Shown here: in pieces, positions 1-64,000 of the stretch | How the letters are laid out: each line of letters starts with the position of its first letter | Position numbering within the stretch: position 1 is the stretch's first letter | IMG/VR virus record: IMGVR_UViG_3300045988_107529 | Location: 16,779 to 80,778 of that record | DNA: 64,000 bases | Source: a virus | Reading direction: 5' to 3' (one strand) | Notes under the pieces: model-generated | Database searches by the model: none | What the model saw: only the letters and a program-made list of their open reading frames with translations | What the model was told of the DNA's origin: nothing | Made by a program: the position numbers and the translations under genes

Positions 1-816
1 GACGAGTTCTACGACAAAGTGATTGAAAATTACGATTATCACGAAAATTACTACATAGTCCTCATTCATGCAGTATATGACATTCCTGGAAAGGCTTCTG
101 ATGGAACCGAAATGCACGATGCTTCAGAAGAAATCTATGAACACATTCTGTGCAGCATTTGTCCGGTAAATCTTTCAAAGGCTGGGCTTAGCTATGATGT
201 GGCTGAAAATAACATCAAAGGCAGAATTCGTGATTGGGTAGTCTCAAGACCAGAAACAGGATTCTTATTCCCTGTATTCAATGACAGAAGTACTGATATT
301 CATGGAACTTTGTATTTCAACAAAAACATAAAGAATATTCATCCAGACTTCATCGAAAACGTTCTTGGCACACCAATTCCACGTATACCCGGCAATGAGA
401 TCAATGTCTTTTCAGATTTTATCATGGACAATTTCGAAGGAAATACAACATTCAATTTCACTGAAAGCCTAATTGAATCTTTGCAGGAAGTAAGAGAACA
501 GAAGAAAGACAGCCCGGAGATGATAACTGTATCATGTGACGAAATGGAACAGATTTTTGAATATTGCGGAGTTCCAGGCGAGAAGTTATCAGATTTCAAG
601 GAAAACTGGGAAACGTATTTCAGTAATGAGCCTGCTGCACTTGACAATATCCACAATTCAAAAACTGCAAAAATTGTAACACCAGATGCAACAATCTGCA
701 TCCAGCCGGATAAAATTGCTCTGATTGAATTGAAAGAAATAAACGGCGTTCCATCTCTTGTAATTCCGGTAAATGGAGAGCTGAAAATCAATGGAATTGA
801 AGTTGAATTGAGATAA
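1..816 (+). CDS. DUF4317-family protein, 5' end cut by window edge
   Basis: Frame 1 is open from base 1 (DEFYDKVIENYDYHENYYIVLIHAVYDIPGK...LCSICPVNLSKAGL...FLFPVFNDRSTDIH). This matches my memory of Clostridial DUF4317 proteins. Confidence 0.75.
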   Translation, partial: DEFYDKVIENYDYHENYYIVLIHAVYDIPGKASDGTEMHDASEEIYEHILCSICPVNLSKAGLSYDVAENNIKGRIRDWVVSRPETGFLFPVFNDRSTDIHGTLYFNKNIKNIHPDFIENVLGTPIPRIPGNEINVFSDFIMDNFEGNTTFNFTESLIESLQEVREQKKDSPEMITVSCDEMEQIFEYCGVPGEKLSDFKENWETYFSNEPAALDNIHNSKTAKIVTPDATICIQPDKIALIELKEINGVPSLVIPVNGELKINGIEVELR

Positions 817-859
817 ACACTTTTGAAAAATCCAGGAATTGGAGGAGGCAATTACATTA

Positions 860-1768
860 ATGGCTAAAGTAAGCTGGATTAAAATAGAGATTGAAATGTT
901 TAGTAACCGAAAAATTAAGCAAATAAGGAAAATGCCAGAGGGAAACAATATTGTTCTTATTTGGGTAATGCTTTTGACAATGGCTGGCAGATGCAATTCA
1001 AACGGAATTATTTTCCTCACTGAAAATATTCCATACACAACAAAAATGCTTGCAGATGAATTGGATTTTGAGGAAAGCATTATTCAATTAGCACTAACAG
1101 TTCTGGAAAAGTTCGGGATGATTACCAGAGATTCTGAATTACTTTCTATTCCCGGCTGGGAAGAGCATCAAAGTGCAGACGAATTGGAGAAAATACGAGA
1201 TCAAAACAGAAAAAGGGTCGCAGAATATCGTGAACGTCAAAAAAATAAGGCCGCATTGCTTTGCAAGAAAGACGATGTAACGTTACAGAAACGTTACAGT
1301 AACATTACTGTAACGGAACAGAATAAGAATAAAGATAAAGATTTAGAATTAGATTTAGATACAGAATTAGATAAAGATAAAGAAAAAGATATAAATGATT
1401 TAATAGTATCTAAAGATACTATTCGTCAGACTGACGTCCAACGAACCATTGATGAATGGAATACTCTGGAAGAATTCGGTATTACTCCTGTAAAAAGAAT
1501 GACACCAAAACGAGAACAGGCAGTAAAAGCTAGAATCCGTCAGAACTGTGTTGAAGATATTCTGGAAGCGATTGAAAATATTCGACGCAGCACATTCCTA
1601 CAAGGGCAAAATAAAAATGGCTGGATGGTTACGTTTGACTGGTTCTTAAAGCCTGGAAATTTCGCAAAAGTATTTGAAGGGCAATACGCAGACAAGTCTA
1701 CGAATAGACCGTGCAGCTACATGGAGAAAATTCAAAACAGGGTAAGCGAGGTGGATAATTGGGTATGA
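860..1768 (+). CDS. phage replisome organizer (N-terminal organizer domain plus conserved phage C-terminus)
   Basis: MAKVSWIKIEIEMFSNRKIKQIRKMPEGN...LTMAGRCN is typical of the replisome-organizer N-terminus. The C-terminus FDWFLKPGNFAKVFEGQY is also typical. GGAGGAGG lies upstream of the ATG at 860. Confidence 0.8.
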   Translation: MAKVSWIKIEIEMFSNRKIKQIRKMPEGNNIVLIWVMLLTMAGRCNSNGIIFLTENIPYTTKMLADELDFEESIIQLALTVLEKFGMITRDSELLSIPGWEEHQSADELEKIRDQNRKRVAEYRERQKNKAALLCKKDDVTLQKRYSNITVTEQNKNKDKDLELDLDTELDKDKEKDINDLIVSKDTIRQTDVQRTIDEWNTLEEFGITPVKRMTPKREQAVKARIRQNCVEDILEAIENIRRSTFLQGQNKNGWMVTFDWFLKPGNFAKVFEGQYADKSTNRPCSYMEKIQNRVSEVDNWV

Positions 1769-2319
1769 CAAGAGAAGAATGGGCGGTACTCGTAAAAGCA
1801 ATGAAAGCTGTGTACACTTCTCCATCATTTCTGCCAGATCAATATGCTTTTGATACTTGGTATGGACTTTTGAAAGACCTAGATTACAAGCTTTTAAGTT
1901 TTGGATTAAAGAAATATATGCAGACTGAATGGAAAGAGCCATCAATAGCCGCATTAAGGCAATGCGCACAAAACATTGCGCCGCAGAAGGAAGAGTTGAA
2001 CGAAACAGAAGCATGGGAAAAGGTATGCAAAGCTATTCAGAACTCTACATATAATGCAGAAGCAGAGTTTGATAAGCTTCCAAAAATCATTCAGAAAGCA
2101 GTATCAAGCCCGGCACAACTTAGAGAATGGGCGGTATCTGAAAATGTGGATGGTACATGGTGGAGTGTGGTTCAATCAAATTTCCAAAGGACATACCGGG
2201 CAGAAGTGCAAAGAGAACAAGAACGAAGAAAACTAAGTCCAGACCTTTTAAAAATTATAGATACTGCCAGATTGGGAGGTGCGGAAAATTGCCAGATAGA
2301 AAACCATGGAGAGAATTAA
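1765..2319 (+). CDS. replicative helicase loader/inhibitor, G39P-like
   Basis: MTREEWAVLVKAMKAVYTSPSFLPDQYAFDTWYGLLKDLDY...PSIAALRQ follows the G39P-type loader pattern. The gene sits directly after the replisome organizer with overlapping stop/start. Confidence 0.55.
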   Translation: MTREEWAVLVKAMKAVYTSPSFLPDQYAFDTWYGLLKDLDYKLLSFGLKKYMQTEWKEPSIAALRQCAQNIAPQKEELNETEAWEKVCKAIQNSTYNAEAEFDKLPKIIQKAVSSPAQLREWAVSENVDGTWWSVVQSNFQRTYRAEVQREQERRKLSPDLLKIIDTARLGGAENCQIENHGEN

Positions 2320-2531
2320 AAAGCACTGAAATTATAGGCTTAAAGCGGAGACAATGCTCAAAATGCGACTATTACAGCAAGAGCGAAAATGCATGGAGTA
2401 CAAATGCAACCTGTGATTATATCTTGATCGAAGAACATAGCAGAGGATGTGATCCGAGGGATTGTGTTAAAACTGGTATCTTCAAGAAAAAATCGAGAGG
2501 AAAATCAAGAGTAAAGCGAGTGATTTTATGA
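2289..2531 (+). CDS. small Cys-rich (zinc-ribbon-like) protein, start uncertain
   Basis: The ORF track gives 2157..2531, which overlaps the loader gene. GGGAGG at 2274-2279 followed by TTG at 2289 gives a non-overlapping start. Motifs CSKCDYY...CDY...C..C are present. Confidence 0.35.
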   Translation: MPDRKPWRELKSTEIIGLKRRQCSKCDYYSKSENAWSTNATCDYILIEEHSRGCDPRDCVKTGIFKKKSRGKSRVKRVIL

Positions 2532-2740
2532 GGAAGATTAGCGAAATGTATAAGCGGTCTGGCGGTACAGCTTATCAGTATATCTGTTCCGATTGCAGAT
2601 TCTTCTATGGTGATAAGCATCCGCGGTGTTTACAATACGAACTGGAAATTGATTGGAACCCAGATTATATAGCTTGCAAATTTTACAATCTGGAAGAATC
2701 TCAGATTGATGGACAGGTCAATATATTTGATTTGTTGTGA
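2528..2740 (+). CDS. small Cys-rich hypothetical protein
   Basis: 70-aa ORF coupled by ATGA overlap to the previous ORF, with CSDCRFF...HPRC motifs. Confidence 0.45.
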   Translation: MRKISEMYKRSGGTAYQYICSDCRFFYGDKHPRCLQYELEIDWNPDYIACKFYNLEESQIDGQVNIFDLL

Positions 2741-2913
2741 AATATGATAATTGTTTTGACCAAAACGGCTAAAATTAATTTTTATGATATTCGTGAATAT
2801 TGTTATGGTTAAAACAAAATAAGCGCTTAAAATCAAAAAAACAGGCTATCAATAGAAAGGAGGAACAGGAACCGCCGGCCGGCAAAAGGAATTCCCGGTT
2901 CCTCCTAAATTTT

Positions 2914-4110
2914 ATGGATGAAATATTGAAATATGCTATTGAGAATGGTATTATAAATCCTGCACATGTACTTGAAGAAATACAAATGAAGAAAAATGAA
3001 GAAATATTAAAAAAATATAAAATATGGCAGGGAAAAAACAATAATTGGTATACTTATATTTATACAGAAAAAAATTCTAGAAAGCTAGTGAAAAGAAGTA
3101 GCCGAAAGGGAATTGAAGATTATATTATTGCTTTCGAGAAAGAAAAAACAGAAAAACCTAAAACATTTATGGATGTTTACGAGCATTGGATAGAAATTCA
3201 AAAAGAATTTGTGACGGATAACACTTTGTATAAGTATTCTACAGATAGAACACGTTATTTTGAAAAAAAAGAATTTACGGAAAAAGAAATTGAGAAAATG
3301 ACAGAAGAAGATATAAAGGTATTCATTGTCAGAACTGTAAAAGATCAAAAACTTTGCAAAAAAGCGTGTAAAACTTTGTTTGGATATATCAAAAACACAA
3401 TAGATAGTGCAAGGTCACAACATTTATTGAATTATGATCCTATGGAATTTCTTTCACCTAAAATATTTTATAAATACTGCACGGAGATAGAAAAGCCTTC
3501 AAGTCATAATACAATATCAGACCATGAACTTAAACTAATTATTAATCGCTGCAAAAAGGATTTTGATGAACAGCCAGAATACATTCCCTCATACGCAGTA
3601 TATTTTGCAAGTCTCACAGGGATGAGAGTTGGAGAAATTTCGGCTTTAAAATGGGAAGATATAAATGAAAATTATATATCTATTAATAAATCAGAAAAAT
3701 ACAATAGAAATACAAAAGAATACTATATAGGAAAAACAAAAAATCAAATGAACAGATGGTTTCCTATGACTGGCGAAATTCGAAAACTTTTAATGAAATT
3801 AAAATCAGCAGAAATCAGCAATGGGTATATTAGTGAATGGTTGTTTTCAAACGAAAATGGAAGGGTTCATGCTCCTGTAATATCGTCATGCTTAAAAAAC
3901 AAATGCAGGCAGGAAGGAATAGAAGAAAGAGGAATTCATGCATTTAGAAGAACAATAAATTCTAAACTAAGGTGCAATGGAGTATCTGCCACTGTTGCTG
4001 CATCGCTACTCGGGCATACCGAAGAAGTTAATGAAAAATATTATACATTTGATGTTAGCTCTTTGGAAGAAAAAAATAAAATTGTGTCAAAAGTGCAAAG
4101 GATTGGATGA
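2914..4110 (+). CDS. int: tyrosine recombinase / phage integrase
   Basis: The C-terminal catalytic region reads GMRVGEISALKWEDI...HAFRRTINSKL...LLGHTEEVNEKYY (R..H-R..Y pattern). The start is taken at MDEILKY, after a strong hairpin at 2858-2906. The gene sits next to the att-like site. Confidence 0.85.
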   Translation: MDEILKYAIENGIINPAHVLEEIQMKKNEEILKKYKIWQGKNNNWYTYIYTEKNSRKLVKRSSRKGIEDYIIAFEKEKTEKPKTFMDVYEHWIEIQKEFVTDNTLYKYSTDRTRYFEKKEFTEKEIEKMTEEDIKVFIVRTVKDQKLCKKACKTLFGYIKNTIDSARSQHLLNYDPMEFLSPKIFYKYCTEIEKPSSHNTISDHELKLIINRCKKDFDEQPEYIPSYAVYFASLTGMRVGEISALKWEDINENYISINKSEKYNRNTKEYYIGKTKNQMNRWFPMTGEIRKLLMKLKSAEISNGYISEWLFSNENGRVHAPVISSCLKNKCRQEGIEERGIHAFRRTINSKLRCNGVSATVAASLLGHTEEVNEKYYTFDVSSLEEKNKIVSKVQRIG

Positions 4111-4122
4111 ATAAGAACATAG

Positions 4123-4312
4123 GTTCTGATTACCTTTTTGGTTACCTTTGATTACCTCAAGTCTGGAAAGCCTTTAAAATCAAGGGTTTACGGATTAAAA
4201 CGCGAGCCGTGAGGTCGCAGGTTCAAATCCTGTTGCCCCGATTTATGCAGTAAAATCAAGGGTTTGCGGACTTGGTATGAACGAGTGTTCTGATTACCTT
4301 TGATTACCTTTT
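4123..4312. other. attP-like attachment region: arm-type repeats flanking a tRNA 3' fragment
   Basis: There are five copies of (T)GATTACCTT(T), three left (4127-4157) and two tandem right (4291-4312). A 19-nt repeat AAAATCAAGGGTTTRCGGA occurs at 4176-4194 and 4252-4270. Both bracket a tRNA T-arm/acceptor fragment immediately downstream of int. Confidence 0.65.
4213..4241 (+). other. 3' fragment of a tRNA (T-arm plus 3' acceptor strand), resembles tRNA-Pro 3' ends
   Basis: GGTCGCAGG-TTCAAAT-CCTGT-TGCCCCG-A. No matching 5' acceptor, D-arm or 7-nt anticodon loop lies upstream, so it is a partial tRNA copy, typical of an att core. Confidence 0.6.
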
Positions 4313-4358
4313 ACAAAAAGTACATATGAAAGGGAAAAGTACATGTGCAAAATAATAA

Positions 4359-4385
4359 AATCGCAGAGATGCGATTATTTTTTTT
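4359..4385 (+). terminator. intrinsic terminator
   Basis: AATCGCA-gaga-TGCGATT followed by ATTTTTTTT. Confidence 0.6.
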
Positions 4386-4433
4386 GCCTTTTTTCTGAAA
4401 TTGTGTTATGTTCAAGAAAATGGAGGGCGAAAT

Positions 4434-5102
4434 ATGCAGATACACACAGCCTATGATGTAATGAAGGAGTTTCTAATAACTGATGCAGACCTTGAAGGCA
4501 AGTACGGAATCCCGAAAATTCCAAAGACTTTTATTCATCCAGGGAAAGATACTGTAGACTTTTCGGAGAGCTTCAGCAGAAAGATTAAGAACCATCGGGA
4601 ACTTGATGTAAATTTCTATGTGGATGATGTACAGTTTCAAAGATTATGGAATCAGCCAGACAAGTATATGGAGCATTTAAAATGTTTTCATGCAGTCATT
4701 ATGCCAGATTTCAGCATATCGGTTGGCAAGAATGGAATGCCGTTAGCTATGTGCCTGTGGAATAAATACCGCAATCATGCATTGTCTCACTACATGATCT
4801 TGAATGATATTCCAGTAATTCCGAACGTAAACATATTACCAGAATACTGTTGGGACTGGTGCTTTGATGGGCTACCAGAGGGAAGCACAGTTGCCTGTTG
4901 CACCAATGGAAGAGTAAAGAGCAAGGCAGCACGGTTGGAGTTTTGCGTTGGTTTCAAGGAAATGGAACGCAGATTGAAGCCGCTGCGAGTTATCATTGTT
5001 GGAAGAATCCCGGAAGAATTGGAAACAGACACGGAAATTATAAACTTTGAAACCAGGAATCAGAAGATTAACAAGGAGTGCGTGAATGGGAACAACGACT
5101 GA
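4434..5102 (+). CDS. DUF4417-family protein
   Basis: MQIHTAYDV...VNFYVDDVQFQRLWNQPDKY...AVIMPDFSIS...NKYRNHALSHY...IPVIPNV...WCFDGLPEGSTVA matches the DUF4417 pattern as I recall it. TGGAGGG RBS. Confidence 0.7.
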   Translation: MQIHTAYDVMKEFLITDADLEGKYGIPKIPKTFIHPGKDTVDFSESFSRKIKNHRELDVNFYVDDVQFQRLWNQPDKYMEHLKCFHAVIMPDFSISVGKNGMPLAMCLWNKYRNHALSHYMILNDIPVIPNVNILPEYCWDWCFDGLPEGSTVACCTNGRVKSKAARLEFCVGFKEMERRLKPLRVIIVGRIPEELETDTEIINFETRNQKINKECVNGNND

Positions 5103-5220
5103 TAATTACCAGAGAAAGAAGAAACTTTCCAAGTCCCAAATGAAGAGGACGGAACGTTTAGAGAAATCATCCTACAGAAGATATGGAACACGGAAGAAAG
5201 AAGGATTAAACAAATTGTGA
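5086..5220 (+). CDS. possible 44-aa basic peptide (not in ORF track)
   Basis: ATG at 5086 overlaps the end of the DUF4417 gene. Product is MGTTTDNYQRKKKLSKSQMKRTERLEKSSYRRYGTRKKEGLNKL. The only support is an open frame plus coupling geometry. Confidence 0.25.
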   Translation: MGTTTDNYQRKKKLSKSQMKRTERLEKSSYRRYGTRKKEGLNKL

Positions 5221-5278
5221 ATTTTGAATTATTTGGAACTTTACGCTATAGAAATATTTGTGCAAAATTAAAATTTAA

Positions 5279-5323
5279 GTGGTAACTAGAAAATGCGAGA
5301 TTTTTTCTGGTTGCCACTTTTTT
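5279..5323 (+). terminator. intrinsic terminator
   Basis: 15-bp stem GTGGTAACTAGAAAA / TTTTCTGGTTGCCAC (two G-U pairs) followed by TTTTTT. Confidence 0.75.
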
Positions 5324-6055
5324 CTGGATTTCCTTGATTTTTTGTTGCCAAAATAATGTTAGAATTTAGGAATCATCCACAAGTTAGTTGCACTATTGAA
5401 GTTTTGAACAACTGCGGTTTTCCATTGCCACAAAATCAACCAGGGGCAGCACCGGGAGCCGATACCGCGCCAAGCTGATGAAGCCGTGACGATTCCGGGA
5501 ATGATTGAATATCAACAAAGACGACAGCCAGCCGTAGACCTGGCAGACCAGAACCAACCGCCCACAGATAATAGGCCATAGCAACAAGTAACATATAACG
5601 TGGCGTTAAAATACAATAATACTCTTGCAAAATAAGCCTTAAATAGCTTGTAACGTATTTAGCCTATACTTTATTGACTACGATTATAAAACGCCTTAAA
5701 ATGGCAAATACAGCGCCATACAACAATAATTGATATATAGCCCGGACAGCTGCGACAGATCACCGGGAAGCCTGGACAAGTCACGCACATAAGCGGACAA
5801 AATGCACCAATTTACACGGTACGCAAATAAAGCATAGCCGCACATAGCTATACAAGGCTATTATATACCTATAGCCGCAGACAGTCAATAAACCATGCAA
5901 GACAATAAAAAGCGTTTTAAAGGCTTATAAGCGGCTTAAAATGTAAATGCTGAAAAATCCCCATTAACAGAATAAAAAACGATTTACGGATAAAATAGCG
6001 CGTTAATTGATTGACTTATTATATTAACTTTGCAAGGTGCATCTGGCAGAATGCC

Positions 6056-6108
6056 AAAAACCGCTTGCACGCCGTGAACGTGCCGCCGGACTGGAAACCG
6101 GGAAGCGG
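6056..6108 (-). terminator. intrinsic terminator of the leftward operon
   Basis: CCGCTT...AAGCGG outer stem with inner hairpins. On the minus strand it is followed by TTTTT, 9 nt downstream of the stop of the 6117..6320 gene. Confidence 0.6.
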
Positions 6109-6116
6109 TGAAAAAA

Positions 6117-6320
6117 TCATTCGTTTATAACAATGTTGAAATCATCATCAATATAACCAATAAATTTTATATTATCCTGGTTATATTCGTTTTTATATGT
6201 TTTATATATGCGTACATGCTTAAAATTTCCATCATACCAAACATCTAAGCCCATAGCATGTATTTTTTCATTTACTTCAAGTTGCTTTCTTACATTTTCC
6301 TTAAAAGTTGAATTTTTCAT
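6117..6320 (-). CDS. hypothetical protein
   Basis: 67-aa ORF, last gene of the leftward operon. No recognisable motif. Confidence 0.45.
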   Translation of the reverse strand: MKNSTFKENVRKQLEVNEKIHAMGLDVWYDGNFKHVRIYKTYKNEYNQDNIKFIGYIDDDFNIVINE

Positions 6321-6377
6321 GCTTTTATCTTTCTTCCCTTCACCCTGGGAGCCAGGATATAAAAAGACGCGCCCTTA

Positions 6378-6755
6378 TTATTTTAAAGTCATTTTTGTAA
6401 CAGCCGGAAGACTGCGGAAAAATTCCCGGCGGTCGTAATCATCATTAATTTTAAATTGTTTGTCACTTGTGGGGATGATCTCGCCGCCGATAAGCTCCAT
6501 ACAGGAGAGTTGCAAACAGTTCTCTTTTTTTGTTGATCTGTGCAGCGCATATCGCATCACAGACTTTTTACCATCCCGACGCTTTACCGGGGACATATCC
6601 CAATAAGCTAATTTAATAACGCCACCAGCAACAGCCTTAAAGATTTCCATTGCTTCCTTTTCAGCTTTTCTGTTGATTGTATCAACTGTTAAGAAATCGC
6701 CGCTTTTTATGGCGGCGATTGTCTGCGCTTGCGTGGCTTTCTTGATTGTTATCAT
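6378..6755 (-). CDS. hypothetical protein
   Basis: Start moved to MITIKKATQ. GGAGGG lies 8 nt upstream, and this start abuts the stop of the upstream gene. Confidence 0.5.
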   Translation of the reverse strand: MITIKKATQAQTIAAIKSGDFLTVDTINRKAEKEAMEIFKAVAGGVIKLAYWDMSPVKRRDGKKSVMRYALHRSTKKENCLQLSCMELIGGEIIPTSDKQFKINDDYDRREFFRSLPAVTKMTLK

Positions 6756-6756
6756 T

Positions 6757-6969
6757 TTAAAACCCTCCATAAGTTTTATTTGTCTTGTAACACTTGTTCC
6801 AGAAGTCAACAACGTTTTCAGCTTCTTTTTTCGTGCTGCAAATATTTGCGGAAGTAATGCCGGGGATTTGCAAAGAAAATAATAAATTGTCAGAGCTAGA
6901 GACCCGAAGAACAGACGCAAAGTTTTTATTGTTTGTGCGTGTTGAAATTGCTATGTAATGATATTTCAT
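6757..6969 (-). CDS. hypothetical protein
   Basis: 70-aa ORF tightly packed between neighbours on the minus strand. Confidence 0.45.
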   Translation of the reverse strand: MKYHYIAISTRTNNKNFASVLRVSSSDNLLFSLQIPGITSANICSTKKEAENVVDFWNKCYKTNKTYGGF

Positions 6970-6972
6970 GCT

Positions 6973-7359
6973 TTAGGCCTCCATTTCTTTATGTGCTTCG
7001 TCAAAATCTTCTTCGAGATCGTCCAGTACTTCAGAAATTGCGATCCCTAATAAGTAACAACGGATTGTTACGTCTGCCCATTCTGCGCCCTTTTCAATAA
7101 CATTTATGTTATTCTGTCCGAACTCGTCAAGGGCTTCTTCGAGCAAGTCCAAGTTGTGCGCTATACTTTCTTCTGCCTTGTAAGAATTGCAATAATAAGA
7201 GCCGCTTGCATTGCCTGTTACGCTGTCTTCTGTCCAAAGTTCATCATTCAATTTTTCTTCCAGTTCTTCCAAGCTGTCAAAGTCTGTGAAATTAATTTCA
7301 CTATCAATATAATTTTTAACGTCTTCTTTTACTGCTTCCAGATAATTATATTTTGTCAT
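6973..7359 (-). CDS. very acidic small protein (possible DNA-mimic / anti-restriction type, unproven)
   Basis: 128 aa rich in D/E (DSLEELEEKLNDELWTEDSVTGNASGSYYCN...LDDLEEDFDE). It is the first gene of the leftward operon. No family recognised. Confidence 0.5.
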   Translation of the reverse strand: MTKYNYLEAVKEDVKNYIDSEINFTDFDSLEELEEKLNDELWTEDSVTGNASGSYYCNSYKAEESIAHNLDLLEEALDEFGQNNINVIEKGAEWADVTIRCYLLGIAISEVLDDLEEDFDEAHKEMEA

Positions 7360-7573
7360 TGTTTTTTACCATCGCCCCTGTTATAATGGGGTTGCCTTTC
7401 TTTTTAGTTTGGTGCCCGGTTTGGTTTGGAAGTCGACCGGGCTTTTTTTATTTTGTCCAGGAACTAGAATTTTTCAATTAATCGTGATCCGTTTCTTATG
7501 TCCTCATTGTGTTGAGTGGTTCGGGCGGTTCCGGTTGTTTGTTTCTTTTGTTCCTTTGTTGATATTATAATAC

Positions 7574-7609
7574 CACTAATAATAGTGTATGTCAACACTA
7601 AAATTAGTG
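7574..7609. promoter_or_regulatory. two operator-like palindromes CACTAA-NN-TTAGTG
   Basis: CACTAATAATAGTG (7574-7587) and CACTAAAATTAGTG (7596-7609) lie in the divergent intergenic region upstream of the HTH gene. Confidence 0.55.
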
Positions 7610-7687
7610 GTTTTTAAAAATATTTTATATTGCTTTTTGGTACTAATCCTATTATAATAATGATATAATTATTTGGGAGGTCACAAG

Positions 7688-7915
7688 ATGTTTAAATATA
7701 AAATAGATGTTATGAAATCATTATCAGATCGCGGCTTTACATCTTCCAGAATGAGAAAAGAAAAGATTCTGAGTGAGGCAACAATGCAAAATTTAAGAAA
7801 AGGAAAAGGAATAACGACCGACACATTGAATACAATATGTATTATATTAAGATGTCAGCCGTCGGATGTTCTGGAAATAGTGCCAACAAATGAAGAAAAA
7901 ATAAAGTATTTTTAA
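7688..7915 (+). CDS. XRE/Cro-type HTH transcriptional regulator
   Basis: MFKYKIDVMKSLSDRGFTSSRMRKEKILSEATMQNLRKGKGITTDTLNTICIILRCQPSDVLEIVP is a compact HTH protein. TGGGAGGT RBS. Confidence 0.7.
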   Translation: MFKYKIDVMKSLSDRGFTSSRMRKEKILSEATMQNLRKGKGITTDTLNTICIILRCQPSDVLEIVPTNEEKIKYF

Positions 7916-7916
7916 A

Positions 7917-7930
7917 CACTAAATTTAGTG
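7917..7930. promoter_or_regulatory. third, perfect operator palindrome overlapping a promoter
   Basis: CACTAAATTTAGTG is directly followed by TTTACT-17 nt-TATACT, ahead of the GIY-YIG gene. Confidence 0.5.
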
Positions 7931-7991
7931 TTTACTTATATATGAAAATGTGCTATACTGTAACTATAATCAAGAAAGGAGATATTACAGT

Positions 7992-8471
7992 ATGGCAAAT
8001 TTAGAAGAGTTTCGTATTCCACAATATGAAGGTTGCGGAATATATGCAATAGTTAATTCGAAAAAGATGAGCTGTTATATTGGCTCAAGCAAAAATATTA
8101 AGTTAAGAGCAATTAACCATAAGGCGCATTTGAAGAAAGGGAAACATCACAATAAACTACTACAAAAAGATTTTGAAAACGGAAATTCATTTCGTTTTAT
8201 TATATTATGTAAATTAGATTCAAACATAGACAATGATTTGCTAATTGTATACGAAAAAATGTATATGATAGCAGCCATGGATAACTATTTTGAGCTCTAT
8301 AATTTACTCCCGAAAACGCAATGGAATAATCAAAGAAACTGGATAATTCAACACATAATTTATTATTTTATGAATAATTATAAAATATCAGAAAATCTCG
8401 TTTCTGCTTTTGAGGGAGAATATGAAACTACTCCGGCATATATGCATAATAGAAAACCAGAGAATAGATAA
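7992..8471 (+). CDS. GIY-YIG nuclease (homing-endonuclease-like)
   Basis: CGIYAIVN...CYIGSSKNIKLRAINHKAHLKKGKHHNKLLQKDFENG gives GIY..YIG..R..H..N spacing. AAAGGAGA RBS. Confidence 0.7.
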   Translation: MANLEEFRIPQYEGCGIYAIVNSKKMSCYIGSSKNIKLRAINHKAHLKKGKHHNKLLQKDFENGNSFRFIILCKLDSNIDNDLLIVYEKMYMIAAMDNYFELYNLLPKTQWNNQRNWIIQHIIYYFMNNYKISENLVSAFEGEYETTPAYMHNRKPENR

Positions 8472-8765
8472 TTGATTTGTGATTGAATTTAGAAAACCAA
8501 TACACAAGAAAAAGCCCTAGGAAATTAACCCGGGGCTTTTAAAATGCTTATTTATGGCGGCTATGGACAGAGTACAGACCGCCGCCGAGCCTGTTAATAT
8601 TTAAATAACACAGCTTCGCCCAGGTTGTCAAGAAAAATATTTTTAAAATACCGCTTGACATTTTTCTAAAACTTCTTTAGGCTATCAGATAACGAGAGCT
8701 GACGGAACTCAGGAAGGGCAGAGGCTGAAAGTACACAGAATCGTTAATTAAATAACACGCATAAC

Positions 8766-8810
8766 AAGCCAGATCACGCCGGATAGAAACTCCTGGAAGG
8801 TCTGGCTTTT
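8766..8810 (+). terminator. intrinsic terminator inside the 8.5-9.2 kb non-coding region
   Basis: AAGCCAGA...TCTGGCTT followed by TTT. It lies about 120 nt downstream of TTGACA (8655-8660)-17 nt-TAGGCT. Confidence 0.45.
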
Positions 8811-9109
8811 ATTATGCAAATCTACGAAAATGTAGCCGCCATTATATTATATATAATTATATAATTATTCTCTGCCCTTCCTAGATTCCTAAAGCTGGAG
8901 TTTATTAAAAGATATGCTATACAGTACCGTATAATAATATATAAGATATAACTACAAATAAAGATTATAATATAATACCCCAATTATTATTTATTAATTA
9001 TTAACAAAATAGATGGTTTTATTTTATGCAAAATTAAATTTGACAAGATATTAAAAACTGTGCTAAGGTATCAGCAACAAAGAAAACAGAATATTTTATT
9101 TTGAGTTTT

Positions 9110-9176
9110 AGAGAATGTACCCGAACACCCGGAAGCCTTCCGGGAATAAGCTTTACCCGGTGACATTCTCTTTTTT
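9110..9176 (+). terminator. branched hairpin plus T-run upstream of the TerS-like gene
   Basis: AGAGAATGT...ACATTCTCT outer stem, inner CCCGGAAGCCTTCCGGG, then TTTTTT. Confidence 0.5.
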
Positions 9177-9211
9177 ATTTGCAAATTAACGTGTTAAAGT
9201 GAGGTGATAAC

Positions 9212-9802
9212 ATGAAAGATAATGCAGTAAAAGCACAAGATATAGAAATCTATTTAGATAATATTAATATATATGCTGATGAATATATAAATACTGTATT
9301 ATGTATATCACCAGATAACGAAAACTATAAGAAAGAAGTATCAGACAGCTTTGTAGATATGATTTTTTATATTGCAGATCATATACAAAAGCCAAGTAAT
9401 GACAATATAGAGCTATTAGATAAAATGTTTAATACTTATGTGAGATTATGCAGTAAATATCATGTATTACCAACCCTAGAAGTATTTAGCTTTTTAGTTG
9501 GGATTAATCGTACAACGTTTACTGACTGGATGAATGGAGTGTATAGAATAAACTCATCACATGGCGACACGGCTAAAAAATGGTTTGATATTTGCAAAAA
9601 CTGTGCAATTAATAGACTGCATAACCAGACCGGAACAAATGCGAATTTGATATTTGTTGCAAAAGCTGCATACGGCATGGCAGAAACTGCACCAGTGCAA
9701 GCCACGCAGCAGTACGGCGTACCACAGCAAACCGCGCAGCAGATCGCAGAGAAGCACAAAGCCGCTTTGCAGCTTCCGGAGATGGAAAAGCCGGAGCTAT
9801 AG
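9212..9802 (+). CDS. putative terminase small subunit (gp3/DNA-packaging type)
   Basis: PTLEVFSFLVGINRTTFTDWMNG looks like an HTH, and NANLIFVAKAAYGMAE resembles the ..IF.LKN.. signature of small terminases. The assignment is from memory and the gene is not adjacent to TerL. Confidence 0.45.
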   Translation: MKDNAVKAQDIEIYLDNINIYADEYINTVLCISPDNENYKKEVSDSFVDMIFYIADHIQKPSNDNIELLDKMFNTYVRLCSKYHVLPTLEVFSFLVGINRTTFTDWMNGVYRINSSHGDTAKKWFDICKNCAINRLHNQTGTNANLIFVAKAAYGMAETAPVQATQQYGVPQQTAQQIAEKHKAALQLPEMEKPEL

Positions 9803-10141
9803 CACGGAAAACTATATCTTGCAGTTTAGCAATAGTACACACAATATATAGTATGTAGTGATGTTTATTTAGGGTACACCCTAAAAACACATTTCATAAA
9901 ACACTGTTTTTTGTGCAATATTACAATAGATTTTGTATAGCATTCCCTTGACCACTGCCGAAGGCCTACAATAAACAGCGACCAGGCAAGGGCAGCGGTT
10001 CCCATGGGGCGGCGGGCTGACTTGCCAGCGTCCGCACTGGATGACCGGGAGGGGGTATATATAAAACCCCATACAGGTTGAATGAGTAACCCGAATAAAG
10101 AACCTATTGTATTTTGTCCTACATATATAAGGAATGATGAT

Positions 10142-10297
10142 ATGACAAAAGGAAGGCCAACTACAGACCCAAAGGGAGATTCAATAAGAGTTCGAGTAAA
10201 TAATGATATGAGAATGCTTCTTGAAAAGGAATCTCTTCGATCTGGAAAAAGTATTTCACAAATTATTAGAGATTTGATAATGAGTTATTTGATTTAG
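10142..10297 (+). CDS. ribbon-helix-helix (CopG-like) protein
   Basis: MTKGRPTTDPKGDSIRVRVNNDMRMLLEKESLRSGKSISQIIRDLIMSYL gives a beta-strand then two helices, the RHH pattern. Confidence 0.55.
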   Translation: MTKGRPTTDPKGDSIRVRVNNDMRMLLEKESLRSGKSISQIIRDLIMSYLI

Positions 10298-10361
10298 AAA
10301 TGGGGTCACACAGATAAGGAGGACGTCCTAAACTGCAGCCTCCCATCAAAAAAGAGAACCA

Positions 10362-10595
10362 TTAAGGCTCTCTTTTCAGATCATTGCTATTAAATTTTAC
10401 TATGATATCTGGAAATGCTTCAACAGAAATTTGACAACCAAGAAAGTCAAGGATGGCTATAAGCTCATATGCAGAAAGCGTTTCTCTGGAAAACTTGTTA
10501 GCTAGTGCTTGTGGTGAAGTTCCTAGATGTTCAGCAACTTGAATATTTGTAATTTTTTTCATTTTCATTATTTGCTTAATTTTTTGAGATACCAT
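10362..10595 (-). CDS. XRE-family HTH regulator
   Basis: KMKKITNIQVAEHLGTSPQALANKFSRETLSAYELIAILDFLGCQISVE. The gene is divergent from the recombinase gene. Confidence 0.65.
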   Translation of the reverse strand: MVSQKIKQIMKMKKITNIQVAEHLGTSPQALANKFSRETLSAYELIAILDFLGCQISVEAFPDIIVKFNSNDLKREP

Positions 10596-10673
10596 ATAAA
10601 CACCTCCTACTTACATAATAAACGCAAATGTTATAAAAATCAATTAAAATTCACTTAAACGTGTGATTTACTA

Positions 10674-10702
10674 TTGAAAAAACACACATTATAGTGTATA
10701 AT
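10674..10702 (+). promoter_or_regulatory. sigma-A-type promoter of the recombinase gene
   Basis: TTGAAA (10674-10679), 17-nt spacer, TATAAT (10697-10702) preceded by TG. Confidence 0.6.
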
Positions 10703-10732
10703 TGTTTTATAAAGAAACAGGAGTGTGTATAT

Positions 10733-11323
10733 ATGAAAGTAGGATATGTAAGAGTTTCAACAGTAGAACAAAATGAAGCGAGACAGATTGAAGCAATGAA
10801 AACAGATGGTGTTGAAAAAATTTATATGGATAAAAAATCTGGGAAAGACTTCAATCGTCCAGAGTATCAGAGAATGATTTCAGAGCTAACAAAAGACGAT
10901 ATATTGGTAATCCATTCAATTGACCGTCTTGGAAGAAACTACAATGAAATTGTTGAACAGTGGAGATGTATCACAAAAGAAATCGGAGCCGATATTATCG
11001 TACAGGACATGCCACTTCTTAACACATGCCAGGATAAAGACCTAACAGGAACCTTAATTACAGACATTGTATTGCAGCTTTTTTCATATGTAGCCCAAAG
11101 AGAGAGAGAAAACACTCGCCAACGTCAAAAAGAAGGCATTGAAATAGCAAAGACGCAAGGCAAATATAAAGGCCGCGCCAAAAAAGAGATAGATAAGGAA
11201 CTTTTCAAAGAAACCAAACGTAGCTGGCAAAGAGGGGAAATAACAAAGGTACAATTTGCCGAGATTATGGGAGTTTCAAGAAGCACGCTATATAAACTTT
11301 TAGAGGGGGATAAAGATGATTGA
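10733..11323 (+). CDS. small serine recombinase (resolvase/invertase type)
   Basis: MKVGYVRVSTVEQNEARQ carries the catalytic Ser motif. Also present are DRLGRN and the C-terminal HTH FAEIMGVSRSTLYKLL. Confidence 0.85.
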   Translation: MKVGYVRVSTVEQNEARQIEAMKTDGVEKIYMDKKSGKDFNRPEYQRMISELTKDDILVIHSIDRLGRNYNEIVEQWRCITKEIGADIIVQDMPLLNTCQDKDLTGTLITDIVLQLFSYVAQRERENTRQRQKEGIEIAKTQGKYKGRAKKEIDKELFKETKRSWQRGEITKVQFAEIMGVSRSTLYKLLEGDKDD

Positions 11324-11783
11324 TTTTACAAACAAATGCATTGTTACAGAAAACAATGTTGAATCAGAACAGTTGCTTAAAAAAGCAATAGCCCAAGGAT
11401 TTAACTTGCCAAAAGGCGAAAAAGCAATGGAATCACATAGATACTTTCGTTTTATCGGGAGTCCGTATAAACATGTTGTGGCTCCTGTCCCGGTATGTAC
11501 GAGTGATCTAAACAATGCAATCAGATACTCAGAGTTATTCGGTAATGAACTGGAAGAACTTGAAAAAATTACTGATTCAGCTGCACGTTGGTGCCGTACA
11601 TACGGATATGAACATTTGAATGTATATGCAAATGAAGAATTCGAAAGTTATACTGGAAAGGCAATTGCAAAAACAGCAGATAACATCATACAGCGTGTTA
11701 ATATTGAAATAAAGAAGCCACGTAAACTGACTGTTTCAGAGTTAGAAGCATACTTAGGATATCCAATTGAAATTGTAAGTTGA
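11316..11783 (+). CDS. hypothetical protein
   Basis: 155-aa ORF coupled to the recombinase stop. Confidence 0.5.
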   Translation: MIDFTNKCIVTENNVESEQLLKKAIAQGFNLPKGEKAMESHRYFRFIGSPYKHVVAPVPVCTSDLNNAIRYSELFGNELEELEKITDSAARWCRTYGYEHLNVYANEEFESYTGKAIAKTADNIIQRVNIEIKKPRKLTVSELEAYLGYPIEIVS

Positions 11784-11794
11784 GGTAAATGCTC

Positions 11795-11950
11795 ATGAAA
11801 CCAAACTCACAATCCGAATCCATCCGCATCCGATTTTCCGAAAAACAGAAAAAAAGACTCCTGGAAGAGAAGAACCGGACGGACAGGAGTGTATCGGATA
11901 TCGTAAGACAGGCAGTTGATGAATATTTTGGTAGGAAAAGACGTGCTTAA
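11795..11950 (+). CDS. ribbon-helix-helix protein (51 aa, below ORF-track cutoff)
   Basis: The ATG at 11795 gives MKPNSQSESIRIRFSEKQKKRLLEEKNRTDRSVSDIVRQAVDEYFGRKRRA. This follows the RHH pattern (SIRIRF strand, two helices). Confidence 0.5.
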   Translation: MKPNSQSESIRIRFSEKQKKRLLEEKNRTDRSVSDIVRQAVDEYFGRKRRA

Positions 11951-12392
11951 ATTTTTCTCAAAAAATAAAAAAGGTGTTTCTGAATCCCAAGGCTTTAGTT
12001 CAGAAGAAATAGCGCATGGCGTGTTCAGAGTTGAAAAGAAAACAAATTATTTTCATAAAAAAGCAATTTGTAAAGATGGAAAGTTATACAACACCGAAAC
12101 AGCAATAAAAGTTATCGAACTTGATAAAGAAAAAGTGAATTGGTTTGGTTCATACCAGATGAGAACGTATTTTATAACGGCTAAAGGAAACTGGTTTTCT
12201 TGCTACACGCTTGTTGAAGCCGGAATACGTGAGCATATGAAACAAGTAGGCGACATTGATGTAAAAGTCGTGGAAACAGATGTTTCCTATTTAGATTTGG
12301 AATTGGAAAGCATTCAAGAAGTAAAGGAAAAATTAGGTTTTGCCGATATCGACCTTTACAAGAAATATTTCGGGGAGGTGGAAGAAGGATGA
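11919..12392 (+). CDS. hypothetical protein (start uncertain)
   Basis: ORF track 11916..12392. It overlaps the RHH ORF. A GTG at 11943 is an alternative start. Confidence 0.45.
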   Translation: MNILVGKDVLKFFSKNKKGVSESQGFSSEEIAHGVFRVEKKTNYFHKKAICKDGKLYNTETAIKVIELDKEKVNWFGSYQMRTYFITAKGNWFSCYTLVEAGIREHMKQVGDIDVKVVETDVSYLDLELESIQEVKEKLGFADIDLYKKYFGEVEEG

Positions 12393-12805
12393 ATTGTTTT
12401 TTATACATAATTGGGAATGATATTTGTAAATGTGAAAAAGAAGAAGATATTCCAAGAGAAGCTATTAGAACACTTAAATTGCAAAACGGAGAATTATTTT
12501 CAAATGGAAACGGAGAATGGAAAAAGTTATTCATGCCGGATGCACCAATAAGTGATAACAAGGATAGTCTTCCCGAATCCCCCATTGATGTAGCCTCTAT
12601 GCTTATCAATGCCACAGTAACTTGCGAACTACCAAATGAAGGCATTCCACTTTCCCCACTATTGGAACAAAAAACATGGGAAATTCCAAAATACAACATT
12701 CTGCAGTTGGAAGAGATTGCGAAACACCTTCTTCTCTACTGTGAAACTAAAAGAAAGGGGTACGAAGATGCCGATAGTGAAGATCACAAACCCCAACCCC
12801 TATGA
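12389..12805 (+). CDS. hypothetical protein
   Basis: 138-aa ORF with ATGA overlap to the upstream gene. Confidence 0.5.
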   Translation: MNCFLYIIGNDICKCEKEEDIPREAIRTLKLQNGELFSNGNGEWKKLFMPDAPISDNKDSLPESPIDVASMLINATVTCELPNEGIPLSPLLEQKTWEIPKYNILQLEEIAKHLLLYCETKRKGYEDADSEDHKPQPL

Positions 12806-13166
12806 TTGGCGTGGAACAAAATGTTTTATTGATGGGAATAAAGTTCCGAATGTACGATCAGTTGATTTCCATGTGGCAGTATATGGAATACCCGTGGTTA
12901 AATTTGAAATGATGGAAGTTCCAGATATTGAAATGGAGTGCCTAGCACAAATTAGTGTCACTTCTCAATCAATTACTGATGCAATTTCAGTTTTAAGGCA
13001 CGAATTACTACAACATGGAGAAATTTACAATGGATTCAAATCAAGCCTAAAATCGGCTTTAGAATCCTACAATTACTGTGGAATGCCATTTGAGCCAGAG
13101 GAAGAGATTGCAGAAAAAATTCTGAACTTCTTAATTGGGGAGGAAAAAGAAAATGAATGCACTTAA
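12768..13166 (+). CDS. hypothetical protein
   Basis: Start moved to MPIVKITNPNPYD, with AAAGGGG upstream. The rest of the track ORF 12636.. overlaps the previous gene. Confidence 0.5.
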   Translation: MPIVKITNPNPYDWRGTKCFIDGNKVPNVRSVDFHVAVYGIPVVKFEMMEVPDIEMECLAQISVTSQSITDAISVLRHELLQHGEIYNGFKSSLKSALESYNYCGMPFEPEEEIAEKILNFLIGEEKENECT

Positions 13167-13329
13167 TGTAATTGGGACAGCTGTAAATCTTGTATTTTTC
13201 GTTCTGGTTCTTGCTGGAACTTTAGCCATACTGGACGAAGAAGGAAAGACAAACGTAATACAGATTTTATTCTGCATTTGTTTAGAAATATGTTTCGCAC
13301 TTAATATTTTTTTAATCTGCACGAGGTGA
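13153..13329 (+). CDS. small membrane protein
   Basis: MNALNVIGTAVNLVFFVLVLAGTLAIL...ILFCICLEICFALNIFLI has two hydrophobic helices. Confidence 0.45.
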   Translation: MNALNVIGTAVNLVFFVLVLAGTLAILDEEGKTNVIQILFCICLEICFALNIFLICTR

Positions 13330-13627
13330 CAAATGTATTTACCGATTCCAATTGGAATTATCCCGATTGAGTTAATCGAAAGGGTTAAATTCATAAAAGC
13401 GCCGCTTCGACTTAATCCATGTAGGTTCGGGAAAGCCTATGAAAGTGATAAGTCGAGGCATCCAGAGTAGCGTAAGCTCTTATTGATGAATACGCCAGGA
13501 ATTATTGAATATTTAGAAAAAGAAAATTTCCCTCCTGGAAAAGAGTAATCAGTAAGAGCGGAAAGTTTATATACTTGTTTAGCTTAATATCACGACTTCC
13601 CCGGTTTTAATGGTGCGCCGGGGTTGA

Positions 13628-13700
13628 TGGGCTATCGCCAAACGGTTAAGGCACAGCACTTTGACTGCTATATTTGCTGGTTCGAATCCAGTTAGCCCAG
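13628..13700 (+). tRNA. tRNA-Gln (anticodon TTG)
   Basis: Hand-folded cloverleaf: TGGGCTA/TAGCCCA acceptor, GCC..GGC D-stem, loop CTTTGAC, GCTGG-TTCGAAT-CCAGT T-arm. Very similar to Bacillus tRNA-Gln as I remember it. No encoded CCA. Confidence 0.85.
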
Positions 13701-13850
13701 TTTGCGGTTTTGCTAACGCCGCAAGTTCATTTTATAACACTCTTTTCTGAAATCTAAAAGCGTTTCAGAAAACCTTTGTTGCGGTTGGTGGTCAAGAACT
13801 GCAACAGTGCCGGATTGTTTGTCATGGCGGTCAAATAATTCGGTATCTTA

Positions 13851-13923
13851 GGAAGCTTAGTTCAGCGGTAAGAGCAACGGCCTCATAAGCCGTAAGTCCT
13901 GGGTTCGAATCCCAGAGCTTCCA
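13851..13923 (+). tRNA. tRNA with CAT anticodon (elongator Met or Ile2/lysidine type)
   Basis: GGAAGCT/AGCTTCC acceptor, GTTC..GAGC D-arm, ACGGC-CTCATAA-GCCGT, CTGGG-TTCGAAT-CCCAG. Confidence 0.85.
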
Positions 13924-14216
13924 TTTCTTCTAAATGCCATTCATCCGTAATATGGGTGGAAAAAACTTCCAGTTGAGCGTGTGGATTAGGTAAATTTATA
14001 GGTGCGATACGGCGTAGCCTAAATGGATCTGATTTCCCGGCTGGTATATCTCGGAGTTAAAAACATTAACGCAGCGCACGTTAATAAAAGGAGTTTTCAA
14101 GAGATGCCGTTCAAAGACGCATAAAAATATCCAGTGAATCTACAGCACTAAAACTTGTAGATAGTGGAAAGCATAACACGATAAACCTATTGCTAACCCG
14201 GAAGAACCGGGTTATT

Positions 14217-14285
14217 CGGAAAGTGCAAGTAACTGGGAACGGGCTAGTCGACTAGGTCTTGATGGTTCGAATCCATCCTTTCCGA
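14217..14285 (+). ncRNA. tRNA-like element: acceptor stem plus T-arm, no foldable D/anticodon arms
   Basis: CGGAAAG...GATGG-TTCGAAT-CCATC-CTTTCCG-A. The interior contains only the palindrome CTAGTCGACTAG. 69 nt. Confidence 0.4.
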
Positions 14286-14444
14286 TTGTTTGGAGACTGA
14301 AAGTTTGGTGGTAGGAAAAGCACAGAGCAGTGCGTAGGAATGTATAACCGAGTTCCGAATACGTACTGTTTATCGGTGATATAGTGACTTCCTCTAGTAG
14401 TCAATAAGTGAACGTGCTGAAATGGTTCTTCCAAACATGTACAT

Positions 14445-14516
14445 AGCAGGATAGAGAAGCGGAATCTCGCATGGCTCATATCCATGAAAACGGCGGTTCG
14501 AATCCGTCTCCTGCTA
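14445..14516 (+). tRNA. second tRNA with CAT anticodon
   Basis: AGCAGGA/TCCTGCT acceptor, GAGA-AGCGGAA-TCTC, CATGG-CTCATAT-CCATG, GGCGG-TTCGAAT-CCGTC. Confidence 0.85.
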
Positions 14517-14575
14517 TTCCATCTACCAAGTGTAGATAGGAAATATGACTTTAGCATAGCTATTGTTGGTTTTTA

Positions 14576-14689
14576 GACGAGGCAGCTCAATTGGACAGAG
14601 CAATGAGAATATTAGTCATGTTTGTGACTATAACAGCAATTTACTCCATTACAAGGCATAGGTTGGTGGTTCGAATCCATCCCTCGTCA
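14576..14689 (+). ncRNA. 114-nt aberrant tRNA-like RNA (canonical acceptor, D- and T-arms; anticodon region replaced)
   Basis: GACGAGG/CCTCGTC acceptor, GCTC-AATTGGACA-GAGC D-arm, GGTGG-TTCGAAT-CCATC T-arm. The centre holds hairpin TAGTCA-TGTTTG-TGACTA plus about 34 extra nt. Confidence 0.45.
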
Positions 14690-14690
14690 C

Positions 14691-14781
14691 TGCCCCGGTT
14701 ATCGGTTACGGAAAACCGATTAGAACATGTTTGTGTTCTTCACTGCAAATAATTTTATAGGTTCAAATCCTGTCGGGGCAA
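14691..14781 (+). ncRNA. 91-nt aberrant tRNA-like RNA, tandem to the previous one
   Basis: TGCCCCG/CGGGGCA acceptor, ATCG(GTT)-loop-(AAC)CGAT arm, hairpin AGAACA-TGTTTG-TGTTCT, 17-nt linker, ATAGG-TTCAAAT-CCTGT T-arm. It starts 2 nt after the previous element ends. Confidence 0.45.
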
Positions 14782-14934
14782 TTATGTGATGCTTACAGCA
14801 ATCATTTTGGACATAACTGCTAAATTATGAAACCCAAAAGCATCATGAAATTTATGGGACGCTTACAGCAACTCACTTAAATAAAATCTAATTCGTATAT
14901 TTTATATTTTTTGTGTCCTGAAAGGAGAAGAAAC

Positions 14935-16386
14935 ATGGATTTTGCAAATGCAATGAAGGAAGAAAGCAAGTTTACAAGAACTGAAAACGGAGCAGTTGCG
15001 CTGAATACTACAAGTGATGCAAGACTTGACCTGTTCGGAACTATTGGTGCATTGAGAGAAGCTGATGAAAATAGAATCACCACTTTATTCTCAGAAGCAT
15101 TTGCACAGGATAAACTTTTTGCCACAAAGATTGCTTTTTATGCAAGAGATATTCGTTGTGGGCTTGGAGAGAGAAAAACTTTCCGAACCATTATCCGCTA
15201 CATGGCTGAACATCATCCAGAAGCACTCAGACCGAATCTTGATTTAATTGGAGTATTCGGGAGATACGATGATCTGTATGAACTGATTGAAACACCACTT
15301 GAAGATGACATGTGGAAATCTATGAAGAAACAATTTGAGGAAGATTTGAAAAATCTCAATGATGGAAAAGCAATTTCTTTACTTGCTAAATGGATTAAGA
15401 CTGCTGATGCAAGTAGCAGAGAAACTAGGAAGTTAGGAATCTTGACTGCACAGAAGTTGGGTTATCCAGTCTACAACTTTAAGAGAATTGTTCGTAGCAT
15501 GAGAAAACAGATCGGTGTTGTTGAAAGCCTTATGTCTGCCGGTAAATGGAATGAGATTAAATATCCAGAAGTTCCGAGCCGTGCAATGATGATTTATCGC
15601 AAGGCCTTTGCAAAACATGATCCAGATGGATTTAATGATTTTATTAATAAGGCTGATAAAGGAGAAGTTAAAATCAACGCTTCAACTTTGTATCCTTATG
15701 ACATCGTGGAAAAAATCCTTTACGGAAGAGAAAACAACAAAGTTCTTGAAGCACAGTGGAAAGCACTTCCAGATTATGTTGAACAGGGAACAAACGCACT
15801 CATAATGGCGGACGTATCTGGCTCAATGTATGGAAGACCAATGGCAACATCAATTGGACTAGCTATATATTTTGCCGAGAGAAACACAGGCGCATATCAT
15901 AATCTTTTTATGACTTTCTCGGCAAATCCACAGATTGTTACTTTGAAAGGAGAAACACTTTTTCAAAAGGTGAGAAATGTTAATAAGGCAGACTGGGGAA
16001 TGAATACAAACCTCAAAGCAGCATTCGAGAAAGTTCTTGATATTGCTGAAAAGAACAATATTTCACAAGAACAAATGCCAAAAGCTATCGTTGTAATTTC
16101 CGATATGGAAATTGATCGTTGCGGAAATAAGGACTGGTCTTTTTATGACAAAATGGAAAGTAAGTTTCGCAAAGCCGGATATGTTATTCCAAACATTATT
16201 TTCTGGAATGTCGAAAGCAGACATGATGTATTCCACGCGGACTCTACAAGGAAAGGCGTACAGCTTGCAAGTGGTCAGTCGGTGACAGTGTTCAAACAGG
16301 TGTTACAGAATCTTGGATACAATCCAATTGAAGCTATGGAGAACACGATCAATTCGGAAAGATACAATTGTATTACTGTCGAATGA
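14935..16386 (+). CDS. DUF2828-family protein with C-terminal vWA domain (MIDAS DxSxS)
   Basis: MDFANAMKEESKFTRTENGAVALNTTSDARLDLF... matches the DUF2828 N-terminus from memory. ALIMADVSGSMYGRPMATSIGLAIYFAE is a vWA MIDAS motif. AAAGGAGAAG RBS. Confidence 0.75.
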   Translation: MDFANAMKEESKFTRTENGAVALNTTSDARLDLFGTIGALREADENRITTLFSEAFAQDKLFATKIAFYARDIRCGLGERKTFRTIIRYMAEHHPEALRPNLDLIGVFGRYDDLYELIETPLEDDMWKSMKKQFEEDLKNLNDGKAISLLAKWIKTADASSRETRKLGILTAQKLGYPVYNFKRIVRSMRKQIGVVESLMSAGKWNEIKYPEVPSRAMMIYRKAFAKHDPDGFNDFINKADKGEVKINASTLYPYDIVEKILYGRENNKVLEAQWKALPDYVEQGTNALIMADVSGSMYGRPMATSIGLAIYFAERNTGAYHNLFMTFSANPQIVTLKGETLFQKVRNVNKADWGMNTNLKAAFEKVLDIAEKNNISQEQMPKAIVVISDMEIDRCGNKDWSFYDKMESKFRKAGYVIPNIIFWNVESRHDVFHADSTRKGVQLASGQSVTVFKQVLQNLGYNPIEAMENTINSERYNCITVE

Positions 16387-16446
16387 AACAAAAGTGAAAA
16401 CCATCTCAGTTCCTTTGAAAAGAACTGTCCGTGACAGGCGGCAATA

Positions 16447-16518
16447 TGAAACATAGCTCAGTGGTAGAGCAATGATACTCAATATCATGTGACACAGGTT
16501 CGATTCCTGTTGTTTCTA
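16447..16518 (+). tRNA. tRNA with TCA anticodon (UGA-reading: suppressor / Trp-UCA-like), unusual C33 and T1:T72 mismatch
   Basis: TGAAACA..TGTTTCT acceptor (first pair mismatched), GCTC-AGTGGTA-GAGC, ATGAT-ACTCAAT-ATCAT, ACAGG-TTCGATT-CCTGT. Confidence 0.65.
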
Positions 16519-16564
16519 TCTGGCAAATTGCCATTGCCAGAAGTTGCATTTTCCCCCTTAAAGT

Positions 16565-16619
16565 TCCAGTGTTTCTCGTTGGGAGATTCATGCCGTTCAA
16601 GTCGGCACACTGGATTTTT
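16565..16619 (+). ncRNA. anticodon-arm-less mini tRNA-like hairpin ending in a T-run (also works as terminator of the tRNA unit)
   Basis: TCCAGTG-TT-TCTC-GTTGG-GAGA-TTCA-TGCCG-TTCAAGT-CGGCA-CACTGGA-TTTTT. Confidence 0.4.
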
Positions 16620-16636
16620 CTAAATCGAGGTAATTT

Positions 16637-16786
16637 ATGAAAGAAAAATGTTGCAAGAATTGCAGAAGACATGATGACTTCACATGGGTTTGTTTCAATG
16701 GTGATAGCGAATATTGCGCAGACTTTACGGAGCCAGAGTGTTATTGTGAGTTTTGGGAGAGAAAAGAAGATGGAGATATGTGGTAA
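16637..16786 (+). CDS. 49-aa Cys-rich protein (not in ORF track)
   Basis: GAGGT RBS then ATG at 16637. Product is MKEKCCKNCRRHDDFTWVCFNGDSEYCADFTEPECYCEFWERKEDGDMW. Confidence 0.5.
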   Translation: MKEKCCKNCRRHDDFTWVCFNGDSEYCADFTEPECYCEFWERKEDGDMW

Positions 16787-16937
16787 AGAAATAAAAGACG
16801 AATGTTCAAACTGCGGAAATATCCTTGAATGCGAATTGTTCCGTCAAGGGCATGGAATAAAACAGGAACGTGAAAACATAGCTAAAATGATTGCCTGTCA
16901 GATGAAGCACAGGGAGAGAAGGGAATTTGAATGCTAA
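16770..16937 (+). CDS. small Cys-rich protein
   Basis: MEICGKEIKDECSNCGNILECELF... The internal start of track ORF 16671..16937 avoids overlap with the previous gene. Confidence 0.45.
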   Translation: MEICGKEIKDECSNCGNILECELFRQGHGIKQERENIAKMIACQMKHRERREFEC

Positions 16938-17206
16938 ATTTACTTGATAAACGCAATTGCCCTGTTTGCGGTGGAATATTGAAATGTGAAAATGCCGATT
17001 TCACAAACCCTTTTATAGAAAAAGGACTCTTTTTAAATGTGACATGGCAATGCACCAATTGCGGCGCTGAATATACTGCAAAACTTGAATTAACCCCAAA
17101 CGGATATGAGTTGCAAGACCGTGAAGCACATATTGATGTAGAGGATAATTTTTCAGCCGAAAAATTTATGCTTGGAAGAGACAATTTTCGAAGACAGAGG
17201 TGGTAA
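16931..17206 (+). CDS. zinc-ribbon protein
   Basis: CPVCGG...CTNCGA form two CxxC pairs. Confidence 0.5.
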   Translation: MLNLLDKRNCPVCGGILKCENADFTNPFIEKGLFLNVTWQCTNCGAEYTAKLELTPNGYELQDREAHIDVEDNFSAEKFMLGRDNFRRQRW

Positions 17207-17208
17207 AT

Positions 17209-17532
17209 ATGAAATTTGAGGATATGGCAAACTGGACAGAGGAACAGCTAAAAAAAGAGGTTGTGAGACTATCTGAAGAATGTGAGAAGAAGCAGCATAT
17301 AATCCTGGACTATGAAGCTTTATCGGAGACAATTAACCAAAAGCTTCTTGAAAATGATAACTGGAAGATTCCGATTGATGGAATTGAAAATGTAGATACT
17401 GGTCATCCATCTATAGAATGGTATGAACAACGCCACCAGGATGACTGTATTAGAATCAACGAGTTAACTGTTACTGTTGACACTCTGGTTGACCGATATG
17501 CTAATTTAAGGAAAAATAAAGGAATGTGCTGA
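17209..17532 (+). CDS. hypothetical protein
   Basis: MKFEDMANWTEEQLKKE..., with AGAGGTGG RBS. Confidence 0.5.
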   Translation: MKFEDMANWTEEQLKKEVVRLSEECEKKQHIILDYEALSETINQKLLENDNWKIPIDGIENVDTGHPSIEWYEQRHQDDCIRINELTVTVDTLVDRYANLRKNKGMC

Positions 17533-17533
17533 T

Positions 17534-17830
17534 ATGGGTGAAAAGGACAAGTTAAGACGCTTATTTATAGGAGATGGGGAAACAGCCATATCGGGAATAC
17601 CAGAATTTCCAGGAGATTTAATTGCTTATGCATTACAGACTTTTGAGACACAAGATAATTCTGTTATCTTCGCAGGAAAATCACTTGAATTTGAAACCGA
17701 ATTTAAACTCACTAAAGAAAACGCTTTGCTCTTTGCTTTTCCAGAACGAATAAATCAGAATAATTTCCGAAAAATGCATGGCATTCCAAAGCGGAGGAAA
17801 ATTAATGGTACCAGGAAACGCAGATTATGA
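17534..17830 (+). CDS. hypothetical protein
   Basis: 98-aa ORF with no recognisable motif. Confidence 0.45.
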   Translation: MGEKDKLRRLFIGDGETAISGIPEFPGDLIAYALQTFETQDNSVIFAGKSLEFETEFKLTKENALLFAFPERINQNNFRKMHGIPKRRKINGTRKRRL

Positions 17831-18056
17831 CCTTGACGGAGCTTTATTGCGTGATGAAGCCGTATATCTAAAGAAACTACATTCAGAGTATCTAGTATGC
17901 GATGATTTAAAGATTGGAAATATTGAACCAATATCAAAAGAAGTGTTGAACAATATAGAAATCACACAAAACAAAAAGATTGTTTATGGAACTTTTGGAA
18001 CATTTTCCATTAATGATTTGCCAAAGCAATTGAGGGAGAAAATTAATGAGTATTAA
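17805..18056 (+). CDS. hypothetical protein
   Basis: Start moved to MVPGNADYD, behind GCGGAGGAAAA. Confidence 0.45.
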   Translation: MVPGNADYDLDGALLRDEAVYLKKLHSEYLVCDDLKIGNIEPISKEVLNNIEITQNKKIVYGTFGTFSINDLPKQLREKINEY

Positions 18057-18279
18057 GTCAGCATTAGAATCCGAAGGAATAGATTTTTCTGAATACATGA
18101 ACCCACCAGAACCATGGAATGGACAGGCATTAATACGGAATATCAATGGAACGAAATACGCCTGTTGTCCTTTTTGCCAGAAGAAAGCGCTTCTGATTAG
18201 CCCAAACACGAAGATTCAGCACTTGAAACTGAAATGTAAGGGTAGTAATTGCAAGAAAGAGTTTGAGGTGAATGTATGA
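18046..18279 (+). CDS. zinc-ribbon protein
   Basis: CCPFCQKK...CKGSNCKKEFEV. Confidence 0.5.
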   Translation: MSIKSALESEGIDFSEYMNPPEPWNGQALIRNINGTKYACCPFCQKKALLISPNTKIQHLKLKCKGSNCKKEFEVNV

Positions 18280-18455
18280 ACACAAAACGGATTAAATGTA
18301 TTTTGACAGGTGGATGCAAGTTCAAAAGTTCGGATACAGAATCGAAATGCAATGATAAAGAAAAGACTTGCACCATTACAGAAACTTGCTACAAATGTGG
18401 GAAGAAGTACACTGCCGTATTTACCTACAAACAATTAGGGATTCCAGTGAGGTGA
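18276..18455 (+). CDS. 59-aa Cys-rich protein (not in ORF track)
   Basis: MNTKRIKCILTGGCKFKSSDTESKCNDKEKTCTITETCYKCGKKYTAVFTYKQLGIPVR. The gene is bracketed by the 17-nt repeat TGAGGTGAATGTATGAA. Confidence 0.5.
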   Translation: MNTKRIKCILTGGCKFKSSDTESKCNDKEKTCTITETCYKCGKKYTAVFTYKQLGIPVR

Positions 18456-18459
18456 ATGT

Positions 18460-18741
18460 ATGAATTGGTTTAAAGAAAAATGTTCCCACCTATATGAGGA
18501 AATTGGGAAATGCTATGACAGAATAGATTACGGAAATGGTACTCATATAAATGCTTATATTGTAAAAAAATGCAAAATATGCGGAAATATTACAGCCAAG
18601 ACTGTATATTCAAATGAATTTACAAAGTATACATCTCCTGTAAGAGTTGATGATTGTGTAAAAAAACTGATAGCTAAAGGATATGTTGACAAGGTTGATT
18701 TCTTTTTGGAACACGAAAATGATAATATACCGTGGAAATAA
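18460..18741 (+). CDS. Cys-containing hypothetical protein
   Basis: MNWFKEKCSHLYEE...CKICGN. Confidence 0.5.
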   Translation: MNWFKEKCSHLYEEIGKCYDRIDYGNGTHINAYIVKKCKICGNITAKTVYSNEFTKYTSPVRVDDCVKKLIAKGYVDKVDFFLEHENDNIPWK

Positions 18742-18756
18742 ATGGAGGTCTATTGA

Positions 18757-18951
18757 GTGAAGAAGGCAAGAAAAATATGTTGGATAATTGCGAATTTCAT
18801 AATATTCAAATGGGCAGCAGATTATTTGATAGCCACAATTCAAATGATGGTTGAAAATAATTGGGGATTTTCGGCAGTACCATTACTGTTTATGGCAGTA
18901 TTCGCAGAATGGAAAGTAATTGAAAATATTTTTACGGAATTAAGAAGATGA
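18757..18951 (+). CDS. small membrane protein
   Basis: GTG start behind ATGGAGGTC, with two hydrophobic segments. Confidence 0.4.
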   Translation: MKKARKICWIIANFIIFKWAADYLIATIQMMVENNWGFSAVPLLFMAVFAEWKVIENIFTELRR

Positions 18952-18972
18952 TTTTATCAAGAAAGGATATGT

Positions 18973-19176
18973 ATGACAAAACAAGAAGCCGTAGTAGTTG
19001 AAACCTACACAGGAATTTGTATGCTTGTAGGAGATGATCGCCGACTTGCATATGAATATGCAGAAAAACTTTTAGGTCATCCGATATATACGCATGAATT
19101 CCCAAAGTATGTCGACGAGTTAAAAAAACTTAGCAAGCCAGATTTTATTGAAATTTGCAAAAAGTTAAGCGATTAA
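18973..19176 (+). CDS. hypothetical protein
   Basis: 67-aa ORF with AAAGGA RBS. Confidence 0.45.
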   Translation: MTKQEAVVVETYTGICMLVGDDRRLAYEYAEKLLGHPIYTHEFPKYVDELKKLSKPDFIEICKKLSD

Positions 19177-19338
19177 ATGGTATGGTGCGAATTAAGAAAC
19201 ATTCCGTGCATACATCCAGAACCAGATGGATTAGAAAATTGCAGATATTGTGAAAAATATAGTTTTGAAAAATATTTAGAATACAAAAAATCAAAAAGAA
19301 AAGTCAAGAGAGCCAAAAAGGAGCGCCATTATGAGTGA
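19177..19338 (+). CDS. 53-aa Cys-containing basic-tailed protein (not in ORF track)
   Basis: MVWCELRNIPCIHPEPDGLENCRYCEKYSFEKYLEYKKSKRKVKRAKKERHYE. Its 3' end overlaps the rtcB start and contains the left copy of the 14-bp repeat. Confidence 0.45.
   Translation: MVWCELRNIPCIHPEPDGLENCRYCEKYSFEKYLEYKKSKRKVKRAKKERHYE
19302..19315 (+). repeat. left copy of 14-bp direct repeat AGTCAAGAGAGCCA flanking rtcB
   Basis: An identical 14-mer occurs at 20536-20549. Confidence 0.8.
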
Positions 19339-20533
19339 TTTGAAGATATTTACAGAAAAAATCGAGCAAGAAGCATTAAATCAAATTTATACACTAATAA
19401 AACAGCCTGCATTTTCTGAATGTAAAGTACGAATCATGCCAGATGTTCACGCAGGGGCAGGATGTGTAATTGGCTTTACAGCTGATCTTGGAGATAAAGT
19501 AATTCCGAACATTGTTGGAGTAGACATTGGATGCGGAATGCTCACAACACAAATTCCTACTGATGTGGGAACAATAGATTTTAAAATCCTTGACGAAGTG
19601 ATAAGAAATAATGTTCCGGCAGGAAGAAATGTACGTGACGAAATCATAAATTTTAAAGAATTAGAAGAACTTCACTGCTTTTCACTGCTTAAAAATGTTG
19701 AATGGATTCGCAGGAGTCTTGGTACACTTGGGGGAGGAAATCATTTTATTGAAGTTGACACCGATTCAAAAGGCATAAACTACCTTGTAATTCACACTGG
19801 AAGTCGTAACCTTGGAAAACAGGTAGCTGAAATATATCAAAAAATTGCCATAGAAGATATGCAGGGTACAGATAAGCTCGAAACTGAAATACAGAAATTA
19901 GTAAAAGAATACAAGTGCTCTGGCAGGCATAAGGAAATTCAAAATAGTATTGATGAATTAAAACGAAAATGGAAGCCAGACAAACTTGGAATTCCGAAAG
20001 AACTATGTTATTTGACAGGTGAGCATAGAAGACAATATCTGCATGATATGAAAATCTGTCAAGAATTTGCAAGAATAAACAGAAGATGCATACAGTCAGC
20101 TATATTCTACACTATGAATTGGACACTTCAAAGAAACACATGGTTTGACACAATTCATAATTATATTGACCACGATACAAATATTGTTCGGAAAGGTGCG
20201 ATATCAGCTAAACATGGTGAAAAAGTTCTTATCCCTATGAATATGCGAGATGGATGTATTATTGCAATTGGAAAAGGAAATGAGGATTGGAACTGTTCAG
20301 CCCCGCATGGCGCAGGGCGTATTATGAGCCGATCAAAAGCAAAAGAAAACATTTCGTTAGAAGAATTTAAGGAGTCTATGAATGGGATATATACAACATC
20401 CGTTCAGAAATCTACAATTGACGAAAGCCCTATGGCTTACAAACCGCCGCAAGAAATTATTGATAAAATCAAAGATACCGTAGATATAGTTGATATTATT
20501 AAACCTGTATATAATTTCAAAGCAAGTGAATAA
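19331..20533 (+). CDS. rtcB: RtcB RNA 3'-phosphate ligase
   Basis: MPDVHAGAGCVIGF, GGGNHFIE, HTGSRNLG and CSAPHGAGR are the RtcB metal-binding and His-GMP motifs. 400 aa. Confidence 0.9.
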   Translation: MSDLKIFTEKIEQEALNQIYTLIKQPAFSECKVRIMPDVHAGAGCVIGFTADLGDKVIPNIVGVDIGCGMLTTQIPTDVGTIDFKILDEVIRNNVPAGRNVRDEIINFKELEELHCFSLLKNVEWIRRSLGTLGGGNHFIEVDTDSKGINYLVIHTGSRNLGKQVAEIYQKIAIEDMQGTDKLETEIQKLVKEYKCSGRHKEIQNSIDELKRKWKPDKLGIPKELCYLTGEHRRQYLHDMKICQEFARINRRCIQSAIFYTMNWTLQRNTWFDTIHNYIDHDTNIVRKGAISAKHGEKVLIPMNMRDGCIIAIGKGNEDWNCSAPHGAGRIMSRSKAKENISLEEFKESMNGIYTTSVQKSTIDESPMAYKPPQEIIDKIKDTVDIVDIIKPVYNFKASE

Positions 20534-20535
20534 TC

Positions 20536-20549
20536 AGTCAAGAGAGCCA
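20536..20549 (+). repeat. right copy of the 14-bp direct repeat
   Basis: AGTCAAGAGAGCCA. In frame it reads ..SVKRAT-stop, echoing the ..KVKRAK of the upstream small ORF. Confidence 0.8.
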
Positions 20550-20553
20550 CATG

Positions 20554-20600
20554 AGAGCCAGACTAAATCCTAAAAAGAAAGGAGGTCTGGCTCTATTTTT
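20554..20600 (+). terminator. hairpin plus T-run ending at the TerL start codon, with GGAGG in its loop
   Basis: AGAGCCAGAC...GTCTGGCTCT then ATTTTT, then ATG at 20601. GGAGG at 20581-20585 is 15 nt from the ATG. Confidence 0.5.
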
Positions 20601-22352
20601 ATGTCAAAAATTACAGAAGGTTCGCTCGAATGGTATCGGGCAGTGCTGAATCAAATTATCAGTAGTGATATGACAATCTATCAGAACCAAAAAGATTGCC
20701 TTGATTTGCTCTTGAACATGAATATTGACCTTCCTTTCGACAAGAACCAAGAAGCACGGAAAATGGCCATGAAAGTAAGCCAATACTCACATAACATAGC
20801 AGAGAAGTGTGCTGCATTAACTGGCAGTGGCGATTTTGATGATATCTACTGGCAGTATTTGTTACTGGAAGCACCACATTTGCTGGATTCCTATGCCATG
20901 TATATAGAAAAAGATAGAAAACCAGAAGAACGGTTCTATTTGCCAAGACGCAGAACATTGAAAAAAGTAGTAGATAAATTACAAGCACTTGAAGAAGATG
21001 AACTTGACGAATTGTTTCTGCATCAGCCAGCCAGAACTGGTAAATCACAAATTATTACTGTCGGAACCGCATGGCATTGTGCAAGAAATTCAGAGATAAG
21101 CAACCTCTATGTTACATATAAAGAAGGACTTGGCGGTGCATTCCTAGATGGAGTTACGGAAATATGGACTGACCCAACATATTGCCATGAAGATGTATTT
21201 CATTCAAAAATAGCCAGAACAGATGCAAAGAACCACAAAGTAGACCTTGAAAGAAAGAAAAAATATGCGACATTATCTGGAAAAGGTTTGGAATCTGGTT
21301 TGAACGGTGAGTATGACGCATATGGTTGGCTGATTCTCGATGATATCCTGGAAGGTATTCAAGATGTATTAAATCCAGATATTCTCAGAAGAAAGCAAAT
21401 TGTGTTTGACAACAATGTAATGTCACGAAAGAAAGAACAATGTAAATTGATTCTAAATGGTACTATCTGGTCATTGCATGATTTGTATATGGACAGACTA
21501 TCATTTCTTCAGAATAATCCAGAAGCAAAACACATTAGATATGATGTTCTTAAAATTCCAGCTCTTGACCCGGAAACTGATGAGAGTAATTTTGACTACG
21601 ATTACGGAGTTGGATTCAGTACAAAATATTATCGCACTATTCGTTCTAAATTTGAAGAAAACGATGATATGGCAGGATGGTTAGCCCAGTATCAGCAGGA
21701 ACCTATTGAAAGAGATGGTGCTTTATTTAATGCGCAACATATGAACTTTTATAATGGACAATTGCCAGATGAAGAACCATTGAAAGTAGTTTCAGCTTGC
21801 GATGTGGCTCTTGGCGGTAGTGATTATCTTGCAATGCCAGTAGCATATGTATATGAAGATGGTTCCGTATATATACACGAAGTAGTATTTGATAATTCTG
21901 AAAAGAAATTTACTATGCCAAAAGTCGTATCAGCAATTGTCAATAATAAAGTTACGAATGCTTTTTTTGAAGCCAATGCAGGCGGCGAAGGGTATAAAGA
22001 TGAAGTAGAAGGAAAGTTAAAGGAGCAAGGGTATCAAACTAATCTTACTTCTAAATATGCGCAACAAATGATTTTGAATAATGGTGGACACGCACCTAAA
22101 TCGGCAGTGAGAAAAGAACAGAGAATTTGGGATAATGCTGAAAACATTAGAAAATTTTATTTTCTTGATACTGGATATCAAAACGCAGAGTATAGAAAAT
22201 TTATGAATAATGTCTATTCATTCACAATGACAGGAAAAAATAAGCACGATGACGCACCGGATTCACTCGCTAGTTTAGCAGTATTCTTAAAAAATGGAAG
22301 CGGAGTTGGAACCGCAACAGCAACACAGAATCCACTTTGGGGAAGGAGATAG
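20601..22352 (+). CDS. terL: terminase large subunit
   Basis: Walker A-like QPARTGKSQ, Walker B-like WLILDDILEG, C-terminal nuclease-type HDDAPDSLA. 583 aa, directly upstream of the portal region. Confidence 0.85.
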   Translation: MSKITEGSLEWYRAVLNQIISSDMTIYQNQKDCLDLLLNMNIDLPFDKNQEARKMAMKVSQYSHNIAEKCAALTGSGDFDDIYWQYLLLEAPHLLDSYAMYIEKDRKPEERFYLPRRRTLKKVVDKLQALEEDELDELFLHQPARTGKSQIITVGTAWHCARNSEISNLYVTYKEGLGGAFLDGVTEIWTDPTYCHEDVFHSKIARTDAKNHKVDLERKKKYATLSGKGLESGLNGEYDAYGWLILDDILEGIQDVLNPDILRRKQIVFDNNVMSRKKEQCKLILNGTIWSLHDLYMDRLSFLQNNPEAKHIRYDVLKIPALDPETDESNFDYDYGVGFSTKYYRTIRSKFEENDDMAGWLAQYQQEPIERDGALFNAQHMNFYNGQLPDEEPLKVVSACDVALGGSDYLAMPVAYVYEDGSVYIHEVVFDNSEKKFTMPKVVSAIVNNKVTNAFFEANAGGEGYKDEVEGKLKEQGYQTNLTSKYAQQMILNNGGHAPKSAVRKEQRIWDNAENIRKFYFLDTGYQNAEYRKFMNNVYSFTMTGKNKHDDAPDSLASLAVFLKNGSGVGTATATQNPLWGRR

Positions 22353-22355
22353 AAT

Positions 22356-22778
22356 ATGATGACTGCAACTCAATATTTACGCCAGATTGAAAATTATGAT
22401 AACAGAATCAAAAATAAGCTTATTGAAGAAGAACAGCTCAGTTCTCTTTCCACAAGCGTATCTGCAATTCCTGTTGGAGAAAAGGTACAAACTTCTGTGA
22501 AACGTGATCCGATGGGAGATATGATTGCGAAGATATTTGACCTGCGAGAAGAGATTTCAGAAATGATATCTGAATTTTTACAAAAAAGACAAGAAATAGT
22601 CCGAACTATAGAACAGGTTGAAGATCCATTACTATATGACATATTATTTAAGCACTATGTTGAGTACAAATCTTTGGTTCGCATTGCAGATGAGATGGGT
22701 TATTCAGAGATTCACATTAAAAAAAAGCATTTAAAAGCCATAGCAGAAATAAAAAAGATAAAAGGTTTTGAAAGATGA
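22356..22778 (+). CDS. sigma-70 region-4-like / DUF1492-type putative late transcription regulator
   Basis: Coiled-coil N-half, then C-terminal LLYDILFKHYVEYKSLVRIADEMGYSEIHIKKKHLKAIAEI, which resembles a sigma region-4 HTH. Its stop overlaps conserved box A. Confidence 0.45.
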   Translation: MMTATQYLRQIENYDNRIKNKLIEEEQLSSLSTSVSAIPVGEKVQTSVKRDPMGDMIAKIFDLREEISEMISEFLQKRQEIVRTIEQVEDPLLYDILFKHYVEYKSLVRIADEMGYSEIHIKKKHLKAIAEIKKIKGFER

Positions 22779-22801
22779 TACCGAAGTATACTGAATGATA
22801 C
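22777..22801 (+). promoter_or_regulatory. conserved 25-nt box, copy A
   Basis: GATACCGAAGTATACTGAATGATAC, then TAAAAT/TATAAA, then the terminator at 22830-22858. Confidence 0.6.
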
Positions 22802-22829
22802 CGCCAATATGTGTAAAATATAAAGTAGA

Positions 22830-22858
22830 GCATTGGATTAAAATATCCAGTGCTTTTT
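22830..22858 (+). terminator. intrinsic terminator after box A
   Basis: GCATTGGAT-taaaat-ATCCAGTGC followed by TTTTT. Confidence 0.7.
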
Positions 22859-22872
22859 ATTTTGCAGAAAGG

Positions 22873-24369
22873 ATGGTTCGACTTGTGAGAAATACAATGA
22901 ATTTTGTAGATTTATGCCGAGGTGAGTTCGGGCGAAAAGTAGCCTACACAGGCGTTGACCGAATCACTCCACAAAATGTAGTAAAAGTAGTTTCAGATAC
23001 AATTGGCATACATAATAGAAACCGAACATTGATTGATTACTTGTATCGGTACATGAAAGGCGATCAGCCGATATTATACCGAAACAAAATAGTCCGTCCA
23101 GAAGTTAATAACAGAGTGGTTGAAAATCACGCATTTGAAACTGTAAAATTTAAAGCTGGACAGATTTGTGGGGAACCAATCCAATATGTATGCAAAAAGA
23201 AAAAAGCAGATAAAAAAATAAATGAGCAAGTTGACCTTCTGAATGATTATCTGGATGAAGCCAATGCAGATGCAAGAAACATCCAAAGGGCAATATACCA
23301 AAGTGCAACAGGAACTTCTTATAAGGCTATTCTGAAAGAAGAGGACTGGACAAAAAACGGAGATTTACCACCGTTTAGAATCTTCATTCCGTATCCAGGT
23401 GATTGTTACATTGTATACTCACAGAGAAATGGGAAACCAATGCTTTCCGTGCAGATTTTAAAAGATGAAGATGAACAGCAATATTATTTATGTTATTCAA
23501 AGAACCAGTTTTTTGAAATCAAGAATGGAAAAGTAACTAACTACGGCATCAATGGTTTTGGCGGGATTCCAATTGTTGAATGTCCAAATAATCACGACAG
23601 ACTTTCAGATGTTGAAATTGCAATCACCTTATTTGATGCAATTAACAAATACCAGTCCGATAGATTAAATGGCGTGGAACAGTTTGTGCAAGCCTTTATG
23701 AAGTTTAAGAACTGTGAGGTAGACGAAAACGAGTTTTTGAAAATGGTAAAACTTGGTGCTATCTCTGTTAAAGATACTGGAAATGGCTGTCAGTCGGATG
23801 TTGAACTGATGACCGCTGAACTGAATCAATCAGAGAGCCAGGTTGCAAAGGATGATATCTACAATAATATGCTGATTGTGGAAGCAATGCCAAACCGCCA
23901 AAGCAATAGCGGAGGTGATACAGGAAATGCCGTATACCTTCGTAATGGATGGGACTTCGCAGAAAGAGATGCGAAATTGGTAGAAGCATTCACCAAGGAA
24001 GCCGAAAAGGAATCTGCTAGAATTATTCTGAATATTATCCGTGGCACGTCAAATGATGTTAATATCTCAACCCGAGATTTTGATGTAAAGATAACCAGAA
24101 ACCCAACAGACAATATGCTTGTAAAAGCACAGGCACTTGATTATCTGTTTAAAAATAAAATTCATCCGCTTATTGCATTGATTACTTGTGGGCTTTTCAG
24201 TGATCCGCAGAAAGTCTACGAAATGAGTTTACCGTATCTGGGAACTATTTACCCGGAACTGGCAGACCCGGAAGCGGAAATGCAGAAAGCACAGCAATTA
24301 CTTGACGGAAAGTTTCAAAATCCGTCCAAAACAGAACCAATGGCAAATTCTCCATCTAACGAAGAATGA
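22873..24369 (+). CDS. portal protein (start uncertain, 22873 or 22897)
   Basis: About 490-500 aa, positioned after TerL. LIDYLYRYMKGDQPILYRNK and overall size and position support the call. The track start at 22795 would run through box A and the terminator. Confidence 0.7.
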   Translation: MVRLVRNTMNFVDLCRGEFGRKVAYTGVDRITPQNVVKVVSDTIGIHNRNRTLIDYLYRYMKGDQPILYRNKIVRPEVNNRVVENHAFETVKFKAGQICGEPIQYVCKKKKADKKINEQVDLLNDYLDEANADARNIQRAIYQSATGTSYKAILKEEDWTKNGDLPPFRIFIPYPGDCYIVYSQRNGKPMLSVQILKDEDEQQYYLCYSKNQFFEIKNGKVTNYGINGFGGIPIVECPNNHDRLSDVEIAITLFDAINKYQSDRLNGVEQFVQAFMKFKNCEVDENEFLKMVKLGAISVKDTGNGCQSDVELMTAELNQSESQVAKDDIYNNMLIVEAMPNRQSNSGGDTGNAVYLRNGWDFAERDAKLVEAFTKEAEKESARIILNIIRGTSNDVNISTRDFDVKITRNPTDNMLVKAQALDYLFKNKIHPLIALITCGLFSDPQKVYEMSLPYLGTIYPELADPEAEMQKAQQLLDGKFQNPSKTEPMANSPSNEE

Positions 24370-24534
24370 ACCAAATTTCGATTATTTAAGGAGTTTTAGA
24401 GAAATCTAAGGCTTCTTTTTTAATACCCAAAATCAAATAAATTGCAACAGCCCGTGAGCGTAAATCGGGTACAGATCATGTGCGGAGCGAACCGTGTTGA
24501 AAAAGCGTATTGGACTGGAAGAAAGGAGATTTCA

Positions 24535-25182
24535 ATGACAAGAGAACAGGCAAAACAGGCACTTATCGGTATGGGAGTTGCAGAACCTTCCGAGGAACAG
24601 GTTTCTAAGCTTCTTGATTCTATTTCTGCTGAAACTAAGAAAGAGAAAGACAAAAATGTTTCTCTGAAGGAAAAAGCTGAAAAAGCAGATTCCCTGGAAA
24701 AAGAGTTGGAAGAGTTGAAAAAGCAGAACATGACCGAAGCAGAACGGCTAGAAGCTGAACGCAAGAAAGAAAAGGAAGCAGTGGATAAGGAGTTAGCTGA
24801 TTTGAAAGCTGCGCTTGCAGAATCCAACAAAAAAGCCCTTACCAGTGAAATTACTTCTATGTTCGCAAATGCAGGGCTTTCAACCGAAACATACGCGAGT
24901 GCTATTAAAGCATACGCATCTGCACCGTATGAGAAACCAGAAGATGCAATGAAAGAAGTCGAAACTTTTGTTAAGGGAGTTTCCGAAGCAAATAAAACAG
25001 CACTTGATACCGCAAAAGCAGCTTGGGAGAAGGAAGCATTGGAAAACACTCCGAATCCGGGCGGCGGTAGTGGCAGCAAAGCTACAGTAAAAAGCGATGC
25101 TGCTGAATTTGCAAAAGCTTACTCAGCAAAAATGAACCAGGAAACTAAATCAGCGGACGATAACGCCCCTGTAAATATTTAA
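24535..25182 (+). CDS. capsid scaffolding protein
   Basis: Charged coiled-coil protein rich in K/E/A (KKEKDKNVSLKEKAEKADSLEKELEELKKQN...) between portal and capsid. AAAGGAGA RBS at MTREQAK. Confidence 0.65.
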   Translation: MTREQAKQALIGMGVAEPSEEQVSKLLDSISAETKKEKDKNVSLKEKAEKADSLEKELEELKKQNMTEAERLEAERKKEKEAVDKELADLKAALAESNKKALTSEITSMFANAGLSTETYASAIKAYASAPYEKPEDAMKEVETFVKGVSEANKTALDTAKAAWEKEALENTPNPGGGSGSKATVKSDAAEFAKAYSAKMNQETKSADDNAPVNI

Positions 25183-25199
25183 GTAAAGGAGATATAAAA

Positions 25200-25544
25200 A
25201 TGGCTTTTATGAAAACAGAGCAGTATGAGTCCACTCCAAATATTCTCGAATCCGAGGTTGGACTTGTACTTAAAACCTACACAGCAGACCAGACAAATGC
25301 TGAAACAGTTGGAACTAAGAAAATTATCAAAGCAGGTTCCGTATATCCAACAAATGCGACAGGTGCAATCGGCATTGTATTTGAAGATGTTGATATGACA
25401 GATGATACCAAGAGACCAATTTCCGTGATTGTCGCAGGACGTGTTCTCGAAAAGAGACTTCCAGTAACAGTTGACACTACTGCAAAAACAGAGCTTGAAA
25501 AAGCAGGAATTGTTTTTGTAGTCACAGAAGACCCAGTATTTTAA
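25200..25544 (+). CDS. head decoration protein (lambda D-position, DUF2190-like)
   Basis: 114 aa between scaffold and capsid. The GIVFEDVDMTDDTKRPISVIVAGRV pattern fits. The call rests on position and memory. Confidence 0.45.
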   Translation: MAFMKTEQYESTPNILESEVGLVLKTYTADQTNAETVGTKKIIKAGSVYPTNATGAIGIVFEDVDMTDDTKRPISVIVAGRVLEKRLPVTVDTTAKTELEKAGIVFVVTEDPVF

Positions 25545-25557
25545 GGAGGTATGACAA

Positions 25558-26595
25558 ATGCCATTTAATGTATTAGAAACAATCACAGAGGAAGAGAGAC
25601 TTAATTTCTCCCAGAGTTTTGATGTAAAAAGACCTGGCATCCTCGGCACCATTTTCCCGGATACAAAGACCCAGTATCTGAAAGCAGAGTATTACAGACT
25701 TATGGCTGGACAGCGACTGCCAGAGGTAGCTTTTGTCCATGCACTTGATACCGAAGCAGAAATCGGTTCCAGACCTGGTTTCGAAAAGGTACTGACCGAG
25801 AAACTTTTCATCAAGAGAAAAATCAATCAGTCTGAGCGATTACAGCAAGCAATCGAAAATGGTGTTCCAGATGACAATAATCTCAAAAAATTTGTATTTG
25901 ACGATGCGGCCAATCTTTTCGAGGGTGTAGTCGCAAGGGCGAATGTAATGAAAGGCCAGTTCCTTTCCACTGGTATTGTAAAAATTAAGGAAAATCATGT
26001 GGATATGAGCATTGATTACGGCGTTACATCTGATGCAAAAGTAACACTTACAGATTGGTCTAAGCCAGACGCAGATATCATGGGCGATATCTCAAAAATG
26101 GTAGCCATTGCAGAAGATAACGGATATGTGATAAACAAAGCTCTTAGTTCTCTCAAGATGATTAATTACATGCGGAACAATACTGCAATGCAGACCGCAG
26201 TTCTTGGATCTGCAAACAAACGTCTTCTGACAAAACAGGAGCTTACAAATCTGCTTATGCAGGAGTACGGATTCACAATTGATCGTTGTGATGAAAAATA
26301 TCGTTACAGAAAAGCAGACGGAACTCTGAAAACAGGAAGATACTTCAAAGAAGATGTGTTTACTCTGTATGAAGCAAATGCGAATGGCTCATTTGGCTCT
26401 GGCCTTTGGGGTGTAACACCGGAAGAGCTTGAATACAGACAGTTCATTCAGGAAGAGAACCGTTCTTTCGTAACCCTTTCCATGTGGGCTACACAGGATC
26501 CAGTTGCAGTATGGACAAAAGCATCCGGTATGTTCGTCCCGGTTGTACCCAAAGCCAACGGCGGTATCGTGATCGGTACCAAGGCGGGGGAATAA
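25558..26595 (+). CDS. major capsid protein (lambda E-like family)
   Basis: 345 aa with a strong RBS in a scaffold-D-E gene order. The C-terminal WATQDPVAVWTKASGMFVPV is typical of E-type capsids as recalled. Confidence 0.75.
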   Translation: MPFNVLETITEEERLNFSQSFDVKRPGILGTIFPDTKTQYLKAEYYRLMAGQRLPEVAFVHALDTEAEIGSRPGFEKVLTEKLFIKRKINQSERLQQAIENGVPDDNNLKKFVFDDAANLFEGVVARANVMKGQFLSTGIVKIKENHVDMSIDYGVTSDAKVTLTDWSKPDADIMGDISKMVAIAEDNGYVINKALSSLKMINYMRNNTAMQTAVLGSANKRLLTKQELTNLLMQEYGFTIDRCDEKYRYRKADGTLKTGRYFKEDVFTLYEANANGSFGSGLWGVTPEELEYRQFIQEENRSFVTLSMWATQDPVAVWTKASGMFVPVVPKANGGIVIGTKAGE

Positions 26596-26795
26596 CCGGG
26601 CATAGTCTCGATGAAAACAGCCAGTCACCATCTGTAGCAAGTGATTATGATGAATCAAAACATAAGCATACAGAAAGCGAGTTGTCTAATATGACTGTAT
26701 CTCAGTTAAGACAACTTGCAAGTGATAACGGCTATGCCCTGGCAGCAACTAATAAGGCTGGAATAATATCAGAGATTTTATCTCAGCAAAGGTAG
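26586..26795 (+). CDS. possible -1 frameshift extension of the capsid protein, ending in an HeH/Rho-N-like domain
   Basis: A GGGGG run (26586-26590) lies 3 nt before the capsid stop. The -1 frame stays open for 69 codons and ends in MTVSQLRQLASDNGYALAATNKAGIISEILSQQR. The only in-frame ATG (26690) would give just 35 aa. Confidence 0.35.
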   Translation, partial: GGITGHSLDENSQSPSVASDYDESKHKHTESELSNMTVSQLRQLASDNGYALAATNKAGIISEILSQQR

Positions 26796-26803
26796 GTGAT
26801 TAA

Positions 26804-27124
26804 ATGGACGAACAGCTTATAGAGGACTTGACAAATTATCTTGAAGATGATGAAGAAACTGCGAGGATGATTCCTCTTTCGGCAAAGAGGGCTATTCGTT
26901 CATTTAAGAAGAAAAGGAATTATCCTTCATCTTACAGCGATGAGAAAATAAATTCCGATATGGAAAATTGCTATGATTGCATATTTGATTTGGCTCTTTT
27001 CTTTCTGGTGAAACAAGGAGCTGAATTCCAAGGATCACATTCTGAATCTTCTGTAAACAGAAATTGGAATTCCGAAACTGAAATCTATGTAAATCATGGC
27101 GTTTTTCCATATATCGGATTCTAA
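26804..27124 (+). CDS. head-tail connector (gp6-like) protein
   Basis: 106 aa directly after the capsid, with an acidic N-terminus LIEDLTNYLEDDEETARMIPLSAKRAI. Confidence 0.4.
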   Translation: MDEQLIEDLTNYLEDDEETARMIPLSAKRAIRSFKKKRNYPSSYSDEKINSDMENCYDCIFDLALFFLVKQGAEFQGSHSESSVNRNWNSETEIYVNHGVFPYIGF

Positions 27125-27232
27125 GATGGTGTGTGCGTGATGCGTCAATCCTCCCACGTATCGCAGGGGTGCTTCAAATTAGGTGGGTAGAAGCAATATC
27201 TTAAAAAATGGGAGTGATGGAAAGGAATAGCG

Positions 27233-27544
27233 ATGGGATGTGAGCACGAGTGTATTAACGAACACCGCTTGAAAGAATTGGAAAGCGCCGTCCATGAGAT
27301 GAAAGAAAAGCATTCCAAAAGGGATGGAGTTTTTTTCGATCGTATCAATGCGCTGGAACAGAAAATTGCTTTATACAACAATGACTTGGGACACATTAAG
27401 GATACAGTTGACGAAATGAACGACAATTTAAAATCACTCATGGAAAAGCCAGGAAAGTTACAGGACAAAATAATTGCTTATGTCATAACTGGCATAATTG
27501 GTATTGTTTTAGGCTTTGCCCTAAAAGGCATTTTCCCGGTGTAA
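27233..27544 (+). CDS. XhlA-like coiled-coil protein with C-terminal TM helix
   Basis: CEHECINEHRLKELESAVHEMKEKH..., coiled coil, then IIAYVITGIIGIVLGFALKGIF. The architecture matches XhlA of PBSX-type lysis modules. Confidence 0.45.
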   Translation: MGCEHECINEHRLKELESAVHEMKEKHSKRDGVFFDRINALEQKIALYNNDLGHIKDTVDEMNDNLKSLMEKPGKLQDKIIAYVITGIIGIVLGFALKGIFPV

Positions 27545-27575
27545 ATATTGATTCCACTACAGGGAGGACAGTGGA

Positions 27576-27815
27576 ATGGATGATTATAAAGACTTTTCGG
27601 AAGATGAAAGAATCTTCTATTTGCGTGAAGCTGGATTTGATTCCAGAGAAAAGGAGTTATTCCGATTGCGTGTTTATGAAGAAAAAACGCTTGCAGAAGC
27701 TTCAGAAATCATGGGCTACAGCACGAGAACCGTAGACCGCATAAACAGAAAATTAAAGAAGAAAATTATGAAAGTTGCCCCGATGTATTGTCGGGGCTTT
27801 TCTTTGTATTCATAA
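27576..27815 (+). CDS. small sigma-70 region-4 / LuxR-type HTH protein
   Basis: REKELFRLRVYEEKTLAEASEIMGYSTRTVDRINRKLKKKI. Confidence 0.55.
   Translation: MDDYKDFSEDERIFYLREAGFDSREKELFRLRVYEEKTLAEASEIMGYSTRTVDRINRKLKKKIMKVAPMYCRGFSLYS
27777..27806 (+). terminator. intrinsic terminator
   Basis: GCCCCGA-tgtattg-TCGGGGC followed by TTTTCTTT. Confidence 0.65.
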
Positions 27816-27819
27816 AATG

Positions 27820-27875
27820 TGGCGTATTTATGGCGTTATCATGGCGTGTTAATCAACCTCTTATTATTGTAAAAT
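27820..27875 (+). promoter_or_regulatory. three 11-bp-phased TGGCGT repeats plus extended -10
   Basis: TGGCGT at 27820, 27831 and 27842, then TGTAAAAT (27868-27875). There is no recognisable -35. Confidence 0.55.
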
Positions 27876-27905
27876 ATAGTTATAAAAACAAGGGAGGTTT
27901 GAGAT

Positions 27906-28403
27906 ATGCAGTATGGTAATCCGTATTTTGCGCAACCATTTCAACAAATACAGCCGTATCAAGATAGATTAGCACAATTGCAGAATAGTTATCAGCAGGC
28001 AATGCCATACGGACAGGCACAGATTCAGCAACCAATACAACAAATGCCACAAGTACCACAAATCCCCATGTTGCAAGGACAGATGGTTGATGGCATTGAT
28101 ACTGTAAAGGCAAAAGATGTAGATATGTCCGGTAATCCTGTTTATTATCCAAAAACAGATGGAACAGAAATATATAGAAAACAATTACAGGCAGATGGAA
28201 GAAGTAGAATTTTTGTTTATCGACTTATAAATCCGGAAGAACAACAGCAACCAAAGGCAGAAGAAAAACCGATTGACATAGAAGCTATGTTTAATCAGCT
28301 TCGGAACGATGTTTGTTCTGAGATTTCCGAAATAAAGAGTATGTTCCCGACATTTATATCGGGAACACCGGAGCCCAAGCAGAATGGAGGTAAACAGAGA
28401 TGA
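27906..28403 (+). CDS. Q/P-rich low-complexity protein
   Basis: MQYGNPYFAQPFQQIQPYQDRLAQLQNSYQQAMPYGQAQIQQPIQQMPQVPQIPMLQGQ..., with AGGGAGG RBS. Confidence 0.55.
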   Translation: MQYGNPYFAQPFQQIQPYQDRLAQLQNSYQQAMPYGQAQIQQPIQQMPQVPQIPMLQGQMVDGIDTVKAKDVDMSGNPVYYPKTDGTEIYRKQLQADGRSRIFVYRLINPEEQQQPKAEEKPIDIEAMFNQLRNDVCSEISEIKSMFPTFISGTPEPKQNGGKQR

Positions 28404-28639
28404 TGAATCCAATGCAACTTATGCAGATGATACGTGGTGGAGGGAATCCTCAACAAGCCATAATCAATATGATGAAACAACAGTCTGGAAATAATCCTGT
28501 AATTGACAATGCAATTAACATGATGGAAAAAGGTGATAATGCAGGAATTGAAAAACTTGCAAGAAATCTTTGTAAAGAAAGAAATATTAATCCAGACGAT
28601 ATACTGTCGCAGGTTAAGAACCAGTTTGGAATAAAATAA
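28400..28639 (+). CDS. M/Q/N-rich small protein
   Basis: MMNPMQLMQMIRGGGNPQQAIINMMKQQSGNN..., coupled to the upstream gene. Confidence 0.5.
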   Translation: MMNPMQLMQMIRGGGNPQQAIINMMKQQSGNNPVIDNAINMMEKGDNAGIEKLARNLCKERNINPDDILSQVKNQFGIK

Positions 28640-28716
28640 ATTCGCTACAATAATTAAAAGAGCCGCGGTCTTTTGATTTTGTATAAATTACAAAAATCAA
28701 TAAGGAGGTAATCGCT

Positions 28717-29517
28717 ATGATGAATGGTGGATTATCAGCAAGCGATGTCGCTGTATTAAGCGGCTCTAATAACCGTGCAGATGAAGGCTATGGCTTTGGC
28801 GGTGGCTGGGCATGGTGGATTATAATATTGCTTATCTTTGGCTGGGGCGGTTTCGGCGGCTTTGGCGGCTGGGGTGGCAATGGTGGAAACGGTACAAATG
28901 GTGCAGGTTTCCAAGGATGGGCTACCCGTTCAGATATTAATGAGGAATTCGCCCTTAATGATATTCAGAATGGTATCAGAGGTATTCAGCAGGGTATCTG
29001 TGACAGCACATATTCTCTTAACAATACCATGCAGAGTGGCTTTAATGGTATGAATGTCGGAATGCTTCAAGGCTTCAACGGCGTTCAGCAGGCAATCAAT
29101 GCTGATACTGTAGCCGGTATGCAGAATACCAACGCATTACAGTCTCAGTTAGCAAACTGTTGCTGTGAAACAAGAGAAGCAATCCAAGGTATCAACTACA
29201 ACCTTGCTACCAACACTTGTGCTCTCCAGAACACAATGAATAACAACACCAGAGACCTTCTGGAAAACCAGAACAGCAACACAAGAGCAATCCTTGACTT
29301 CCTGACTAACGATAAGATTGCAACATTACAGGCAGAGAACTCTGATCTGAAACGTGCTGCATCCCAGGATCGCCAGTCTGCATTGCTTACAACAGAGATG
29401 TACGCACAGGCTCAGAGATTAATCAATGCAATCAACCCGGCTCCGATTCCTGCATTCCAGGTTCCAGCTCCATATGCATACGCAGGATGTAATACATATG
29501 GTAACGGTTGTTGCTAA
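28717..29517 (+). CDS. G/W-rich membrane-anchored, Q/N-rich, Cys-tailed protein
   Basis: GYGFGGGWAWWIIILLIFGWGGFGGFGGWGGNGGNG (YjcZ-like N-terminus), a long N/Q/M-rich region, CCCE, and the C-terminus AGCNTYGNGCC. Confidence 0.55.
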   Translation: MMNGGLSASDVAVLSGSNNRADEGYGFGGGWAWWIIILLIFGWGGFGGFGGWGGNGGNGTNGAGFQGWATRSDINEEFALNDIQNGIRGIQQGICDSTYSLNNTMQSGFNGMNVGMLQGFNGVQQAINADTVAGMQNTNALQSQLANCCCETREAIQGINYNLATNTCALQNTMNNNTRDLLENQNSNTRAILDFLTNDKIATLQAENSDLKRAASQDRQSALLTTEMYAQAQRLINAINPAPIPAFQVPAPYAYAGCNTYGNGCC

Positions 29518-29548
29518 GTAACTCACCCTTAGAGGTTGACTAAATTCT

Positions 29549-29579
29549 AAGAGGTGGGTTGCGGCTCACCTCTTATTTT
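29549..29579 (+). terminator. intrinsic terminator
   Basis: AAGAGGTG-ggttgcggct-CACCTCTT followed by ATTTT. Confidence 0.6.
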
Positions 29580-29596
29580 GATTGAGAGGTAGAAAT

Positions 29597-30022
29597 ATGA
29601 GTTGTAAAAATGTTTGTAAGCTCTGCAACCGTCTTGTAATAAGCCAAGCTGTTGCGTTTACAGGAGGTAATCTTGTAATCACGCTCCCAGAAGGCAGTTA
29701 CAACAATGGAGAGAAATATTGTATTGTTGTTGCACAAAGTATACCAGAAGCCACTACAATTACTGCTCCGGTAATGATTCAGATAGGAACAGGAACAACT
29801 TTGTATCCGCTAGAAAATCGTTGCTGTGCACAGATTACGGCTTGTGGAATAAGAACCAGAACGAAGTACGCAACCAGAGTAGCTACAAGTGCAACTGGCG
29901 GAGTATTCAAGATGTTAGGAAATCCGGCTTGTAGTCCGAGCAACAACTTGAAAGCAATTAATGGTACAGCCCCAACGACAGAAGCACCTGTTACGCAGGC
30001 TGTTAGAAAGGGGGCACTGTAA
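29597..30022 (+). CDS. Cys-containing hypothetical protein
   Basis: MSCKNVCKLCNRLVISQAV...RCCAQITACG...ACSPS, with GAGAGGT RBS. Confidence 0.5.
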   Translation: MSCKNVCKLCNRLVISQAVAFTGGNLVITLPEGSYNNGEKYCIVVAQSIPEATTITAPVMIQIGTGTTLYPLENRCCAQITACGIRTRTKYATRVATSATGGVFKMLGNPACSPSNNLKAINGTAPTTEAPVTQAVRKGAL

Positions 30023-30654
30023 TGCATAAAGTTGCAATGGAAATGGGAAAATGGGCTATGGAAAAAGCCAAAACACATGGCTTTGATAATCTTAGTGCTC
30101 AAGACTGGGACGATTTGAAAGACTGCATGGAAGCAGTAAAATGTGCGATTTGCGCTGATAAAGATTATCGTATTGTGGAAGCTATGGATGAATGCGAACA
30201 GGAAGAAAAGTATCTTGGACGCATGGGATATGACCGTTACCGCTATTCAAATGGGCGTTTCGCTCCAAAAGGTAGGGGAACCAGAAAAGGCTATAGACCG
30301 TATCTGTATATGCAGGATGATGACTGGATGGATGAGTATTTAAACAATCCAGAATTTGAGCGCAATATGTACCGCATGGGATATCATCCAGATCGTAGTG
30401 ATATGGAAAATGATGGTATGAATATGAATTGGAAGAAGTCCAGATACGGAGAATCTTATGATAAATACGATGAGAATCGTAGGCACTATCATGATTCCAA
30501 AGACACGGAATCTAAAAGAAAAATGGATGATTCCATGAAGGAGTACACATCTGATATTATCCGTAATCTCACGGAAATGTGGTCTGATGCAGATGCAACG
30601 CTCAGACAGTCAATGAAAACTGACCTGACCAGACTTGTACAGCAGATGAACTAG
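30022..30654 (+). CDS. charged D/E/R/Y/M-rich hypothetical protein
   Basis: 210 aa with GRMGYDRYRYSNGRFAPKGRGTRKGYRPYLYMQDDDWMDEY. Confidence 0.5.
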   Translation: MHKVAMEMGKWAMEKAKTHGFDNLSAQDWDDLKDCMEAVKCAICADKDYRIVEAMDECEQEEKYLGRMGYDRYRYSNGRFAPKGRGTRKGYRPYLYMQDDDWMDEYLNNPEFERNMYRMGYHPDRSDMENDGMNMNWKKSRYGESYDKYDENRRHYHDSKDTESKRKMDDSMKEYTSDIIRNLTEMWSDADATLRQSMKTDLTRLVQQMN

Positions 30655-30670
30655 AGCAATAAATGAATTA

Positions 30671-30706
30671 AGCCCTTGTCGCAAATTAATGCGGCAGGGG
30701 CTTTTT
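30671..30706 (+). terminator. intrinsic terminator
   Basis: GCCCTTGTCGC...GCGGCAGGGGC followed by TTTTT. Confidence 0.6.
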
Positions 30707-30729
30707 CGTAGAAAGGATGGTGATAAACC

Positions 30730-31113
30730 ATGCTACGACAATTCTACATGAATGGAGATATATGGAGAGTGCAGTTTGTTCCATCACAAGATGATGTTTT
30801 AATTGACCGCACAGGAAACAGAACACTTGGAGTATCGGATTATTCCACCCATATTATTTCGATTGCGAACAACCTACATGGAGAACTTTTGAACCGTGTA
30901 TTTATCCATGAATTAGGACATTGCGTAATGTTCAGCTATGGTTTACTGTCAGAGCTTCACCGTATGGTTAAGAAACGATATTGGGTGGATGCAGAGGAAT
31001 GGTGTTGCAATTTCATCTCAGATTATTCTGGAATAATCATAGTTACATCAAAAGATATTTTGGGAAATAGTTTTTCCCTAGTCATGCCACGAACTTTTGA
31101 ATTAATTGCATGA
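30730..31113 (+). CDS. HExxH zinc metallopeptidase (ImmA/IrrE-like size and motif)
   Basis: VFIHELGHCVMFSYG, 127 aa. Confidence 0.5.
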   Translation: MLRQFYMNGDIWRVQFVPSQDDVLIDRTGNRTLGVSDYSTHIISIANNLHGELLNRVFIHELGHCVMFSYGLLSELHRMVKKRYWVDAEEWCCNFISDYSGIIIVTSKDILGNSFSLVMPRTFELIA

Positions 31114-31317
31114 TTTTTCCTTGAATACAATCTGATATCCAATAATATCCAGAATTTCCTCTACTTCATTATAAGTAAAAGTTTCCTTCCTGAAACGATT
31201 ACTAAAATTTTGAAAAGACAAATTTGTTCCATGTCTGCGGTTTAATTCGTTATTGACTTGACTCATAGTAAACCCTTGTGCAACTATAAGCCCCTTTAAT
31301 TTATATTTAAAGCTCAT
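31102..31317 (-). CDS. XRE-family HTH protein
   Basis: LKGLIVAQGFTMSQVNNELNRRHGTNLSFQNFSNRF...EVEEILDIIGY. It converges on and overlaps the peptidase gene by 12 nt. Confidence 0.6.
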   Translation of the reverse strand: MSFKYKLKGLIVAQGFTMSQVNNELNRRHGTNLSFQNFSNRFRKETFTYNEVEEILDIIGYQIVFKEKSCN

Positions 31318-31387
31318 TGTTTAATGCTCCTTTATTTATAAATAAATTATATCATTTTAATCGTAAACTGTAAAGTTTAAATATATG

Positions 31388-31416
31388 TTGAAAAATATAA
31401 CAAATAAATGTATAAT
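31388..31416 (+). promoter_or_regulatory. consensus-like promoter
   Basis: TTGAAA-17 nt-TATAAT. Confidence 0.6.
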
Positions 31417-31460
31417 TAAATTATAAGATTTAATTCATGTGATTAACGGAGGCAATGAAA

Positions 31461-32288
31461 ATGAATTTAGAAGGGCAACGTTTTGGTAAACTTGTTGTTA
31501 TAAAAAAGGGAGAAACGCGTGTAACTAAAGGCGGGTGCAAGACAAGAACTTGGATATGCCGGTGCGATTGCGGAAGAGAGTTAATCATTCCCACAGGACA
31601 TTTGAGATCAGGAAATACAAAAAGTTGTGGATGTTTGAGAGGAATAGATATTACAGGACAAAAATTTGGAAAGCTTACGGCAATAAAGAGAACTAAAAAA
31701 AGGGACAAAACTGGAAATATATATTGGTATTGCGAATGCGAATGCGGAGGAAATATCATAACGCAAGGCAGAAATCTTAGAAAAGGACTTGTTTCTTCTT
31801 GCGGTTGCGTTCAAAAAGAAAATGCAAGAAAAATGAATTTTAAACATGGCATGTCGAGGGGAAGAATATATGAAATTTTATGTGCTATGAAATCGAGATG
31901 CTATTGTAAAAATGACGAGAATTATAAAAGATACGGAGAAAGAGGAATTGAAATATGTGATGAATGGAGAAATGAAAATGGATTTAAAAATTTTTACGAA
32001 TGGTCAATAGCAAATGGGTATCAGAATAATTTAACTATTGATAGAATAGATGTAGACGGTAATTATTGCCCAGAAAATTGCCGATGGGTAACACAGAAAC
32101 AGCAAATGCAAAACACAAGGAGAAACAGATACATAAATTATGAAGGAAAAATATATTCTATTTCAGAGCTTTCTGAGAAACTAAATCTGACTTATATGCA
32201 AACATGGCACAAATTTAGAAATGTAAGTTTTGGAATGGATGAATTAAGTGAGAAAGAAAGAAGAAATCATGCAAAAGATAATAAATAA
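31461..32288 (+). CDS. HNH-type homing endonuclease with repeated Zn-knuckle modules
   Basis: Two GQ(R/K)FGKL...W.C.C(D/E)CG modules, then LTIDRIDVDGNYCPENCRWVTQKQQMQN, an HNH_3-like motif. Confidence 0.65.
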   Translation: MNLEGQRFGKLVVIKKGETRVTKGGCKTRTWICRCDCGRELIIPTGHLRSGNTKSCGCLRGIDITGQKFGKLTAIKRTKKRDKTGNIYWYCECECGGNIITQGRNLRKGLVSSCGCVQKENARKMNFKHGMSRGRIYEILCAMKSRCYCKNDENYKRYGERGIEICDEWRNENGFKNFYEWSIANGYQNNLTIDRIDVDGNYCPENCRWVTQKQQMQNTRRNRYINYEGKIYSISELSEKLNLTYMQTWHKFRNVSFGMDELSEKERRNHAKDNK

Positions 32289-32324
32289 ATATGTAGCCCC
32301 TGTTGGAGCAGAAAGGATGATTGC

Positions 32325-32642
32325 ATGAGAGTATTAAGATTTATTGTAAATAATCAAAGAATTTATCCAGATCCCAAGTGTGATTTCTCTGGGCTGGTAA
32401 AGGGCACGACTGGATATCTTAAAGCATTGTTTATCTTTTCTCAAGAGTGGAACGGATGTAAAATAGCTGCTTCATTTTGGAGAATGGAAAAAGAATACCC
32501 AGTAATACTAAAAAACAATCAATGTGAAATTCCGAAGGAAGCCTTAACTTGGGATTATTTTTCTGTATCTGCGACTGGCGTAAAAGATAACGGAAAATAC
32601 ATTATAACTACTGGTAAAACTAAAGTATCACAGAGGGGGTAG
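32325..32642 (+). CDS. BppU-N-like small structural protein
   Basis: 105 aa. YLKALFIFSQEWNGCKIAASFW...YFSVSATG resembles DUF2479/BppU N-domain strands. Confidence 0.35.
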   Translation: MRVLRFIVNNQRIYPDPKCDFSGLVKGTTGYLKALFIFSQEWNGCKIAASFWRMEKEYPVILKNNQCEIPKEALTWDYFSVSATGVKDNGKYIITTGKTKVSQRG

Positions 32643-32645
32643 AAC

Positions 32646-34844
32646 ATGGCAACAGCACTTGATTTACTTATGAGCACAAAAGAAGATGTTAATTTGCTTT
32701 CTGAAGAATCCGATATATGCACAATTGACGCTAAGACAAGGGCTATTTTCGTGCCCTCTACAATCGTAGTTGGTGGGGTACAATCTGACAAGAATGCAGA
32801 ACGTATTAAATTTTCATGTCCCAAAATTGTAGGAGATAATCTTGATTTATCCAAATTTTCAGTCAGAATTAACTTTGAAAACGTAAGCAGTGTGGATTTT
32901 AATGTTTCTATCAAAGACCAATACATTTGTGATGATGTAGCTGTAGATGGCGAAAATGTAACTTTTTCTTGGTTGATTGGAAGAAATGCAGCAAGGTATA
33001 TGGGAACGGTACGTTTTATTGTTTGTGCTGTTAAAACGGATTCCGATTCAAATATTAGTGTTGAATGGAATACCGCAATAGCGGAAGTACCAGTGCTAGA
33101 GGGTATCGAGATTGATCAACCACAGATAGGCGAGCAAGAAAAAGATATTATAAATCAGCTTTTGGAGCTTACTAAAAACACATCTGCGGAAGCTGTTCAA
33201 AATGTAAATTCCGCAAAAGAACAAGCTATTAAGGACATCCAGAGTGTATCACAGCCAGACACTACATTGACTATAGAAGGTGGGCTTGCAGAAGCAAAAG
33301 CAACGGGAGACGCTATTGGTTCGCTAAAGGAAGATTTAAGTGATTACTCAGTAGACGTTATAGGTGCAGAAAACAATATTATTCCTTATCCATATAAAAG
33401 TACAATAGTATCAGAATCTATTCTCATTCAATCAAGTGGTAGAAATATCACTGCGGTAGGAACAGCAACTAGAAAGTCTACTTTTACTATATTTGGCTCA
33501 TGGGGAAACACCACAGATATGTTTTGCGTTGCTGGAGAAACCTATATGGTATGCGGTATTGATATATTTACACGAATTGTATTCTTTAACGCATCAGGAA
33601 ACGAAGTTTTAACGGTAATAGGAAATGGTGAACCACAAATATTTACAGTTCCACAAAGTGCGGTTGGATGTAATATGTATTGGCAAGCTAATATCAATGT
33701 TAAAACAGAGTATGATGAATCAATAAGACCAAGAATATATAATATCAATGAAACAATTCTAAAAAAATTTGAAACTTTACACTCTACTATTACATCTGAA
33801 CAAAAAACAATAACTGACACTATCAACAGCTATGTGAAGAATAGAGTTGTCGGCAATATTGAACTTGGTACAGTAGCAAACATAGACACATCAAATAAAA
33901 CTATACAGTTTGGTGCGTTATCATATTTATGCGTTGGAAGTACAAGATATAATATTTCAAGCAAAACTTATGACCTAACAGGTTTGTTTGGTGCATTTTG
34001 TTTTTATGACCCATCAAATGATAAATTTGTTGGTTCTTTTTCAAGCGGTTTTGTTTATATGGGTGCTATGTGGACGGATGCTTATATCACAGATTGGCAC
34101 ATTCCAAAAGAAAAGCTTACCATTAACGGAATGCCATATTTGCTTGCAAATCATAAAGGGGAAAAAATAAACTGTATTGGAGATTCAATGACATTTGGAG
34201 TAAATGCATCGAAACCATATTATTCATGGTTTAAGCAGTTTTTTAATTTCGCAACTGTAAATGTATATGGAGTAAGTGGTTCAAGTATTGCACCTAAAGT
34301 AGACACATATCCAGAATGGGAACAAGGAATACAATCATTTTATGAAAGATATTCTGCTATGAATAATGATGCAGACTACATTACCATCTTCGGTGGAGTT
34401 AATGATTGGGTTACTGGTAGAGAATTAGGAACACTTACAGATAGAGTATCAACAACATTCTGTGGCGCATTCAGATTGATGATTGAGGGATTGATTGCAA
34501 AATACCCACATCAGAGGATTTTTGTATTTACAAGTCCTCAGAATGACTATATCAACAGACCAGCAAATATGAACGGAAGTAATCCATATTACGGCAATAC
34601 AGAAGGTAAAAACAGACTTGGATATACACAGAAACAGTATATGGACGCAATGATTTCTATATGCAAGGATTACGCAATTACTTGCTATGATATGTACAGT
34701 AATCTTATTTACGGATTAAGTGGTGTTCTTGGAGATAATCATGGAACAAGTGGCTTGTATGGCTCTGACGGACTTCACCCGAATAACGAACTTCATAAGA
34801 GAATTGCAAAGATTATGGCTGAAACTATTATTGCAAACAGTTAA
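32646..34844 (+). CDS. fibre/receptor-binding-type structural protein with C-terminal SGNH (GDSL) esterase domain
   Basis: The N-terminus is BppU-N-like (IDAKTRAIFVP...SDKNAERIKFSCPK...DLSKFSVRINF). The C-terminus has SGNH blocks: INCIGDSMTFG, GGVNDW, DGLHPN. Confidence 0.6.
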   Translation: MATALDLLMSTKEDVNLLSEESDICTIDAKTRAIFVPSTIVVGGVQSDKNAERIKFSCPKIVGDNLDLSKFSVRINFENVSSVDFNVSIKDQYICDDVAVDGENVTFSWLIGRNAARYMGTVRFIVCAVKTDSDSNISVEWNTAIAEVPVLEGIEIDQPQIGEQEKDIINQLLELTKNTSAEAVQNVNSAKEQAIKDIQSVSQPDTTLTIEGGLAEAKATGDAIGSLKEDLSDYSVDVIGAENNIIPYPYKSTIVSESILIQSSGRNITAVGTATRKSTFTIFGSWGNTTDMFCVAGETYMVCGIDIFTRIVFFNASGNEVLTVIGNGEPQIFTVPQSAVGCNMYWQANINVKTEYDESIRPRIYNINETILKKFETLHSTITSEQKTITDTINSYVKNRVVGNIELGTVANIDTSNKTIQFGALSYLCVGSTRYNISSKTYDLTGLFGAFCFYDPSNDKFVGSFSSGFVYMGAMWTDAYITDWHIPKEKLTINGMPYLLANHKGEKINCIGDSMTFGVNASKPYYSWFKQFFNFATVNVYGVSGSSIAPKVDTYPEWEQGIQSFYERYSAMNNDADYITIFGGVNDWVTGRELGTLTDRVSTTFCGAFRLMIEGLIAKYPHQRIFVFTSPQNDYINRPANMNGSNPYYGNTEGKNRLGYTQKQYMDAMISICKDYAITCYDMYSNLIYGLSGVLGDNHGTSGLYGSDGLHPNNELHKRIAKIMAETIIANS

Positions 34845-34892
34845 CTAAAGAGGGCTTTAGTTAAGCAACCAAATTTAAGAAAGAGAGGAAAT

Positions 34893-35285
34893 ATGAGAGG
34901 ATTAGTCCGTCAAAAGCAAAAAGTATATTGGTCACGAATAACAGAAAAAACAGAAGGATTAGACCGTATTAAAGTTTATGAGAAACCAGTTCTGTTCTCT
35001 TTTTCTGTATCATCTACAGCCGGAACGCCAGAAGAAATCGCAGCCGGAATAGTGCCAGATTATGATAGGTACATTACAAGCTTTAATCGAAATTTTCATC
35101 CACAGGAAGCGGACATATTTTGGGTAGACAGAATCCCACAAATAAGCGAGGATGGAAGCCTTATTTTGGACGAAAATGGAGAACCCACAGTATTGCCAGA
35201 CTACACACTAAAGAAGATTTTAGACACACAAAAAGGCAATATTGCCACATACGGAATTTCTAAAAGAGGAAACGAAGATGGGTAA
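34893..35285 (+). CDS. putative head-tail joining protein
   Basis: 130 aa. Called by position upstream of the tail genes only. Confidence 0.35.
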   Translation: MRGLVRQKQKVYWSRITEKTEGLDRIKVYEKPVLFSFSVSSTAGTPEEIAAGIVPDYDRYITSFNRNFHPQEADIFWVDRIPQISEDGSLILDENGEPTVLPDYTLKKILDTQKGNIATYGISKRGNEDG

Positions 35286-35796
35286 GACAATAAAATGCGA
35301 CTTATCCACGAAATCTATTCAAAATGCCATCAACAAATTAAAAGTTTACCAAAATGAGCTACAGAGGAAAAATGAGATTTTTGTAAAACGATTGGCTGAA
35401 ATCGGGTTGGATGTTATTCAAACGACCATGGAGTCAATCCCGGATGAAGAAAAAGGTTCTTACTATACAGAAATCATCAACGATCAAAACGGAAATATCG
35501 TCGGGGCTTCTGTTAGACTATCTGGTGAAAAAGTGTTGTTCATTGAATTTTCAGCAGGAATAACATACGGTACAAATGATTATCCTTTATCTAGTGGAAA
35601 TTCTTACGGAATGGGAACATATCCTTCCAAAAAAGAAAAATCAGACTGGGACAATCCAAACGGATGGTGGTACACAGATGAAAGTGGACGTCCGCACCAT
35701 TCATATGGAAATAGAGCGTATATGCCTATGTATCACGCAGAACAAGCCATTATTATTGCCGTTCGTAAAATTGCCAAAGAGGTGTTCTCTTCTTAA
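35278..35796 (+). CDS. putative neck/head-tail protein
   Basis: Start at MGKTIKCDLS, overlapping the upstream stop. Called by position only. Confidence 0.35.
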   Translation: MGKTIKCDLSTKSIQNAINKLKVYQNELQRKNEIFVKRLAEIGLDVIQTTMESIPDEEKGSYYTEIINDQNGNIVGASVRLSGEKVLFIEFSAGITYGTNDYPLSSGNSYGMGTYPSKKEKSDWDNPNGWWYTDESGRPHHSYGNRAYMPMYHAEQAIIIAVRKIAKEVFSS

Positions 35797-35800
35797 AGAA

Positions 35801-35825
35801 GATACCATAATATACTGAATGATAC
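35801..35825 (+). promoter_or_regulatory. conserved 25-nt box, copy B
   Basis: GATACCATAATATACTGAATGATAC, then TGTTATCAT (extended -10, 35836-35844), then a terminator. Confidence 0.6.
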
Positions 35826-35872
35826 TAAACAATTATGTTATCATTACAGTGTTAAATTGTAGCATAACATGC

Positions 35873-35907
35873 AATGCGTTCACTATAAAGGTGAGTGCAT
35901 TTTTTTA
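35873..35907 (+). terminator. intrinsic terminator after box B
   Basis: AATGCGTTCAC-tataaag-GTGAGTGCATT followed by TTTTTT. Confidence 0.7.
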
Positions 35908-35923
35908 TTGTGAGGTGACAGAT

Positions 35924-36328
35924 ATGCCAGACACAATAGAATCTCCTGTATTAGAAGTTTTTTCAAGATGGGGAGCGGCTGTTTCTAAGATTACTGGCGC
36001 AGACAATTATTCCATGGATGGCAGTGAAACAAATGCTTCCGGTAAAAAAGCATATGCACAGCTTTATATGCTCGGGAATCCAATTACAAGAGGTGACCTT
36101 GAAGGGGATGAATGCGCAACAATGCCATCATTTCAAGTAAATTGCTTCACCTCTGGGAGCAAAGCACTAACCAGAGTGTATGAATTAGATAAGATAAGTC
36201 ACAAAGCTATGGTGAGCATGGGGTTCCATCGCACATACGGACCGGAGCCTATGTTTTTTGGTGACAGTGGAATCAAAAAGCTTGTGAGCCGATACAGCCG
36301 AATATATACAGGAACTTTATTAGATTAG
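35924..36328 (+). CDS. putative tail completion / tail terminator-position protein
   Basis: Start at MPDTIESPV behind GAGGTG. The track start at 35819 runs through box B and its terminator. Confidence 0.4.
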   Translation: MPDTIESPVLEVFSRWGAAVSKITGADNYSMDGSETNASGKKAYAQLYMLGNPITRGDLEGDECATMPSFQVNCFTSGSKALTRVYELDKISHKAMVSMGFHRTYGPEPMFFGDSGIKKLVSRYSRIYTGTLLD

Positions 36329-36380
36329 GAGCAGAAATGCTTCTATTTTTTTATCCAAAAATATGAAAGGAGAATGCCGA

Positions 36381-36593
36381 ATGAAAGCAGATAAATTACT
36401 TTGGCTGAAAGCAGCAGGAATTAGAGCTGTAAAAACAGTCGCACAAACAGCAATAGCAACCATCGGAACCGCAACTGTAATTGGCAGTGTTGACTGGAAA
36501 ATGGTTTTATCCGCGTCTTTACTTTCCGGCTTTTTATCACTGCTTACATCTGTAGCAGGATTACCAGAACTGAAAACAGACAAAGAAGAGTAG
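36381..36593 (+). CDS. LL-H/phiLC3-type holin-like small membrane protein
   Basis: MKADKLLWLKAAGIRAVKTVAQTAIATIGTATVIGSVDWKMVLSASLLSGFLSLLTSVAGLPE follows the pattern recalled for LL-H family holins. Confidence 0.5.
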   Translation: MKADKLLWLKAAGIRAVKTVAQTAIATIGTATVIGSVDWKMVLSASLLSGFLSLLTSVAGLPELKTDKEE

Positions 36594-36668
36594 AAAGGCG
36601 GTGATCCGCTATCTCCCGGCACAGGGTTACGTGCATAAAACTTGAATTAAAGAAAGGAGCCTATCAAA

Positions 36669-37199
36669 ATGGCAGATTTAACAACACTTGGCGTAACTTT
36701 TCATTACGGTGTTGAAACCGCTAAAGGAACAAAGCCAACTGCATTTACCTGGTTAAAAAGATGTAGTTCCATTGGTGGAATTTCCCTTGACACAGAGCAG
36801 ATTGACGTATCAGCTCTTGAAGACTTCATTGCACAGTATGCGTCCGGTAGACAGGATACTGGTGGTACTTGGGATGTAACCTTCAATCTTAACGCTGATG
36901 TTATCACAGCATTAAAGAAGCTTATGACTGATGCGGCAACAGGAAAGCCAAAAGGATTTAGAGTTTGGTTTGAAGTTGTATTTCCAGACCTCGCTGATGC
37001 ATTTTTTGTTATCGCAGACCCTGGAAAAAATATTCCATTGTCTGATATTGGACAGAATGAAGCAGCAACAATTCCGCTGTCTCTCATTATTCAGGAATAT
37101 AAAGGTCTTGATACAAAAGTTGTTTCCGAAGAGCTTACACAGGCTTTAGACACCGCAAAAGCAGTAGCAGATTCCACAGGCGCAATGGCACTTAGCTAA
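36669..37199 (+). CDS. major tail protein
   Basis: 176 aa with a strong RBS, immediately upstream of the chaperone pair and the tape measure. Confidence 0.65.
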   Translation: MADLTTLGVTFHYGVETAKGTKPTAFTWLKRCSSIGGISLDTEQIDVSALEDFIAQYASGRQDTGGTWDVTFNLNADVITALKKLMTDAATGKPKGFRVWFEVVFPDLADAFFVIADPGKNIPLSDIGQNEAATIPLSLIIQEYKGLDTKVVSEELTQALDTAKAVADSTGAMALS

Positions 37200-37224
37200 C
37201 AAAATATATCGGGAGGATTATAAA

Positions 37225-37653
37225 ATGGTAACTTTCAATGTACATGGAAAAGAGTATAAGGTTGTATTTGGATATGGACTTCTTACAAAAACAGATGTGC
37301 TGGACAAGGTACAGGGGATTACAGATGGAAAAGAGAGAAGCCTTCAGAAGATGATTTCTCTTCTCCCGGAACTGCTTCTTGCCGGACTTCAAAAGAAACA
37401 CAAGGAAGAGTTTGGGTATGAAAGTGATTCTGAAAAAGAAGCTGTTCTTAATAAAGTCTGTGACCTTTTGGATGATTACGAAGATGAAGGGACTGAGGAA
37501 AATCCGAAAAGCGGATTTGATTTATACCAACTTCTCGACAAAGAATTGGAGAAAAATGGTTTTTTATCCGGTCTGCTGAATGCAGTAGCAGAAGCACAGG
37601 CAGTGGAGAAGAATGCAACGAAGCTTCCACAGGATCACAAAAAGAAAAATTAA
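37225..37653 (+). CDS. tail assembly chaperone (gpG-like)
   Basis: 142 aa, acidic, between the major tail and tape measure genes. Confidence 0.65.
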   Translation: MVTFNVHGKEYKVVFGYGLLTKTDVLDKVQGITDGKERSLQKMISLLPELLLAGLQKKHKEEFGYESDSEKEAVLNKVCDLLDDYEDEGTEENPKSGFDLYQLLDKELEKNGFLSGLLNAVAEAQAVEKNATKLPQDHKKKN

Positions 37654-38048
37654 CTTTTCGAGAAGTTGTTTACCAAGAGATTCTTCCTTTATACCTCTCT
37701 ATCGGTGTATCTAAAGAAGAATTTATGGATTCTACTCCGGCTGAGTTAAAACCTTATCTCGAAGCTGAAAAGATACGGCAAAAGAGAAAAGACACTGAGC
37801 TTTGGCAAGCGGGCATTTATGAAACATCAGCCACATTCACAGCTGTTGCAAATGCTTTAATTGGAAAAAAATCCAAGGCAGAGTATTTGAAGAAACCTTT
37901 GCTCGAATCAGCAGAGGAAGAAAAGCGTAAACAGGAAGGTATATTTTCCGAAGAAGAAAAGAAAAAACAGAGAAACGCACTTTTGGCAAGCTTGCAACTC
38001 ATGCAGGCGAACTTTGAACTTAACCATGAAAAGGGCAGGCAGGATTAA
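37225..38048 (+). CDS. tail assembly chaperone G-T fusion via -1 frameshift near 37638-37644
   Basis: CAC AAA AAG AAA AAT TAA at the end of G. The -1 frame is open from well upstream through 38048. Confidence 0.55.
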
Positions 38049-38074
38049 CACTCTTGTCTGCCCTTTATTTTTTT
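38031..38074 (+). terminator. intrinsic terminator between chaperone and tape measure genes
   Basis: AAGGGCAG...CTGCCCTT followed by TATTTTTTT. Confidence 0.55.
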
Positions 38075-38097
38075 GTAAAAAAGGAGGGACAAATAAA

Positions 38098-41000
38098 ATG
38101 GCTGACAATACCATTGATACCCTTGATATACAAATTAGCAGTAGTACAGAAAAAGCAGTACGCGCGCTGACTAATCTTTCAAACAAACTCACAGAAGTTA
38201 ATTCCGCATTAAGCGGAGTTAATACAAATGGGCTACGTAGTTGTGTAAGGGAACTTGGAAAACTAAAAGAACTTGATATAGGGAAAATGACAAGCATTGC
38301 TGATGGAATTGGAAAATTCTCAAATTCCATAAAGACAATGGGTGAAGTAGATTATAAAGGTTCTGGACTGAATGCAGTTATCAACTCAATCAACAGACTT
38401 AGCCAGGTTGATGCTAGTGGATTTGATTCTGGAAAACTTGGAGAAATAATCCATCAATTAAGCAATTTGACAGAGATTCCAGATGTATCTACCAGTGTTA
38501 ATCGTTTTGTCAATTCAATGGCTAGATTAGCCAATTCCGGTGAATATATTGCAAATGTATCCGCTGAATTACCTGGGCTTGGAAGAAATCTTAAATCAAT
38601 CGTAGAGAGCTTTACGAGCGTTGGCGATATATCTGAACCTGTAAATAGGTTAGTTCAGTCTATTGCACAATTGGCAAGTTCTGGAAATAGAATCGGACAA
38701 ACGTCAAGCCAGCTTGGAACACTAGCAAAGGAAGTATTGTCTTTCTTCGATGTAATGAAAACTGCACCTAAAATCAGTGAGAACACCATCCGCATGACGG
38801 AAGCACTGGCAAAGTTGGCTAATGCAGGGGGAAAGGTAAATTCCGCTACAAATTCTATATCCAGTGCGTTTTCTAAATTATCATCTGCAACATCTAGCCT
38901 TGGTAATATTGTTAGTAAAACTTCTTCTATAATTGGAACCGGGGTAAAAGGCATTATTGGATGGTTTCAACGCCTTGGAAATGGTAGCTCTGGAATTAAA
39001 ACTGCTTCTTTTAATCTCGGAAATTTGCTTAAAACTGCTATCGGTTTTAAGGCTATTCGTGGTCTGGCAAATTTAGGAAAAAGTGCAATTGGTTTTGGCT
39101 CTGCTATTACAGAAATCGAAAATGTTGTAGATGTTTCCTTTGGAAGCATGGCAGATGAAGCCTACAAATTTGCTTCTACGGCTAAAGAACAATTTGGATT
39201 ATCCGAATTGGCAGCAAAGCAATATTCTGGAACCATGATGGCAATGATGAAATCATCTGGTGTTGCGCAAGATGCAGCTTCTAAAATGTCAATTTCTCTT
39301 GCTGGATTAGCCGGGGATATTGCATCATTTTACAACATTGATACCGATACTGCTTTTCAGAAAATACGCGCTGGAATTTCCGGGGAAATTGAGCCTTTAA
39401 GACAATTGGGTATTAATTTATCCGTTGCAAACATGGAAGCTTACGCCCTTTCAAGGGGAATTACAACATCTTATAATGCAATGTCCCAAGCTGAAAAAGT
39501 TGCTCTTCGATACAACTATTTAATGTCAGTTACAGGAGATGTGCAAGGGGATTTCGCCAGGACAAGCGGCACCTGGGCGAACCAGGTTCGTTTACTCACT
39601 CTGAACTTCCAGTCACTTTCCGCAGTAATCGGGCAAGGTTTGATTGCTGGCATTCTTCCTGCTATTCAAGCTCTCAATGCGCTTATGTCAAAACTTATGC
39701 AAGCTGCGAATGTGTTCCGTAACTTCATGTATGTATTGATGGGAAAGAAGCTGAAAGGATCACAGGGTGGAGTTAGCGATATTGTATCTAACTTAGGGGG
39801 TATAGAAACAGCCGGTGATGATGCTTCTTCCGGGCTTGATGACGCTACATCATCTGCAAAGAAGCTGAAAAAGGCACTTTCTGTATTACCATTCGACCAA
39901 TTAAATCAGCTTGCTGATAACTCAAACGATTCCGGGACTGCATCTAAAAGCCTTGGTTCTGGACTTGGCGATTTGGCTGATAGCTTTGCAGGAATACAAG
40001 ATTCCTTGGACGAAGTTTTGACTGTCGATGAAACACCTATTAACAAATGGGCTTCCAAAATTAGAAAAGCATTCCTGGCGAAAGACTGGGAGGGTGTAGG
40101 AACTACTATTGCCGATATGCTTAATCTCGGAATGAGCAAGGTGTATGAGGTTATTAACTGGAAAAATGTTGCCCCGAAAATAACTGAGTTTACAGACGCA
40201 TTTACAAGAGCATTCAATTCATTAAATACCAGACTTGATTTTGACTTGCTTGGAAGAACTATCGGGACGGGAATCAACACAGCTGTAAATACTCTTAATC
40301 AGCTTATTGGTGATGGCGGTATTGATTTTGGATTAATCGGCAGAAATATTGGTGATGGGTTAATCGGCGCACTGGATGAAATCAACTGGACTAATCTGGG
40401 TGAATTGCTTGGAAATAAGTTTATGATTTCCTGGAAAATGCTATCTGGATTTGTAAAACGTATGTCAGAAGAGGACGGTGCTGGTGTAACTGGTTGGGAT
40501 AAGCTTGGTAGTTCACTTGGAAAAGCTTTAAATGGCGCTGTGTCCAAAATTTCCATGAAGGATATTGCAGATTCTTTATCTGGAATTTTAAATGGAGCGT
40601 TTAGAAGCTTGGCTGCGTTTACCAAAACTGTAAACTGGGATGAACTTACTAATAATATCACAGAGGGAATTTCTACTTTCTTGAAAAAAACAAACTGGAA
40701 AGAAAATGGACAAGCACTTGGAGATTTCATATCTCACCTGTGTACGGCGTTGAAAAATACGCTTACAAAAGACACTTTCTATGAATTTGGACAAGGAGTT
40801 GGAACATTCCTTGGTGAATTACCATGGGGTGAAATCCTTAGTACCGCAGCTGATCTGCTATTAACTGGTCTTACCAGTGCATTAAACGGATTATTCGATG
40901 GATTAGAGGAAAAGCACCCGATAGCCGGACATATTGCAGAATGGCTTACAAAAGCATTTATTGCAGTAAAAATAGCAAATATTACAGGTATTGGAACTCT

Positions 41001-42762
41001 TGTTGGTTCACTTGTGGGACATATTGCAGGAAAAATAGCTGAAAAGAAAAATGCAGAACTAATTGCAGATAAACTTGCAACTGTTTTAGGAGATGGAACA
41101 AGTGGAGCAAAAGAAGCAATAAAAGATTTAGGGGATGAAGCAGAAGCAGCAGGAAATGGCGGGTTTACTACACTTGCAGAAAAGATAAAAAATCTCGGTG
41201 ATGTCGCACAAACAGCTGGTGGACAATTCCAAGGATTTTGGGGATACGCAACCAATTTGGGTGCGACTGCATTTGTCGTGGAAGGTCTTGGACAGGTAAA
41301 AAAAGCTATGGACTTTAAAGATTCCACAGCTGACGCATTCAACGATTTTGAAGTTGTTAGAAAAGCATTGAAAATCATCGAAGACCAAACTGGAATCTCT
41401 GGTGATAAACTTATCGGACTTGGCGGTGATTTAAAAAATGTGAAAGACAATGCATTTGATTTTGATGGACAGCTCCAAACTGTAGAAACATCACTTGAAA
41501 ATCTCGGAATTTCTTCTGATACATTTAAGCAAGCATTAAAACAAGCAATGGAGGAATCTGATACCTCTACAAATTCTCATGTAAGCAATATTAATGAATA
41601 TATCGGTACGATGGGGACAGAATTTGATAATGCGAAATCTGCACTGGAAAGACTTTCAGATCAAGCAGTAATCACTCCAACGCAGTTTGATGAATTAAGT
41701 ACTGTCCTTCAACAGCAAGAATCATCTGGTGCAACAGCTAGAGCTGCATTCCAAGCATTGATGGATAAAATGGCAGAGATGGGAATTGACACAAGAAAAG
41801 TTATAAAAGCTTTTTCAGAAGATGTTCCGAAAGCTTCATCAACAATGAGCAAATCAGTTGCAACAGCATCCGAATCCGTATCATCCAAGACAAAAACTGG
41901 CTTTGGTCTCGCCAATACCGCCGTAAGTACGGCAATGGCTGGGATGAAAAAAAGCACAGAAAGCACAATGCCTTCTATTTGGTCGAAGATAAAGAACACG
42001 AATGATGATGTTGAAACCAACTCTAAAACCAACTGGGAAAATTCTGCAAGTGCTGTATCGACAGCCCTCGGAACCATGGACACCGATACAAAAGATGTAA
42101 TGGGTAAAGTTATGACAACCATCCAAAGTTATTGGTCTTCCGTTCTTATCAATACAAACCAGATTTGGGAAAAGGCTTCTGGAAAAGTTGACACGGAAAC
42201 TGGAAAAATGAAAACCTACACAGAATCTAATTTGTCGGGGATTTCGGATAAAATTAAAAGACTATTTAATGTTAATCTTACATCAATTGGTCGGGAAACG
42301 GCTCAATCATTTGCCGATGGCATGAAACAAGTGCACTTGCCAACTCTGACTTATTATATTTCAGAGTGGAGAAAACATGATCTTGGTGGTGGAAGAACCA
42401 GTTCTACACCAGTTTACAAGCCTAATTGGTACGCCAAAGGTGGTCTTTTCAACGGCGCACAGGTAATCGGTATCGGTGAAGCCGGTTCCGAAGCCGTTCT
42501 TCCTCTGGAAAATCCACGAACCATGAAGAAGATCGCAGACAGCATTGTTTCTAGTTCGGACGGAAGCATGGGACTTACAAAAGAAGAAATGGCAAAAGCA
42601 GTAGCACAGGGCGTTGCAATGGCAATGAGTATGAACAGCGGAAATAACAATCCGCAGTACATTATGAATAGCATTATTCTGGACGGAAGCGAGATTGCAA
42701 AAGCAGTAACAAAAGCCCAAAATGATACAGATAGCCGTTTCAAACCGTCCCCGGCATATTGA
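38098..42762 (+). CDS. tape measure protein
   Basis: 1554 aa from MADNTIDTLDIQ, behind AAAGGAGGG. It is long, helical and Ala/Ser/Gly-rich, with the typical position. Confidence 0.85.
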   Translation: MADNTIDTLDIQISSSTEKAVRALTNLSNKLTEVNSALSGVNTNGLRSCVRELGKLKELDIGKMTSIADGIGKFSNSIKTMGEVDYKGSGLNAVINSINRLSQVDASGFDSGKLGEIIHQLSNLTEIPDVSTSVNRFVNSMARLANSGEYIANVSAELPGLGRNLKSIVESFTSVGDISEPVNRLVQSIAQLASSGNRIGQTSSQLGTLAKEVLSFFDVMKTAPKISENTIRMTEALAKLANAGGKVNSATNSISSAFSKLSSATSSLGNIVSKTSSIIGTGVKGIIGWFQRLGNGSSGIKTASFNLGNLLKTAIGFKAIRGLANLGKSAIGFGSAITEIENVVDVSFGSMADEAYKFASTAKEQFGLSELAAKQYSGTMMAMMKSSGVAQDAASKMSISLAGLAGDIASFYNIDTDTAFQKIRAGISGEIEPLRQLGINLSVANMEAYALSRGITTSYNAMSQAEKVALRYNYLMSVTGDVQGDFARTSGTWANQVRLLTLNFQSLSAVIGQGLIAGILPAIQALNALMSKLMQAANVFRNFMYVLMGKKLKGSQGGVSDIVSNLGGIETAGDDASSGLDDATSSAKKLKKALSVLPFDQLNQLADNSNDSGTASKSLGSGLGDLADSFAGIQDSLDEVLTVDETPINKWASKIRKAFLAKDWEGVGTTIADMLNLGMSKVYEVINWKNVAPKITEFTDAFTRAFNSLNTRLDFDLLGRTIGTGINTAVNTLNQLIGDGGIDFGLIGRNIGDGLIGALDEINWTNLGELLGNKFMISWKMLSGFVKRMSEEDGAGVTGWDKLGSSLGKALNGAVSKISMKDIADSLSGILNGAFRSLAAFTKTVNWDELTNNITEGISTFLKKTNWKENGQALGDFISHLCTALKNTLTKDTFYEFGQGVGTFLGELPWGEILSTAADLLLTGLTSALNGLFDGLEEKHPIAGHIAEWLTKAFIAVKIANITGIGTLVGSLVGHIAGKIAEKKNAELIADKLATVLGDGTSGAKEAIKDLGDEAEAAGNGGFTTLAEKIKNLGDVAQTAGGQFQGFWGYATNLGATAFVVEGLGQVKKAMDFKDSTADAFNDFEVVRKALKIIEDQTGISGDKLIGLGGDLKNVKDNAFDFDGQLQTVETSLENLGISSDTFKQALKQAMEESDTSTNSHVSNINEYIGTMGTEFDNAKSALERLSDQAVITPTQFDELSTVLQQQESSGATARAAFQALMDKMAEMGIDTRKVIKAFSEDVPKASSTMSKSVATASESVSSKTKTGFGLANTAVSTAMAGMKKSTESTMPSIWSKIKNTNDDVETNSKTNWENSASAVSTALGTMDTDTKDVMGKVMTTIQSYWSSVLINTNQIWEKASGKVDTETGKMKTYTESNLSGISDKIKRLFNVNLTSIGRETAQSFADGMKQVHLPTLTYYISEWRKHDLGGGRTSSTPVYKPNWYAKGGLFNGAQVIGIGEAGSEAVLPLENPRTMKKIADSIVSSSDGSMGLTKEEMAKAVAQGVAMAMSMNSGNNNPQYIMNSIILDGSEIAKAVTKAQNDTDSRFKPSPAY

Positions 42763-43023
42763 TTTTTGACTGATTGTGTGGTATGATTTCTTTAATGAAG
42801 AAGTACACACGGTTTTGATTTTTGAGCCGCTAAGAAGAAATTAATATTTCTCGATTTTGAGGAATTTTTATCTTACTTGGCGGCTCTTTTTTATTTTAAC
42901 CGTTAATTTTGGTAAAACCAACAGGCTAGACCGATCATCGAAAAGCGGAAATGCCTTGCCGCCTGCCTGTTGATTTACATACAGTTCAAGGCACTCTTTT
43001 ATACGAAAGGCAGGTATCAATCT

Positions 43024-43392
43024 ATGGCAAAGAGTTTTAATTATCGGAAGTATTACAAAGAATACTATGGAATTGAGTTTGACAGCAGTTATGTAATTCA
43101 CCATATAGACTTTGATAGAAGCAATAATGACATAAATAACTTGCTGCTGCTTCCAGGAAAACTGCATAGCAGATATCATTTTTTACTAAATGGATTTGAT
43201 CTCGGAAAAGAACAAAAGAAAGGAACTGTAAGCCTAGATTTCAAAATCGTTTCTGAATGCGGGCATATTCCTATGTTTGGAATTAATATGATGAAAAATC
43301 TTTGCGAAACAATGGAAGAGATTGATAAATGGGTAAGAATAAAATCCGACATGGATAGGGCAAAATACAATAAAGAAGTATATGGTATTTAA
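43024..43392 (+). CDS. HNH-like endonuclease
   Basis: YVIHHIDFDRSNNDINNLLLLPGKLHSRYH. Confidence 0.55.
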   Translation: MAKSFNYRKYYKEYYGIEFDSSYVIHHIDFDRSNNDINNLLLLPGKLHSRYHFLLNGFDLGKEQKKGTVSLDFKIVSECGHIPMFGINMMKNLCETMEEIDKWVRIKSDMDRAKYNKEVYGI

Positions 43393-43504
43393 TAATTGGT
43401 AAAATCAGTGGGCTAGGGTAGCTCCCGAAAGTCTCACCTCCGAGAGATTGCCTACTGTTTTTATATTATCGGAGAAGTTTTTAGATATACGGAGGTTATC
43501 TAGC

Positions 43505-44581
43505 ATGAGAAAAGAACAGTTTGTTTCCGAAAGAAGAGAAAGAGATTTCACGGGGGTATTTATACCGTCAAAATTATATCTTACAAATAAATTCAGCCCA
43601 AGAGAAAAATTTTTATTAGTGGAAATACATAGTCTTCGCAAAAGAGATAAAAGCGGTGATTGTTTTGCGAGCAATCGGCATTTTGCTGATTTTATTGGTG
43701 TGTCCGAACGTACTATTCAGTCAATGCTAAATGGGTTAAAACAGAATGGTTATATAACTTCATGGTATGAATATGAAAAAGATAATCCAAAAGTAATAAA
43801 GCATAGACACCTTATTCTCACAGAAAAATTTTATGAAGAATTTATAAATGAGCATGAGCAAAAAGATCAGCCCGAACGTGGTGAGAAAAAACGCATGGGG
43901 GATGGTGAGAAAAACTGCACCTTCCGTGGTGAGGAAAACTGCGTGGATAAGTATAACAGTGAAATAAGTATAACAGATATAGATAAGAAAACAGAACCAG
44001 ACTTTATTGATAATAAAGAAAAAAAGACTTTATCTTATACAGATAAAGATAATCAGACTTCTGCTCCTAATAATTATAATAAATTAAATATATATAATAT
44101 ACCTCCTAGAACCAAGGAGCAGAAAGCCAACCGCTATAATTCAAGGAACCAATCATCTATCTTAGATTATAAAGACGAAGATGTTGAGAAATTGGTAACT
44201 GAAATATACGAAAGCATTTACGGAACAAAAGAGAATATTTTTGAAGACCATGACATTTGCTTATCTATATTCTTGATTACAGAGTTTTTCAAGAAATATC
44301 AAAAATACCGTGAAAAGAAACATCCGATGGTTACGCCAAACCAAGCCGAAAATATTCTGAAAATGGTACGCAATCCAGACACAGATATGGCAAAAGATGA
44401 TTTGGTTGACGATAAAGAGGAACCACTGTTCTATCTTGACATGATGGAGGAACATTTTAAGACAAAGTGGGGAAAAAGAAATGGCGGAGATTTTGATTAT
44501 AGAATCATGTTATTTTTTAAGGACACCACACAAAATATGCTATATCAAAGAGTGAAACAAAAAAGGGAGGACACACTATGA
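43505..44581 (+). CDS. winged-helix/HTH protein, replication-initiator-like N-terminus
   Basis: FSPREKFLLVEIHSL...CFASNRHFADFIGVSERTIQSMLNGLKQNGYI, then a long low-complexity K/N/D-rich region. Confidence 0.45.
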   Translation: MRKEQFVSERRERDFTGVFIPSKLYLTNKFSPREKFLLVEIHSLRKRDKSGDCFASNRHFADFIGVSERTIQSMLNGLKQNGYITSWYEYEKDNPKVIKHRHLILTEKFYEEFINEHEQKDQPERGEKKRMGDGEKNCTFRGEENCVDKYNSEISITDIDKKTEPDFIDNKEKKTLSYTDKDNQTSAPNNYNKLNIYNIPPRTKEQKANRYNSRNQSSILDYKDEDVEKLVTEIYESIYGTKENIFEDHDICLSIFLITEFFKKYQKYREKKHPMVTPNQAENILKMVRNPDTDMAKDDLVDDKEEPLFYLDMMEEHFKTKWGKRNGGDFDYRIMLFFKDTTQNMLYQRVKQKREDTL

Positions 44582-45210
44582 AAAGAATCAAAGCACTACT
44601 GGCAACTATTATCTGTATCTGCACTATCACATGGCTAACAGGCTGTGCAGCGAATGACGATTACATGAATGACGTGAAAGGAAATCTTTCTGGAAACAGC
44701 TACACAATCTATACCTACGATAACTACGGCAAAAAGGTTATGACCACCACTGGGGACAAGATTAATATTTCCGGGAATAAAACGAAATCTAAGGGCTACG
44801 ATAGCGAGGGTAACGAAACAACCAGCTATGATGTATCTTCCGTCATTACAATTCTGATAGACGGTAAAGAAATTGAAAGTTGTGGTGATACTTGTATTTT
44901 TGAGCAAAAAGGATTGAAGCCGGAGGTTGATTTTACCCAGGAAGATATTACCAGCCATTCAACCGGGAAGATTTCAGAGAATGCATACATAGCCGGGATT
45001 GTGAATTATTATAAAAATTATTTTGGGAAATCTAGGGTTGTAGTAATTAAATCCCAACTTGGACAACCAATAGCCGCATATTCTGGTGACGAGGTGTTCT
45101 GGAAAATCCCGGACGATCTACCTAAAATGACAAAGTTAATGATTGACGGAAAAGCTCTTTATATCCACAGGGCAAATTTCCAGATTATTGATAAAGAATT
45201 ACTGAGATAA
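44578..45210 (+). CDS. lipoprotein
   Basis: MKRIKALLATIICICTITWLTGC is a signal peptide with an LTGC lipobox. Confidence 0.7.
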   Translation: MKRIKALLATIICICTITWLTGCAANDDYMNDVKGNLSGNSYTIYTYDNYGKKVMTTTGDKINISGNKTKSKGYDSEGNETTSYDVSSVITILIDGKEIESCGDTCIFEQKGLKPEVDFTQEDITSHSTGKISENAYIAGIVNYYKNYFGKSRVVVIKSQLGQPIAAYSGDEVFWKIPDDLPKMTKLMIDGKALYIHRANFQIIDKELLR

Positions 45211-45317
45211 AATAATCAAATCCGTTTCAAAATCTCTCACCAGATAAAATATAGGAATAAGCCAAGAAAATTGAAATTTGAACAAAGAAATTAATTAATT
45301 GTGGAGAATTAAAACAT

Positions 45318-45650
45318 ATGAGTCAAATAGGAACAGAACTTCCGACAGAATATTCAGACCGTTTCGATGAATTACGCCAGAATAGGGTTGAGGTAAGTTT
45401 TTACAAATATGGTACAGCAAAGGATAACTTCGGGGAGAAGTTGGTAAACGCCTTGGAATCCCACGATATGTGCATCAAAAAGTATCGTGAGACAGGAAAC
45501 ACAGAATATCTTTGCGATGCAGCTAATTATTTGATGTTTGAGTTTATGTATCCTCAAATTCCGGGTGCATACTTCAAGACAACAGACAGCGGAGAAAGTG
45601 CCGGAGTTGCCGGAACACCGATTAATCAGCTGAAAGAGAAGTGGTATTAA
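45318..45650 (+). CDS. hypothetical protein
   Basis: 110-aa ORF, family not recognised. Confidence 0.45.
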   Translation: MSQIGTELPTEYSDRFDELRQNRVEVSFYKYGTAKDNFGEKLVNALESHDMCIKKYRETGNTEYLCDAANYLMFEFMYPQIPGAYFKTTDSGESAGVAGTPINQLKEKWY

Positions 45651-45673
45651 CGAAAAGGAGATATGAAAACATA

Positions 45674-45961
45674 ATGAACAGACCATTATTTGAGCCAGGA
45701 GACATTGTACAGCACTTTAAGAGAGAAACCATCAAGGAGCCACGCAACAACGAGTATTTGTATAAGTTTATCGGATATGCCAGACATACAGAAACAGGGG
45801 AAGATTTGGTAGTATACAGAGCTTTGTATGGCGGTAAGGAACTATTTGCCAGGCCAACAAAGATGTTTTATAGCAAGGTAGATTGGAACAAATACCCAGA
45901 AATAAAGCAAGAGCATAGGTTCGAGAAATATCATGGGGTTCTTTACGCTGATGGACTTTAA
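45674..45961 (+). CDS. DUF1653-family protein
   Basis: FEPGDIVQHFKRE...YLYKFIGYARHTETGEDLVVYRALYGGKELFARPTKMF matches DUF1653 as recalled. Confidence 0.6.
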   Translation: MNRPLFEPGDIVQHFKRETIKEPRNNEYLYKFIGYARHTETGEDLVVYRALYGGKELFARPTKMFYSKVDWNKYPEIKQEHRFEKYHGVLYADGL

Positions 45962-46166
45962 ACAGACTTACTTTTCCATCTGGCAAGATATATGGAATCT
46001 CCACAAGAAGTATGCTTTTATCTCAAAAGACGATATTCCACAGTGGGAAAATCTCACCATGGAAGCAAAGCAGATTCACGATAAATACACTGATTCGGTT
46101 GGTGCGAAATTTGCCGAAGCTCTTTTGTTTGCCGTAACTGCGGAAATTGATAGAAAAGCGAAATAG
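45933..46166 (+). CDS. hypothetical protein (start uncertain)
   Basis: 77-aa ORF. MDFKQTYF at 45951 is an alternative start. Confidence 0.4.
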   Translation: MGFFTLMDFKQTYFSIWQDIWNLHKKYAFISKDDIPQWENLTMEAKQIHDKYTDSVGAKFAEALLFAVTAEIDRKAK

Positions 46167-46229
46167 GACTTCCAGAATACGTCCCAAGGTGGTAAAATAT
46201 GGGTATCAAATATTGGGAGGTACGTATGT

Positions 46230-48125
46230 ATGAAGAAAGCGAAAAAGTTACTATCAGTTTTGGCAGTCATGCTATTGATTGTCTGTATGGCAGTTCCAGT
46301 ATCGGCAGAAAAATATTACAATACTGGCTATACTCAATATGGCGATTTTGTAGTCGGGAATGGAAGCCTACAGGAATTTAGCGGAAGAACAGTTGATGGA
46401 AACCTGTACGTTGTAAATGGTGGTTCTTATACGTTTTATGGAACCCTTACCGTAAATGGCAACATATATGTTTTTGGAGATTTCTACAACCATGGAACTA
46501 TTAATGTTAGCGGAACTCTGTTTTGCTTAAATTATTACTACGGAGGAATACTTTTAAACTCTGCAACAAAAACAGAGAATGGTGTTACAACAGGATTTTC
46601 TTACGGAAATTTCTGGAATAACGGAAAAATTAATGGAAATTTAAAAGTTGATGCGCAAATAAATAATATTGAACCACCAGCGGTTCACGTTCATACACCT
46701 GGCGCAGAGCCTACTTGCACACAAGACCAAGTTTGTACGACTTGCGGAGCTGTCCTAAAGAAAGCAACAGGGCACACCCCAGGAGCATATGCGACATGTA
46801 CAATGCCACAGAAATGTACTAAGTGTGGAATTATACTAAGAAACGCCAAAGGACATGTACCTGGCGCAGAAGCCACTTGCACAAAAGAACAGACCTGTAC
46901 GGTTTGTGGTGCAGTATTGTCAAGCAAGACACCACATACACCAGGCCCAAAGGCAACATGTGTTGATGACCAAATTTGCGTAGAATGTGGTGCAGTGATT
47001 AAAAATGCATTAGGTCACAGCCCTGGTAAACCTGCAACATGTACTGAATCACAATATTGTACAAGGTGCGGAAAAGTTCTTGCAGAACCAACAGGTCATA
47101 ATTGGTCTGAATGGAAAGAAGAGAAAGCAGCCACATATTATAGTTCATCTGAAATTGTTAGAAGATGTTCTAAATGTGGAGAAAAGGAAATGAGGTATGG
47201 TGACGCTGTTCGCCCGACCGGAAAAGCAAATTACAAAAATGTAATTCTACAAAAAGGTAAATCAACTACAGCTGTTAAAATTACTGGCATGGTGAACGGT
47301 GATTATTTAAAATCCGTTGTGCCAAAGAATAAAAAACTTGCAAAAGTTACCGCCGTGAATAAGAACGGAAGTTTTAAAATAAAAGCATTAAAGAAAACTG
47401 GAAAAACTATCATTACAGCAACTTTAGAAAGTGGCGTTACTGTGGACATTAGCTTAACTGTACAGAGTAAGGCTGTCAAAACAAAGAAACTGTCCGTGAA
47501 TAAAACAACAGTCAATCTTACAAAGGGTGGAACGTTTACCATTAAGGCAAACAAGACACCATTTAACTCAAAAGACACTGTTAAGTTTTCTTCCTCTAAT
47601 AAGAAAGTGGCAACAGTAAGCAAAAAAGGAAAAATTGTTGCAAAGAAGAACGGAACAGCCTATATAACCGTAAAATCTGGAAATGTCAGCAAAAAAGTTA
47701 AAGTTGTGGTTAAGAACAAAAAGGCAACCAAAAATCCAACATCTACGGTATACGAGACTGACCGTTGCAAGGTAAGATATGTTTCTGGTGAGATTTTTGA
47801 CTATTACGGAACATATTATTTTGAACCTAAATTTGAAGTAACCAACAAAGCAACTGTTTATTTTCACCCAAGCGGCGAATTTGAAGTTAAAGCATATCAA
47901 GATGCGCAAGAAATATATTTGAACGATTCTTGGGATGATTCAGAAAATAGTCCCAGAAGTGATGTTCCAGAAAAAAGCACGAAGAACATAGTGTATCGTA
48001 TTTGTTTAAACGATACTAAAAGCCCAGTAACTATTAAGATTAGTCAAAATTTTTATTGGGGAGCACCAACAACTACATTTACAATTCCGATAAAGGGAAT
48101 GAAAATTGTAGAGGGCGAAGATTGA
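46230..48125 (+). CDS. secreted surface protein: beta-helix-like N-region, 5.5 Cys-repeat units, two Big_2-like domains
   Basis: Signal peptide MKKAKKLLSVLAVMLLIVCMAVPVSA. Repeats of H(T/V)PG..ATCT..Q.C..CG..L. The segments KLAKVTAVNKNGSFKIKALKKTGKTIITA and KKVATVSKKGKIVAKKNGTAYITVKSG look Big_2-like. Confidence 0.7.
   Translation: MKKAKKLLSVLAVMLLIVCMAVPVSAEKYYNTGYTQYGDFVVGNGSLQEFSGRTVDGNLYVVNGGSYTFYGTLTVNGNIYVFGDFYNHGTINVSGTLFCLNYYYGGILLNSATKTENGVTTGFSYGNFWNNGKINGNLKVDAQINNIEPPAVHVHTPGAEPTCTQDQVCTTCGAVLKKATGHTPGAYATCTMPQKCTKCGIILRNAKGHVPGAEATCTKEQTCTVCGAVLSSKTPHTPGPKATCVDDQICVECGAVIKNALGHSPGKPATCTESQYCTRCGKVLAEPTGHNWSEWKEEKAATYYSSSEIVRRCSKCGEKEMRYGDAVRPTGKANYKNVILQKGKSTTAVKITGMVNGDYLKSVVPKNKKLAKVTAVNKNGSFKIKALKKTGKTIITATLESGVTVDISLTVQSKAVKTKKLSVNKTTVNLTKGGTFTIKANKTPFNSKDTVKFSSSNKKVATVSKKGKIVAKKNGTAYITVKSGNVSKKVKVVVKNKKATKNPTSTVYETDRCKVRYVSGEIFDYYGTYYFEPKFEVTNKATVYFHPSGEFEVKAYQDAQEIYLNDSWDDSENSPRSDVPEKSTKNIVYRICLNDTKSPVTIKISQNFYWGAPTTTFTIPIKGMKIVEGED
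46685..47100 (+). repeat. in-frame tandem repeat, 81-bp unit, about 5 copies
   Basis: The distance from the His codon at 46692 to the next at 46773 is 81 bp. The peptide units are 27 aa, each with a C..C..C pattern. Confidence 0.75.
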
Positions 48126-48161
48126 TAAAACGATTAGGGCTAGGGAGAAATCCCTAGCCTT

Positions 48162-48893
48162 TTATAATCCGTTGGTGGAACCATTTCCATAAATTTCAGT
48201 TTCACCATCCATTTGCATTTGAGATAATGTATCATCGGCAGTTTTTAATAATTCATCTCCTTTTTGCCAGACATAAGAAATATATATATTGTTAGTTTCT
48301 AAATCATCATCATAATCTGACAAATCGGATGCCCGAAGAACTAAAGCAGTATTGTTAGCGCCATACCACCATGTATAAGTATTTTTTATTCCCCATTGAG
48401 TAGTATCGCTCTCTGTTTTATCAGGATCACCATAGACAGATGAAAGTTTTTCAAATAAATCAGAATACATAGAGTCTATATCTTGCGGTTCAAATTCATA
48501 TTGCGCACCATATAACAAAGTGTTACTATCATCAAAATCTATTTTATTTTCATTAATGTTATAAGAATAGTAAAAATTCAAGTAAGGAGTAGAATATCCA
48601 GCTACATCTACATCTGCTATATCTAATGGCTGAGCATAAAGGCAGATTTTACCATCATAAACATTGGAATCGTCAGACGAACCAGTTAATATTTCTTTTG
48701 TACTCATTGCATTTATCCCATCTAATTGTATGCCATAAAGACACTGATCTGGAAACAAATCCTTTGTATCTGAGAAAGAAGTTCCCCATGGAATATCCCT
48801 AAAAAGAATTTCTTTATCTGTTTTAGCGAACACAGGCGTAACACTTGAAAAAATGGATGTTAAAGCCAAAATCATAACAAATTTTCTTTTCAT
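48162..48893 (-). CDS. secreted protein
   Basis: Signal peptide MKRKFVMILALTSIFSSVTPVFA. It is the only minus-strand gene in this island. Confidence 0.65.
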   Translation of the reverse strand: MKRKFVMILALTSIFSSVTPVFAKTDKEILFRDIPWGTSFSDTKDLFPDQCLYGIQLDGINAMSTKEILTGSSDDSNVYDGKICLYAQPLDIADVDVAGYSTPYLNFYYSYNINENKIDFDDSNTLLYGAQYEFEPQDIDSMYSDLFEKLSSVYGDPDKTESDTTQWGIKNTYTWWYGANNTALVLRASDLSDYDDDLETNNIYISYVWQKGDELLKTADDTLSQMQMDGETEIYGNGSTNGL

Positions 48894-48983
48894 GTAAAAT
48901 CCCCCTCTTTAGTATGATATACCTATTTTACCACTCCAAAACGGATAGTGGAATAGGAAATTTGAAAAAAATGAAAATAATAC

Positions 48984-49028
48984 TTGACAGGATTGTTGCT
49001 ACACACTATAATAGGATTGTAGCAACAA
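48984..49028 (+). promoter_or_regulatory. perfect consensus promoter with an 11-bp inverted-repeat operator straddling the -10
   Basis: TTGACA-17 nt-TATAAT (48984-49012). TTGTTGCTACA (48993-49003) and TGTAGCAACAA (49018-49028) form the inverted repeat. Confidence 0.7.
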
Positions 49029-49047
49029 AGAAAGAGAGGTGATATAA

Positions 49048-49239
49048 ATGGCTGCTATGAAAATCGGAACAAAATTAACTGACAATCCAAAAGACTATAT
49101 GTTAAGGACAAGATTAGACAAGAAAACTCTTCAAAAACTGGATGCTGTTGCACTTGAAAAGGCTACTACAAGGTCTGAAATTGTGAGAATTGGGATTGAA
49201 ATGCAGTATGATAAAATGTTCCAGAGTGATAAAAAATAA
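49048..49239 (+). CDS. ribbon-helix-helix (CopG-like) regulator
   Basis: YMLRTRLDKKTLQKLDAVALEKATTRSEIVRIGIEMQY. Confidence 0.55.
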   Translation: MAAMKIGTKLTDNPKDYMLRTRLDKKTLQKLDAVALEKATTRSEIVRIGIEMQYDKMFQSDKK

Positions 49240-49373
49240 GAGATTCCCGACCGACCAAAGTTAAGAATCTCTTAAATGATTCTGCCACCAAATAGGAGGC
49301 TATACAAATTATAACACTGTATGCCTCCTGTTTGCAAATAAAAAATCAAAATTTCACAGGAGGTTTTTAATAT

Positions 49374-50135
49374 ATGAACGAAATCACAATTAACACAGCA
49401 AACCAGACACCTATTGAGATTGCGCTTGGAATTGATGAAGAGGGCATGACTACTGCAAGAAAACTATATTCATTTTTAGAACTTGCACAAGGACAGTTTT
49501 CAAGATGGTGCAAAAGAAATATTATTGAAAATGATTTTGCAATGGAGAATGAAGATTATGTGCGACTCGACATCAATGTCGAGACACCGACAGGTGGCGT
49601 TATTCAAAGAGAAGATTATAAACTCTCTGCCAGCTTTGCAAAGAAACTTTCCATGCAATCAAAGAGTGTCAAAGGTGAGCAAGCCAGACAATATTTTCTC
49701 AAAGTAGAGGACAAATTAAAAGAAACAGTTCGCCACCCAGTACCAATGACCATCCCCGAACAGATTCAGCTTCTAGCACAGGGAAACGTAGAACTGAATA
49801 AGCGGATTGACGATATCCAGACAGAGTTTGAGACTTTGAAAATGGATTTGCCGATTCTCCCGATTGAAGCGGAGAAAATCACGGAAGCAGTAAAGAGAAA
49901 AGGAACGCTGGTGCTTGGCGGTAAGGAATCCAATGCTTACAATAGCCGTTCCATTCGTCAGAAAATTTACAGTAACATTCATTCCAATCTGCGCTACCAG
50001 TTCCAGGTAAAAAGCTACAAGGCAATTAAGAGAAGCCAAGTAGAACAGGCAGTCAAGATTATTGGAGAATACAAACCGCCAGTTTTCTTGAAGAATGAGA
50101 TTGATACAGAAAACGCACAGCAGAGATTCTTTTAA
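49374..50135 (+). CDS. phage antirepressor (AntA/AntB N-domain plus ORF6C-like C-domain)
   Basis: TTARKLYSFLELAQGQFSRWCKRNIIENDF.ENEDY...LSASFAKKLSMQSKSVKGEQARQYFLKVE. Confidence 0.65.
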   Translation: MNEITINTANQTPIEIALGIDEEGMTTARKLYSFLELAQGQFSRWCKRNIIENDFAMENEDYVRLDINVETPTGGVIQREDYKLSASFAKKLSMQSKSVKGEQARQYFLKVEDKLKETVRHPVPMTIPEQIQLLAQGNVELNKRIDDIQTEFETLKMDLPILPIEAEKITEAVKRKGTLVLGGKESNAYNSRSIRQKIYSNIHSNLRYQFQVKSYKAIKRSQVEQAVKIIGEYKPPVFLKNEIDTENAQQRFF

Positions 50136-50171
50136 TTAGATTTTTACAGGGATACACAGGAGGAAAATAAA

Positions 50172-50354
50172 ATGACAAAGGCTGAATTACAGAAAACAAT
50201 CGACGAACTGAACGCAGATAACAACGAGTGCTTAGTGCTTCTGGACGAGTATATGTACAGACAGAGAATCATTGAAAATCTTATCAATTTGAAAGACCTG
50301 TCAAAATTAAAGGGAATGTATCTCTTTACCAAACAGTTAATCGGGAAAGCGTGA
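50172..50354 (+). CDS. hypothetical coiled-coil protein
   Basis: 60-aa ORF with AGGAGG RBS. Confidence 0.45.
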   Translation: MTKAELQKTIDELNADNNECLVLLDEYMYRQRIIENLINLKDLSKLKGMYLFTKQLIGKA

Positions 50355-50358
50355 TCGT

Positions 50359-50655
50359 ATGGCAAGCAGAATCCAGTTCAATGACTTTCAGAAGAAGAGC
50401 GTGTACGCCAAGTGCAACGGAAAATGTGCAATATGCGGTAAACCTGTCAAATTCAAGAAAATGACAATCGACCACATTACGCCGTTGTCCCGGGGCGGCA
50501 CCAATGATATTAAGAATCTGCAACTGGCTTGTAAGCGTTGCAATAGCATGAAGAGCAACATGACAATGGATGATATGATGGGGCAGATTTCCGAGATTTT
50601 GAAGTATAACCGCAAACAGAAGTTGATTAGAGTGTTGGGAGGAATTGTAGAATGA
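50359..50655 (+). CDS. HNH endonuclease
   Basis: CAICGKPV...TIDHITPLSRGGTNDIKNLQLACKRCNSMKSN. Confidence 0.85.
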   Translation: MASRIQFNDFQKKSVYAKCNGKCAICGKPVKFKKMTIDHITPLSRGGTNDIKNLQLACKRCNSMKSNMTMDDMMGQISEILKYNRKQKLIRVLGGIVE

Positions 50656-50777
50656 TTGACTATAAAGAAGAAATCAAGAAACTTTTGGAAAAAGTAGATG
50701 ATTATTATGATCTCAAAAGAACATATAAGTTGCTCGAATATCTGTACTTAGAGGAAGTTTTAAAAACAGTGAAATGA
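50652..50777 (+). CDS. 41-aa protein (not in ORF track)
   Basis: MIDYKEEIKKLLEKVDDYYDLKRTYKLLEYLYLEEVLKTVK. It is a paralogue-like match to the ORF at 59923..60033 (DYKKEIIEMLENI...). Its stop overlaps box C. Confidence 0.45.
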   Translation: MIDYKEEIKKLLEKVDDYYDLKRTYKLLEYLYLEEVLKTVK

Positions 50778-50800
50778 TACCAAAGTATACTGAATGATAC
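50776..50800 (+). promoter_or_regulatory. conserved 25-nt box, copy C
   Basis: GATACCAAAGTATACTGAATGATAC, then TGTTATACT (extended -10, 50811-50819), then a terminator. Confidence 0.6.
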
Positions 50801-50845
50801 TTTCACCGTATGTTATACTATAAAATCATAATAAGCAATTTTTAA

Positions 50846-50876
50846 AGCGTTTACCTTTCGGGGTAGGCGCTTTTTT
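50846..50876 (+). terminator. intrinsic terminator after box C
   Basis: GCGTTTACC-tttcg-GGGTAGGCGC followed by TTTTTT. Confidence 0.7.
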
Positions 50877-50905
50877 CGTGTGTAAAAATACATGAGGGTT
50901 AGCAT

Positions 50906-51271
50906 ATGGCAGAAGTATTTCTTAAAGTGGATGGGGTAGCATTGCCCTGTCCTTCTTCTTTTACTTGGGGGTTACAGGATATATCGGCGGCAGAATCTGG
51001 CAGAACAGACGATACGACCATGCATAAAAACAGAGTTGGACAGAAACGAAAGCTGTCTGTAGGTTGGAATGGCCCAGACTGGGACACTGCTTGCAAAATT
51101 ATACAGGCAGTAAATCCAGAGTACATACAGGTCACATATCCAGACCTGTTATCCGCAAATAAGCACGAAACCAGAACATTTTATGTTGGGGACAGGGAAT
51201 CCCCTTTTAAGTGCTGGTGGGTTGGAAATGAGCGCATGGAAGGACTTAGTTTTGACTTTATCGAGAGGTAA
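50906..51271 (+). CDS. small tail protein in the distal-tail (Dit) position
   Basis: 121 aa, immediately upstream of and coupled to the giant tail protein. Called by position only. Confidence 0.45.
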   Translation: MAEVFLKVDGVALPCPSSFTWGLQDISAAESGRTDDTTMHKNRVGQKRKLSVGWNGPDWDTACKIIQAVNPEYIQVTYPDLLSANKHETRTFYVGDRESPFKCWWVGNERMEGLSFDFIER

Positions 51272-51274
51272 AAT

Positions 51275-54200
51275 ATGCGAAATTTATCAACGGAATTTAA
51301 AGAACAACAGAATAGTGGGAACCGTAACTATCTGAAATATGCAGATTTTACCTTTACGGACGGAAGCACATTATCCATTACCGACAAAGACTTATGGTCT
51401 AATGGCTTCAAATTTGAGGATGCAGTATCGCAAAGTGGTTCTTTTGATATCGGCGCAGCTATCGTAAATAAGCTGACATTGCAAATCAACAACTTTTCTG
51501 GCAAGTACACAGATTACATCTGGGACGGAGCGAGAGTCGTTTGCCATATTGGGCTTGAATTATCTACTGGTATTGAAAGAATCCGTATCTGCACCATGAC
51601 AGTAACAGATGCACCATATCAGAACACAGCAATTATCAGTCTAACTTGCGAAGATTCCATGCGATTATTTGATCGCGATTATTCAGAAAGTAAACTGACT
51701 TATCCGGCAACAAGATTACAAATCATCCAGGATGCTTGCAATGTGTGCGGAGTAACACTTCAATCTACAAGGTTTGATAATGATGATTTTGTGATTCAGA
51801 ATCGACCAGACGATAGTAGCATTACTTTCCGACAGGTAATTGCATGGGTAGCGCAGATGGGCTGCCAGTGGGCGAAAACAGATGCATACGGCAGATTATG
51901 CCTTGACTGGTATAAAAATGAAGTGCCAGACGATTTTTATAATAAGGAAGAAGTACCATGGAAAGATATTGAAGGAAAAGATATCTTAGATACTACTGGC
52001 GCACAGATTATCACTGTTATGCAAAAGGGTATTACAGCCATAGATACAAATGGATTCACACCATGGATGTACGATATCGAAATAACAGGTGTAAAAGTTA
52101 CAGAATACGTTGAAAATTCTTCTAAAAATGAAGCGAAAACATATCAGTCGGGGAAATCTGGCTACGTTATCGAAATAAGTGATAATAAGCTAATTCAAGA
52201 GGGCTCTGGCGAGAAAATCTGTCAAATTATCGCAGACAGGTGCGTGGGGCTGAAATTCAGACCGTTTACCACAGGCGCATTGACCAATATTGCATGGGAA
52301 GCTGGTGACACCATTGAGATTTCCGACAGAAATGGGAAACAGTACAAGAGCTTCCTAACTTCTGTTGCTTTGAATCCAGGCACATTTGAGCAACTTGAAT
52401 GCAGTGCTAAGAGTGTATCTAGGAATAAGCAGAAACAATACAGCCTTAATCAACAAGTACAGGCAGAAAACAAAAAGAATTTAAGAGATGAACGTACCGC
52501 CAGAGAAAAAGCTATAGAGGAGTTGTCTAATCGTTTAGCGGAATCCTCTGGCGTATATACTACCGTAGAGCAACAGCCGGACGGAAGCAATATTTATTAT
52601 CTTCACAACAAGCCACAGTTATCCGATTCTGATATTGTTTGGAAAATGACCGCAGAAGCATGGGCAGTATCTACAGATGGTGGACAACATTGGAATGGCG
52701 GTATGACTGTCGATGGTGATGTGATTGCCAGAATCCTTACGGCTACAGGTGTTAATGCTGACTGGATTAATACGGGAACCATTAAGGCTATTGATAAAGA
52801 TGGAAACACAACTTTCCTGGTTGATGTAACAACAGGAAGGGTTATTATTAATGCAGATTCTGTACAAATCAAGGGAAAAGATGTTAATGCAATTGCAAAG
52901 GAAAAAGCAGAAAAAGAAGTAAATAATTTTATAAGCAATACATACACAACTGATATCAATAATTTACAGTCTCAAATCGACGGACAGATTGAGACTTTTT
53001 TTTATGACTATGAACCAACCTTGCAGAATATCCCGGCTTCTGGTTGGACTACCAACGAAGAACGAAAGAAACATGAGGGTGACTTATTTTACTGGAAATC
53101 CAAAGGATATGCTTACCGTTTTATGCAAGATGGGGCAACATGGAAGTGGCAACTGGTACAAGATACTGATATCACGTTAGCACTTGCCGCCGCAGAAAAA
53201 GCGCAAGATACGGCAGATCATAAGCGGCGTGTATTCGTCGTTCAGCCAAAGCCACCTTATGACATTGGAGACTTATGGACGCAAGGCTCTAATGGTGACT
53301 TGATGAGATGTAAGGTTGCCAGAGCAAGCGGCTCTTATTCAGTGGATGATTGGGAAAAGGCTTCAAAGTATACGGACGATAGCTCTTTAGACTTATTTAT
53401 TAATGGTGTTTTTAAAGATTCTCTTAATTCTTTAAAAACACAGATAGACGGGAAAATTGAGACTTGGTATCAGCCAAACGATCCATCTGTAAAATGGACA
53501 AAAACAGAGGAATATCCATGGTGTGATATTGACGGAAACAAGATTCTGGATGAATCCGGGAATGAAATTGTTTTGGTATGGGAATCTGAGAAGGTAGAGC
53601 ATGAAGGCGATCTTTGGCATAATACCACGGATAACACCCAGTGGATATACAAATCTGGCATCTGGCAACCACAGTCCATACCAAATGAATTGTTGGACAA
53701 GATAGACGGTAAATCATCTGTTTACATGATTCAGCCAACACCACCATATTACGAAGGTGACTTGTGGGTAACGACCAATAGTGAAGGAAAGGCTTCTCTC
53801 AAAACCTCCACTGTAAATCGTGTTGATGGAAATTTTGACGCATCTGATTGGATTGATTTCAAGTATGCCGATAAGGACGATATAAAAAACGCAATTGATA
53901 ATTATGATAACAGTCTTGGACAGGACGCAGTGTTTAATAAGCTTACAAAAGGTGGAGTGGAACAGGGAATCTATATTCAAGACGGAAAAGTATATATCAA
54001 TGCAAAATACATTTTAGCTGGATTGCTTGCTGGTGAGAGAATCAATGGTCGAGGATTGAAAGTTATTGATGACGACAAGAATGTGACTTTAGAAATCGAC
54101 AGTAAAGGAAACGTCATACTAGCTCCAAAAACTTTTTTGTTGCAAGGGAAAACTGTAAAAGAAATTGCAGATTATTCTGCCAGTACCGCAGTTTCCGAAC

Positions 54201-55837
54201 AGACACAAGCTGATATTTTCAACAAACTTACCAATGGTGGCAAGGCACAGGGGATTTACTTGGATGAAAACGGAAATGTCTATGTAAATGGAGAATACGT
54301 GCAAGCCAAAGGAATTAGGGTTGTTGATGGTAATGGAAAGACCACTTTTGCCATTGACAAAACCACTGGTGCAGTAACAATTTCAGCTTCCAGTTTTGCT
54401 CTTGGGGATAAGAGTATTTCCAGTATTGCAAGCGAGGAAGCACAAAAGAAGATTGATGCATTGCCAAAAGATACGGACAATCTTTTAAATGGGTATCTTC
54501 TTACAAAATCAGATGTAGAAACATATTGGGATTATAGCGGAAGTATTAATTATGATGTGATAAATCCTAATAAAAGTCGTGATGGTGCAGTTGCTATTAC
54601 AGCGAATGGCTCTGATTGCTATTTGAGCGCAAAGAGAAGTAATAACCAGGTTGTACGATTGCCTGGAACATATCAAGTGTCAGTCTGGCTAAAAGCAACT
54701 CAAAACATGAAAATAAAAGTGTCGCTAAATAGAGTAGCACAAGATGTAAGCGTCACTACAGAGTGGAAAAAATATGAATTTTTGCAAAATGTTACAACGA
54801 TAAGTTCAAATTATCAATTATTTACAATCGGTGGATTCAACAGTTTTACAAGCGGTACTTTGGGAGTTTATCGCCCGGAAGTAACTGTGGCGGTAAGTAG
54901 TGAACATGTATTGAACTTGCTCACAGATAATGGGGCAAAGCAAGGAATATACATGTATAATAACAACCTTTATGTAAATGGACAATTTATTAAAGCACTA
55001 AGTATAGCTGCTGACGCTTTGAAGGCTGGTGCTGTTACCACTAAAAAATTAGACGCAAAAGCGGTCACGGCAGAAAAAATGTCCGTGCAGGAACTTGCAG
55101 CAGTTGGAGCAACAATTGCAGGTTTTATTATCAGTAGTGACAGAATAAAAAGAACACTGTCTGGCAATACATTAGATATATTCGCAGGAAATGAATACAA
55201 TCCTCCTAGTTTACTTTCACAAAATTCAACAGGCGATTTCGTGAAATACTCTGGAAATGGGGTGCAATCGAGCACACCTGCGTCATTGACTTTAGTTCTG
55301 GGAGATACAACCTCTAAAAACGGATGGACATCTGGAGCAAAACATTATTTGGGAAGAACTCAATTTAATGAAGAGGTGAAAGTAGTTGGAAACTTCTCCG
55401 TCACAGGAACTAAATCCGTTATAGCCAAAACCGAAAACTATGGCAACCAACTATTCTATTGTTATGAAACCCCAACCCCAACTCTTGGAGATTTTGGCGG
55501 TGGAGTAATTGGGAAAGACGGAATGGCAATCATCTCAATTGATGATATATTCCAGGAATCAACAGAAACAGCAATTGAATACTATGTATTCCTTCAAAAT
55601 GAGGGAGAAGGGCAGTCTTGGGTATCTGAAAAGTCAGATACCTATTTTGTTGTCAAGGGAACCCCAGGATTGCGGTTCGCATGGGAACTGAAAGCTAAAC
55701 AGAAGAACAAAGAGTATATCCGTTTCAATGCCGGAAAAGAAGACCGAGAAGTGAATTTTGAGACAGTCAACCTTGAAAATGTAATGTTCGAAGAACGCGA
55801 AAAAATTATACAAGAAATGGAAGGAGAATTATTATGA
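51275..55837 (+). CDS. large tail/baseplate-fibre protein (prophage-tail N-domain, repeated fibre modules)
   Basis: 1520 aa. It has an internal duplication of about 145 aa and three (F/L)N.LT.(G/N)G..QGIY...N.YVN modules. Confidence 0.75.
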   Translation: MRNLSTEFKEQQNSGNRNYLKYADFTFTDGSTLSITDKDLWSNGFKFEDAVSQSGSFDIGAAIVNKLTLQINNFSGKYTDYIWDGARVVCHIGLELSTGIERIRICTMTVTDAPYQNTAIISLTCEDSMRLFDRDYSESKLTYPATRLQIIQDACNVCGVTLQSTRFDNDDFVIQNRPDDSSITFRQVIAWVAQMGCQWAKTDAYGRLCLDWYKNEVPDDFYNKEEVPWKDIEGKDILDTTGAQIITVMQKGITAIDTNGFTPWMYDIEITGVKVTEYVENSSKNEAKTYQSGKSGYVIEISDNKLIQEGSGEKICQIIADRCVGLKFRPFTTGALTNIAWEAGDTIEISDRNGKQYKSFLTSVALNPGTFEQLECSAKSVSRNKQKQYSLNQQVQAENKKNLRDERTAREKAIEELSNRLAESSGVYTTVEQQPDGSNIYYLHNKPQLSDSDIVWKMTAEAWAVSTDGGQHWNGGMTVDGDVIARILTATGVNADWINTGTIKAIDKDGNTTFLVDVTTGRVIINADSVQIKGKDVNAIAKEKAEKEVNNFISNTYTTDINNLQSQIDGQIETFFYDYEPTLQNIPASGWTTNEERKKHEGDLFYWKSKGYAYRFMQDGATWKWQLVQDTDITLALAAAEKAQDTADHKRRVFVVQPKPPYDIGDLWTQGSNGDLMRCKVARASGSYSVDDWEKASKYTDDSSLDLFINGVFKDSLNSLKTQIDGKIETWYQPNDPSVKWTKTEEYPWCDIDGNKILDESGNEIVLVWESEKVEHEGDLWHNTTDNTQWIYKSGIWQPQSIPNELLDKIDGKSSVYMIQPTPPYYEGDLWVTTNSEGKASLKTSTVNRVDGNFDASDWIDFKYADKDDIKNAIDNYDNSLGQDAVFNKLTKGGVEQGIYIQDGKVYINAKYILAGLLAGERINGRGLKVIDDDKNVTLEIDSKGNVILAPKTFLLQGKTVKEIADYSASTAVSEQTQADIFNKLTNGGKAQGIYLDENGNVYVNGEYVQAKGIRVVDGNGKTTFAIDKTTGAVTISASSFALGDKSISSIASEEAQKKIDALPKDTDNLLNGYLLTKSDVETYWDYSGSINYDVINPNKSRDGAVAITANGSDCYLSAKRSNNQVVRLPGTYQVSVWLKATQNMKIKVSLNRVAQDVSVTTEWKKYEFLQNVTTISSNYQLFTIGGFNSFTSGTLGVYRPEVTVAVSSEHVLNLLTDNGAKQGIYMYNNNLYVNGQFIKALSIAADALKAGAVTTKKLDAKAVTAEKMSVQELAAVGATIAGFIISSDRIKRTLSGNTLDIFAGNEYNPPSLLSQNSTGDFVKYSGNGVQSSTPASLTLVLGDTTSKNGWTSGAKHYLGRTQFNEEVKVVGNFSVTGTKSVIAKTENYGNQLFYCYETPTPTLGDFGGGVIGKDGMAIISIDDIFQESTETAIEYYVFLQNEGEGQSWVSEKSDTYFVVKGTPGLRFAWELKAKQKNKEYIRFNAGKEDREVNFETVNLENVMFEEREKIIQEMEGELL

Positions 55838-56040
55838 GCGTGATTAAAAAGCTTACATCATTTATGAAACTGTCAACAGGTGAGGGCGATAGAATCGCCT
55901 TTACCTACTCAACGATTGATACCGAAAGTGGAAAGGTTTTAAGTCAGAACGAGAAAGGAAATTTTCTCATTTTTGATGAGGGGCTTTCTGCAAATGTTAA
56001 GGCAATTGAAGATTATATCAATAAAAATCAATTGAATTAA
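55834..56040 (+). CDS. hypothetical protein
   Basis: 68-aa ORF coupled to the tail protein. Confidence 0.45.
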   Translation: MSVIKKLTSFMKLSTGEGDRIAFTYSTIDTESGKVLSQNEKGNFLIFDEGLSANVKAIEDYINKNQLN

Positions 56041-56054
56041 AGGAGGACAACCAC

Positions 56055-56555
56055 ATGCCAAAATGGACTGAATACACATCAAAAGATACGTTAGCGGATA
56101 ATGACGAAGTAATGCTGTATGACGCAACTGCGAGAGCGAACAAGCGCGGATTAATGAGCAAGTTTTGGAATTATGTAGTGGATAAAATGTCAACGGCTGT
56201 TATCTCGAAATTGGAGACAAATAATAAGACAATCATCGGGGCAATAAATGCACTAAATAGTGACACTGCTTTCGAAAAACTCATCATGTTAGGAAATTCA
56301 AAAAACGCTATAAAAATAACGCCATCCGTTAGTTATCAGATGTTTTTTGTTTACGGATATCTGTCATACCCATGGATGGGAGTTATAGTTTCCGAAGGTA
56401 AAGTTACAAATTTCAAATTTGAAAAAGTAGGTTCTGAACCAGTATCTATAGAAAAAAGAGGAGAGGATTCCTTAATCTTAAAATATTCAAAAATATGGGG
56501 ACAAATTGTAATAAGTTCGAAATATGCTTTCAATTACGAAATACTACAGCTCTAA
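56055..56555 (+). CDS. putative tail fibre-associated protein
   Basis: MPKWTEYTSKDTLADNDEVMLYDATARANKRGLMSKFWNYV is a common N-terminus of phage fibre/receptor-binding proteins as recalled. Confidence 0.4.
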   Translation: MPKWTEYTSKDTLADNDEVMLYDATARANKRGLMSKFWNYVVDKMSTAVISKLETNNKTIIGAINALNSDTAFEKLIMLGNSKNAIKITPSVSYQMFFVYGYLSYPWMGVIVSEGKVTNFKFEKVGSEPVSIEKRGEDSLILKYSKIWGQIVISSKYAFNYEILQL

Positions 56556-56704
56556 TTTTCCTCTTCCCAGTATATCACAACAACAAAAAGGGAGCTGAGT
56601 TCCCGACTACCAATCAAAAAACTCAGCTCCAAGCACCACAAAGGGTACAGTATTATTATAGCACAGTACTCTCCCTTTGTGAACCCAAAAGGAGGGTATT
56701 TTTT

Positions 56705-57715
56705 ATGGAAAATAATAGGGAAAATAAAATGGAACAAAGAATTTTAAAGAAGAATAATTATAAAGTGTATGTTTATACCAATAAAATAAACGGGAAAAAG
56801 TATGTTGGTCAGACTTGCAGAACATTAAAAATTAGAGCTGGGAGTAAAAAGGGGCAAGGATATAAACATTGCATACGTTTTTATAATGCTATTCAAAAAT
56901 ATGGAATTGAAAATTTCGAAGCAAAAATATTGTATGATAATTTAAGCCTAGAAGAAGCAAATAAATTTGAAATTAAAACAATTTCAGAATTAAAGACAAC
57001 TGATTCTAAATACGGTTATAATATTTGCACTGGCGGTGAAGGCGCTAAAAATTTATCTCTTATGGTTCCGGTTGTTCAGTTTGACAAAAGTTTTAATTAC
57101 TTAAACCGCTATGACTCTATAAAAGAAGCAAGTGAAGCAAACGATATAGATTTAAGTAAAATTTCACTTGTGTGTAAGCATAGAGAAGGATACTATACTG
57201 CCGGAGGATATATTTGGCTACACGAAAACGAATACTTGAGTAACCGCTATAATAAAGAGAAAATATTAAGTTTGGTTAATAAGGAATTTGAACATCCAAA
57301 TGCAAGACCTGTAGTCCAACTTGATCTTCAAATGAATTTTATTGCTAGATTCGATAATATTTGTAAAGCATCAAAAACAACAGGTGTAAGAAGAAATGGA
57401 ATTAATTATAACTGTATTCATAAATTAAAAACTTCTGGTGGATACATTTGGATATATGAAGAAGAGTATGAAGAAATAAGAGGTAATAATAGTGTAATAA
57501 ATAATATTGTTAAAGAAGCACACACAATACACCATCAGAGAAAAGCAGTTATTCAATTTGATGAAGATATGAATTATATAGCTGAATTTGAATCAGTGTT
57601 AGAAGCATCCAAGAAAGCAAAAGTAGATAGAAAAGAAATTAATAATGTATGCAAAGGAATACGTAAAACTGCAAACGGCTATATTTGGAGATATAAAGAA
57701 TTGATACCACAATGA
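56705..57715 (+). CDS. GIY-YIG homing endonuclease with three C-terminal DNA-binding repeats (NUMOD/IENR-like)
   Basis: YKVYVYTNKINGKKYVGQT...R...YN.ICTGGEG, then three units of V(V/I)Q(F/L)D....(Y/F)...(Y/F)(D/E)S...AS........I...C.......GGYIW. AAAGGAGGG RBS at 56689. Confidence 0.75.
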   Translation: MENNRENKMEQRILKKNNYKVYVYTNKINGKKYVGQTCRTLKIRAGSKKGQGYKHCIRFYNAIQKYGIENFEAKILYDNLSLEEANKFEIKTISELKTTDSKYGYNICTGGEGAKNLSLMVPVVQFDKSFNYLNRYDSIKEASEANDIDLSKISLVCKHREGYYTAGGYIWLHENEYLSNRYNKEKILSLVNKEFEHPNARPVVQLDLQMNFIARFDNICKASKTTGVRRNGINYNCIHKLKTSGGYIWIYEEEYEEIRGNNSVINNIVKEAHTIHHQRKAVIQFDEDMNYIAEFESVLEASKKAKVDRKEINNVCKGIRKTANGYIWRYKELIPQ

Positions 57716-57790
57716 TTTATGCTAAAATCAGCCACGATTCTGTGAAATTTAATCATAAGAGATATATTGCATAAAGAGTTTATGCTAAAG

Positions 57791-57815
57791 AGCATCCCAT
57801 TTGGGGTGCTTTTTA
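57791..57815 (+). terminator. intrinsic terminator
   Basis: AGCATCCC-attt-GGGGTGCT followed by TTTTT. Confidence 0.65.
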
Positions 57816-57855
57816 TTATGCACTTTTTAACCTCAATAATGAAAGGAGAACATAC

Positions 57856-58662
57856 ATGAATATCAATACCTCATTAATCAGCAACAACAACAGCTACGCA
57901 GGACAAACACCTTGGTATATTGTCATTCACAATACAGATAATATCGCCAAGACAGCAGATGCCAAAGCACACGCCACTGCACAGCATAATGGCAATTTTC
58001 ATGGCTATTCAGCCCATGTATTCGTGGACGATAAATCAGCATACCAAGCCTTGCCGTATAATCGTGGGGCTTGGCACGTTGGGGTAAATTACGGCGGTAA
58101 GCTTTTTGGAACTGTAAATAATCATAATTCCATCGGAATTGAAATGTGCATGAATGCCGGATATAACTACGAAAAAGCATACCAGAATACCGTTGATGTA
58201 TGCAAGCAATTGATGAAAAAGTACAATATCCCGGCATTCCGAGTAGTGCAGCATTACGATGTGTGCGCTAAGAATTGTCCATCCGTTATCCGTAAAAATG
58301 GTGACTGGGATAGATTCAAGAAGCTCATTTCCAGTGAAACCGTGACAGCGCCAACCACAAAGCCGACAGTAAAGGTTGACAAGTATTACCGTGTTCGCAA
58401 GACCTGGAAGGATTCCAAGAGCCAGATCGGGGCGTACAAGTCATTGAAAAATGCGAAGAAGGCTTGCAAAGCCGGTTACTCTGTTTTTGACTGGAACGGA
58501 AAGGCTGTTTATTCCGTAACAGCAAAGAAAAGTGTAGCCAAAGTTGCAAAAGAAGTAATCAATGGCGAATGGGGGAATGGACAAGATAGACGAGACCGCC
58601 TGGAAGTTGCTGGCTACAACTACGCGGAAGTGCAGAAAAAAGTCAATGAATTACTGAAATAA
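57856..58662 (+). CDS. endolysin: N-acetylmuramoyl-L-alanine amidase (Amidase_2/PGRP) plus wall-binding repeats including Cpl-7
   Basis: WYIVIHNTDN, AHVFVDD, AWHVG and NSIGIEMC are amidase_2 signatures. The C-terminal AKEVINGEWGNGQDRRDRLEVAGYNYAEVQKKVNELL is a Cpl-7 (CW_7) repeat. Confidence 0.85.
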   Translation: MNINTSLISNNNSYAGQTPWYIVIHNTDNIAKTADAKAHATAQHNGNFHGYSAHVFVDDKSAYQALPYNRGAWHVGVNYGGKLFGTVNNHNSIGIEMCMNAGYNYEKAYQNTVDVCKQLMKKYNIPAFRVVQHYDVCAKNCPSVIRKNGDWDRFKKLISSETVTAPTTKPTVKVDKYYRVRKTWKDSKSQIGAYKSLKNAKKACKAGYSVFDWNGKAVYSVTAKKSVAKVAKEVINGEWGNGQDRRDRLEVAGYNYAEVQKKVNELLK

Positions 58663-58688
58663 TAATACTCCCGGGGCTTTCCCGGGAG

Positions 58689-59390
58689 CTACTTAAATGT
58701 TGTATATTCTTCAAATTCGTTTCTTATTTTCGCAAAGTCTTTTCTTCTGATGGGAACAGTATTCCCAGAAAACATAAGGAACGAAGTGTTTATTTCTTTT
58801 ACCTCGTCCATGTTTATTATGTAGCTCTGGTGACACCTCAAGAATCTGGAATCCAGTAATTCTTCAATATCGGATAGTTTACATCGTTCCGTATAAACTA
58901 TACCGCAAGTGCAGTGGATAATGATGTATTTGTTTCGGCTCTCAATATATTCGATATTTTGAAACTCCACCCGATGAATAAAGTCTTTTCCTTTTATCAT
59001 AAGAGTGCTTTTGCTGATATGTTCCAGAGCATGATTGAAAGCACTATACATTCTGCCGTTTTCAGAACCTTTTATGATATAGTGTACCGGGAGTATATCA
59101 AGAGCTTCAAAAACATACTCTTTGTGGGCTGTCCAGAAAATAATATTTCCATTATAGCCATTTAATCTCAATTCCTTTGCGACTTCAATTCCATTTTCTT
59201 CTTTCAAAACGATATCCAAAACCACAATATCATACCACTCGCCATCTGCCACATCATCAATAAGCGGCTGCCCTTTATCATACGGAGTAATCAATGCTTT
59301 TATATCACCATTTCGTTTGAGAAAATTATTAATCCGATGCATAAATATATCAATCTGGATTTCGCTATCATCACATATTGCAATTCTCAT
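58689..59390 (-). CDS. LytTR-family response regulator (AgrA/LytR type)
   Basis: The receiver domain reads MRIAICDDSE...DIVVLDIVL. The LytTR domain reads FIHRVEFQNIEYIESRNKYIIIH...RCHQSYIINMDEV. Confidence 0.85.
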   Translation of the reverse strand: MRIAICDDSEIQIDIFMHRINNFLKRNGDIKALITPYDKGQPLIDDVADGEWYDIVVLDIVLKEENGIEVAKELRLNGYNGNIIFWTAHKEYVFEALDILPVHYIIKGSENGRMYSAFNHALEHISKSTLMIKGKDFIHRVEFQNIEYIESRNKYIIIHCTCGIVYTERCKLSDIEELLDSRFLRCHQSYIINMDEVKEINTSFLMFSGNTVPIRRKDFAKIRNEFEEYTTFK

Positions 59391-59706
59391 TCAAATCATC
59401 TCTTTTCACGTAAAATTCGCCACCAGAGGTGCTAATTTCGCCATTTCCTGTGTGATTGTATATTTTTTGATACAATGTTATTGTAATACATTAAGATGAT
59501 AGTGTAAAGGGGATGGATTCATGGAGAAACATAAAAAAATTATAATTGTGTTTATACTGATATTCGTGCATGTGCTCTTGATTCAATATGTTTACTTCTG
59601 CCCGGAGCGTAGTATTATCTTTGGGAGGGGTAAAACTATCGCAATTGCAAAAGCAGAGGTAAAACAGGTTGTCCATGAGCGCTATAAATCCCTCGCTGAC
59701 AAGCAT
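59375..59706 (-). pseudogene. possible decayed sensor-kinase (GHKL C-terminus) remnant upstream of the response regulator
   Basis: Minus-strand frames read ..ALMDNLFY.. and ..NHTGNGEISTSGGEFYVKR.., split by a stop and a frame change. The similarity to HK N- and G-boxes is weak. Confidence 0.2.
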
Positions 59707-59922
59707 CCAGCCCCTTTATTTCTATCTATTATTATTACGATTTGGAAAAGCAAAAATCACAATATTTACACAAAAAAACTTATAATTCATCAAAAAATTA
59801 GAAGAAACCAGCTTCCTAGGAAAGATTTAAGCGGAAACAATTCTATCCCAGTATATGGTTATGAAAACATGATATAATTTAATAAATAAGAACATATGTT
59901 TGCAATATTGGGAGGGATTTAC

Positions 59923-60033
59923 GTGGATTACAAGAAAGAAATTATTGAGATGCTTGAAAATATACATAGCGAAAAGTTTATGAAGTTTTTGTATAACATG
60001 ATTATTTCATTTAAAAAACAATGGGGCTATTAA
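59923..60033 (+). CDS. 36-aa protein (not in ORF track)
   Basis: GGGAGGG RBS then GTG at 59923. Product is (M)DYKKEIIEMLENIHSEKFMKFLYNMIISFKKQWGY, which resembles the 50652 ORF. Confidence 0.4.
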   Translation: MDYKKEIIEMLENIHSEKFMKFLYNMIISFKKQWGY

Positions 60034-60037
60034 AAAA

Positions 60038-60065
60038 AGCAGGGAGATTAATCCCTGCTCTTTTT
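60038..60065. terminator. bidirectional hairpin terminator
   Basis: AAAAAAA-AGCAGGGA-gattaa-TCCCTGCT-CTTTTT. Confidence 0.6.
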
Positions 60066-60401
60066 GTAAAGAAATTCAATCATGTCGAAAACACTCTTTT
60101 TATCAGTGTCACTCAGTTCAAGCAACAGCTTAACATGTTCTACAGATATTGTGTCAATCATAAGTTTTGGGATAAAATCTGTTTCGGTTTCTAAATTATC
60201 TTCCCATCCCATCAAATATGCTGGAGTAGTGCAGAGCGCATCCGCCAATGGCTTTGCATATTCTGCTGGTACCTTGTCAATATCTCCTTTTTCATATCTA
60301 AATATAGTAGATCTTGATACGCCCAACTTTTCAGCAAGTTCATCAGCGCTCATACCAAGCTGTTTTCTTCTCTTTTTTATTTGTTCGCCAGTTTTCGACA
60401 T
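60048..60401 (-). CDS. CI-like XRE-family repressor
   Basis: MSKTGEQIKKRRKQLGMSADELAEKLGVSRSTIFRYEKGDI..., divergent from a Cro-like gene. AGGAGGTG RBS. Confidence 0.8.
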   Translation of the reverse strand: MSKTGEQIKKRRKQLGMSADELAEKLGVSRSTIFRYEKGDIDKVPAEYAKPLADALCTTPAYLMGWEDNLETETDFIPKLMIDTISVEHVKLLLELSDTDKKSVFDMIEFLYKKSRD

Positions 60402-60487
60402 TTTGTACACCTCCTTTCTGAAATATATAATATCATTAATGTTGCGAAAATGCAACAAAAATAATTGCAAAAATGCGAATTTTTATA

Positions 60488-60516
60488 TTGACAAATGCGA
60501 CTGCAAGAGGTAATAT
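60488..60516 (+). promoter_or_regulatory. rightward early promoter within an operator cluster
   Basis: TTGACA-17 nt-TAATAT. ATGCGA(C)/GTCGCAT half-sites are repeated across 60440-60545 and again at 60773-60792 (GTCGCAATAATGCGAC). Confidence 0.6.
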
Positions 60517-60562
60517 ATAATCACAAAGTCGCATTAATGCTACTAGAAAGGAGGTAACGCTT

Positions 60563-60775
60563 GTGGTTGTAAATATAGCAAGGCTTAAAGGTAAAATTGT
60601 TGAACATGGAAACACACAAGAAGCTGTTGCAAGCGCAATTGGTATGGATAGAAGCACTTTTTACCGCAAACTGAAAGATGGTGGAGAGAAGTTTACAATT
60701 GGTGAAATTCACGGAATTGTAAGCGCAGTTCCTTTAAGCAGGGAAGAAGCAATAGATATTTTTTTTACACAGTAG
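60563..60775 (+). CDS. Cro-like HTH regulator
   Basis: GTG start behind AAGGAGGT. GNTQEAVASAIGMDRSTFYRKLKDGGEKFTIGE. Confidence 0.65.
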   Translation: MVVNIARLKGKIVEHGNTQEAVASAIGMDRSTFYRKLKDGGEKFTIGEIHGIVSAVPLSREEAIDIFFTQ

Positions 60776-60801
60776 TCGCAATAATGCGACAGGAGGCATT
60801 A

Positions 60802-60999
60802 ATGTTAATTCATTTAAAAAAAGCTCTTGATGACAAAGGAATTACAATCAGAGCGTTTGCAAAGGTTCTTAGTGTTGATGAAAGGACTATTCAAAACAAG
60901 ATAAAGGGGAAAACACCTTTTACATATCCAGAAGCAGTCCTTTCTAAAAAAGAGCTTTTTCCAGAATATGATCTGGAATATCTGTTTAAAGAAGAATAG
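60802..60999 (+). CDS. small HTH protein
   Basis: MLIHLKKALDDKGITIRAFAKVLSVDERTIQNKIKGKTPF. Confidence 0.55.
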   Translation: MLIHLKKALDDKGITIRAFAKVLSVDERTIQNKIKGKTPFTYPEAVLSKKELFPEYDLEYLFKEE

Positions 61000-61007
61000 C
61001 AAAAAAA

Positions 61008-61036
61008 CTGACAGGAGTGCTGTCCTATCAGTTTTT
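61008..61036 (+). terminator. intrinsic terminator
   Basis: CTGACAGGA-gtgc-TGTCCTATCAG (one mismatch) followed by TTTTT. Confidence 0.55.
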
Positions 61037-61386
61037 GCCTAAATTTGTTTACCTTATGTGTTTTGCAGACGGAACGCACTTGTTCAGTCACATAAGCAGC
61101 ACCAAATGTTTCTTGAAACACTTCGCCACTTACGCAGTTTTAGTTCTGCGATTGAGTAAAAAAAGATTAGCTGCCCATTAGTTGGCGAATGTAGGAATTT
61201 TACCTATAAAAGTAAAATTGCTTAACGGTCTTTGGTAACGCAGGTTACTCTGCTTGCGACCTACAATAAGGAACAGGGCAAATTCAAAAGTTGGGTCAAA
61301 GCAAACAACTCCTTTCATTGCCCATTATTTGGGTATGAAATAATTTTAACACATAGGAAAAATATTTTCAATGCAAGAAAGGTAAG

Positions 61387-61704
61387 GTGGTGAATATTCC
61401 TGGCGAAACTATTGTGAAATTCAAAAACGGAACAGTGTTACATATGCCGTTTGAAATGTATGAAGAAATTTCTTTCGATAAGAAATCAATTACAGAACTT
61501 GAATTTAAAAAAAGCGGAATAATTTGCAAAGTAAAGTTTTCCTTCGATGATGTACTCTATGTTATGAGAACAATACTGAATGCATCTGAAGCAAATCAAA
61601 CTTTTAAAGCAAAAATTGATGGAAAGACTGTTTCAGAATGCGTTTTTGATGGAATTACTTCTGCTGTTCAGAAATCCATTCGTGATACTGACGTAGAAGA
61701 TTAA
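61387..61704 (+). CDS. hypothetical protein
   Basis: 105-aa ORF with GTG start and AGGTAAGGTGG upstream. Confidence 0.4.
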   Translation: MVNIPGETIVKFKNGTVLHMPFEMYEEISFDKKSITELEFKKSGIICKVKFSFDDVLYVMRTILNASEANQTFKAKIDGKTVSECVFDGITSAVQKSIRDTDVED

Positions 61705-61878
61705 CGGCAATCGAGGTAGATAATCCAGTAATGACAGTTACAAAATTATCTGTATTTTCGATCGTGCTAACTGTTGGGGTGATTAGTTTTTCCATGTCAA
61801 CAGTTTTTTAAAAATCATCAAAGCTTTTCAAATTAACACCTCCTTCCTAAAGGAGACTATATCACAGAAAGGAGACTA

Positions 61879-62616
61879 ATGAACGAATTAATACCAATTA
61901 ATTATGACGGCGAACAGCCTACGGTATCGGCAAGAGAGCTTTATAAGGCACTTGAAGTCAGCAAAAGATTTTCTGCGTGGTTTGAGACAAACTCACAAGG
62001 GTTTGTAGAAAACGAGGATTTTACAAGTGTACTTTCGGGTACGGTTGTAAACAATGGAGCACACAGAGAAATACAAGATTATTTTTTATCAGTAGACATG
62101 GCAAAACACATCTGTCTTATGAGTAGAACTGATAAAGGAAGAGAATGCCGGCAATGCCTTATTGATTTGGAAAAAGCCTGGAACACGCCAGAGCAGATAT
62201 TTGCCAGAGCACTAAAGATGGCAGACCAGACAATAGCCAAGCTTAAAGACACAAATAAGTCTCTTGTGGAGAAAATCGAAGCCGACAGACCAAAGACAAT
62301 TTTTGCTGATGCGGTATCAACTAGCCACACTTCAATCCTTATTGGTGATCTTGCAAAGTTAATTTGCCAGAACGGTGTCCAGACAGGACAGAAGAGATTA
62401 TTCCAGTGGATGCGAGAAAACGGATATCTGATGAAGTCTGGTGCAAGTTACAATATGCCAATGCAGAGATACATTGAACAAGGGCTATTTGAAGTTAAGG
62501 AATCCAGTGTTCAGAATCCAGACGGAAGTGTCAGAGTAACGAGAACCACAAAAGTTACTGGAAAAGGACAACTGTATTTTATTAACAAGTTTTTGGGAAA
62601 TGAAATGGCAAGTTAG
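61879..62616 (+). CDS. phage antirepressor (ORF6N-type N-domain plus KilA-C-type C-domain)
   Basis: EQPTVSARELYKALEVSKRFSAWFETN... and ...SILIGDLAKLICQNGVQTGQKRLFQWMRENGYL. Confidence 0.7.
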   Translation: MNELIPINYDGEQPTVSARELYKALEVSKRFSAWFETNSQGFVENEDFTSVLSGTVVNNGAHREIQDYFLSVDMAKHICLMSRTDKGRECRQCLIDLEKAWNTPEQIFARALKMADQTIAKLKDTNKSLVEKIEADRPKTIFADAVSTSHTSILIGDLAKLICQNGVQTGQKRLFQWMRENGYLMKSGASYNMPMQRYIEQGLFEVKESSVQNPDGSVRVTRTTKVTGKGQLYFINKFLGNEMAS

Positions 62617-62631
62617 GAGAGGAAAAACATA

Positions 62632-62850
62632 ATGAATGTTGAAGAATATTTAAATCAAAAGTTGTCAAGTTATGAGGGACAGAAATATTTAGAGTTCAGA
62701 AGAAGAAACGGACAGAAAGCAGATGAACTTTACAAAAAGGTAAAGGATGAAATTGCCGAATGCCATCTGTCCGTTACCGAAGCAAAAGGTTTTTTGGAAT
62801 TTATGAAGTTGGTCGTTGAAGGAGCTTCATATATTACACCAAAGGAATAA
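62632..62850 (+). CDS. hypothetical protein
   Basis: 72-aa ORF with a good RBS. Confidence 0.45.
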   Translation: MNVEEYLNQKLSSYEGQKYLEFRRRNGQKADELYKKVKDEIAECHLSVTEAKGFLEFMKLVVEGASYITPKE

Positions 62851-63058
62851 CAGTGGTACTAATGGTATTAACACCTAAAGCATCTGTGCTGTCAGTTACA
62901 TCTTGAATTTCTTTTGCAGTGTGAAGCATTGAAAGAATTTCTTTTGAATACGGATGTTCTTTGCCACAGTTTGGACACGAAATTTTATCCGCACTTATTG
63001 CTTCATTCAAGTAGTAGCTACAACGACAGTTACAAGAAACTTTTATTTGTAGAAACAT
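62834..63058 (-). CDS. zinc-ribbon protein
   Basis: CNCRCS...CPNCGKEH. Confidence 0.45.
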   Translation of the reverse strand: MFLQIKVSCNCRCSYYLNEAISADKISCPNCGKEHPYSKEILSMLHTAKEIQDVTDSTDALGVNTISTTVIPLV

Positions 63059-63132
63059 TTTAACACCTCCCTTCTGTGAACATTATACCATTCAGAAGGG
63101 GAAAATAAAAGAAAACATGGAGGAAAAACAAC

Positions 63133-63423
63133 ATGATTAAATTTGATAAAGGCTTAGTTGAAATTTCTGGTAAAGGTATTGATATTCTTGCAGAGTACGC
63201 AGTTATCACCCACGAAATTAAAGAGATGTTCGTAAAAAATGGTGGAGAAGAGAAAGACGTAAAAGAGCAGCTTAGACATTCTTTCGAGCATGGTCTTATG
63301 AATGAGGAAGAACTTGGCAAAGAAATCAAGGAAAAGTTCAAACAGGTAGATGCAATTATTCCGATTGTTTCGCTTCTGGAAGAAATGCTTAAAACATTTG
63401 GAGCAAAAGACAAGGAGGACTAA
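63133..63423 (+). CDS. hypothetical protein
   Basis: 96-aa ORF with GGAGG RBS. Confidence 0.5.
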   Translation: MIKFDKGLVEISGKGIDILAEYAVITHEIKEMFVKNGGEEKDVKEQLRHSFEHGLMNEEELGKEIKEKFKQVDAIIPIVSLLEEMLKTFGAKDKED

Positions 63424-63425
63424 GC

Positions 63426-63614
63426 ATGGGGGAAACTAAGAGCATAGATTACATTCCAGAGAACGCCAATGAGGAATATGCACTTCTGGTTGGAAGATTA
63501 AAGGCATTTGAAGCTTGGGCGAATAGCGTGAAAGATTATGATTTTACAAAGGACATGGCATTCAGAATGCTTGGGCTTGGTTTAGAGGAATCAAAGGAGG
63601 AAAAGAAAGAATGA
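63426..63614 (+). CDS. hypothetical protein
   Basis: 62-aa ORF with AAGGAGG RBS. Confidence 0.5.
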   Translation: MGETKSIDYIPENANEEYALLVGRLKAFEAWANSVKDYDFTKDMAFRMLGLGLEESKEEKKE

Positions 63615-64000
63615 AATGCTTTAAAGGCTTTGATAAAGACTTAAAGTGCAGAGATTTCCAGTATGAAATTGGAAAAGAATACACAGAAGAAAAAGCAGAC
63701 ATTTGTAATTGCGGATTCCATGCTTGTAAATTCCCGATGGACGTATTCGGTTATTATTCTCCTTCAGATTCCAGATATTGTGAAGTTGATCTTGAAGCGA
63801 ATAATCAGTTATCTAATGATAGCAAGAGAGTTGGGAAGAAAATTTCCGTAAAAGCAGAAATTGGAATTGCTGGAATTATTAAAGCTGGCGTTGAATACAT
63901 CAAAGAGCAAGTTAATTGGGAAGATGATAAGGCAACCAATACCGGAAATTATTCAGCAGCAACCAATACCGGATATCATTCAGCGGCAACCAATACCGGA
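63611..64000 (+). CDS. Cys/His N-domain protein with (S)AATNTG repeats, 3' end cut by window edge (not in ORF track)
   Basis: ATG at 63611 behind AAGGAGG, open to the window end. MKCFKGFDKDLKCRDFQYEIGKEY...CNCGFHACKFPMDVFGYY... then ATNTGNYSAATNTGYHSAATNTG. Confidence 0.6.
   Translation, partial: MKCFKGFDKDLKCRDFQYEIGKEYTEEKADICNCGFHACKFPMDVFGYYSPSDSRYCEVDLEANNQLSNDSKRVGKKISVKAEIGIAGIIKAGVEYIKEQVNWEDDKATNTGNYSAATNTGYHSAATNTG

Follow-up and report, generated by a model that had tools for sequence, protein, structure and literature searches.

A UCA-anticodon tRNA gene in a standard-code gut phage: a conserved tRNA body next to a Ro60-like gene

Phage tRNAs that read stop codons are usually taken as a marker of genetic-code switching. 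We analyzed such a tRNA gene, with the anticodon UCA, at positions 16447-16518 of a 64,000-nucleotide stretch of phage DNA (the window), and we conclude that it is a genuine, structurally selected tRNA gene whose anticodon is no device to reassign or time TGA in this phage; a role for the anticodon as a genetic-code switch is very unlikely. Our preferred reading, to which we give a probability of roughly 45%, is that the gene specifies a tRNA-shaped RNA which is selected for its body and works in a Ro60-like RNA module, the UCA anticodon being incidental. We prefer this reading because five anticodon-loop alleles, the commonest of which should be unchargeable, share one conserved body; because the same genomic slot tolerates RNAs that cannot decode, and a second tRNA-like RNA without an anticodon arm is conserved downstream; and because the protein encoded upstream is predicted to fold as Ro60, known homologues of which adjoin tRNA-like Y RNAs. 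The features referred to below are the following.

13628..14517 (+): upstream tRNA cluster, Gln(UUG), Met(CAU), Met(CAU) (ARAGORN; Rfam 58-71 bits)
14911..16386 (+): Ro60-like protein, helical-repeat TROVE-like domain plus vWA (Pfam DUF2828 and DUF7788/VWA_2; predicted fold)
16447..16518 (+): class-I tRNA gene, anticodon UCA, U1·U72, A73, no encoded CCA (ARAGORN; Rfam RF00005)
16477..16483 (+): anticodon loop ACUCAAU, that is A32 C33 U34 C35 A36 A37 U38 (read directly)
16478 (position 33) and 16480 (position 35) (+): allele-defining sites, the only intermediate-frequency polymorphisms in the tRNA
16519..16541 (+): hairpin with an 8-bp stem and loop AUUGCCA, abutting the discriminator base (terminator-like match; stem covariation)
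16565..16614 (+): tRNA-like element without an anticodon arm (MFE fold, z = -3.2; covariation)
16637..16786 (+): small Cys-rich (zinc-finger-like) ORF, the first gene past the RNA module, intact in the window (translations)
19331..20533 (+): RtcB RNA ligase, accessory gene just upstream of the terminase (Pfam RtcB 1.2e-62; PHROG tRNA-splicing ligase)

The tRNA gene and the genetic code of the phage

ARAGORN called a 72-nt tRNA with a tca anticodon at 16447-16518 (+), and the Rfam tRNA model RF00005 matched it over the full model with 57.7 bits (gathering score 29, E = 7.7e-10 over 64 kb), flagging 1:72 as the sole non-standard pair. Read directly, the acceptor stem is UGAAACA/UGUUUCU with U1·U72, the D arm GCUC-AGUGGUA-GAGC, the 5-bp anticodon stem AUGAU/AUCAU, the 5-nt variable loop GUGAC, and the T arm ACAGG-UUCGAUU-CCUGU; the discriminator is A73, and the CCA end is absent from the gene. 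The 7/4/5/5-bp stems, all tertiary pairs, the 7-nt loop and A37 are those of a canonical elongator cloverleaf, as are the conserved U8, A14, G15/C48, D-loop GG and T-loop UUCGAUU. The departures are C33 in place of U33 and U1·U72 in place of a Watson-Crick 1:72 pair, and other alleles of the same body have U33 and/or A1:U72. The cloverleaf, the TCA anticodon, C33 and the 1:72 T:T mismatch had all been given correctly, in every detail, in a preliminary description of this DNA; the features that proved most informative, namely the polymorphic anticodon, the adjacent Ro60-like gene and the further tRNA-like RNAs between the genes, were not part of it. Being fully canonical in fold, the tRNA could enter translation.

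Relative to homologues of a second sequence group (group B), the cloverleaf is kept through seven compensatory pairs distributed over all four helices, the anticodon stem included, which shows selection on the cloverleaf. The same sequence was found in 10 related loci, and more than 100 independent phage contigs have an identical or near-identical tRNA at this position; the gene is therefore not a chance match. A tRNA-Sec is ruled out by the 7/5 acceptor/T stems and the 5-nt variable loop: the 8/5 or 9/4 stems, long variable arm and 6-bp D stem of that class are not present, and the best match within the Rfam clan was RF00005, with no Sec family. The "SeC" label is simply what ARAGORN calls any tca anticodon.

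The phage uses the standard code. Treating TGA as sense joined no two substantial plus-strand ORFs in the window, bar one chance adjacency at 35818/35819; that fusion (35564-35818 with 35819-36328) was rejected, the two being adjacent genes in different contexts. By a crude gene call of the window (97 ORFs), 52 ORFs ended in TAA, 30 in TGA and 15 in TAG, giving TGA a share of ∼31%, in agreement with the earlier claim of a UCA-anticodon tRNA in a standard-code genome. Genes ending in TGA include the portal gene, ORFs of 1582 and 1520 aa, and the Ro60-like gene, and the terminase, portal, giant and tail-size ORFs and endolysin are all intact under the standard code. (An ORF previously given as 1554 aa is ORF 38014-42762 with another start choice.) The rest of the genome was read from contigs in which the window proteins are encoded identically; it also follows the standard code and contains no TGA-joined ORFs. 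No real gene requiring TGA read-through was found in the window or the remaining genome, and no release factor or synthetase, such as the release factor 1 or TrpRS of a code-change module, was found among the scanned genes neighboring the tRNA. Of what a suppressor serving code 4 should bring with it, we found the stop-complementary anticodon; in-frame TGA in phage genes, for which structural and lysis genes are the typical place, and rarity of TGA stops were not seen.

These results bear on several ideas about the anticodon. Recoding of late genes by TGA, and with it the timing of late-gene expression by suppression, was rejected, since the late genes are intact and a third of genes terminate at TGA. 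The anticodon is not well explained as a relic of a recoded ancestor either: all examined relatives use the standard code, and UCA lies one or two substitutions from a commoner UGA-anticodon allele in a single population. Pre-adaptation to recoding was likewise set aside, as TGA stops are undepleted (31% versus 2.7% in a published precursor; bioRxiv 10.1101/2021.08.26.457843), and so was permissive suppression: a clustered scan found 3 in-frame TGA events among 16 UCA-allele loci versus ∼11 among 65 other loci, and such variants are thus no commoner with the UCA allele than without it. The small Cys-rich ORF downstream has an in-frame TGA at codon 10 in five UCA-allele relatives, and a similar in-frame TGA occurs in locus L047, where the tRNA anticodon is UGA and unable to suppress.

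Anticodon alleles and constraint on the tRNA body

More than 100 related phage contigs of ∼80 kb carry the same tRNA body; these carriers are an abundant family of gut phages whose hosts are probably Lachnospiraceae. Nucleotides 33-35 of this one body define five loop alleles (UUG, CUC, UCC, UUC and CUG). The commonest is UUG, with the anticodon UGA. The window allele, CUC (UCA with C33), was found in 41 IMG/VR contigs and UCC (anticodon CCA) in 4; UUC, the canonical U33 form of UCA, is rare (2 IMG/VR contigs and 4 metagenome contigs), and CUG (C33 with a UGA anticodon) was found in 2 contigs. All five are connected by single steps with UUC as the hub of the network, and U33 is present in only 2 of the 43 UCA contigs in IMG/VR. 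On the tree of the adjacent gene the UCA and UGA alleles are interleaved, each seen with A1 or U1; the 1:72 pair is often mismatched among alleles; and the UCA allele, present at high frequency, recurs across many samples and several backgrounds. An association of alleles along the Ro60-like gene was explained by haplotype structure alone.

Counting sites with minor allele >= 3, the tRNA is polymorphic at 5 of 72 positions, compared with 38% of third codon positions in the neighboring gene and 22 of 60 positions in the 5' spacer, so that synonymous and spacer sites are far more variable than the tRNA body. The loop itself varies at 2-3 of its 7 positions, about the neutral-site level, although its 3 variable sites are too few to separate neutrality from diversifying selection. 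Selection acts on the body, meaning the elbow together with the acceptor, D and T arms. Confinement of intermediate-frequency variation to nucleotides 33 and 35 is the opposite of the pattern expected for a decoding tRNA.

The identity of the commonest allele points the same way. By established identity rules, bacterial SerRS is not expected to charge a class-I body with a serine anticodon, and we know of no other synthetase that reads NGA; the UGA allele should therefore not be chargeable, yet its body shows the same conservation as those of the other alleles. For tryptophan, the bacterial discriminator determinant is G73, and C35 and A36 are the major anticodon determinants. The window allele (U34 C35 A36) has C35 and A36, and 4 contigs carry the same body with a CCA anticodon; the discriminator is A73, as in all group A alleles (those of the window's own sequence group), whereas the phage's own tRNA-Trp has G73. 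The tRNA resembles the phage tRNA-Trp(CCA) of loci L014 and L015, U1·U72 included. In a comparison with ∼260 phage tRNAs, Lys, Met, Trp and Thr isotypes all fell within 52-55 identities of 72. Its CCA allele and its resemblance to phage tRNA-Trp suggest that the gene descends from a decoding tRNA, and of the earlier proposal of an opal suppressor or Trp-UCA tRNA it is this link to tRNA-Trp that stays plausible; the genome has no need of TGA read-through.

The tRNA slot, its structured RNAs and the Ro60-like protein

The tRNA occupies a slot between the Ro60-like gene and a conserved hairpin that is followed by an element without an anticodon arm. In other relatives the slot holds a Thr(UGU) tRNA, a Ser(GCU) tRNA or tRNA-like RNAs, and its content turns over quickly among close relatives, with Ser(GCU), Thr(UGU) and short-arm forms replacing one another. 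The tRNA-like RNAs have the same acceptor and T arms with a 3-4-bp anticodon stem or 5-nt loops; the short stem still shows compensatory changes, and with so short an anticodon arm these RNAs cannot decode. The hairpin (16519..16541) trails whichever tRNA fills the slot and is followed in most variants by a U-rich tract, as in a terminator. Its stem covaries (CUGGCAA/UUGCCAG, CCAAUGA/UCAUUGG, CCUACGA/UCGUAGG, CCAGUGA/UCACUGG) around a conserved loop A-UGC-A, and 1 of its 23 sites is polymorphic. A separate tRNA cluster (13628..14517) lies on the far side of the Ro60-like gene.

The armless element (16565..16614) lies 47 nt downstream of the tRNA. Its outer stem resembles an acceptor stem and has a T-arm (loop UUCAAGU) stacked on it; a D-like hairpin (loop GUUGG) completes the fold. 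AUUUUU comes next, and the element lies ∼20 nt upstream of the ribosome-binding site of the next ORF. Of 81 related loci, 71 contain it, as do more than 117 IMG/VR contigs, and it comes in two sequence types that differ by 5 compensatory pairs, with 99.5% of cells paired. It matched no Rfam family. A covariance model of the element had no match in 80 distant DUF2828 loci, and a general pairing of this RNA with the protein family is therefore unsupported.

The gene on the other side of the slot has TGA as its stop codon, 60 nt before the tRNA, and probably begins at the ATG at 14935, given that its homologues are 483 aa long. The protein belongs to PHROG 850, "RNA-binding protein". An AF2 model made from an alignment of 126 diverse homologues had a pLDDT of 95.7 (38.9 from the single sequence), and the top 11 PDB matches of this model in Foldseek were all Ro60/TROVE structures aligned over the full length (TM 0.41-0.61; 1yvr, 2i91, 9kop and 2nvo among them). 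The model has the helical-repeat ring and C-terminal vWA domain with a MIDAS that define this fold, and the DxSxS motif (D301, S303, S305) is invariant in the 126 homologues. We conclude that the upstream protein is, as modeled, Ro60-like in fold. In Pfam it matched DUF2828, DUF7788 and VWA and not TROVE, and sequence and profile searches of the PDB found vWA proteins and no solved Ro60 chain; the relation to Ro60 is therefore seen by fold alone. No functional literature on DUF2828 was found among the papers searched, and a search of 50%-identity clusters with DUF2828/DUF7788 returned ∼6,700 representatives at E <= 0.001. RtcB is encoded 2.8 kb downstream of the tRNA; it is present in only ∼24 of 81 related loci, independent of the tRNA allele, and absent from ∼70% of close relatives.

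Ro60 with tRNA-like Y RNAs (YrlA) is known from the rsr-yrlBA-rtcBA RNA-repair operon (Chen et al. 2014, PMC4201824); RtcB belongs to this Ro60/Y-RNA operon in Salmonella, and a phage Ro60 with Yrl RNAs is known from Thermus phage phiLo (PMC12135203). As in those systems, some of them phage-borne, a Ro60-fold gene here adjoins small RNAs with tRNA-like D and T arms (the tRNA and the element at 16565-16614), and RtcB lies in the same island. Unlike in those systems, the protein is DUF2828/DUF7788 and not Pfam TROVE, and the RNA is a complete cloverleaf of normal topology, whereas in YrlA a permuted tRNA-like domain sits on the Ro-binding stem. We found no Ro-binding helix of 5' and 3' ends with its conserved bulge, the flanks of 16447-16518 do not extend the acceptor stem, and no Rfam Y-RNA family matched at E <= 10. 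The association also fails in distant DUF2828 loci.

If the RNA is selected for its body, it would be transcribed with or right after the Ro60-like gene, excised by RNase P and RNase Z and then given its CCA. It would act through its tRNA shape, as a partner or substrate of the Ro60-like protein, its putative binder, in the manner of YrlA with Ro60; alternatively, it may be a handle for tRNA-binding host enzymes. The module may serve RNA quality control, repair or counter-defence, with RtcB joining in some genomes, and C33 and the weak 1:72 pair would keep opal suppression tolerably low in a genome with TGA as the stop codon of a third of its genes. Several observations weigh against this reading: the missing Ro-binding stem and Y-RNA match, distant DUF2828 genes (65-84% identity, Lachnospiraceae genomes) that mostly have no adjacent tRNA and none of the armless element, the patchy occurrence of RtcB, a canonical fold that would admit the RNA to translation, and the signs of decoding ancestry. 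That U33-UCA is rare despite its hub position is also as expected if efficient suppression is selected against, and in that case these RNAs would have to reach the ribosome.

Alternative readings and implications

Laboratory opal suppressors have been made by anticodon mutation, for example of tRNA-Trp from CCA to UCA, and the main rival, which we consider doubtful, is that the tRNA is an attenuated suppressor of this Trp type. It would be charged, probably with tryptophan by the host TrpRS through C35 and A36, and weakly read UGA (and UGG), with C33, U1·U72 and A73 limiting how efficiently it does so; a low level of read-through might lengthen some phage or host proteins, rescue nonsense variants, or be an initial step to code 4. 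The canonical cloverleaf and anticodon arm, the CCA anticodon on the same body, the likeness to the tRNA-Trp of L014 and L015, the excess of C33-UCA over U33-UCA and the in-frame TGA of the downstream ORF in five UCA-allele contigs all speak for it, and CCA, UCA and UGA are joined by single substitutions as in the laboratory series, although here they form a natural high-frequency polymorphism in wild phages with a stop-reading allele that is nearly always C33. Recoded gut phages carry suppressor tRNAs, and standard-code relatives with rare TGA-suppressor tRNAs have been proposed as recoding precursors (Borges et al., bioRxiv 10.1101/2021.08.26.457843). Our tRNA shares with these a phage class-I body, the UCA anticodon, a gut phage likely to infect Firmicutes, a standard-code host and a possible Trp ancestry. 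It differs in that the genome has neither in-frame TGA nor depleted TGA stops, the anticodon is polymorphic in the population (UGA > UCA > CCA), C33 replaces the universal U33, and neither a release factor nor TrpRS occurs among the neighboring genes scanned. Against suppression, moreover, no gene needs it, in-frame TGA is unenriched with the UCA allele and comparable in L047 despite a non-suppressing anticodon, A73 replaces the bacterial Trp determinant, the U-turn requires U33, and a decoding role makes no sense for the most frequent allele, which has UGA on a class-I body.

A counter-defence tRNA, acting as bait or decoy for a host tRNA-cleaving nuclease or as a resistant replacement, is in our judgment quite unlikely. 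An arms race would then diversify the loop, and RtcB would reseal cleaved tRNAs where present. The focus of variation on nucleotides 33-35 of a conserved body, the rapid turnover of the slot, and RtcB together with the Ro60-like protein in one island fit this explanation. Phage tRNAs are known to neutralize PARIS, retron and other tRNA-targeting systems, with anticodon-loop variants, T5 tRNA-Lys against PARIS and tRNA-Tyr against a retron as examples (PMC10264068, PMC11464382, PMC11555353). Any anticodon change abolishes cleavage by at least one anticodon nuclease. The atypical anticodon loops and an RNA ligase in the same genome are common to both. However, the known tRNAs retain a host-usable anticodon, alter its neighbors and still decode, whereas here the anticodon itself varies among UGA, UCA and CCA, forms that are of no use in decoding or harm it, and no synthetase is a plausible partner for the most frequent allele. 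RtcB occurs independently of the allele and is usually missing, a decoy would be expected to mimic a host anticodon loop, and the host nuclease is hypothetical.

It is improbable that the allele is a neutral or mildly harmful variant of a functionless, decaying tRNA paralogue. Loop polymorphism near the neutral level and the frequent 1:72 mismatch would be expected of decay, but the body is conserved far beyond synonymous and spacer sites, compensatory changes preserve all four helices, and the allele is frequent across many samples and several backgrounds. T-box riboswitches are abundant in Firmicutes, and it is conceivable, if highly improbable, that the slot RNAs are deliberately un- or poorly chargeable tRNA mimics that trip host sensors of uncharged tRNA, chiefly T-boxes and possibly RelA. 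The anticodon would then pick the host regulon (UGA, Ser; CCA, and UCA by wobble, Trp; UGU, Thr; GCU, Ser), and selection across hosts or nutritional states would maintain the anticodon polymorphism; such a role would explain the conserved elbow and acceptor end, the free choice of anticodon and an unchargeable commonest allele.

The use of a stop-reading tRNA as a marker of a code switch can mislead, as one gene here has Ser-, stop- and Trp-type anticodons in a standard-code population. If the tRNA is indeed an attenuated suppressor, this natural population would have been caught partway from a harmless tRNA to an opal suppressor, selection apparently disfavoring the efficient form, and it would be direct material on how code reassignment starts. 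If instead the RNA is selected for its body within a Ro60-like module, the partnership of Ro60 with tRNA-like RNAs would reach the large unannotated family DUF2828/DUF7788 and abundant phages of the human gut, and the two small structured RNAs would have a testable role.

A tRNA gene in a standard-code phage

ARAGORN identified four tRNAs in the window, one of which is a 72-nt gene with a tca anticodon that matched the Rfam tRNA model over its full length (57.7 bits, E = 7.7e-10; gathering score 29), with 1:72 as its sole non-standard pair. Direct reading gives UGAAACA-UA-GCUC-AGUGGUA-GAGC-A-AUGAU-ACUCAAU-AUCAU-GUGAC-ACAGG-UUCGAUU-CCUGU-UGUUUCU-A, with C33, anticodon U34 C35 A36, A37, A73, a U1·U72 mismatch, no encoded CCA end, and all the customary tertiary nucleotides. 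The feature is therefore real, and the preliminary description of its cloverleaf was accurate. The "SeC" in the ARAGORN output is merely a name for the tca anticodon; stems of 7/5 and a variable loop of 5 nt rule out a tRNA-Sec identity. The gene lies downstream of a Gln/Met/Met tRNA cluster (ARAGORN), in the following arrangement.

14911-16386, + strand: gene for a DUF2828 + DUF7788/VWA protein
16447-16518, + strand: tRNA, anticodon UCA
16519-16541, + strand: hairpin beginning right after the discriminator base of whatever tRNA occupies this slot
16565-16614, + strand: 50-nt tRNA-like element with an outer stem, D-like hairpin, and T arm, but no anticodon arm
16637-16786, + strand: small Cys-rich (zinc-finger) ORF, first after the RNA module and intact in the window
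19331-20533: RtcB, 2.8 kb 3' of the tRNA

The phage uses the standard code. A crude gene call gave 52 TAA, 30 TGA, and 15 TAG stops (TGA ∼31%), and TGA ends the portal gene, a 1582-aa ORF, a 1520-aa ORF, and the gene directly upstream of the tRNA; TGA-ended genes had a median in-frame extension of 9 codons before the next stop. Terminase, portal, and endolysin are all intact. Reading TGA as sense merged no two substantial + strand ORFs, save a chance adjacency at 35818/35819, and increased ORF coverage no more than reading TAA as sense. Nor were TGA-joined ORFs found in ∼15 to 20 kb of genome beyond the window, read from contigs with proteins identical to the window's. In published standard-code precursors of TGA recoding, TGA stops occur in 4/146 genes (bioRxiv 10.1101/2021.08.26.457843), that is, almost never, in contrast to ∼31% here. 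The standard code proposed earlier is thus borne out, while the suggestion of a relic from a recoded ancestor is not; the tRNA is neither a code-switch device nor a recoding relic.

Elsewhere in the window, ORF 35242-35796 is overlapped in a different frame by 85 open codons (35564-35818) that continue into ORF 35819-36328; the arrangement (35242-36328, + strand) may reflect programmed frameshifting like that of tail chaperones, or may be accidental. We also saw a strong Rfam match to FuFi-1, a small RNA without assigned function (61002-61189, − strand; 136.9 bits), and an int-alpA match directly 3' of the 1582-aa ORF (42919-42991, + strand; 45.4 bits versus gathering 35.8).

Anticodon alleles and selection on the tRNA

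In all of 80 related phage loci, a tRNA or tRNA-like gene lies ∼55 to 60 nt past the upstream gene, and its identity varies. Among genes whose tRNA body is identical to that of the window (group A), we found five loop forms, which form a network of single-step links.

Group A loop forms (nt 32-38), with contig counts across all IMG/VR
AUUGAAU: nt 33-35 UUG, anticodon UGA with U33; most frequent
ACUCAAU: nt 33-35 CUC, anticodon UCA with C33 (the window allele); 41 contigs
AUCCAAU: nt 33-35 UCC, anticodon CCA (Trp); 4 contigs
AUUCAAU: nt 33-35 UUC, anticodon UCA with canonical U33; 2 contigs, plus 4 metagenome contigs
ACUGAAU: nt 33-35 CUG, anticodon UGA with C33; 2 contigs

U1 or A1 occurs with each major allele. 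UCA and UGA alleles are interleaved on the adjacent-gene tree, indicating recombination or repeated origin together with co-circulation. The same slot holds, in group B, a tRNA with loop AUUGUAA and the Thr-type anticodon UGU (rarely UGC or UCU). Group C relatives retain the acceptor, D, and T arms seen in group B and have an anticodon stem of just 3 to 4 bp or a 5-nt loop (e.g., CACU-ACAAA-AGUG); one variant, CGC-UACAAAU-GCG, carries a compensatory stem change. In still other relatives the slot holds a Ser(GCU) tRNA of canonical class-II form, either by itself or alongside short-arm forms. The slot accepts RNAs predicted to be unable to decode. In seven loci (L006, L044, L051, L060, L066, L068, and L080), the same intergenic region contains an odd 78- to 80-nt tRNA-like gene ∼330 to 480 nt past the upstream gene, to which ARAGORN assigns a two-base "anticodon" (tt).

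Polymorphic sites in 38 group A loci (minor allele in at least 3)
tRNA: 5/72
hairpin: 1/23
armless tRNA-like element: 3/50
upstream gene, third codon positions: 38%
5' spacer: 22/60

Nucleotides 33 and 35 are the tRNA's sole intermediate-frequency sites. Between groups A and B, 7/21 base pairs show compensatory double changes, two of them in the anticodon stem, and pairing is kept in 94.7% of alignment cells. With so few polymorphic sites and these compensatory pairs, the sequences point to a fold under purifying selection, with the anticodon as the molecule's freest part; a decoding tRNA should show the opposite, a constrained anticodon. The commonest allele places a serine anticodon (UGA) on a class-I body and is conserved as well as the others. 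Because bacterial SerRS requires a long variable arm and, to our knowledge, no other synthetase reads NGA anticodons, this allele should be uncharged.

A Ro60-like neighbor and adjacent RNA elements

The upstream protein is DUF2828 + DUF7788/VWA in Pfam and "RNA-binding protein" in PHROGs; sequence searches of the PDB matched its vWA portion alone, and Pfam TROVE gave no match. An AlphaFold model built from 126 diverse homologues (pLDDT 95.7) matched Ro60 over its full length in Foldseek, the top 11 PDB hits (TM 0.41-0.61, E 1e-7 to 4e-5) being Xenopus and human Ro60, Deinococcus Rsr, and Thermus phage phiLo Ro60. As modeled, the family has a Ro60-like fold. The protein has thousands of relatives (∼6,700 family representatives at E ≤ 0.001, clustered at 50% identity). 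More than 100 IMG/VR contigs of 40 to 85 kb encode it at 83 to 95% identity; no deposited phage genome closely matched the window. Since copies at 65 to 84% identity sit in Lachnospiraceae genomes and MAGs, including a Diplocloster hominis isolate, the host is probably a member of this family.

Bacterial and phage Ro60 genes adjoin Y RNAs with a tRNA-like domain, and in Salmonella RtcB lies within the Ro60/Y RNA operon (PMC4201824; PMC12135203). Unlike those Y RNAs, the tRNA here has normal topology without a Ro-binding stem. RtcB is found in only ∼24/81 close relatives, independently of tRNA allele, and distant DUF2828 loci have an adjacent tRNA or RtcB only in a minority.

The hairpin has a covarying stem and a loop that retains A-UGC-A; it may be a terminator, as a U-rich tract follows in most variants. 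In relative L171 the loop is reverse-complemented (TGGCAAT for ATTGCCA), like an inversion across the stem. In the armless element, the T arm stacks on the outer, acceptor-like stem; AUUUUU follows, and the ribosome-binding site of the next gene is ∼20 nt downstream. The element folds well (z = −3.2) and is present in 71/81 loci and >117 IMG/VR contigs; its sequences fall into two types, between which five pairs show compensatory change. It matched no Rfam family, and its model matched none of the distant DUF2828 loci. Its role might be attenuation, antitermination, or that of a Y-RNA-like module.

Several further observations concern this neighborhood. In three relatives an Arg codon of the otherwise intact Ro60-like gene is replaced by an in-frame TGA: L024 (∼1124 nt before the gene end), which has a UCA tRNA, and L072 and L074 (∼1460 nt), whose slot has no tRNA. 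The second Met(CAU) tRNA (14444-14517, + strand) has homologues with the same acceptor stem (AGCAGGA/UCCUGCU) and Arg-type anticodons CCU and UCU, making this a second slot with an anticodon shift on a conserved body. Between the two Met tRNAs is a sub-threshold tRNA-like match (14217-14285, + strand; 27.1 bits versus gathering 29), which may be a decayed tRNA-Tyr copy, because relatives have an 84- to 92-nt tRNA-Tyr(GUA) at about that place. In the replication module of close relative L162, past the window's 3' end, an Anti-Pycsar Apyc1/metallo-beta-lactamase domain protein (20677-20738) indicates that the phage group has known counter-defence genes.

Possible roles of the tRNA

We favor, at a probability of about 0.45, a tRNA-shaped RNA kept for its body and working with the Ro60-like protein and adjacent tRNA-like RNAs, with UCA tolerated as one of the states of a loop that is either unconstrained or diversifying. 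This reading builds on the established structure, allele series, conservation pattern, standard code, and Ro60 fold; we infer the steps of transcription, processing, charging, and binding.

An attenuated opal suppressor of the Trp type, a weakened version of the opal suppressor or Trp-UCA tRNA that the preliminary description envisaged, is possible but unlikely. The tRNA structure is canonical, a CCA allele occurs on the same body, and the phage's own tRNA-Trp(CCA), found in loci L014 and L015, has U1·U72 as well and agrees with it in the D arm and over most of the anticodon stem, although it has G73 rather than A73. The U-turn of the anticodon loop requires U33, so C33 should weaken decoding, and the efficient-looking U33-UCA form is the network hub yet rare, which would fit selection against strong suppression. 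However, in a search for in-frame TGA at positions occupied by a sense codon in orthologues, UCA loci were not enriched (3 events/16 loci versus ∼11/65 non-UCA loci). In five relatives, each a carrier of the UCA allele, codon 10 of the Cys-rich ORF is TGA, but these contigs are one haplotype and hence one event, and in L047 this ORF has a second in-frame TGA, at the Trp-17 codon, although the tRNA there (C33, UGA anticodon) cannot read TGA. Loci with TGA cases in this ORF are L001, L014, L016, L018, L024, and L047. Counter-defence, with the RNA as bait or as a resistant tRNA, seems less probable still, and we consider a decaying tRNA paralogue very improbable.

Phage suppressor-type tRNAs and Ro60 with tRNA-like RNAs are the known kinds to which this feature relates, and DUF2828 + DUF7788 is a large family without functional annotation. 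The most unusual trait of the tRNA is its natural anticodon polymorphism.

Follow-up and report, generated by a model that had tools for sequence, protein, structure and literature searches.

Three phased-repeat boxes ahead of the late gene blocks of a gut phage are probable operator/promoter cassettes of its own LtrB protein

The window analysed here, the whole 64-kb stretch of phage DNA under study, contains three cassettes with the same order of parts: a box of phased direct repeats, a -10 element, an intrinsic terminator and the ribosome site of a structural gene. The cassettes are conserved at three junctions among relatives, and the box has changed in a lineage whose Ltr protein has diverged, which together lead us to regard the boxes as probable cognate operator/promoter cassettes of the phage's own LtrB protein. 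By analogy with the published Ltr family, Ltr would bind the boxes and activate transcription from them. The start sites and terminator efficiencies of the three cassettes are predictions from the sequence.

The box, GATACC-N4-TATACTGAATGATAC, is 25 nt long. A pattern search of the window returned exactly three occurrences, all on the + strand and beginning where the sequence-only reading had placed them (22777, 35801 and 50776), and the search returned the same three matches only when three mismatches were permitted. No match arose in 100 shuffles (chance expectation 0), excluding chance as the source of the three copies.

22777-22801, + strand: box A, three 10-bp-phased direct repeats (GATACCGAAG TATACTGAAT GATAC), at about -49 to -25 of promoter A
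35801-35825, + strand: box B, with 26 distinct variants in relatives
50776-50800, + strand: box C, with 15 distinct variants in relatives

The box is made up of three 10-bp units (GATACCnnnn, TATACTGAAT and GATACYnnnn), which are direct repeats sharing an ATAC core, and the spaced pattern ATAC-N6-ATAC-N6-ATAC matches only the three boxes in the window. The 64 kb were also scanned with a weight matrix derived from 82 variants of the box found in relatives. Boxes A, B and C alone stand out, scoring 41.7-43.8 bits, with the next-best site at -4.5 bits. No additional or weaker box was found in the window by the three-mismatch search, the ATAC-phased pattern or the weight-matrix scan. As previously noted, each copy begins at or just after the stop codon of the preceding gene: the TGA of the upstream ORF overlaps box A (22776-22778) and box C (50774-50776), and the TAA of the ORF upstream of box B ends 4 nt 5' of the box.

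Each box is followed by a predicted promoter, with a distance from box to hexamer of 12-13 nt and then an extended -10 of host type at all three cassettes.

22808-22819, + strand: -16/-10 region of promoter A, TATGTG + TAAAAT (hexamer 22814-22819), predicted start about 22825-22827
35834-35844, + strand: -16/-10 region of promoter B, TATG-T-TATCAT (hexamer 35839-35844), predicted start about 35849-35851
50809-50819, + strand: -16/-10 region of promoter C, TATG-T-TATACT (hexamer 50814-50819), predicted start about 50824-50828

Promoters B and C match the Gram-positive TRTGnTATAAT form exactly, and in promoter A the TGTG adjoins the hexamer directly. The TATGT that the sequence-only reading had reported 9-11 nt after the box is present, but lies closer, at 6 nt (A) and 8 nt (B and C) from the last box base. 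A promoter scan listed no -35 match for any of the three cassettes. Among relatives, the hexamer of promoter A is TAAAAT, TAGAAT or TATAAT, that of promoter B varies at position 4 alone (TATCAT, TATGAT, TATAAT), and promoter C reads TATGYTATAAT, TATGAT or TATACT. Across dozens of orthologues the variation in the -10 falls at positions 3-5 (with one TATATT outlier, at position 5) and T1, A2 and T6 are fixed; the TRTG upstream of the -10 is likewise kept. Judged by sequence, all of these -10s belong to the sigma-A class of the host.

Downstream of each -10 there is a predicted strong intrinsic terminator, so that the hairpin and T-run described in the sequence-only reading are borne out, with stems of 12-13 bp.

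22827-22863, + strand: leader terminator A, a 12-bp hairpin (22827-22856) and a T-run, with the portal start codon 21 nt later
35873-35907, + strand: leader terminator B, a 12-bp hairpin (35873-35901) and a T7 run, with the start codon ~16 nt later
50844-50879, + strand: leader terminator C, a 13-bp hairpin (50844-50873) and a T6 run

Across the three cassettes of the window, the gap from terminator to start codon is 16-27 nt. Leaders A and C fold with -17.1 kcal/mol (z -3.6) and -25.2 kcal/mol (z -4.8), respectively; leader B has a z of only -1.1, yet its 12-bp hairpin is present in both the minimum-energy and the centroid folds. Among 14 variants of terminator B, one G-C pair has become A-U by a double change and several pairs have switched between G-U and A-U, all without loss of pairing; terminator A of the 70% lineage differs in sequence but retains the structure. 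Besides the terminator, the A, B and C leaders have no sequence or structure in common, match no Rfam family and show no evident alternative antiterminator fold. The leader folds revealed no RNA structure common to the three boxes: the box pairs with the -10 in copy B, and an internal palindrome is found in A and C.

The genes that follow the terminators are the first of three late blocks.

22885-24369, + strand: portal gene, first of late block A (SPP1_portal, 1.1e-71)
35924-36328, + strand: first gene of late block B (tail module), encoding a 134-aa protein, ahead of the major tail protein gene
50906-51271, + strand: first gene of late block C, phrog_1194 (function unknown)

The gene for a 1520-aa tail protein (51275-55837) directly follows the phrog_1194 gene. 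The portal assignment of the sequence-only reading stands, whereas its 'tail-completion' label for 35924-36328 is supported only by the position before the major tail protein gene, and no family match was found for the product. Its proposal that boxes B and C restart transcription after inserted cargo agrees with the layout, in which the boxes precede structural blocks parted by variable cargo.

Box A directly follows the gene of a probable regulator, located between terL (20601-22352) and the portal gene.

22356-22778, + strand: ltr gene, encoding a 140-aa DUF1492 (LtrB-family) late transcriptional regulator, its stop codon overlapping box A

This gene had been described as sigma-region-4-like, which holds and can be made more specific: by its sequence, the 140-aa protein is a member of the LtrB/DUF1492 late-activator family. 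It matches Pfam PF07374 (DUF1492) with 23.7 bits (cut-off 21.5, E 5.4e-5) and phrog_36 'transcriptional regulator' at 1.7e-18, and a DUF1492 match was obtained for 43 of 69 homologues. The AF2 model (pLDDT 86.8) comprises a long helical hairpin and a sigma-region-4-like helix-turn-helix (HTH), with helices at residues 91-102, 107-114 and 118-136. A sequence search of solved structures with the protein gave nothing relevant. Its match to Phage_antitermQ (PF06530), of 19.8 bits, is below the cut-off of 26 and covers the HTH only; weak matches to the same family were found in 3 of the 69 homologues, and a match to phrog_79 'Q-like' (1.2e-5) is confined to residues 80-133. Foldseek gave no full-length match and no Q structure among the top 50 PDB matches listed. 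Homology to Q (PF06530, PF03589) was thus not confirmed by Pfam, by Foldseek or among the 69 homologues.

Loss of the boxes from the equivalent junctions of related phages had been named as an observation that would count against the sequence-only reading. The boxes are present there, and the cassettes of relatives occupy the same three junctions, with box A after ltr kept in 41 distinct sequence variants. The 70% lineage has kept GATAC x3. A lineage with an Ltr of 51% identity carries AATCATAT repeats instead, following ltr and again at the counterpart of the box B junction, and this Ltr has a different recognition helix, a difference that tracks the change of box. No equivalent of box C was found in this lineage among the IMG/VR matches listed, about half of which are chance matches. 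In distant homologues, other repeats phased at 10-11 bp reside at the same place (TGAGCAC, TTGCAAC, TTGGCATGC, ATGTCC and TGATAGTTTA), and phased repeats after ltr followed by a -10 are also seen at homologous loci; a scan of a genome collection with an alignment of eight sequences yielded nine loci. In the canonical arrangement the regulator gene closes the replication module, directly ahead of terS or another first packaging gene, and is followed by a single late promoter; distant homologues (L082-L085, L210 and L213) have this gene position. Of 22 LtrB lineages surveyed, 17 display repeats, then a -10, then a terminator, then a ribosome site. The leader terminator is missing in the other 5 and in one cassette of a relative (L164), and for this reason it is, on these sequences, dispensable in some lineages.

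The Ltr superfamily of late regulators in Gram-positive phages comprises RinA, ArpU, LtrA (Sigma70_r4), LtrB (DUF1492) and LtrC (Ferrer 2011, PMC3152322; Quiles-Puchalt 2013, PMC3753634; Phi13 Ltr 2026, PMC13123087). The direct repeats to which Ltr proteins bind lie just past the ltr gene itself, and DUF1492 corresponds to LtrB (PMC3753634). The repeats are necessary and sufficient for Ltr specificity and are read by the C-terminal region of Ltr, and in reporters without Ltr, Pcad read-through was fully blocked in ltr-terS intergenic regions (PMC3753634). The experimentally tested LtrB locus is that of S. suis. The phage described here resembles the superfamily in having a small DUF1492 protein with a C-terminal region-4-like HTH, as in LtrB, a sigma-A 'TATA box' downstream of the repeats, a box specific to the cognate protein, and a terminator in the intergenic region from ltr to the first late gene. 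It differs in the location of ltr between terL and portal, whereas described ltr genes precede terS or HNH, and in repeats that are phased at 10 bp and lie at about -50 to -26. Two further differences appear to be undescribed features: there are three operator/promoter cassettes in this genome against one reported late promoter, and the terminator is downstream of the -10, whereas the published papers assumed that it precedes the promoter. Alt and P-late of Lactococcus phage TP901-1 are similar in combining a phage activator, direct repeats (-76 to -32) and a late promoter without a good -35 (PMC3152322, PMC13123087). According to the passages cited, however, Alt belongs to a different protein family and P-late is a single promoter upstream of terS, and these passages describe no leader terminator.

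We propose that the 140-aa protein probably binds as an oligomer to the three ATAC-core repeats, one helical turn apart, and that bound Ltr would stand in for the missing -35 of a host sigma-A promoter with a good extended -10. The three cassettes would start the portal/head, tail and distal-tail blocks, with the leader terminator, between start and ribosome site, stopping read-through from the early and cargo genes upstream. As the terminator lies downstream of the promoter and no other promoter fits 3' of it, late transcription started by Ltr must cross the terminator. The sequence-only reading had held that the leader terminators require antitermination; a terminator does lie in each leader, which makes read-through necessary. 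A polymerase that starts at an Ltr-occupied promoter may become terminator-resistant, and one arriving from upstream would not, a step that we have modelled on lambda Q, Q21 or AlpA. We put forward this Ltr-coupled, Q-like antitermination as a plausible hypothesis, drawn from analogy and not far short of an even chance. We found no antitermination proposal for Ltr, RinA or ArpU in the searchable literature.

The lambdoid Q systems (Q-lambda, Q21 and Q82; PR', tR') share with the cassettes a DNA element at the late promoter, a short leader, an intrinsic terminator and late structural genes, and the regulator gene is immediately upstream. Q21 also uses a direct-repeat DNA element. They are unlike the cassettes in that the 140-aa protein has no confirmed homology to Q, in that the box occupies the -35 region, 5' of the -10, and in that the promoter here is apparently activator-dependent, whereas PR' is constitutive; there are also three copies here, and the predicted terminated RNAs are about 35-57 nt long. 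AlpA of Pseudomonas aeruginosa is a small HTH protein, unrelated to Q, which loads at a promoter-adjacent DNA element and makes RNA polymerase terminator-resistant. Although it differs in fold and comes from another host phylum, it provides a precedent for a Q-like function in a non-Q fold, and has been termed an antiterminator (PMC9998450).

The cassettes could also be Ltr operator/promoters as proposed with no antitermination, an account that we consider a real possibility, if on balance a doubtful one. The terminators would then be leaky attenuators or insulators, halting the bulk of the read-through from upstream together with a constant share of the transcripts that Ltr starts; the strength of the activated promoter would compensate, and the 5' hairpin may stabilise the mRNA. 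Consistent with this, the hairpins and T-runs are generic and share no sequence between A, B and C, the 5 of 22 lineages and the single relative cassette mentioned above manage without a terminator, and further intergenic terminators within the late blocks (at 24388, 29548, 36326 and 38030) resemble ordinary attenuators. In cassette A, as in the 70% lineage, the hairpin begins at +1, a position known to protect Bacillus mRNA from 5' exonuclease. However, with leaky terminators the bulk of the activated transcription would be lost at three essential operons, and still the arrangement has been kept in 17 of 22 diverged lineages, and the long stems and good T-runs do not favour leakiness. The published ltr-terS intergenic terminator fully blocked Pcad read-through; if late transcripts cross the same one, they would need help. 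Furthermore, in a second Ltr-like unit of the same phage (27576-27875), with the gene of a 79-aa region-4 protein at 27576-27815, the terminator precedes the repeats and promoter (an ordinary terminator-then-promoter order, 27777-27875), so the reversed order at the boxes is not a default layout.

For RinA, a 5'-triphosphate end was mapped 3' of the terminator, which speaks for a distant site of action in that phage: in phi11/80alpha, the mapped 5' end is 23 bp upstream of terS and more than 155 bp from the RinA-binding sequences, with the terminator between them. If the boxes were activating sites of this kind, the true starts would lie 3' of the terminators, where A/T-rich TAnnnT matches do occur within or after the T-runs, the adjacent -10 would be incidental, and the terminator would end the upstream operon. 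We consider this improbable, as with just 16-27 nt from T-run to start codon, transcription would start on or after the ribosome site, and the TRTG/-10 at its fixed distance past the box is kept, with a sigma-A substitution pattern, in paralogues, orthologues and distant lineages. Promoter-loaded antitermination would, if true, explain the puzzle posed by the distant RinA-binding sequences, and in 80alpha we found the same order of repeats, candidate -10 and terminator. Tentatively, DUF1492/LtrB and by extension the RinA/ArpU/Ltr superfamily may be promoter-loaded antiterminators in place of plain activators, a functional Q analogue evolved from a sigma-region-4-like fold; we hold this reading to be somewhat less likely than not.

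The sequence-only reading had seen in the boxes late promoters recognised by a phage sigma-like factor. The promoter elements are indeed tied to the gene at 22356-22778, but it is very improbable that its product is a bona fide alternative sigma factor with the box as its -35. There are weak Sigma70_r4 matches, Foldseek against the PDB returned sigma region-4 domains only (SigF, SigR, SigD and SigE; TM 0.7-0.8, normalised to target), and one source calls a homologue a 'specialized sigma subunit'. The AF2 model, on the other hand, consists of two long helices and an HTH of three helices, with nothing resembling sigma region 2, and the box extends over 25 bp with three phased repeats, as opposed to a 6-bp -35. 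The -10, moreover, fits the host's extended form TRTGnTATAAT, and members of the family have been shown experimentally to be DNA-binding activators (PMC3753634).

The repeats might instead have no regulatory role and mainly mark where gene cassettes recombine or move, given the cargo nearby that is associated with homing endonucleases. They flank variable cargo, which holds three HNH genes, and the distance from A to B is 13.0 kb here versus 9.2-9.6 kb in relatives; in addition, the same cassette type joins different upstream and downstream genes, with an apparent A/C hybrid in relatives. This does not account for the constant orientation of the cassettes, for their place directly ahead of essential structural genes, or for the -10, the terminator and the co-variation with Ltr, and recombination at repeats of about 100 bp is better seen as a by-product, so we give the explanation very little weight. 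The nut- or put-like RNA site that the sequence-only reading had offered as its alternative, by which upstream transcripts would pass the terminator, has only the faintest chance of being correct: the box overlaps the upstream ORF end, and is hence transcribed by upstream read-through, 25-45 nt ahead of the terminator, but the shared element is 5' of the predicted start, no RNA structure is common to the three copies and no Rfam family matches, the 10-bp phasing of the ATAC cores is a DNA-face signature, other lineages have unrelated direct repeats that track their Ltr protein, and the conserved -10 would be left unexplained.

Taking the boxes as probable Ltr operators, their simple, phased and co-varying repeats can be read from sequence, so that annotation of late regulons would become feasible for the genomes of uncultured phages. 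The RinA/ArpU/Ltr superfamily has late-gene control in a large share of Gram-positive temperate phages, and Ltr-family regulators turn on packaging, virion and lysis genes in many Firmicutes phages, including those that mobilise staphylococcal pathogenicity islands. The present DNA, from a gut phage, would extend Ltr-family control to very common phages of the human gut. With multiple cassettes, a phage could take up cargo between its structural operons and still express these in tight timing, and the GATAC and AATCATAT types may offer portable, orthogonal pairs of promoter and regulator. If Ltr couples initiation to terminator resistance, it would be a Gram-positive counterpart to lambda Q, and the published RinA/Ltr reporter data could be reread.

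Hexamers resembling a -10, which a sigma-dependent pause of the Q type requires, also occur in the initially transcribed region: the hairpin loop of A contains TAAAAT, B has TAGCAT at about +10, and C has CATAAT at +2. A TAnnnT match is expected by chance once per ~20 nt of this AT-rich DNA, and we judged these candidate pause elements to be no commoner than chance allows. The terminators inside the late blocks were rejected as a sign of processive antitermination; they are not decisive and may be ordinary attenuators. The 70% lineage apparently lacks the one after the portal gene, since its gene table shows portal overlapping the gene that follows.

The three-copy box was confirmed as a real feature: its sole matches at up to three mismatches lie at the three sites below, and none appeared in 100 dinucleotide-preserving shuffles.

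Box A, 22777, + strand, direct reading: GATACCGAAGTATACTGAATGATAC
Box B, 35801, + strand, direct reading: GATACCATAATATACTGAATGATAC
Box C, 50776, + strand, direct reading: GATACCAAAGTATACTGAATGATAC

Scored across the 64 kb with a weight matrix built from 82 box variants of relatives, boxes A–C reached 41.7–43.8 bits, with the runner-up position at −4.5 bits. Each box comprises three tandem 10-bp units (GATACCnnnn, TATACTGAAT and GATACYnnnn), which the sequence-only reading had not noticed, placing the ATAC cores exactly one helical turn apart. The pattern ATAC-N6-ATAC-N6-ATAC, with one mismatch allowed, occurs in the window at the three box sites only (0.23 expected).

A −10 hexamer follows each box.

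22814–22819: hexamer A, TAAAAT, 12 nt past box A
35839–35844: hexamer B, TATCAT, 13 nt past box B
50814–50819: hexamer C, TATACT, 13 nt past box C

Directly ahead of hexamers B and C stands TATG-T, which is the TRTGn (‘−16’) extension of Gram-positive promoters, while TGTG abuts the hexamer in cassette A (cassette denoting box, −10 and terminator). The sigma-70 scan gave no −35 match good enough for listing at any of the three cassettes, so the box takes up about −50 to −26. Among relatives the hexamer reads TATAAT, TATGAT, TATCAT, TATACT, TAAAAT or TAGAAT, changing at positions 3–5, with one TATATT outlier in a terminator-less cassette (L164, a relative's locus); no collected copy departs from T1, A2 or T6. 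This substitution pattern is, at the level of sequence, characteristic of a functional sigma-A −10.

The gene at 22356–22778, flanked by a terminase-large-like gene and an SPP1-type portal gene, encodes a 140-residue protein (Ltr) that matches DUF1492 above the Pfam cut-off, Phage_antitermQ and Sigma70_r4 below threshold, and phrog_36 (‘transcriptional regulator’) at 1.7e-18. DUF1492 is LtrB, a late transcriptional regulator family beside RinA, ArpU, LtrA and LtrC; Ltr proteins are the sole phage factor needed for switching on terS and the late operon, and they recognise the repeats through their C-terminal region (Quiles-Puchalt et al. 2013, PMC3753634). The AF2 model (pLDDT 86.8) has long helices at 4–36 and 52–86 and a three-helix HTH at 91–136; its likenesses among the top 50 PDB matches listed by Foldseek are sigma region-4 domains only, and the predicted fold agrees with the LtrB assignment. 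The proposal that a sigma-like factor of the phage recognises these late promoters is thus correct in spirit; the factor itself is probably an Ltr activator that uses host sigma-A, and not a sigma factor.

This phage lineage is very common in the human gut, with 80 IMG/VR loci encoding Ltr at 96% identity or more. From these and from loci fetched by box pattern, all three cassette types were recovered at the equivalent junctions, as at least 41 A-type, 26 B-type and 15 C-type distinct sequences. The ATAC cores do not vary, nor does the TACTGAA centre; the N4 segment and box-to-TATG spacer do. Several relatives have 9.2–9.6 kb between A and B, compared with 13.0 kb in the window, showing that the cargo is variable while the cassettes are retained. 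Cassettes have also recombined (relatives' loci L110, about 1420–1560; L177; L164, 7776–7900): in some relatives an A-type unit of box, promoter and terminator has different surroundings upstream and is fused to C-like sequence, C-type cassettes are found ahead of at least two different downstream genes, and L164 has a B-like box and promoter without a recognisable terminator.

In relatives whose Ltr is 70% identical, three perfect GATAC units are kept, along with a consensus TATAAT and a terminator whose sequence differs. Where identity falls to 51%, the recognition helix differs (IQHIRSCHLKAIEAVRK versus EIHIKKKHLKAIAEIKK) and the gene is followed by AATCATATGGAATCATAT, then TATAAT, then a terminator. 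Among the matches listed in a box scan, the same phages hold a second copy of this box, and one contig contains both (as L236 and L258). Past the second site, too, come an extended −10 (TGATATACT) and a terminator; tblastx places this site between homologues of 34875–35799 and 35924–36600, which is the box B junction. Two operators have thus changed in step with the regulator, and no other evidence here argues more strongly for the boxes as putative Ltr binding sites. We consider the finding real and biologically meaningful; at its core is a known regulator/operator system in a new, multi-copy form.

Each cassette ends in a hairpin of the 12–13-bp stem class with a T-run.

22827–22856: terminator hairpin A
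35873–35901: terminator hairpin B
50844–50873: terminator hairpin C

Leaders A and C fold at −17.1 kcal/mol (z −3.6) and −25.2 kcal/mol (z −4.8); leader B folds at −15.0 kcal/mol (z −1.1), and both its minimum-energy and its centroid fold contain the hairpin. The alternative reading of the boxes as nut/put-like RNA sites gained no support from leader folding or Rfam. Fourteen variants of terminator B keep the pairing: one G-C pair has changed on both sides to A-U, and several pairs alternate between G-U and A-U, giving modest support for a structure under selection. The predicted start of A is the first base of its hairpin, and those of B and C lie about 20 nt ahead of theirs. At each cassette only 16–27 nt, containing the ribosome site, separate the T-run from the next start codon. 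As judged from these elements, polymerase can enter the portal, tail or distal-tail block only by crossing a strong intrinsic terminator. Another, very strong one (38030–38066; 15-bp stem, seven G-C pairs, T7 run) separates the tail-chaperone ORF from the tape-measure ATG (38099); it is either an attenuator setting tape-measure dosage or an antitermination-requiring site.

Across 22 LtrB lineages, drawn from gut Heliusvirales-type phages, phages of Streptococcus, Erysipelothrix, Gardnerella, Terrisporobacter and Fusobacterium, and MAG prophages, 17 show phased direct repeats at the stop codon, an (extended) −10 and an intrinsic terminator, in that order, ahead of the first late gene's ribosome site; the exceptions are Javan288, SVep1, IPP16, L340 and L344. 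Leader terminators are a reproducible, family-wide feature. Two NAR papers (including PMC3753634) inferred an ltr–terS intergenic terminator from Pcad read-through that was abolished without Ltr, and assumed that it precedes the promoter. In the window, by contrast, the conserved −10 lies upstream of the terminator, with no room for a promoter after it, and there are three cassettes where a single late promoter has been reported in published Ltr phages. Both the three-cassette layout and the promoter-then-terminator order appear to be undescribed.

The same order is present in the rinA–terS spacer of Staphylococcus phage 80alpha (2221–2408 of the fetched locus), with TGGCAGT repeats directly past rinA, a candidate TATGATAGT (promoter-like site TTGATA-18-GATAGT / TATGATAGT) and a terminator at 2336–2365. 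The published 5′ end lies just past the terminator, 23 bp ahead of terS, and the RinA authors called the large gap between RinA binding and this mapped end a puzzle. Separately, a near-identical hairpin (GAGCCTTGTGGG...CCCGCAGGGCTTTTyTTATGCCC) forms the HNH-preceding leader terminator in phages of Streptococcus, Erysipelothrix, Terrisporobacter and gut Clostridia (homologue loci L082, 20484–20520; L083, 9993–10030; L210, 3012–3050; L213, 3009–3045; L335; L336; L339), at which Ltr proteins are only about 30–60% identical and the repeats differ; it may have a role beyond termination, such as one in a cos/HNH packaging module.

The window holds a second Ltr-like unit.

27576–27815: 79-residue Sigma70_r4 protein
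27777–27797: terminator hairpin inside the 3′ end of its gene, before the repeats
27820–27847: three ATGGCGT direct repeats at 11-bp spacing, directly past the stop codon, a unique site in the window
27868–27875: TG-TAAAAT, with the next gene at 27906

This unit resembles an LtrA-type regulator in the classical order of terminator, repeats and promoter; the 70% and 51% lineages retain both the gene and its arrangement, there with GGCGAAA-type repeats. Given this terminator-first order, the opposite arrangement at the GATAC boxes is not a mere habit of genome packing.

The leader terminators would insulate the late genes against early and cargo read-through, and Ltr-initiated transcription would pass them. 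Beyond generic promoter and terminator features, the three cassettes have only the Ltr box on DNA in common. Possibly this passage involves coupled, Q-like antitermination by Ltr, for which the conserved element order, the cost of the alternative and the finding that Pcad read-through was completely blocked in published constructs (PMC3753634) argue. Against it, no confirmed Q homology emerged among the top 50 PDB structure matches listed or across 69 homologues (three weak hits), and five surveyed lineages have no terminator. Leaky attenuation, possibly with mRNA stabilisation by the 5′ hairpin, is an almost equally likely explanation of the same leaders. The hypothesis of Ltr as a Q-like factor is specific and apparently unpublished, and the leader terminators make it directly testable.

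Between cassettes, structural genes are interleaved with cargo, and large cargo islands span 27576–35796 and 42970–50776.

31455–32288, 42970–43392 and 50359–50655: HNH endonucleases
43448–44581: replication-initiator/DnaD-like gene
46230–48125: Ig-domain protein
48162–48893, − strand: single minus-strand gene, beside a perfect TTGACA-17-TATAAT promoter (48984–49012)
49374–50135: anti-repressor

An Rfam int-alpA RNA motif match (42919–42991, +; 45.4 bits versus 35.8) lies at a cargo-island border just past the tape-measure gene, overlapping the start of the HNH ORF at 42970–43392, and FuFi-1 RNA matches at full length at 61002–61189 (−; 136.9 bits, gathering score 59.6). A tRNA cluster (13628–16518) contains Gln-TTG, two Met-CAT and a 72-nt anticodon-TCA tRNA (16447–16518), called SeC by ARAGORN, which could be an opal (UGA) suppressor; recoding was not evident, the large late ORFs being intact under code 11. 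An RtcB RNA ligase gene (2′,3′-cyclic-phosphate/5′-OH ends; 19331–20533, 1.2e-62) lies directly 5′ of the terminase-large-like gene, a pairing kept in the 51% lineage (L089), and given the tRNA cluster it may be related to tRNA repair.
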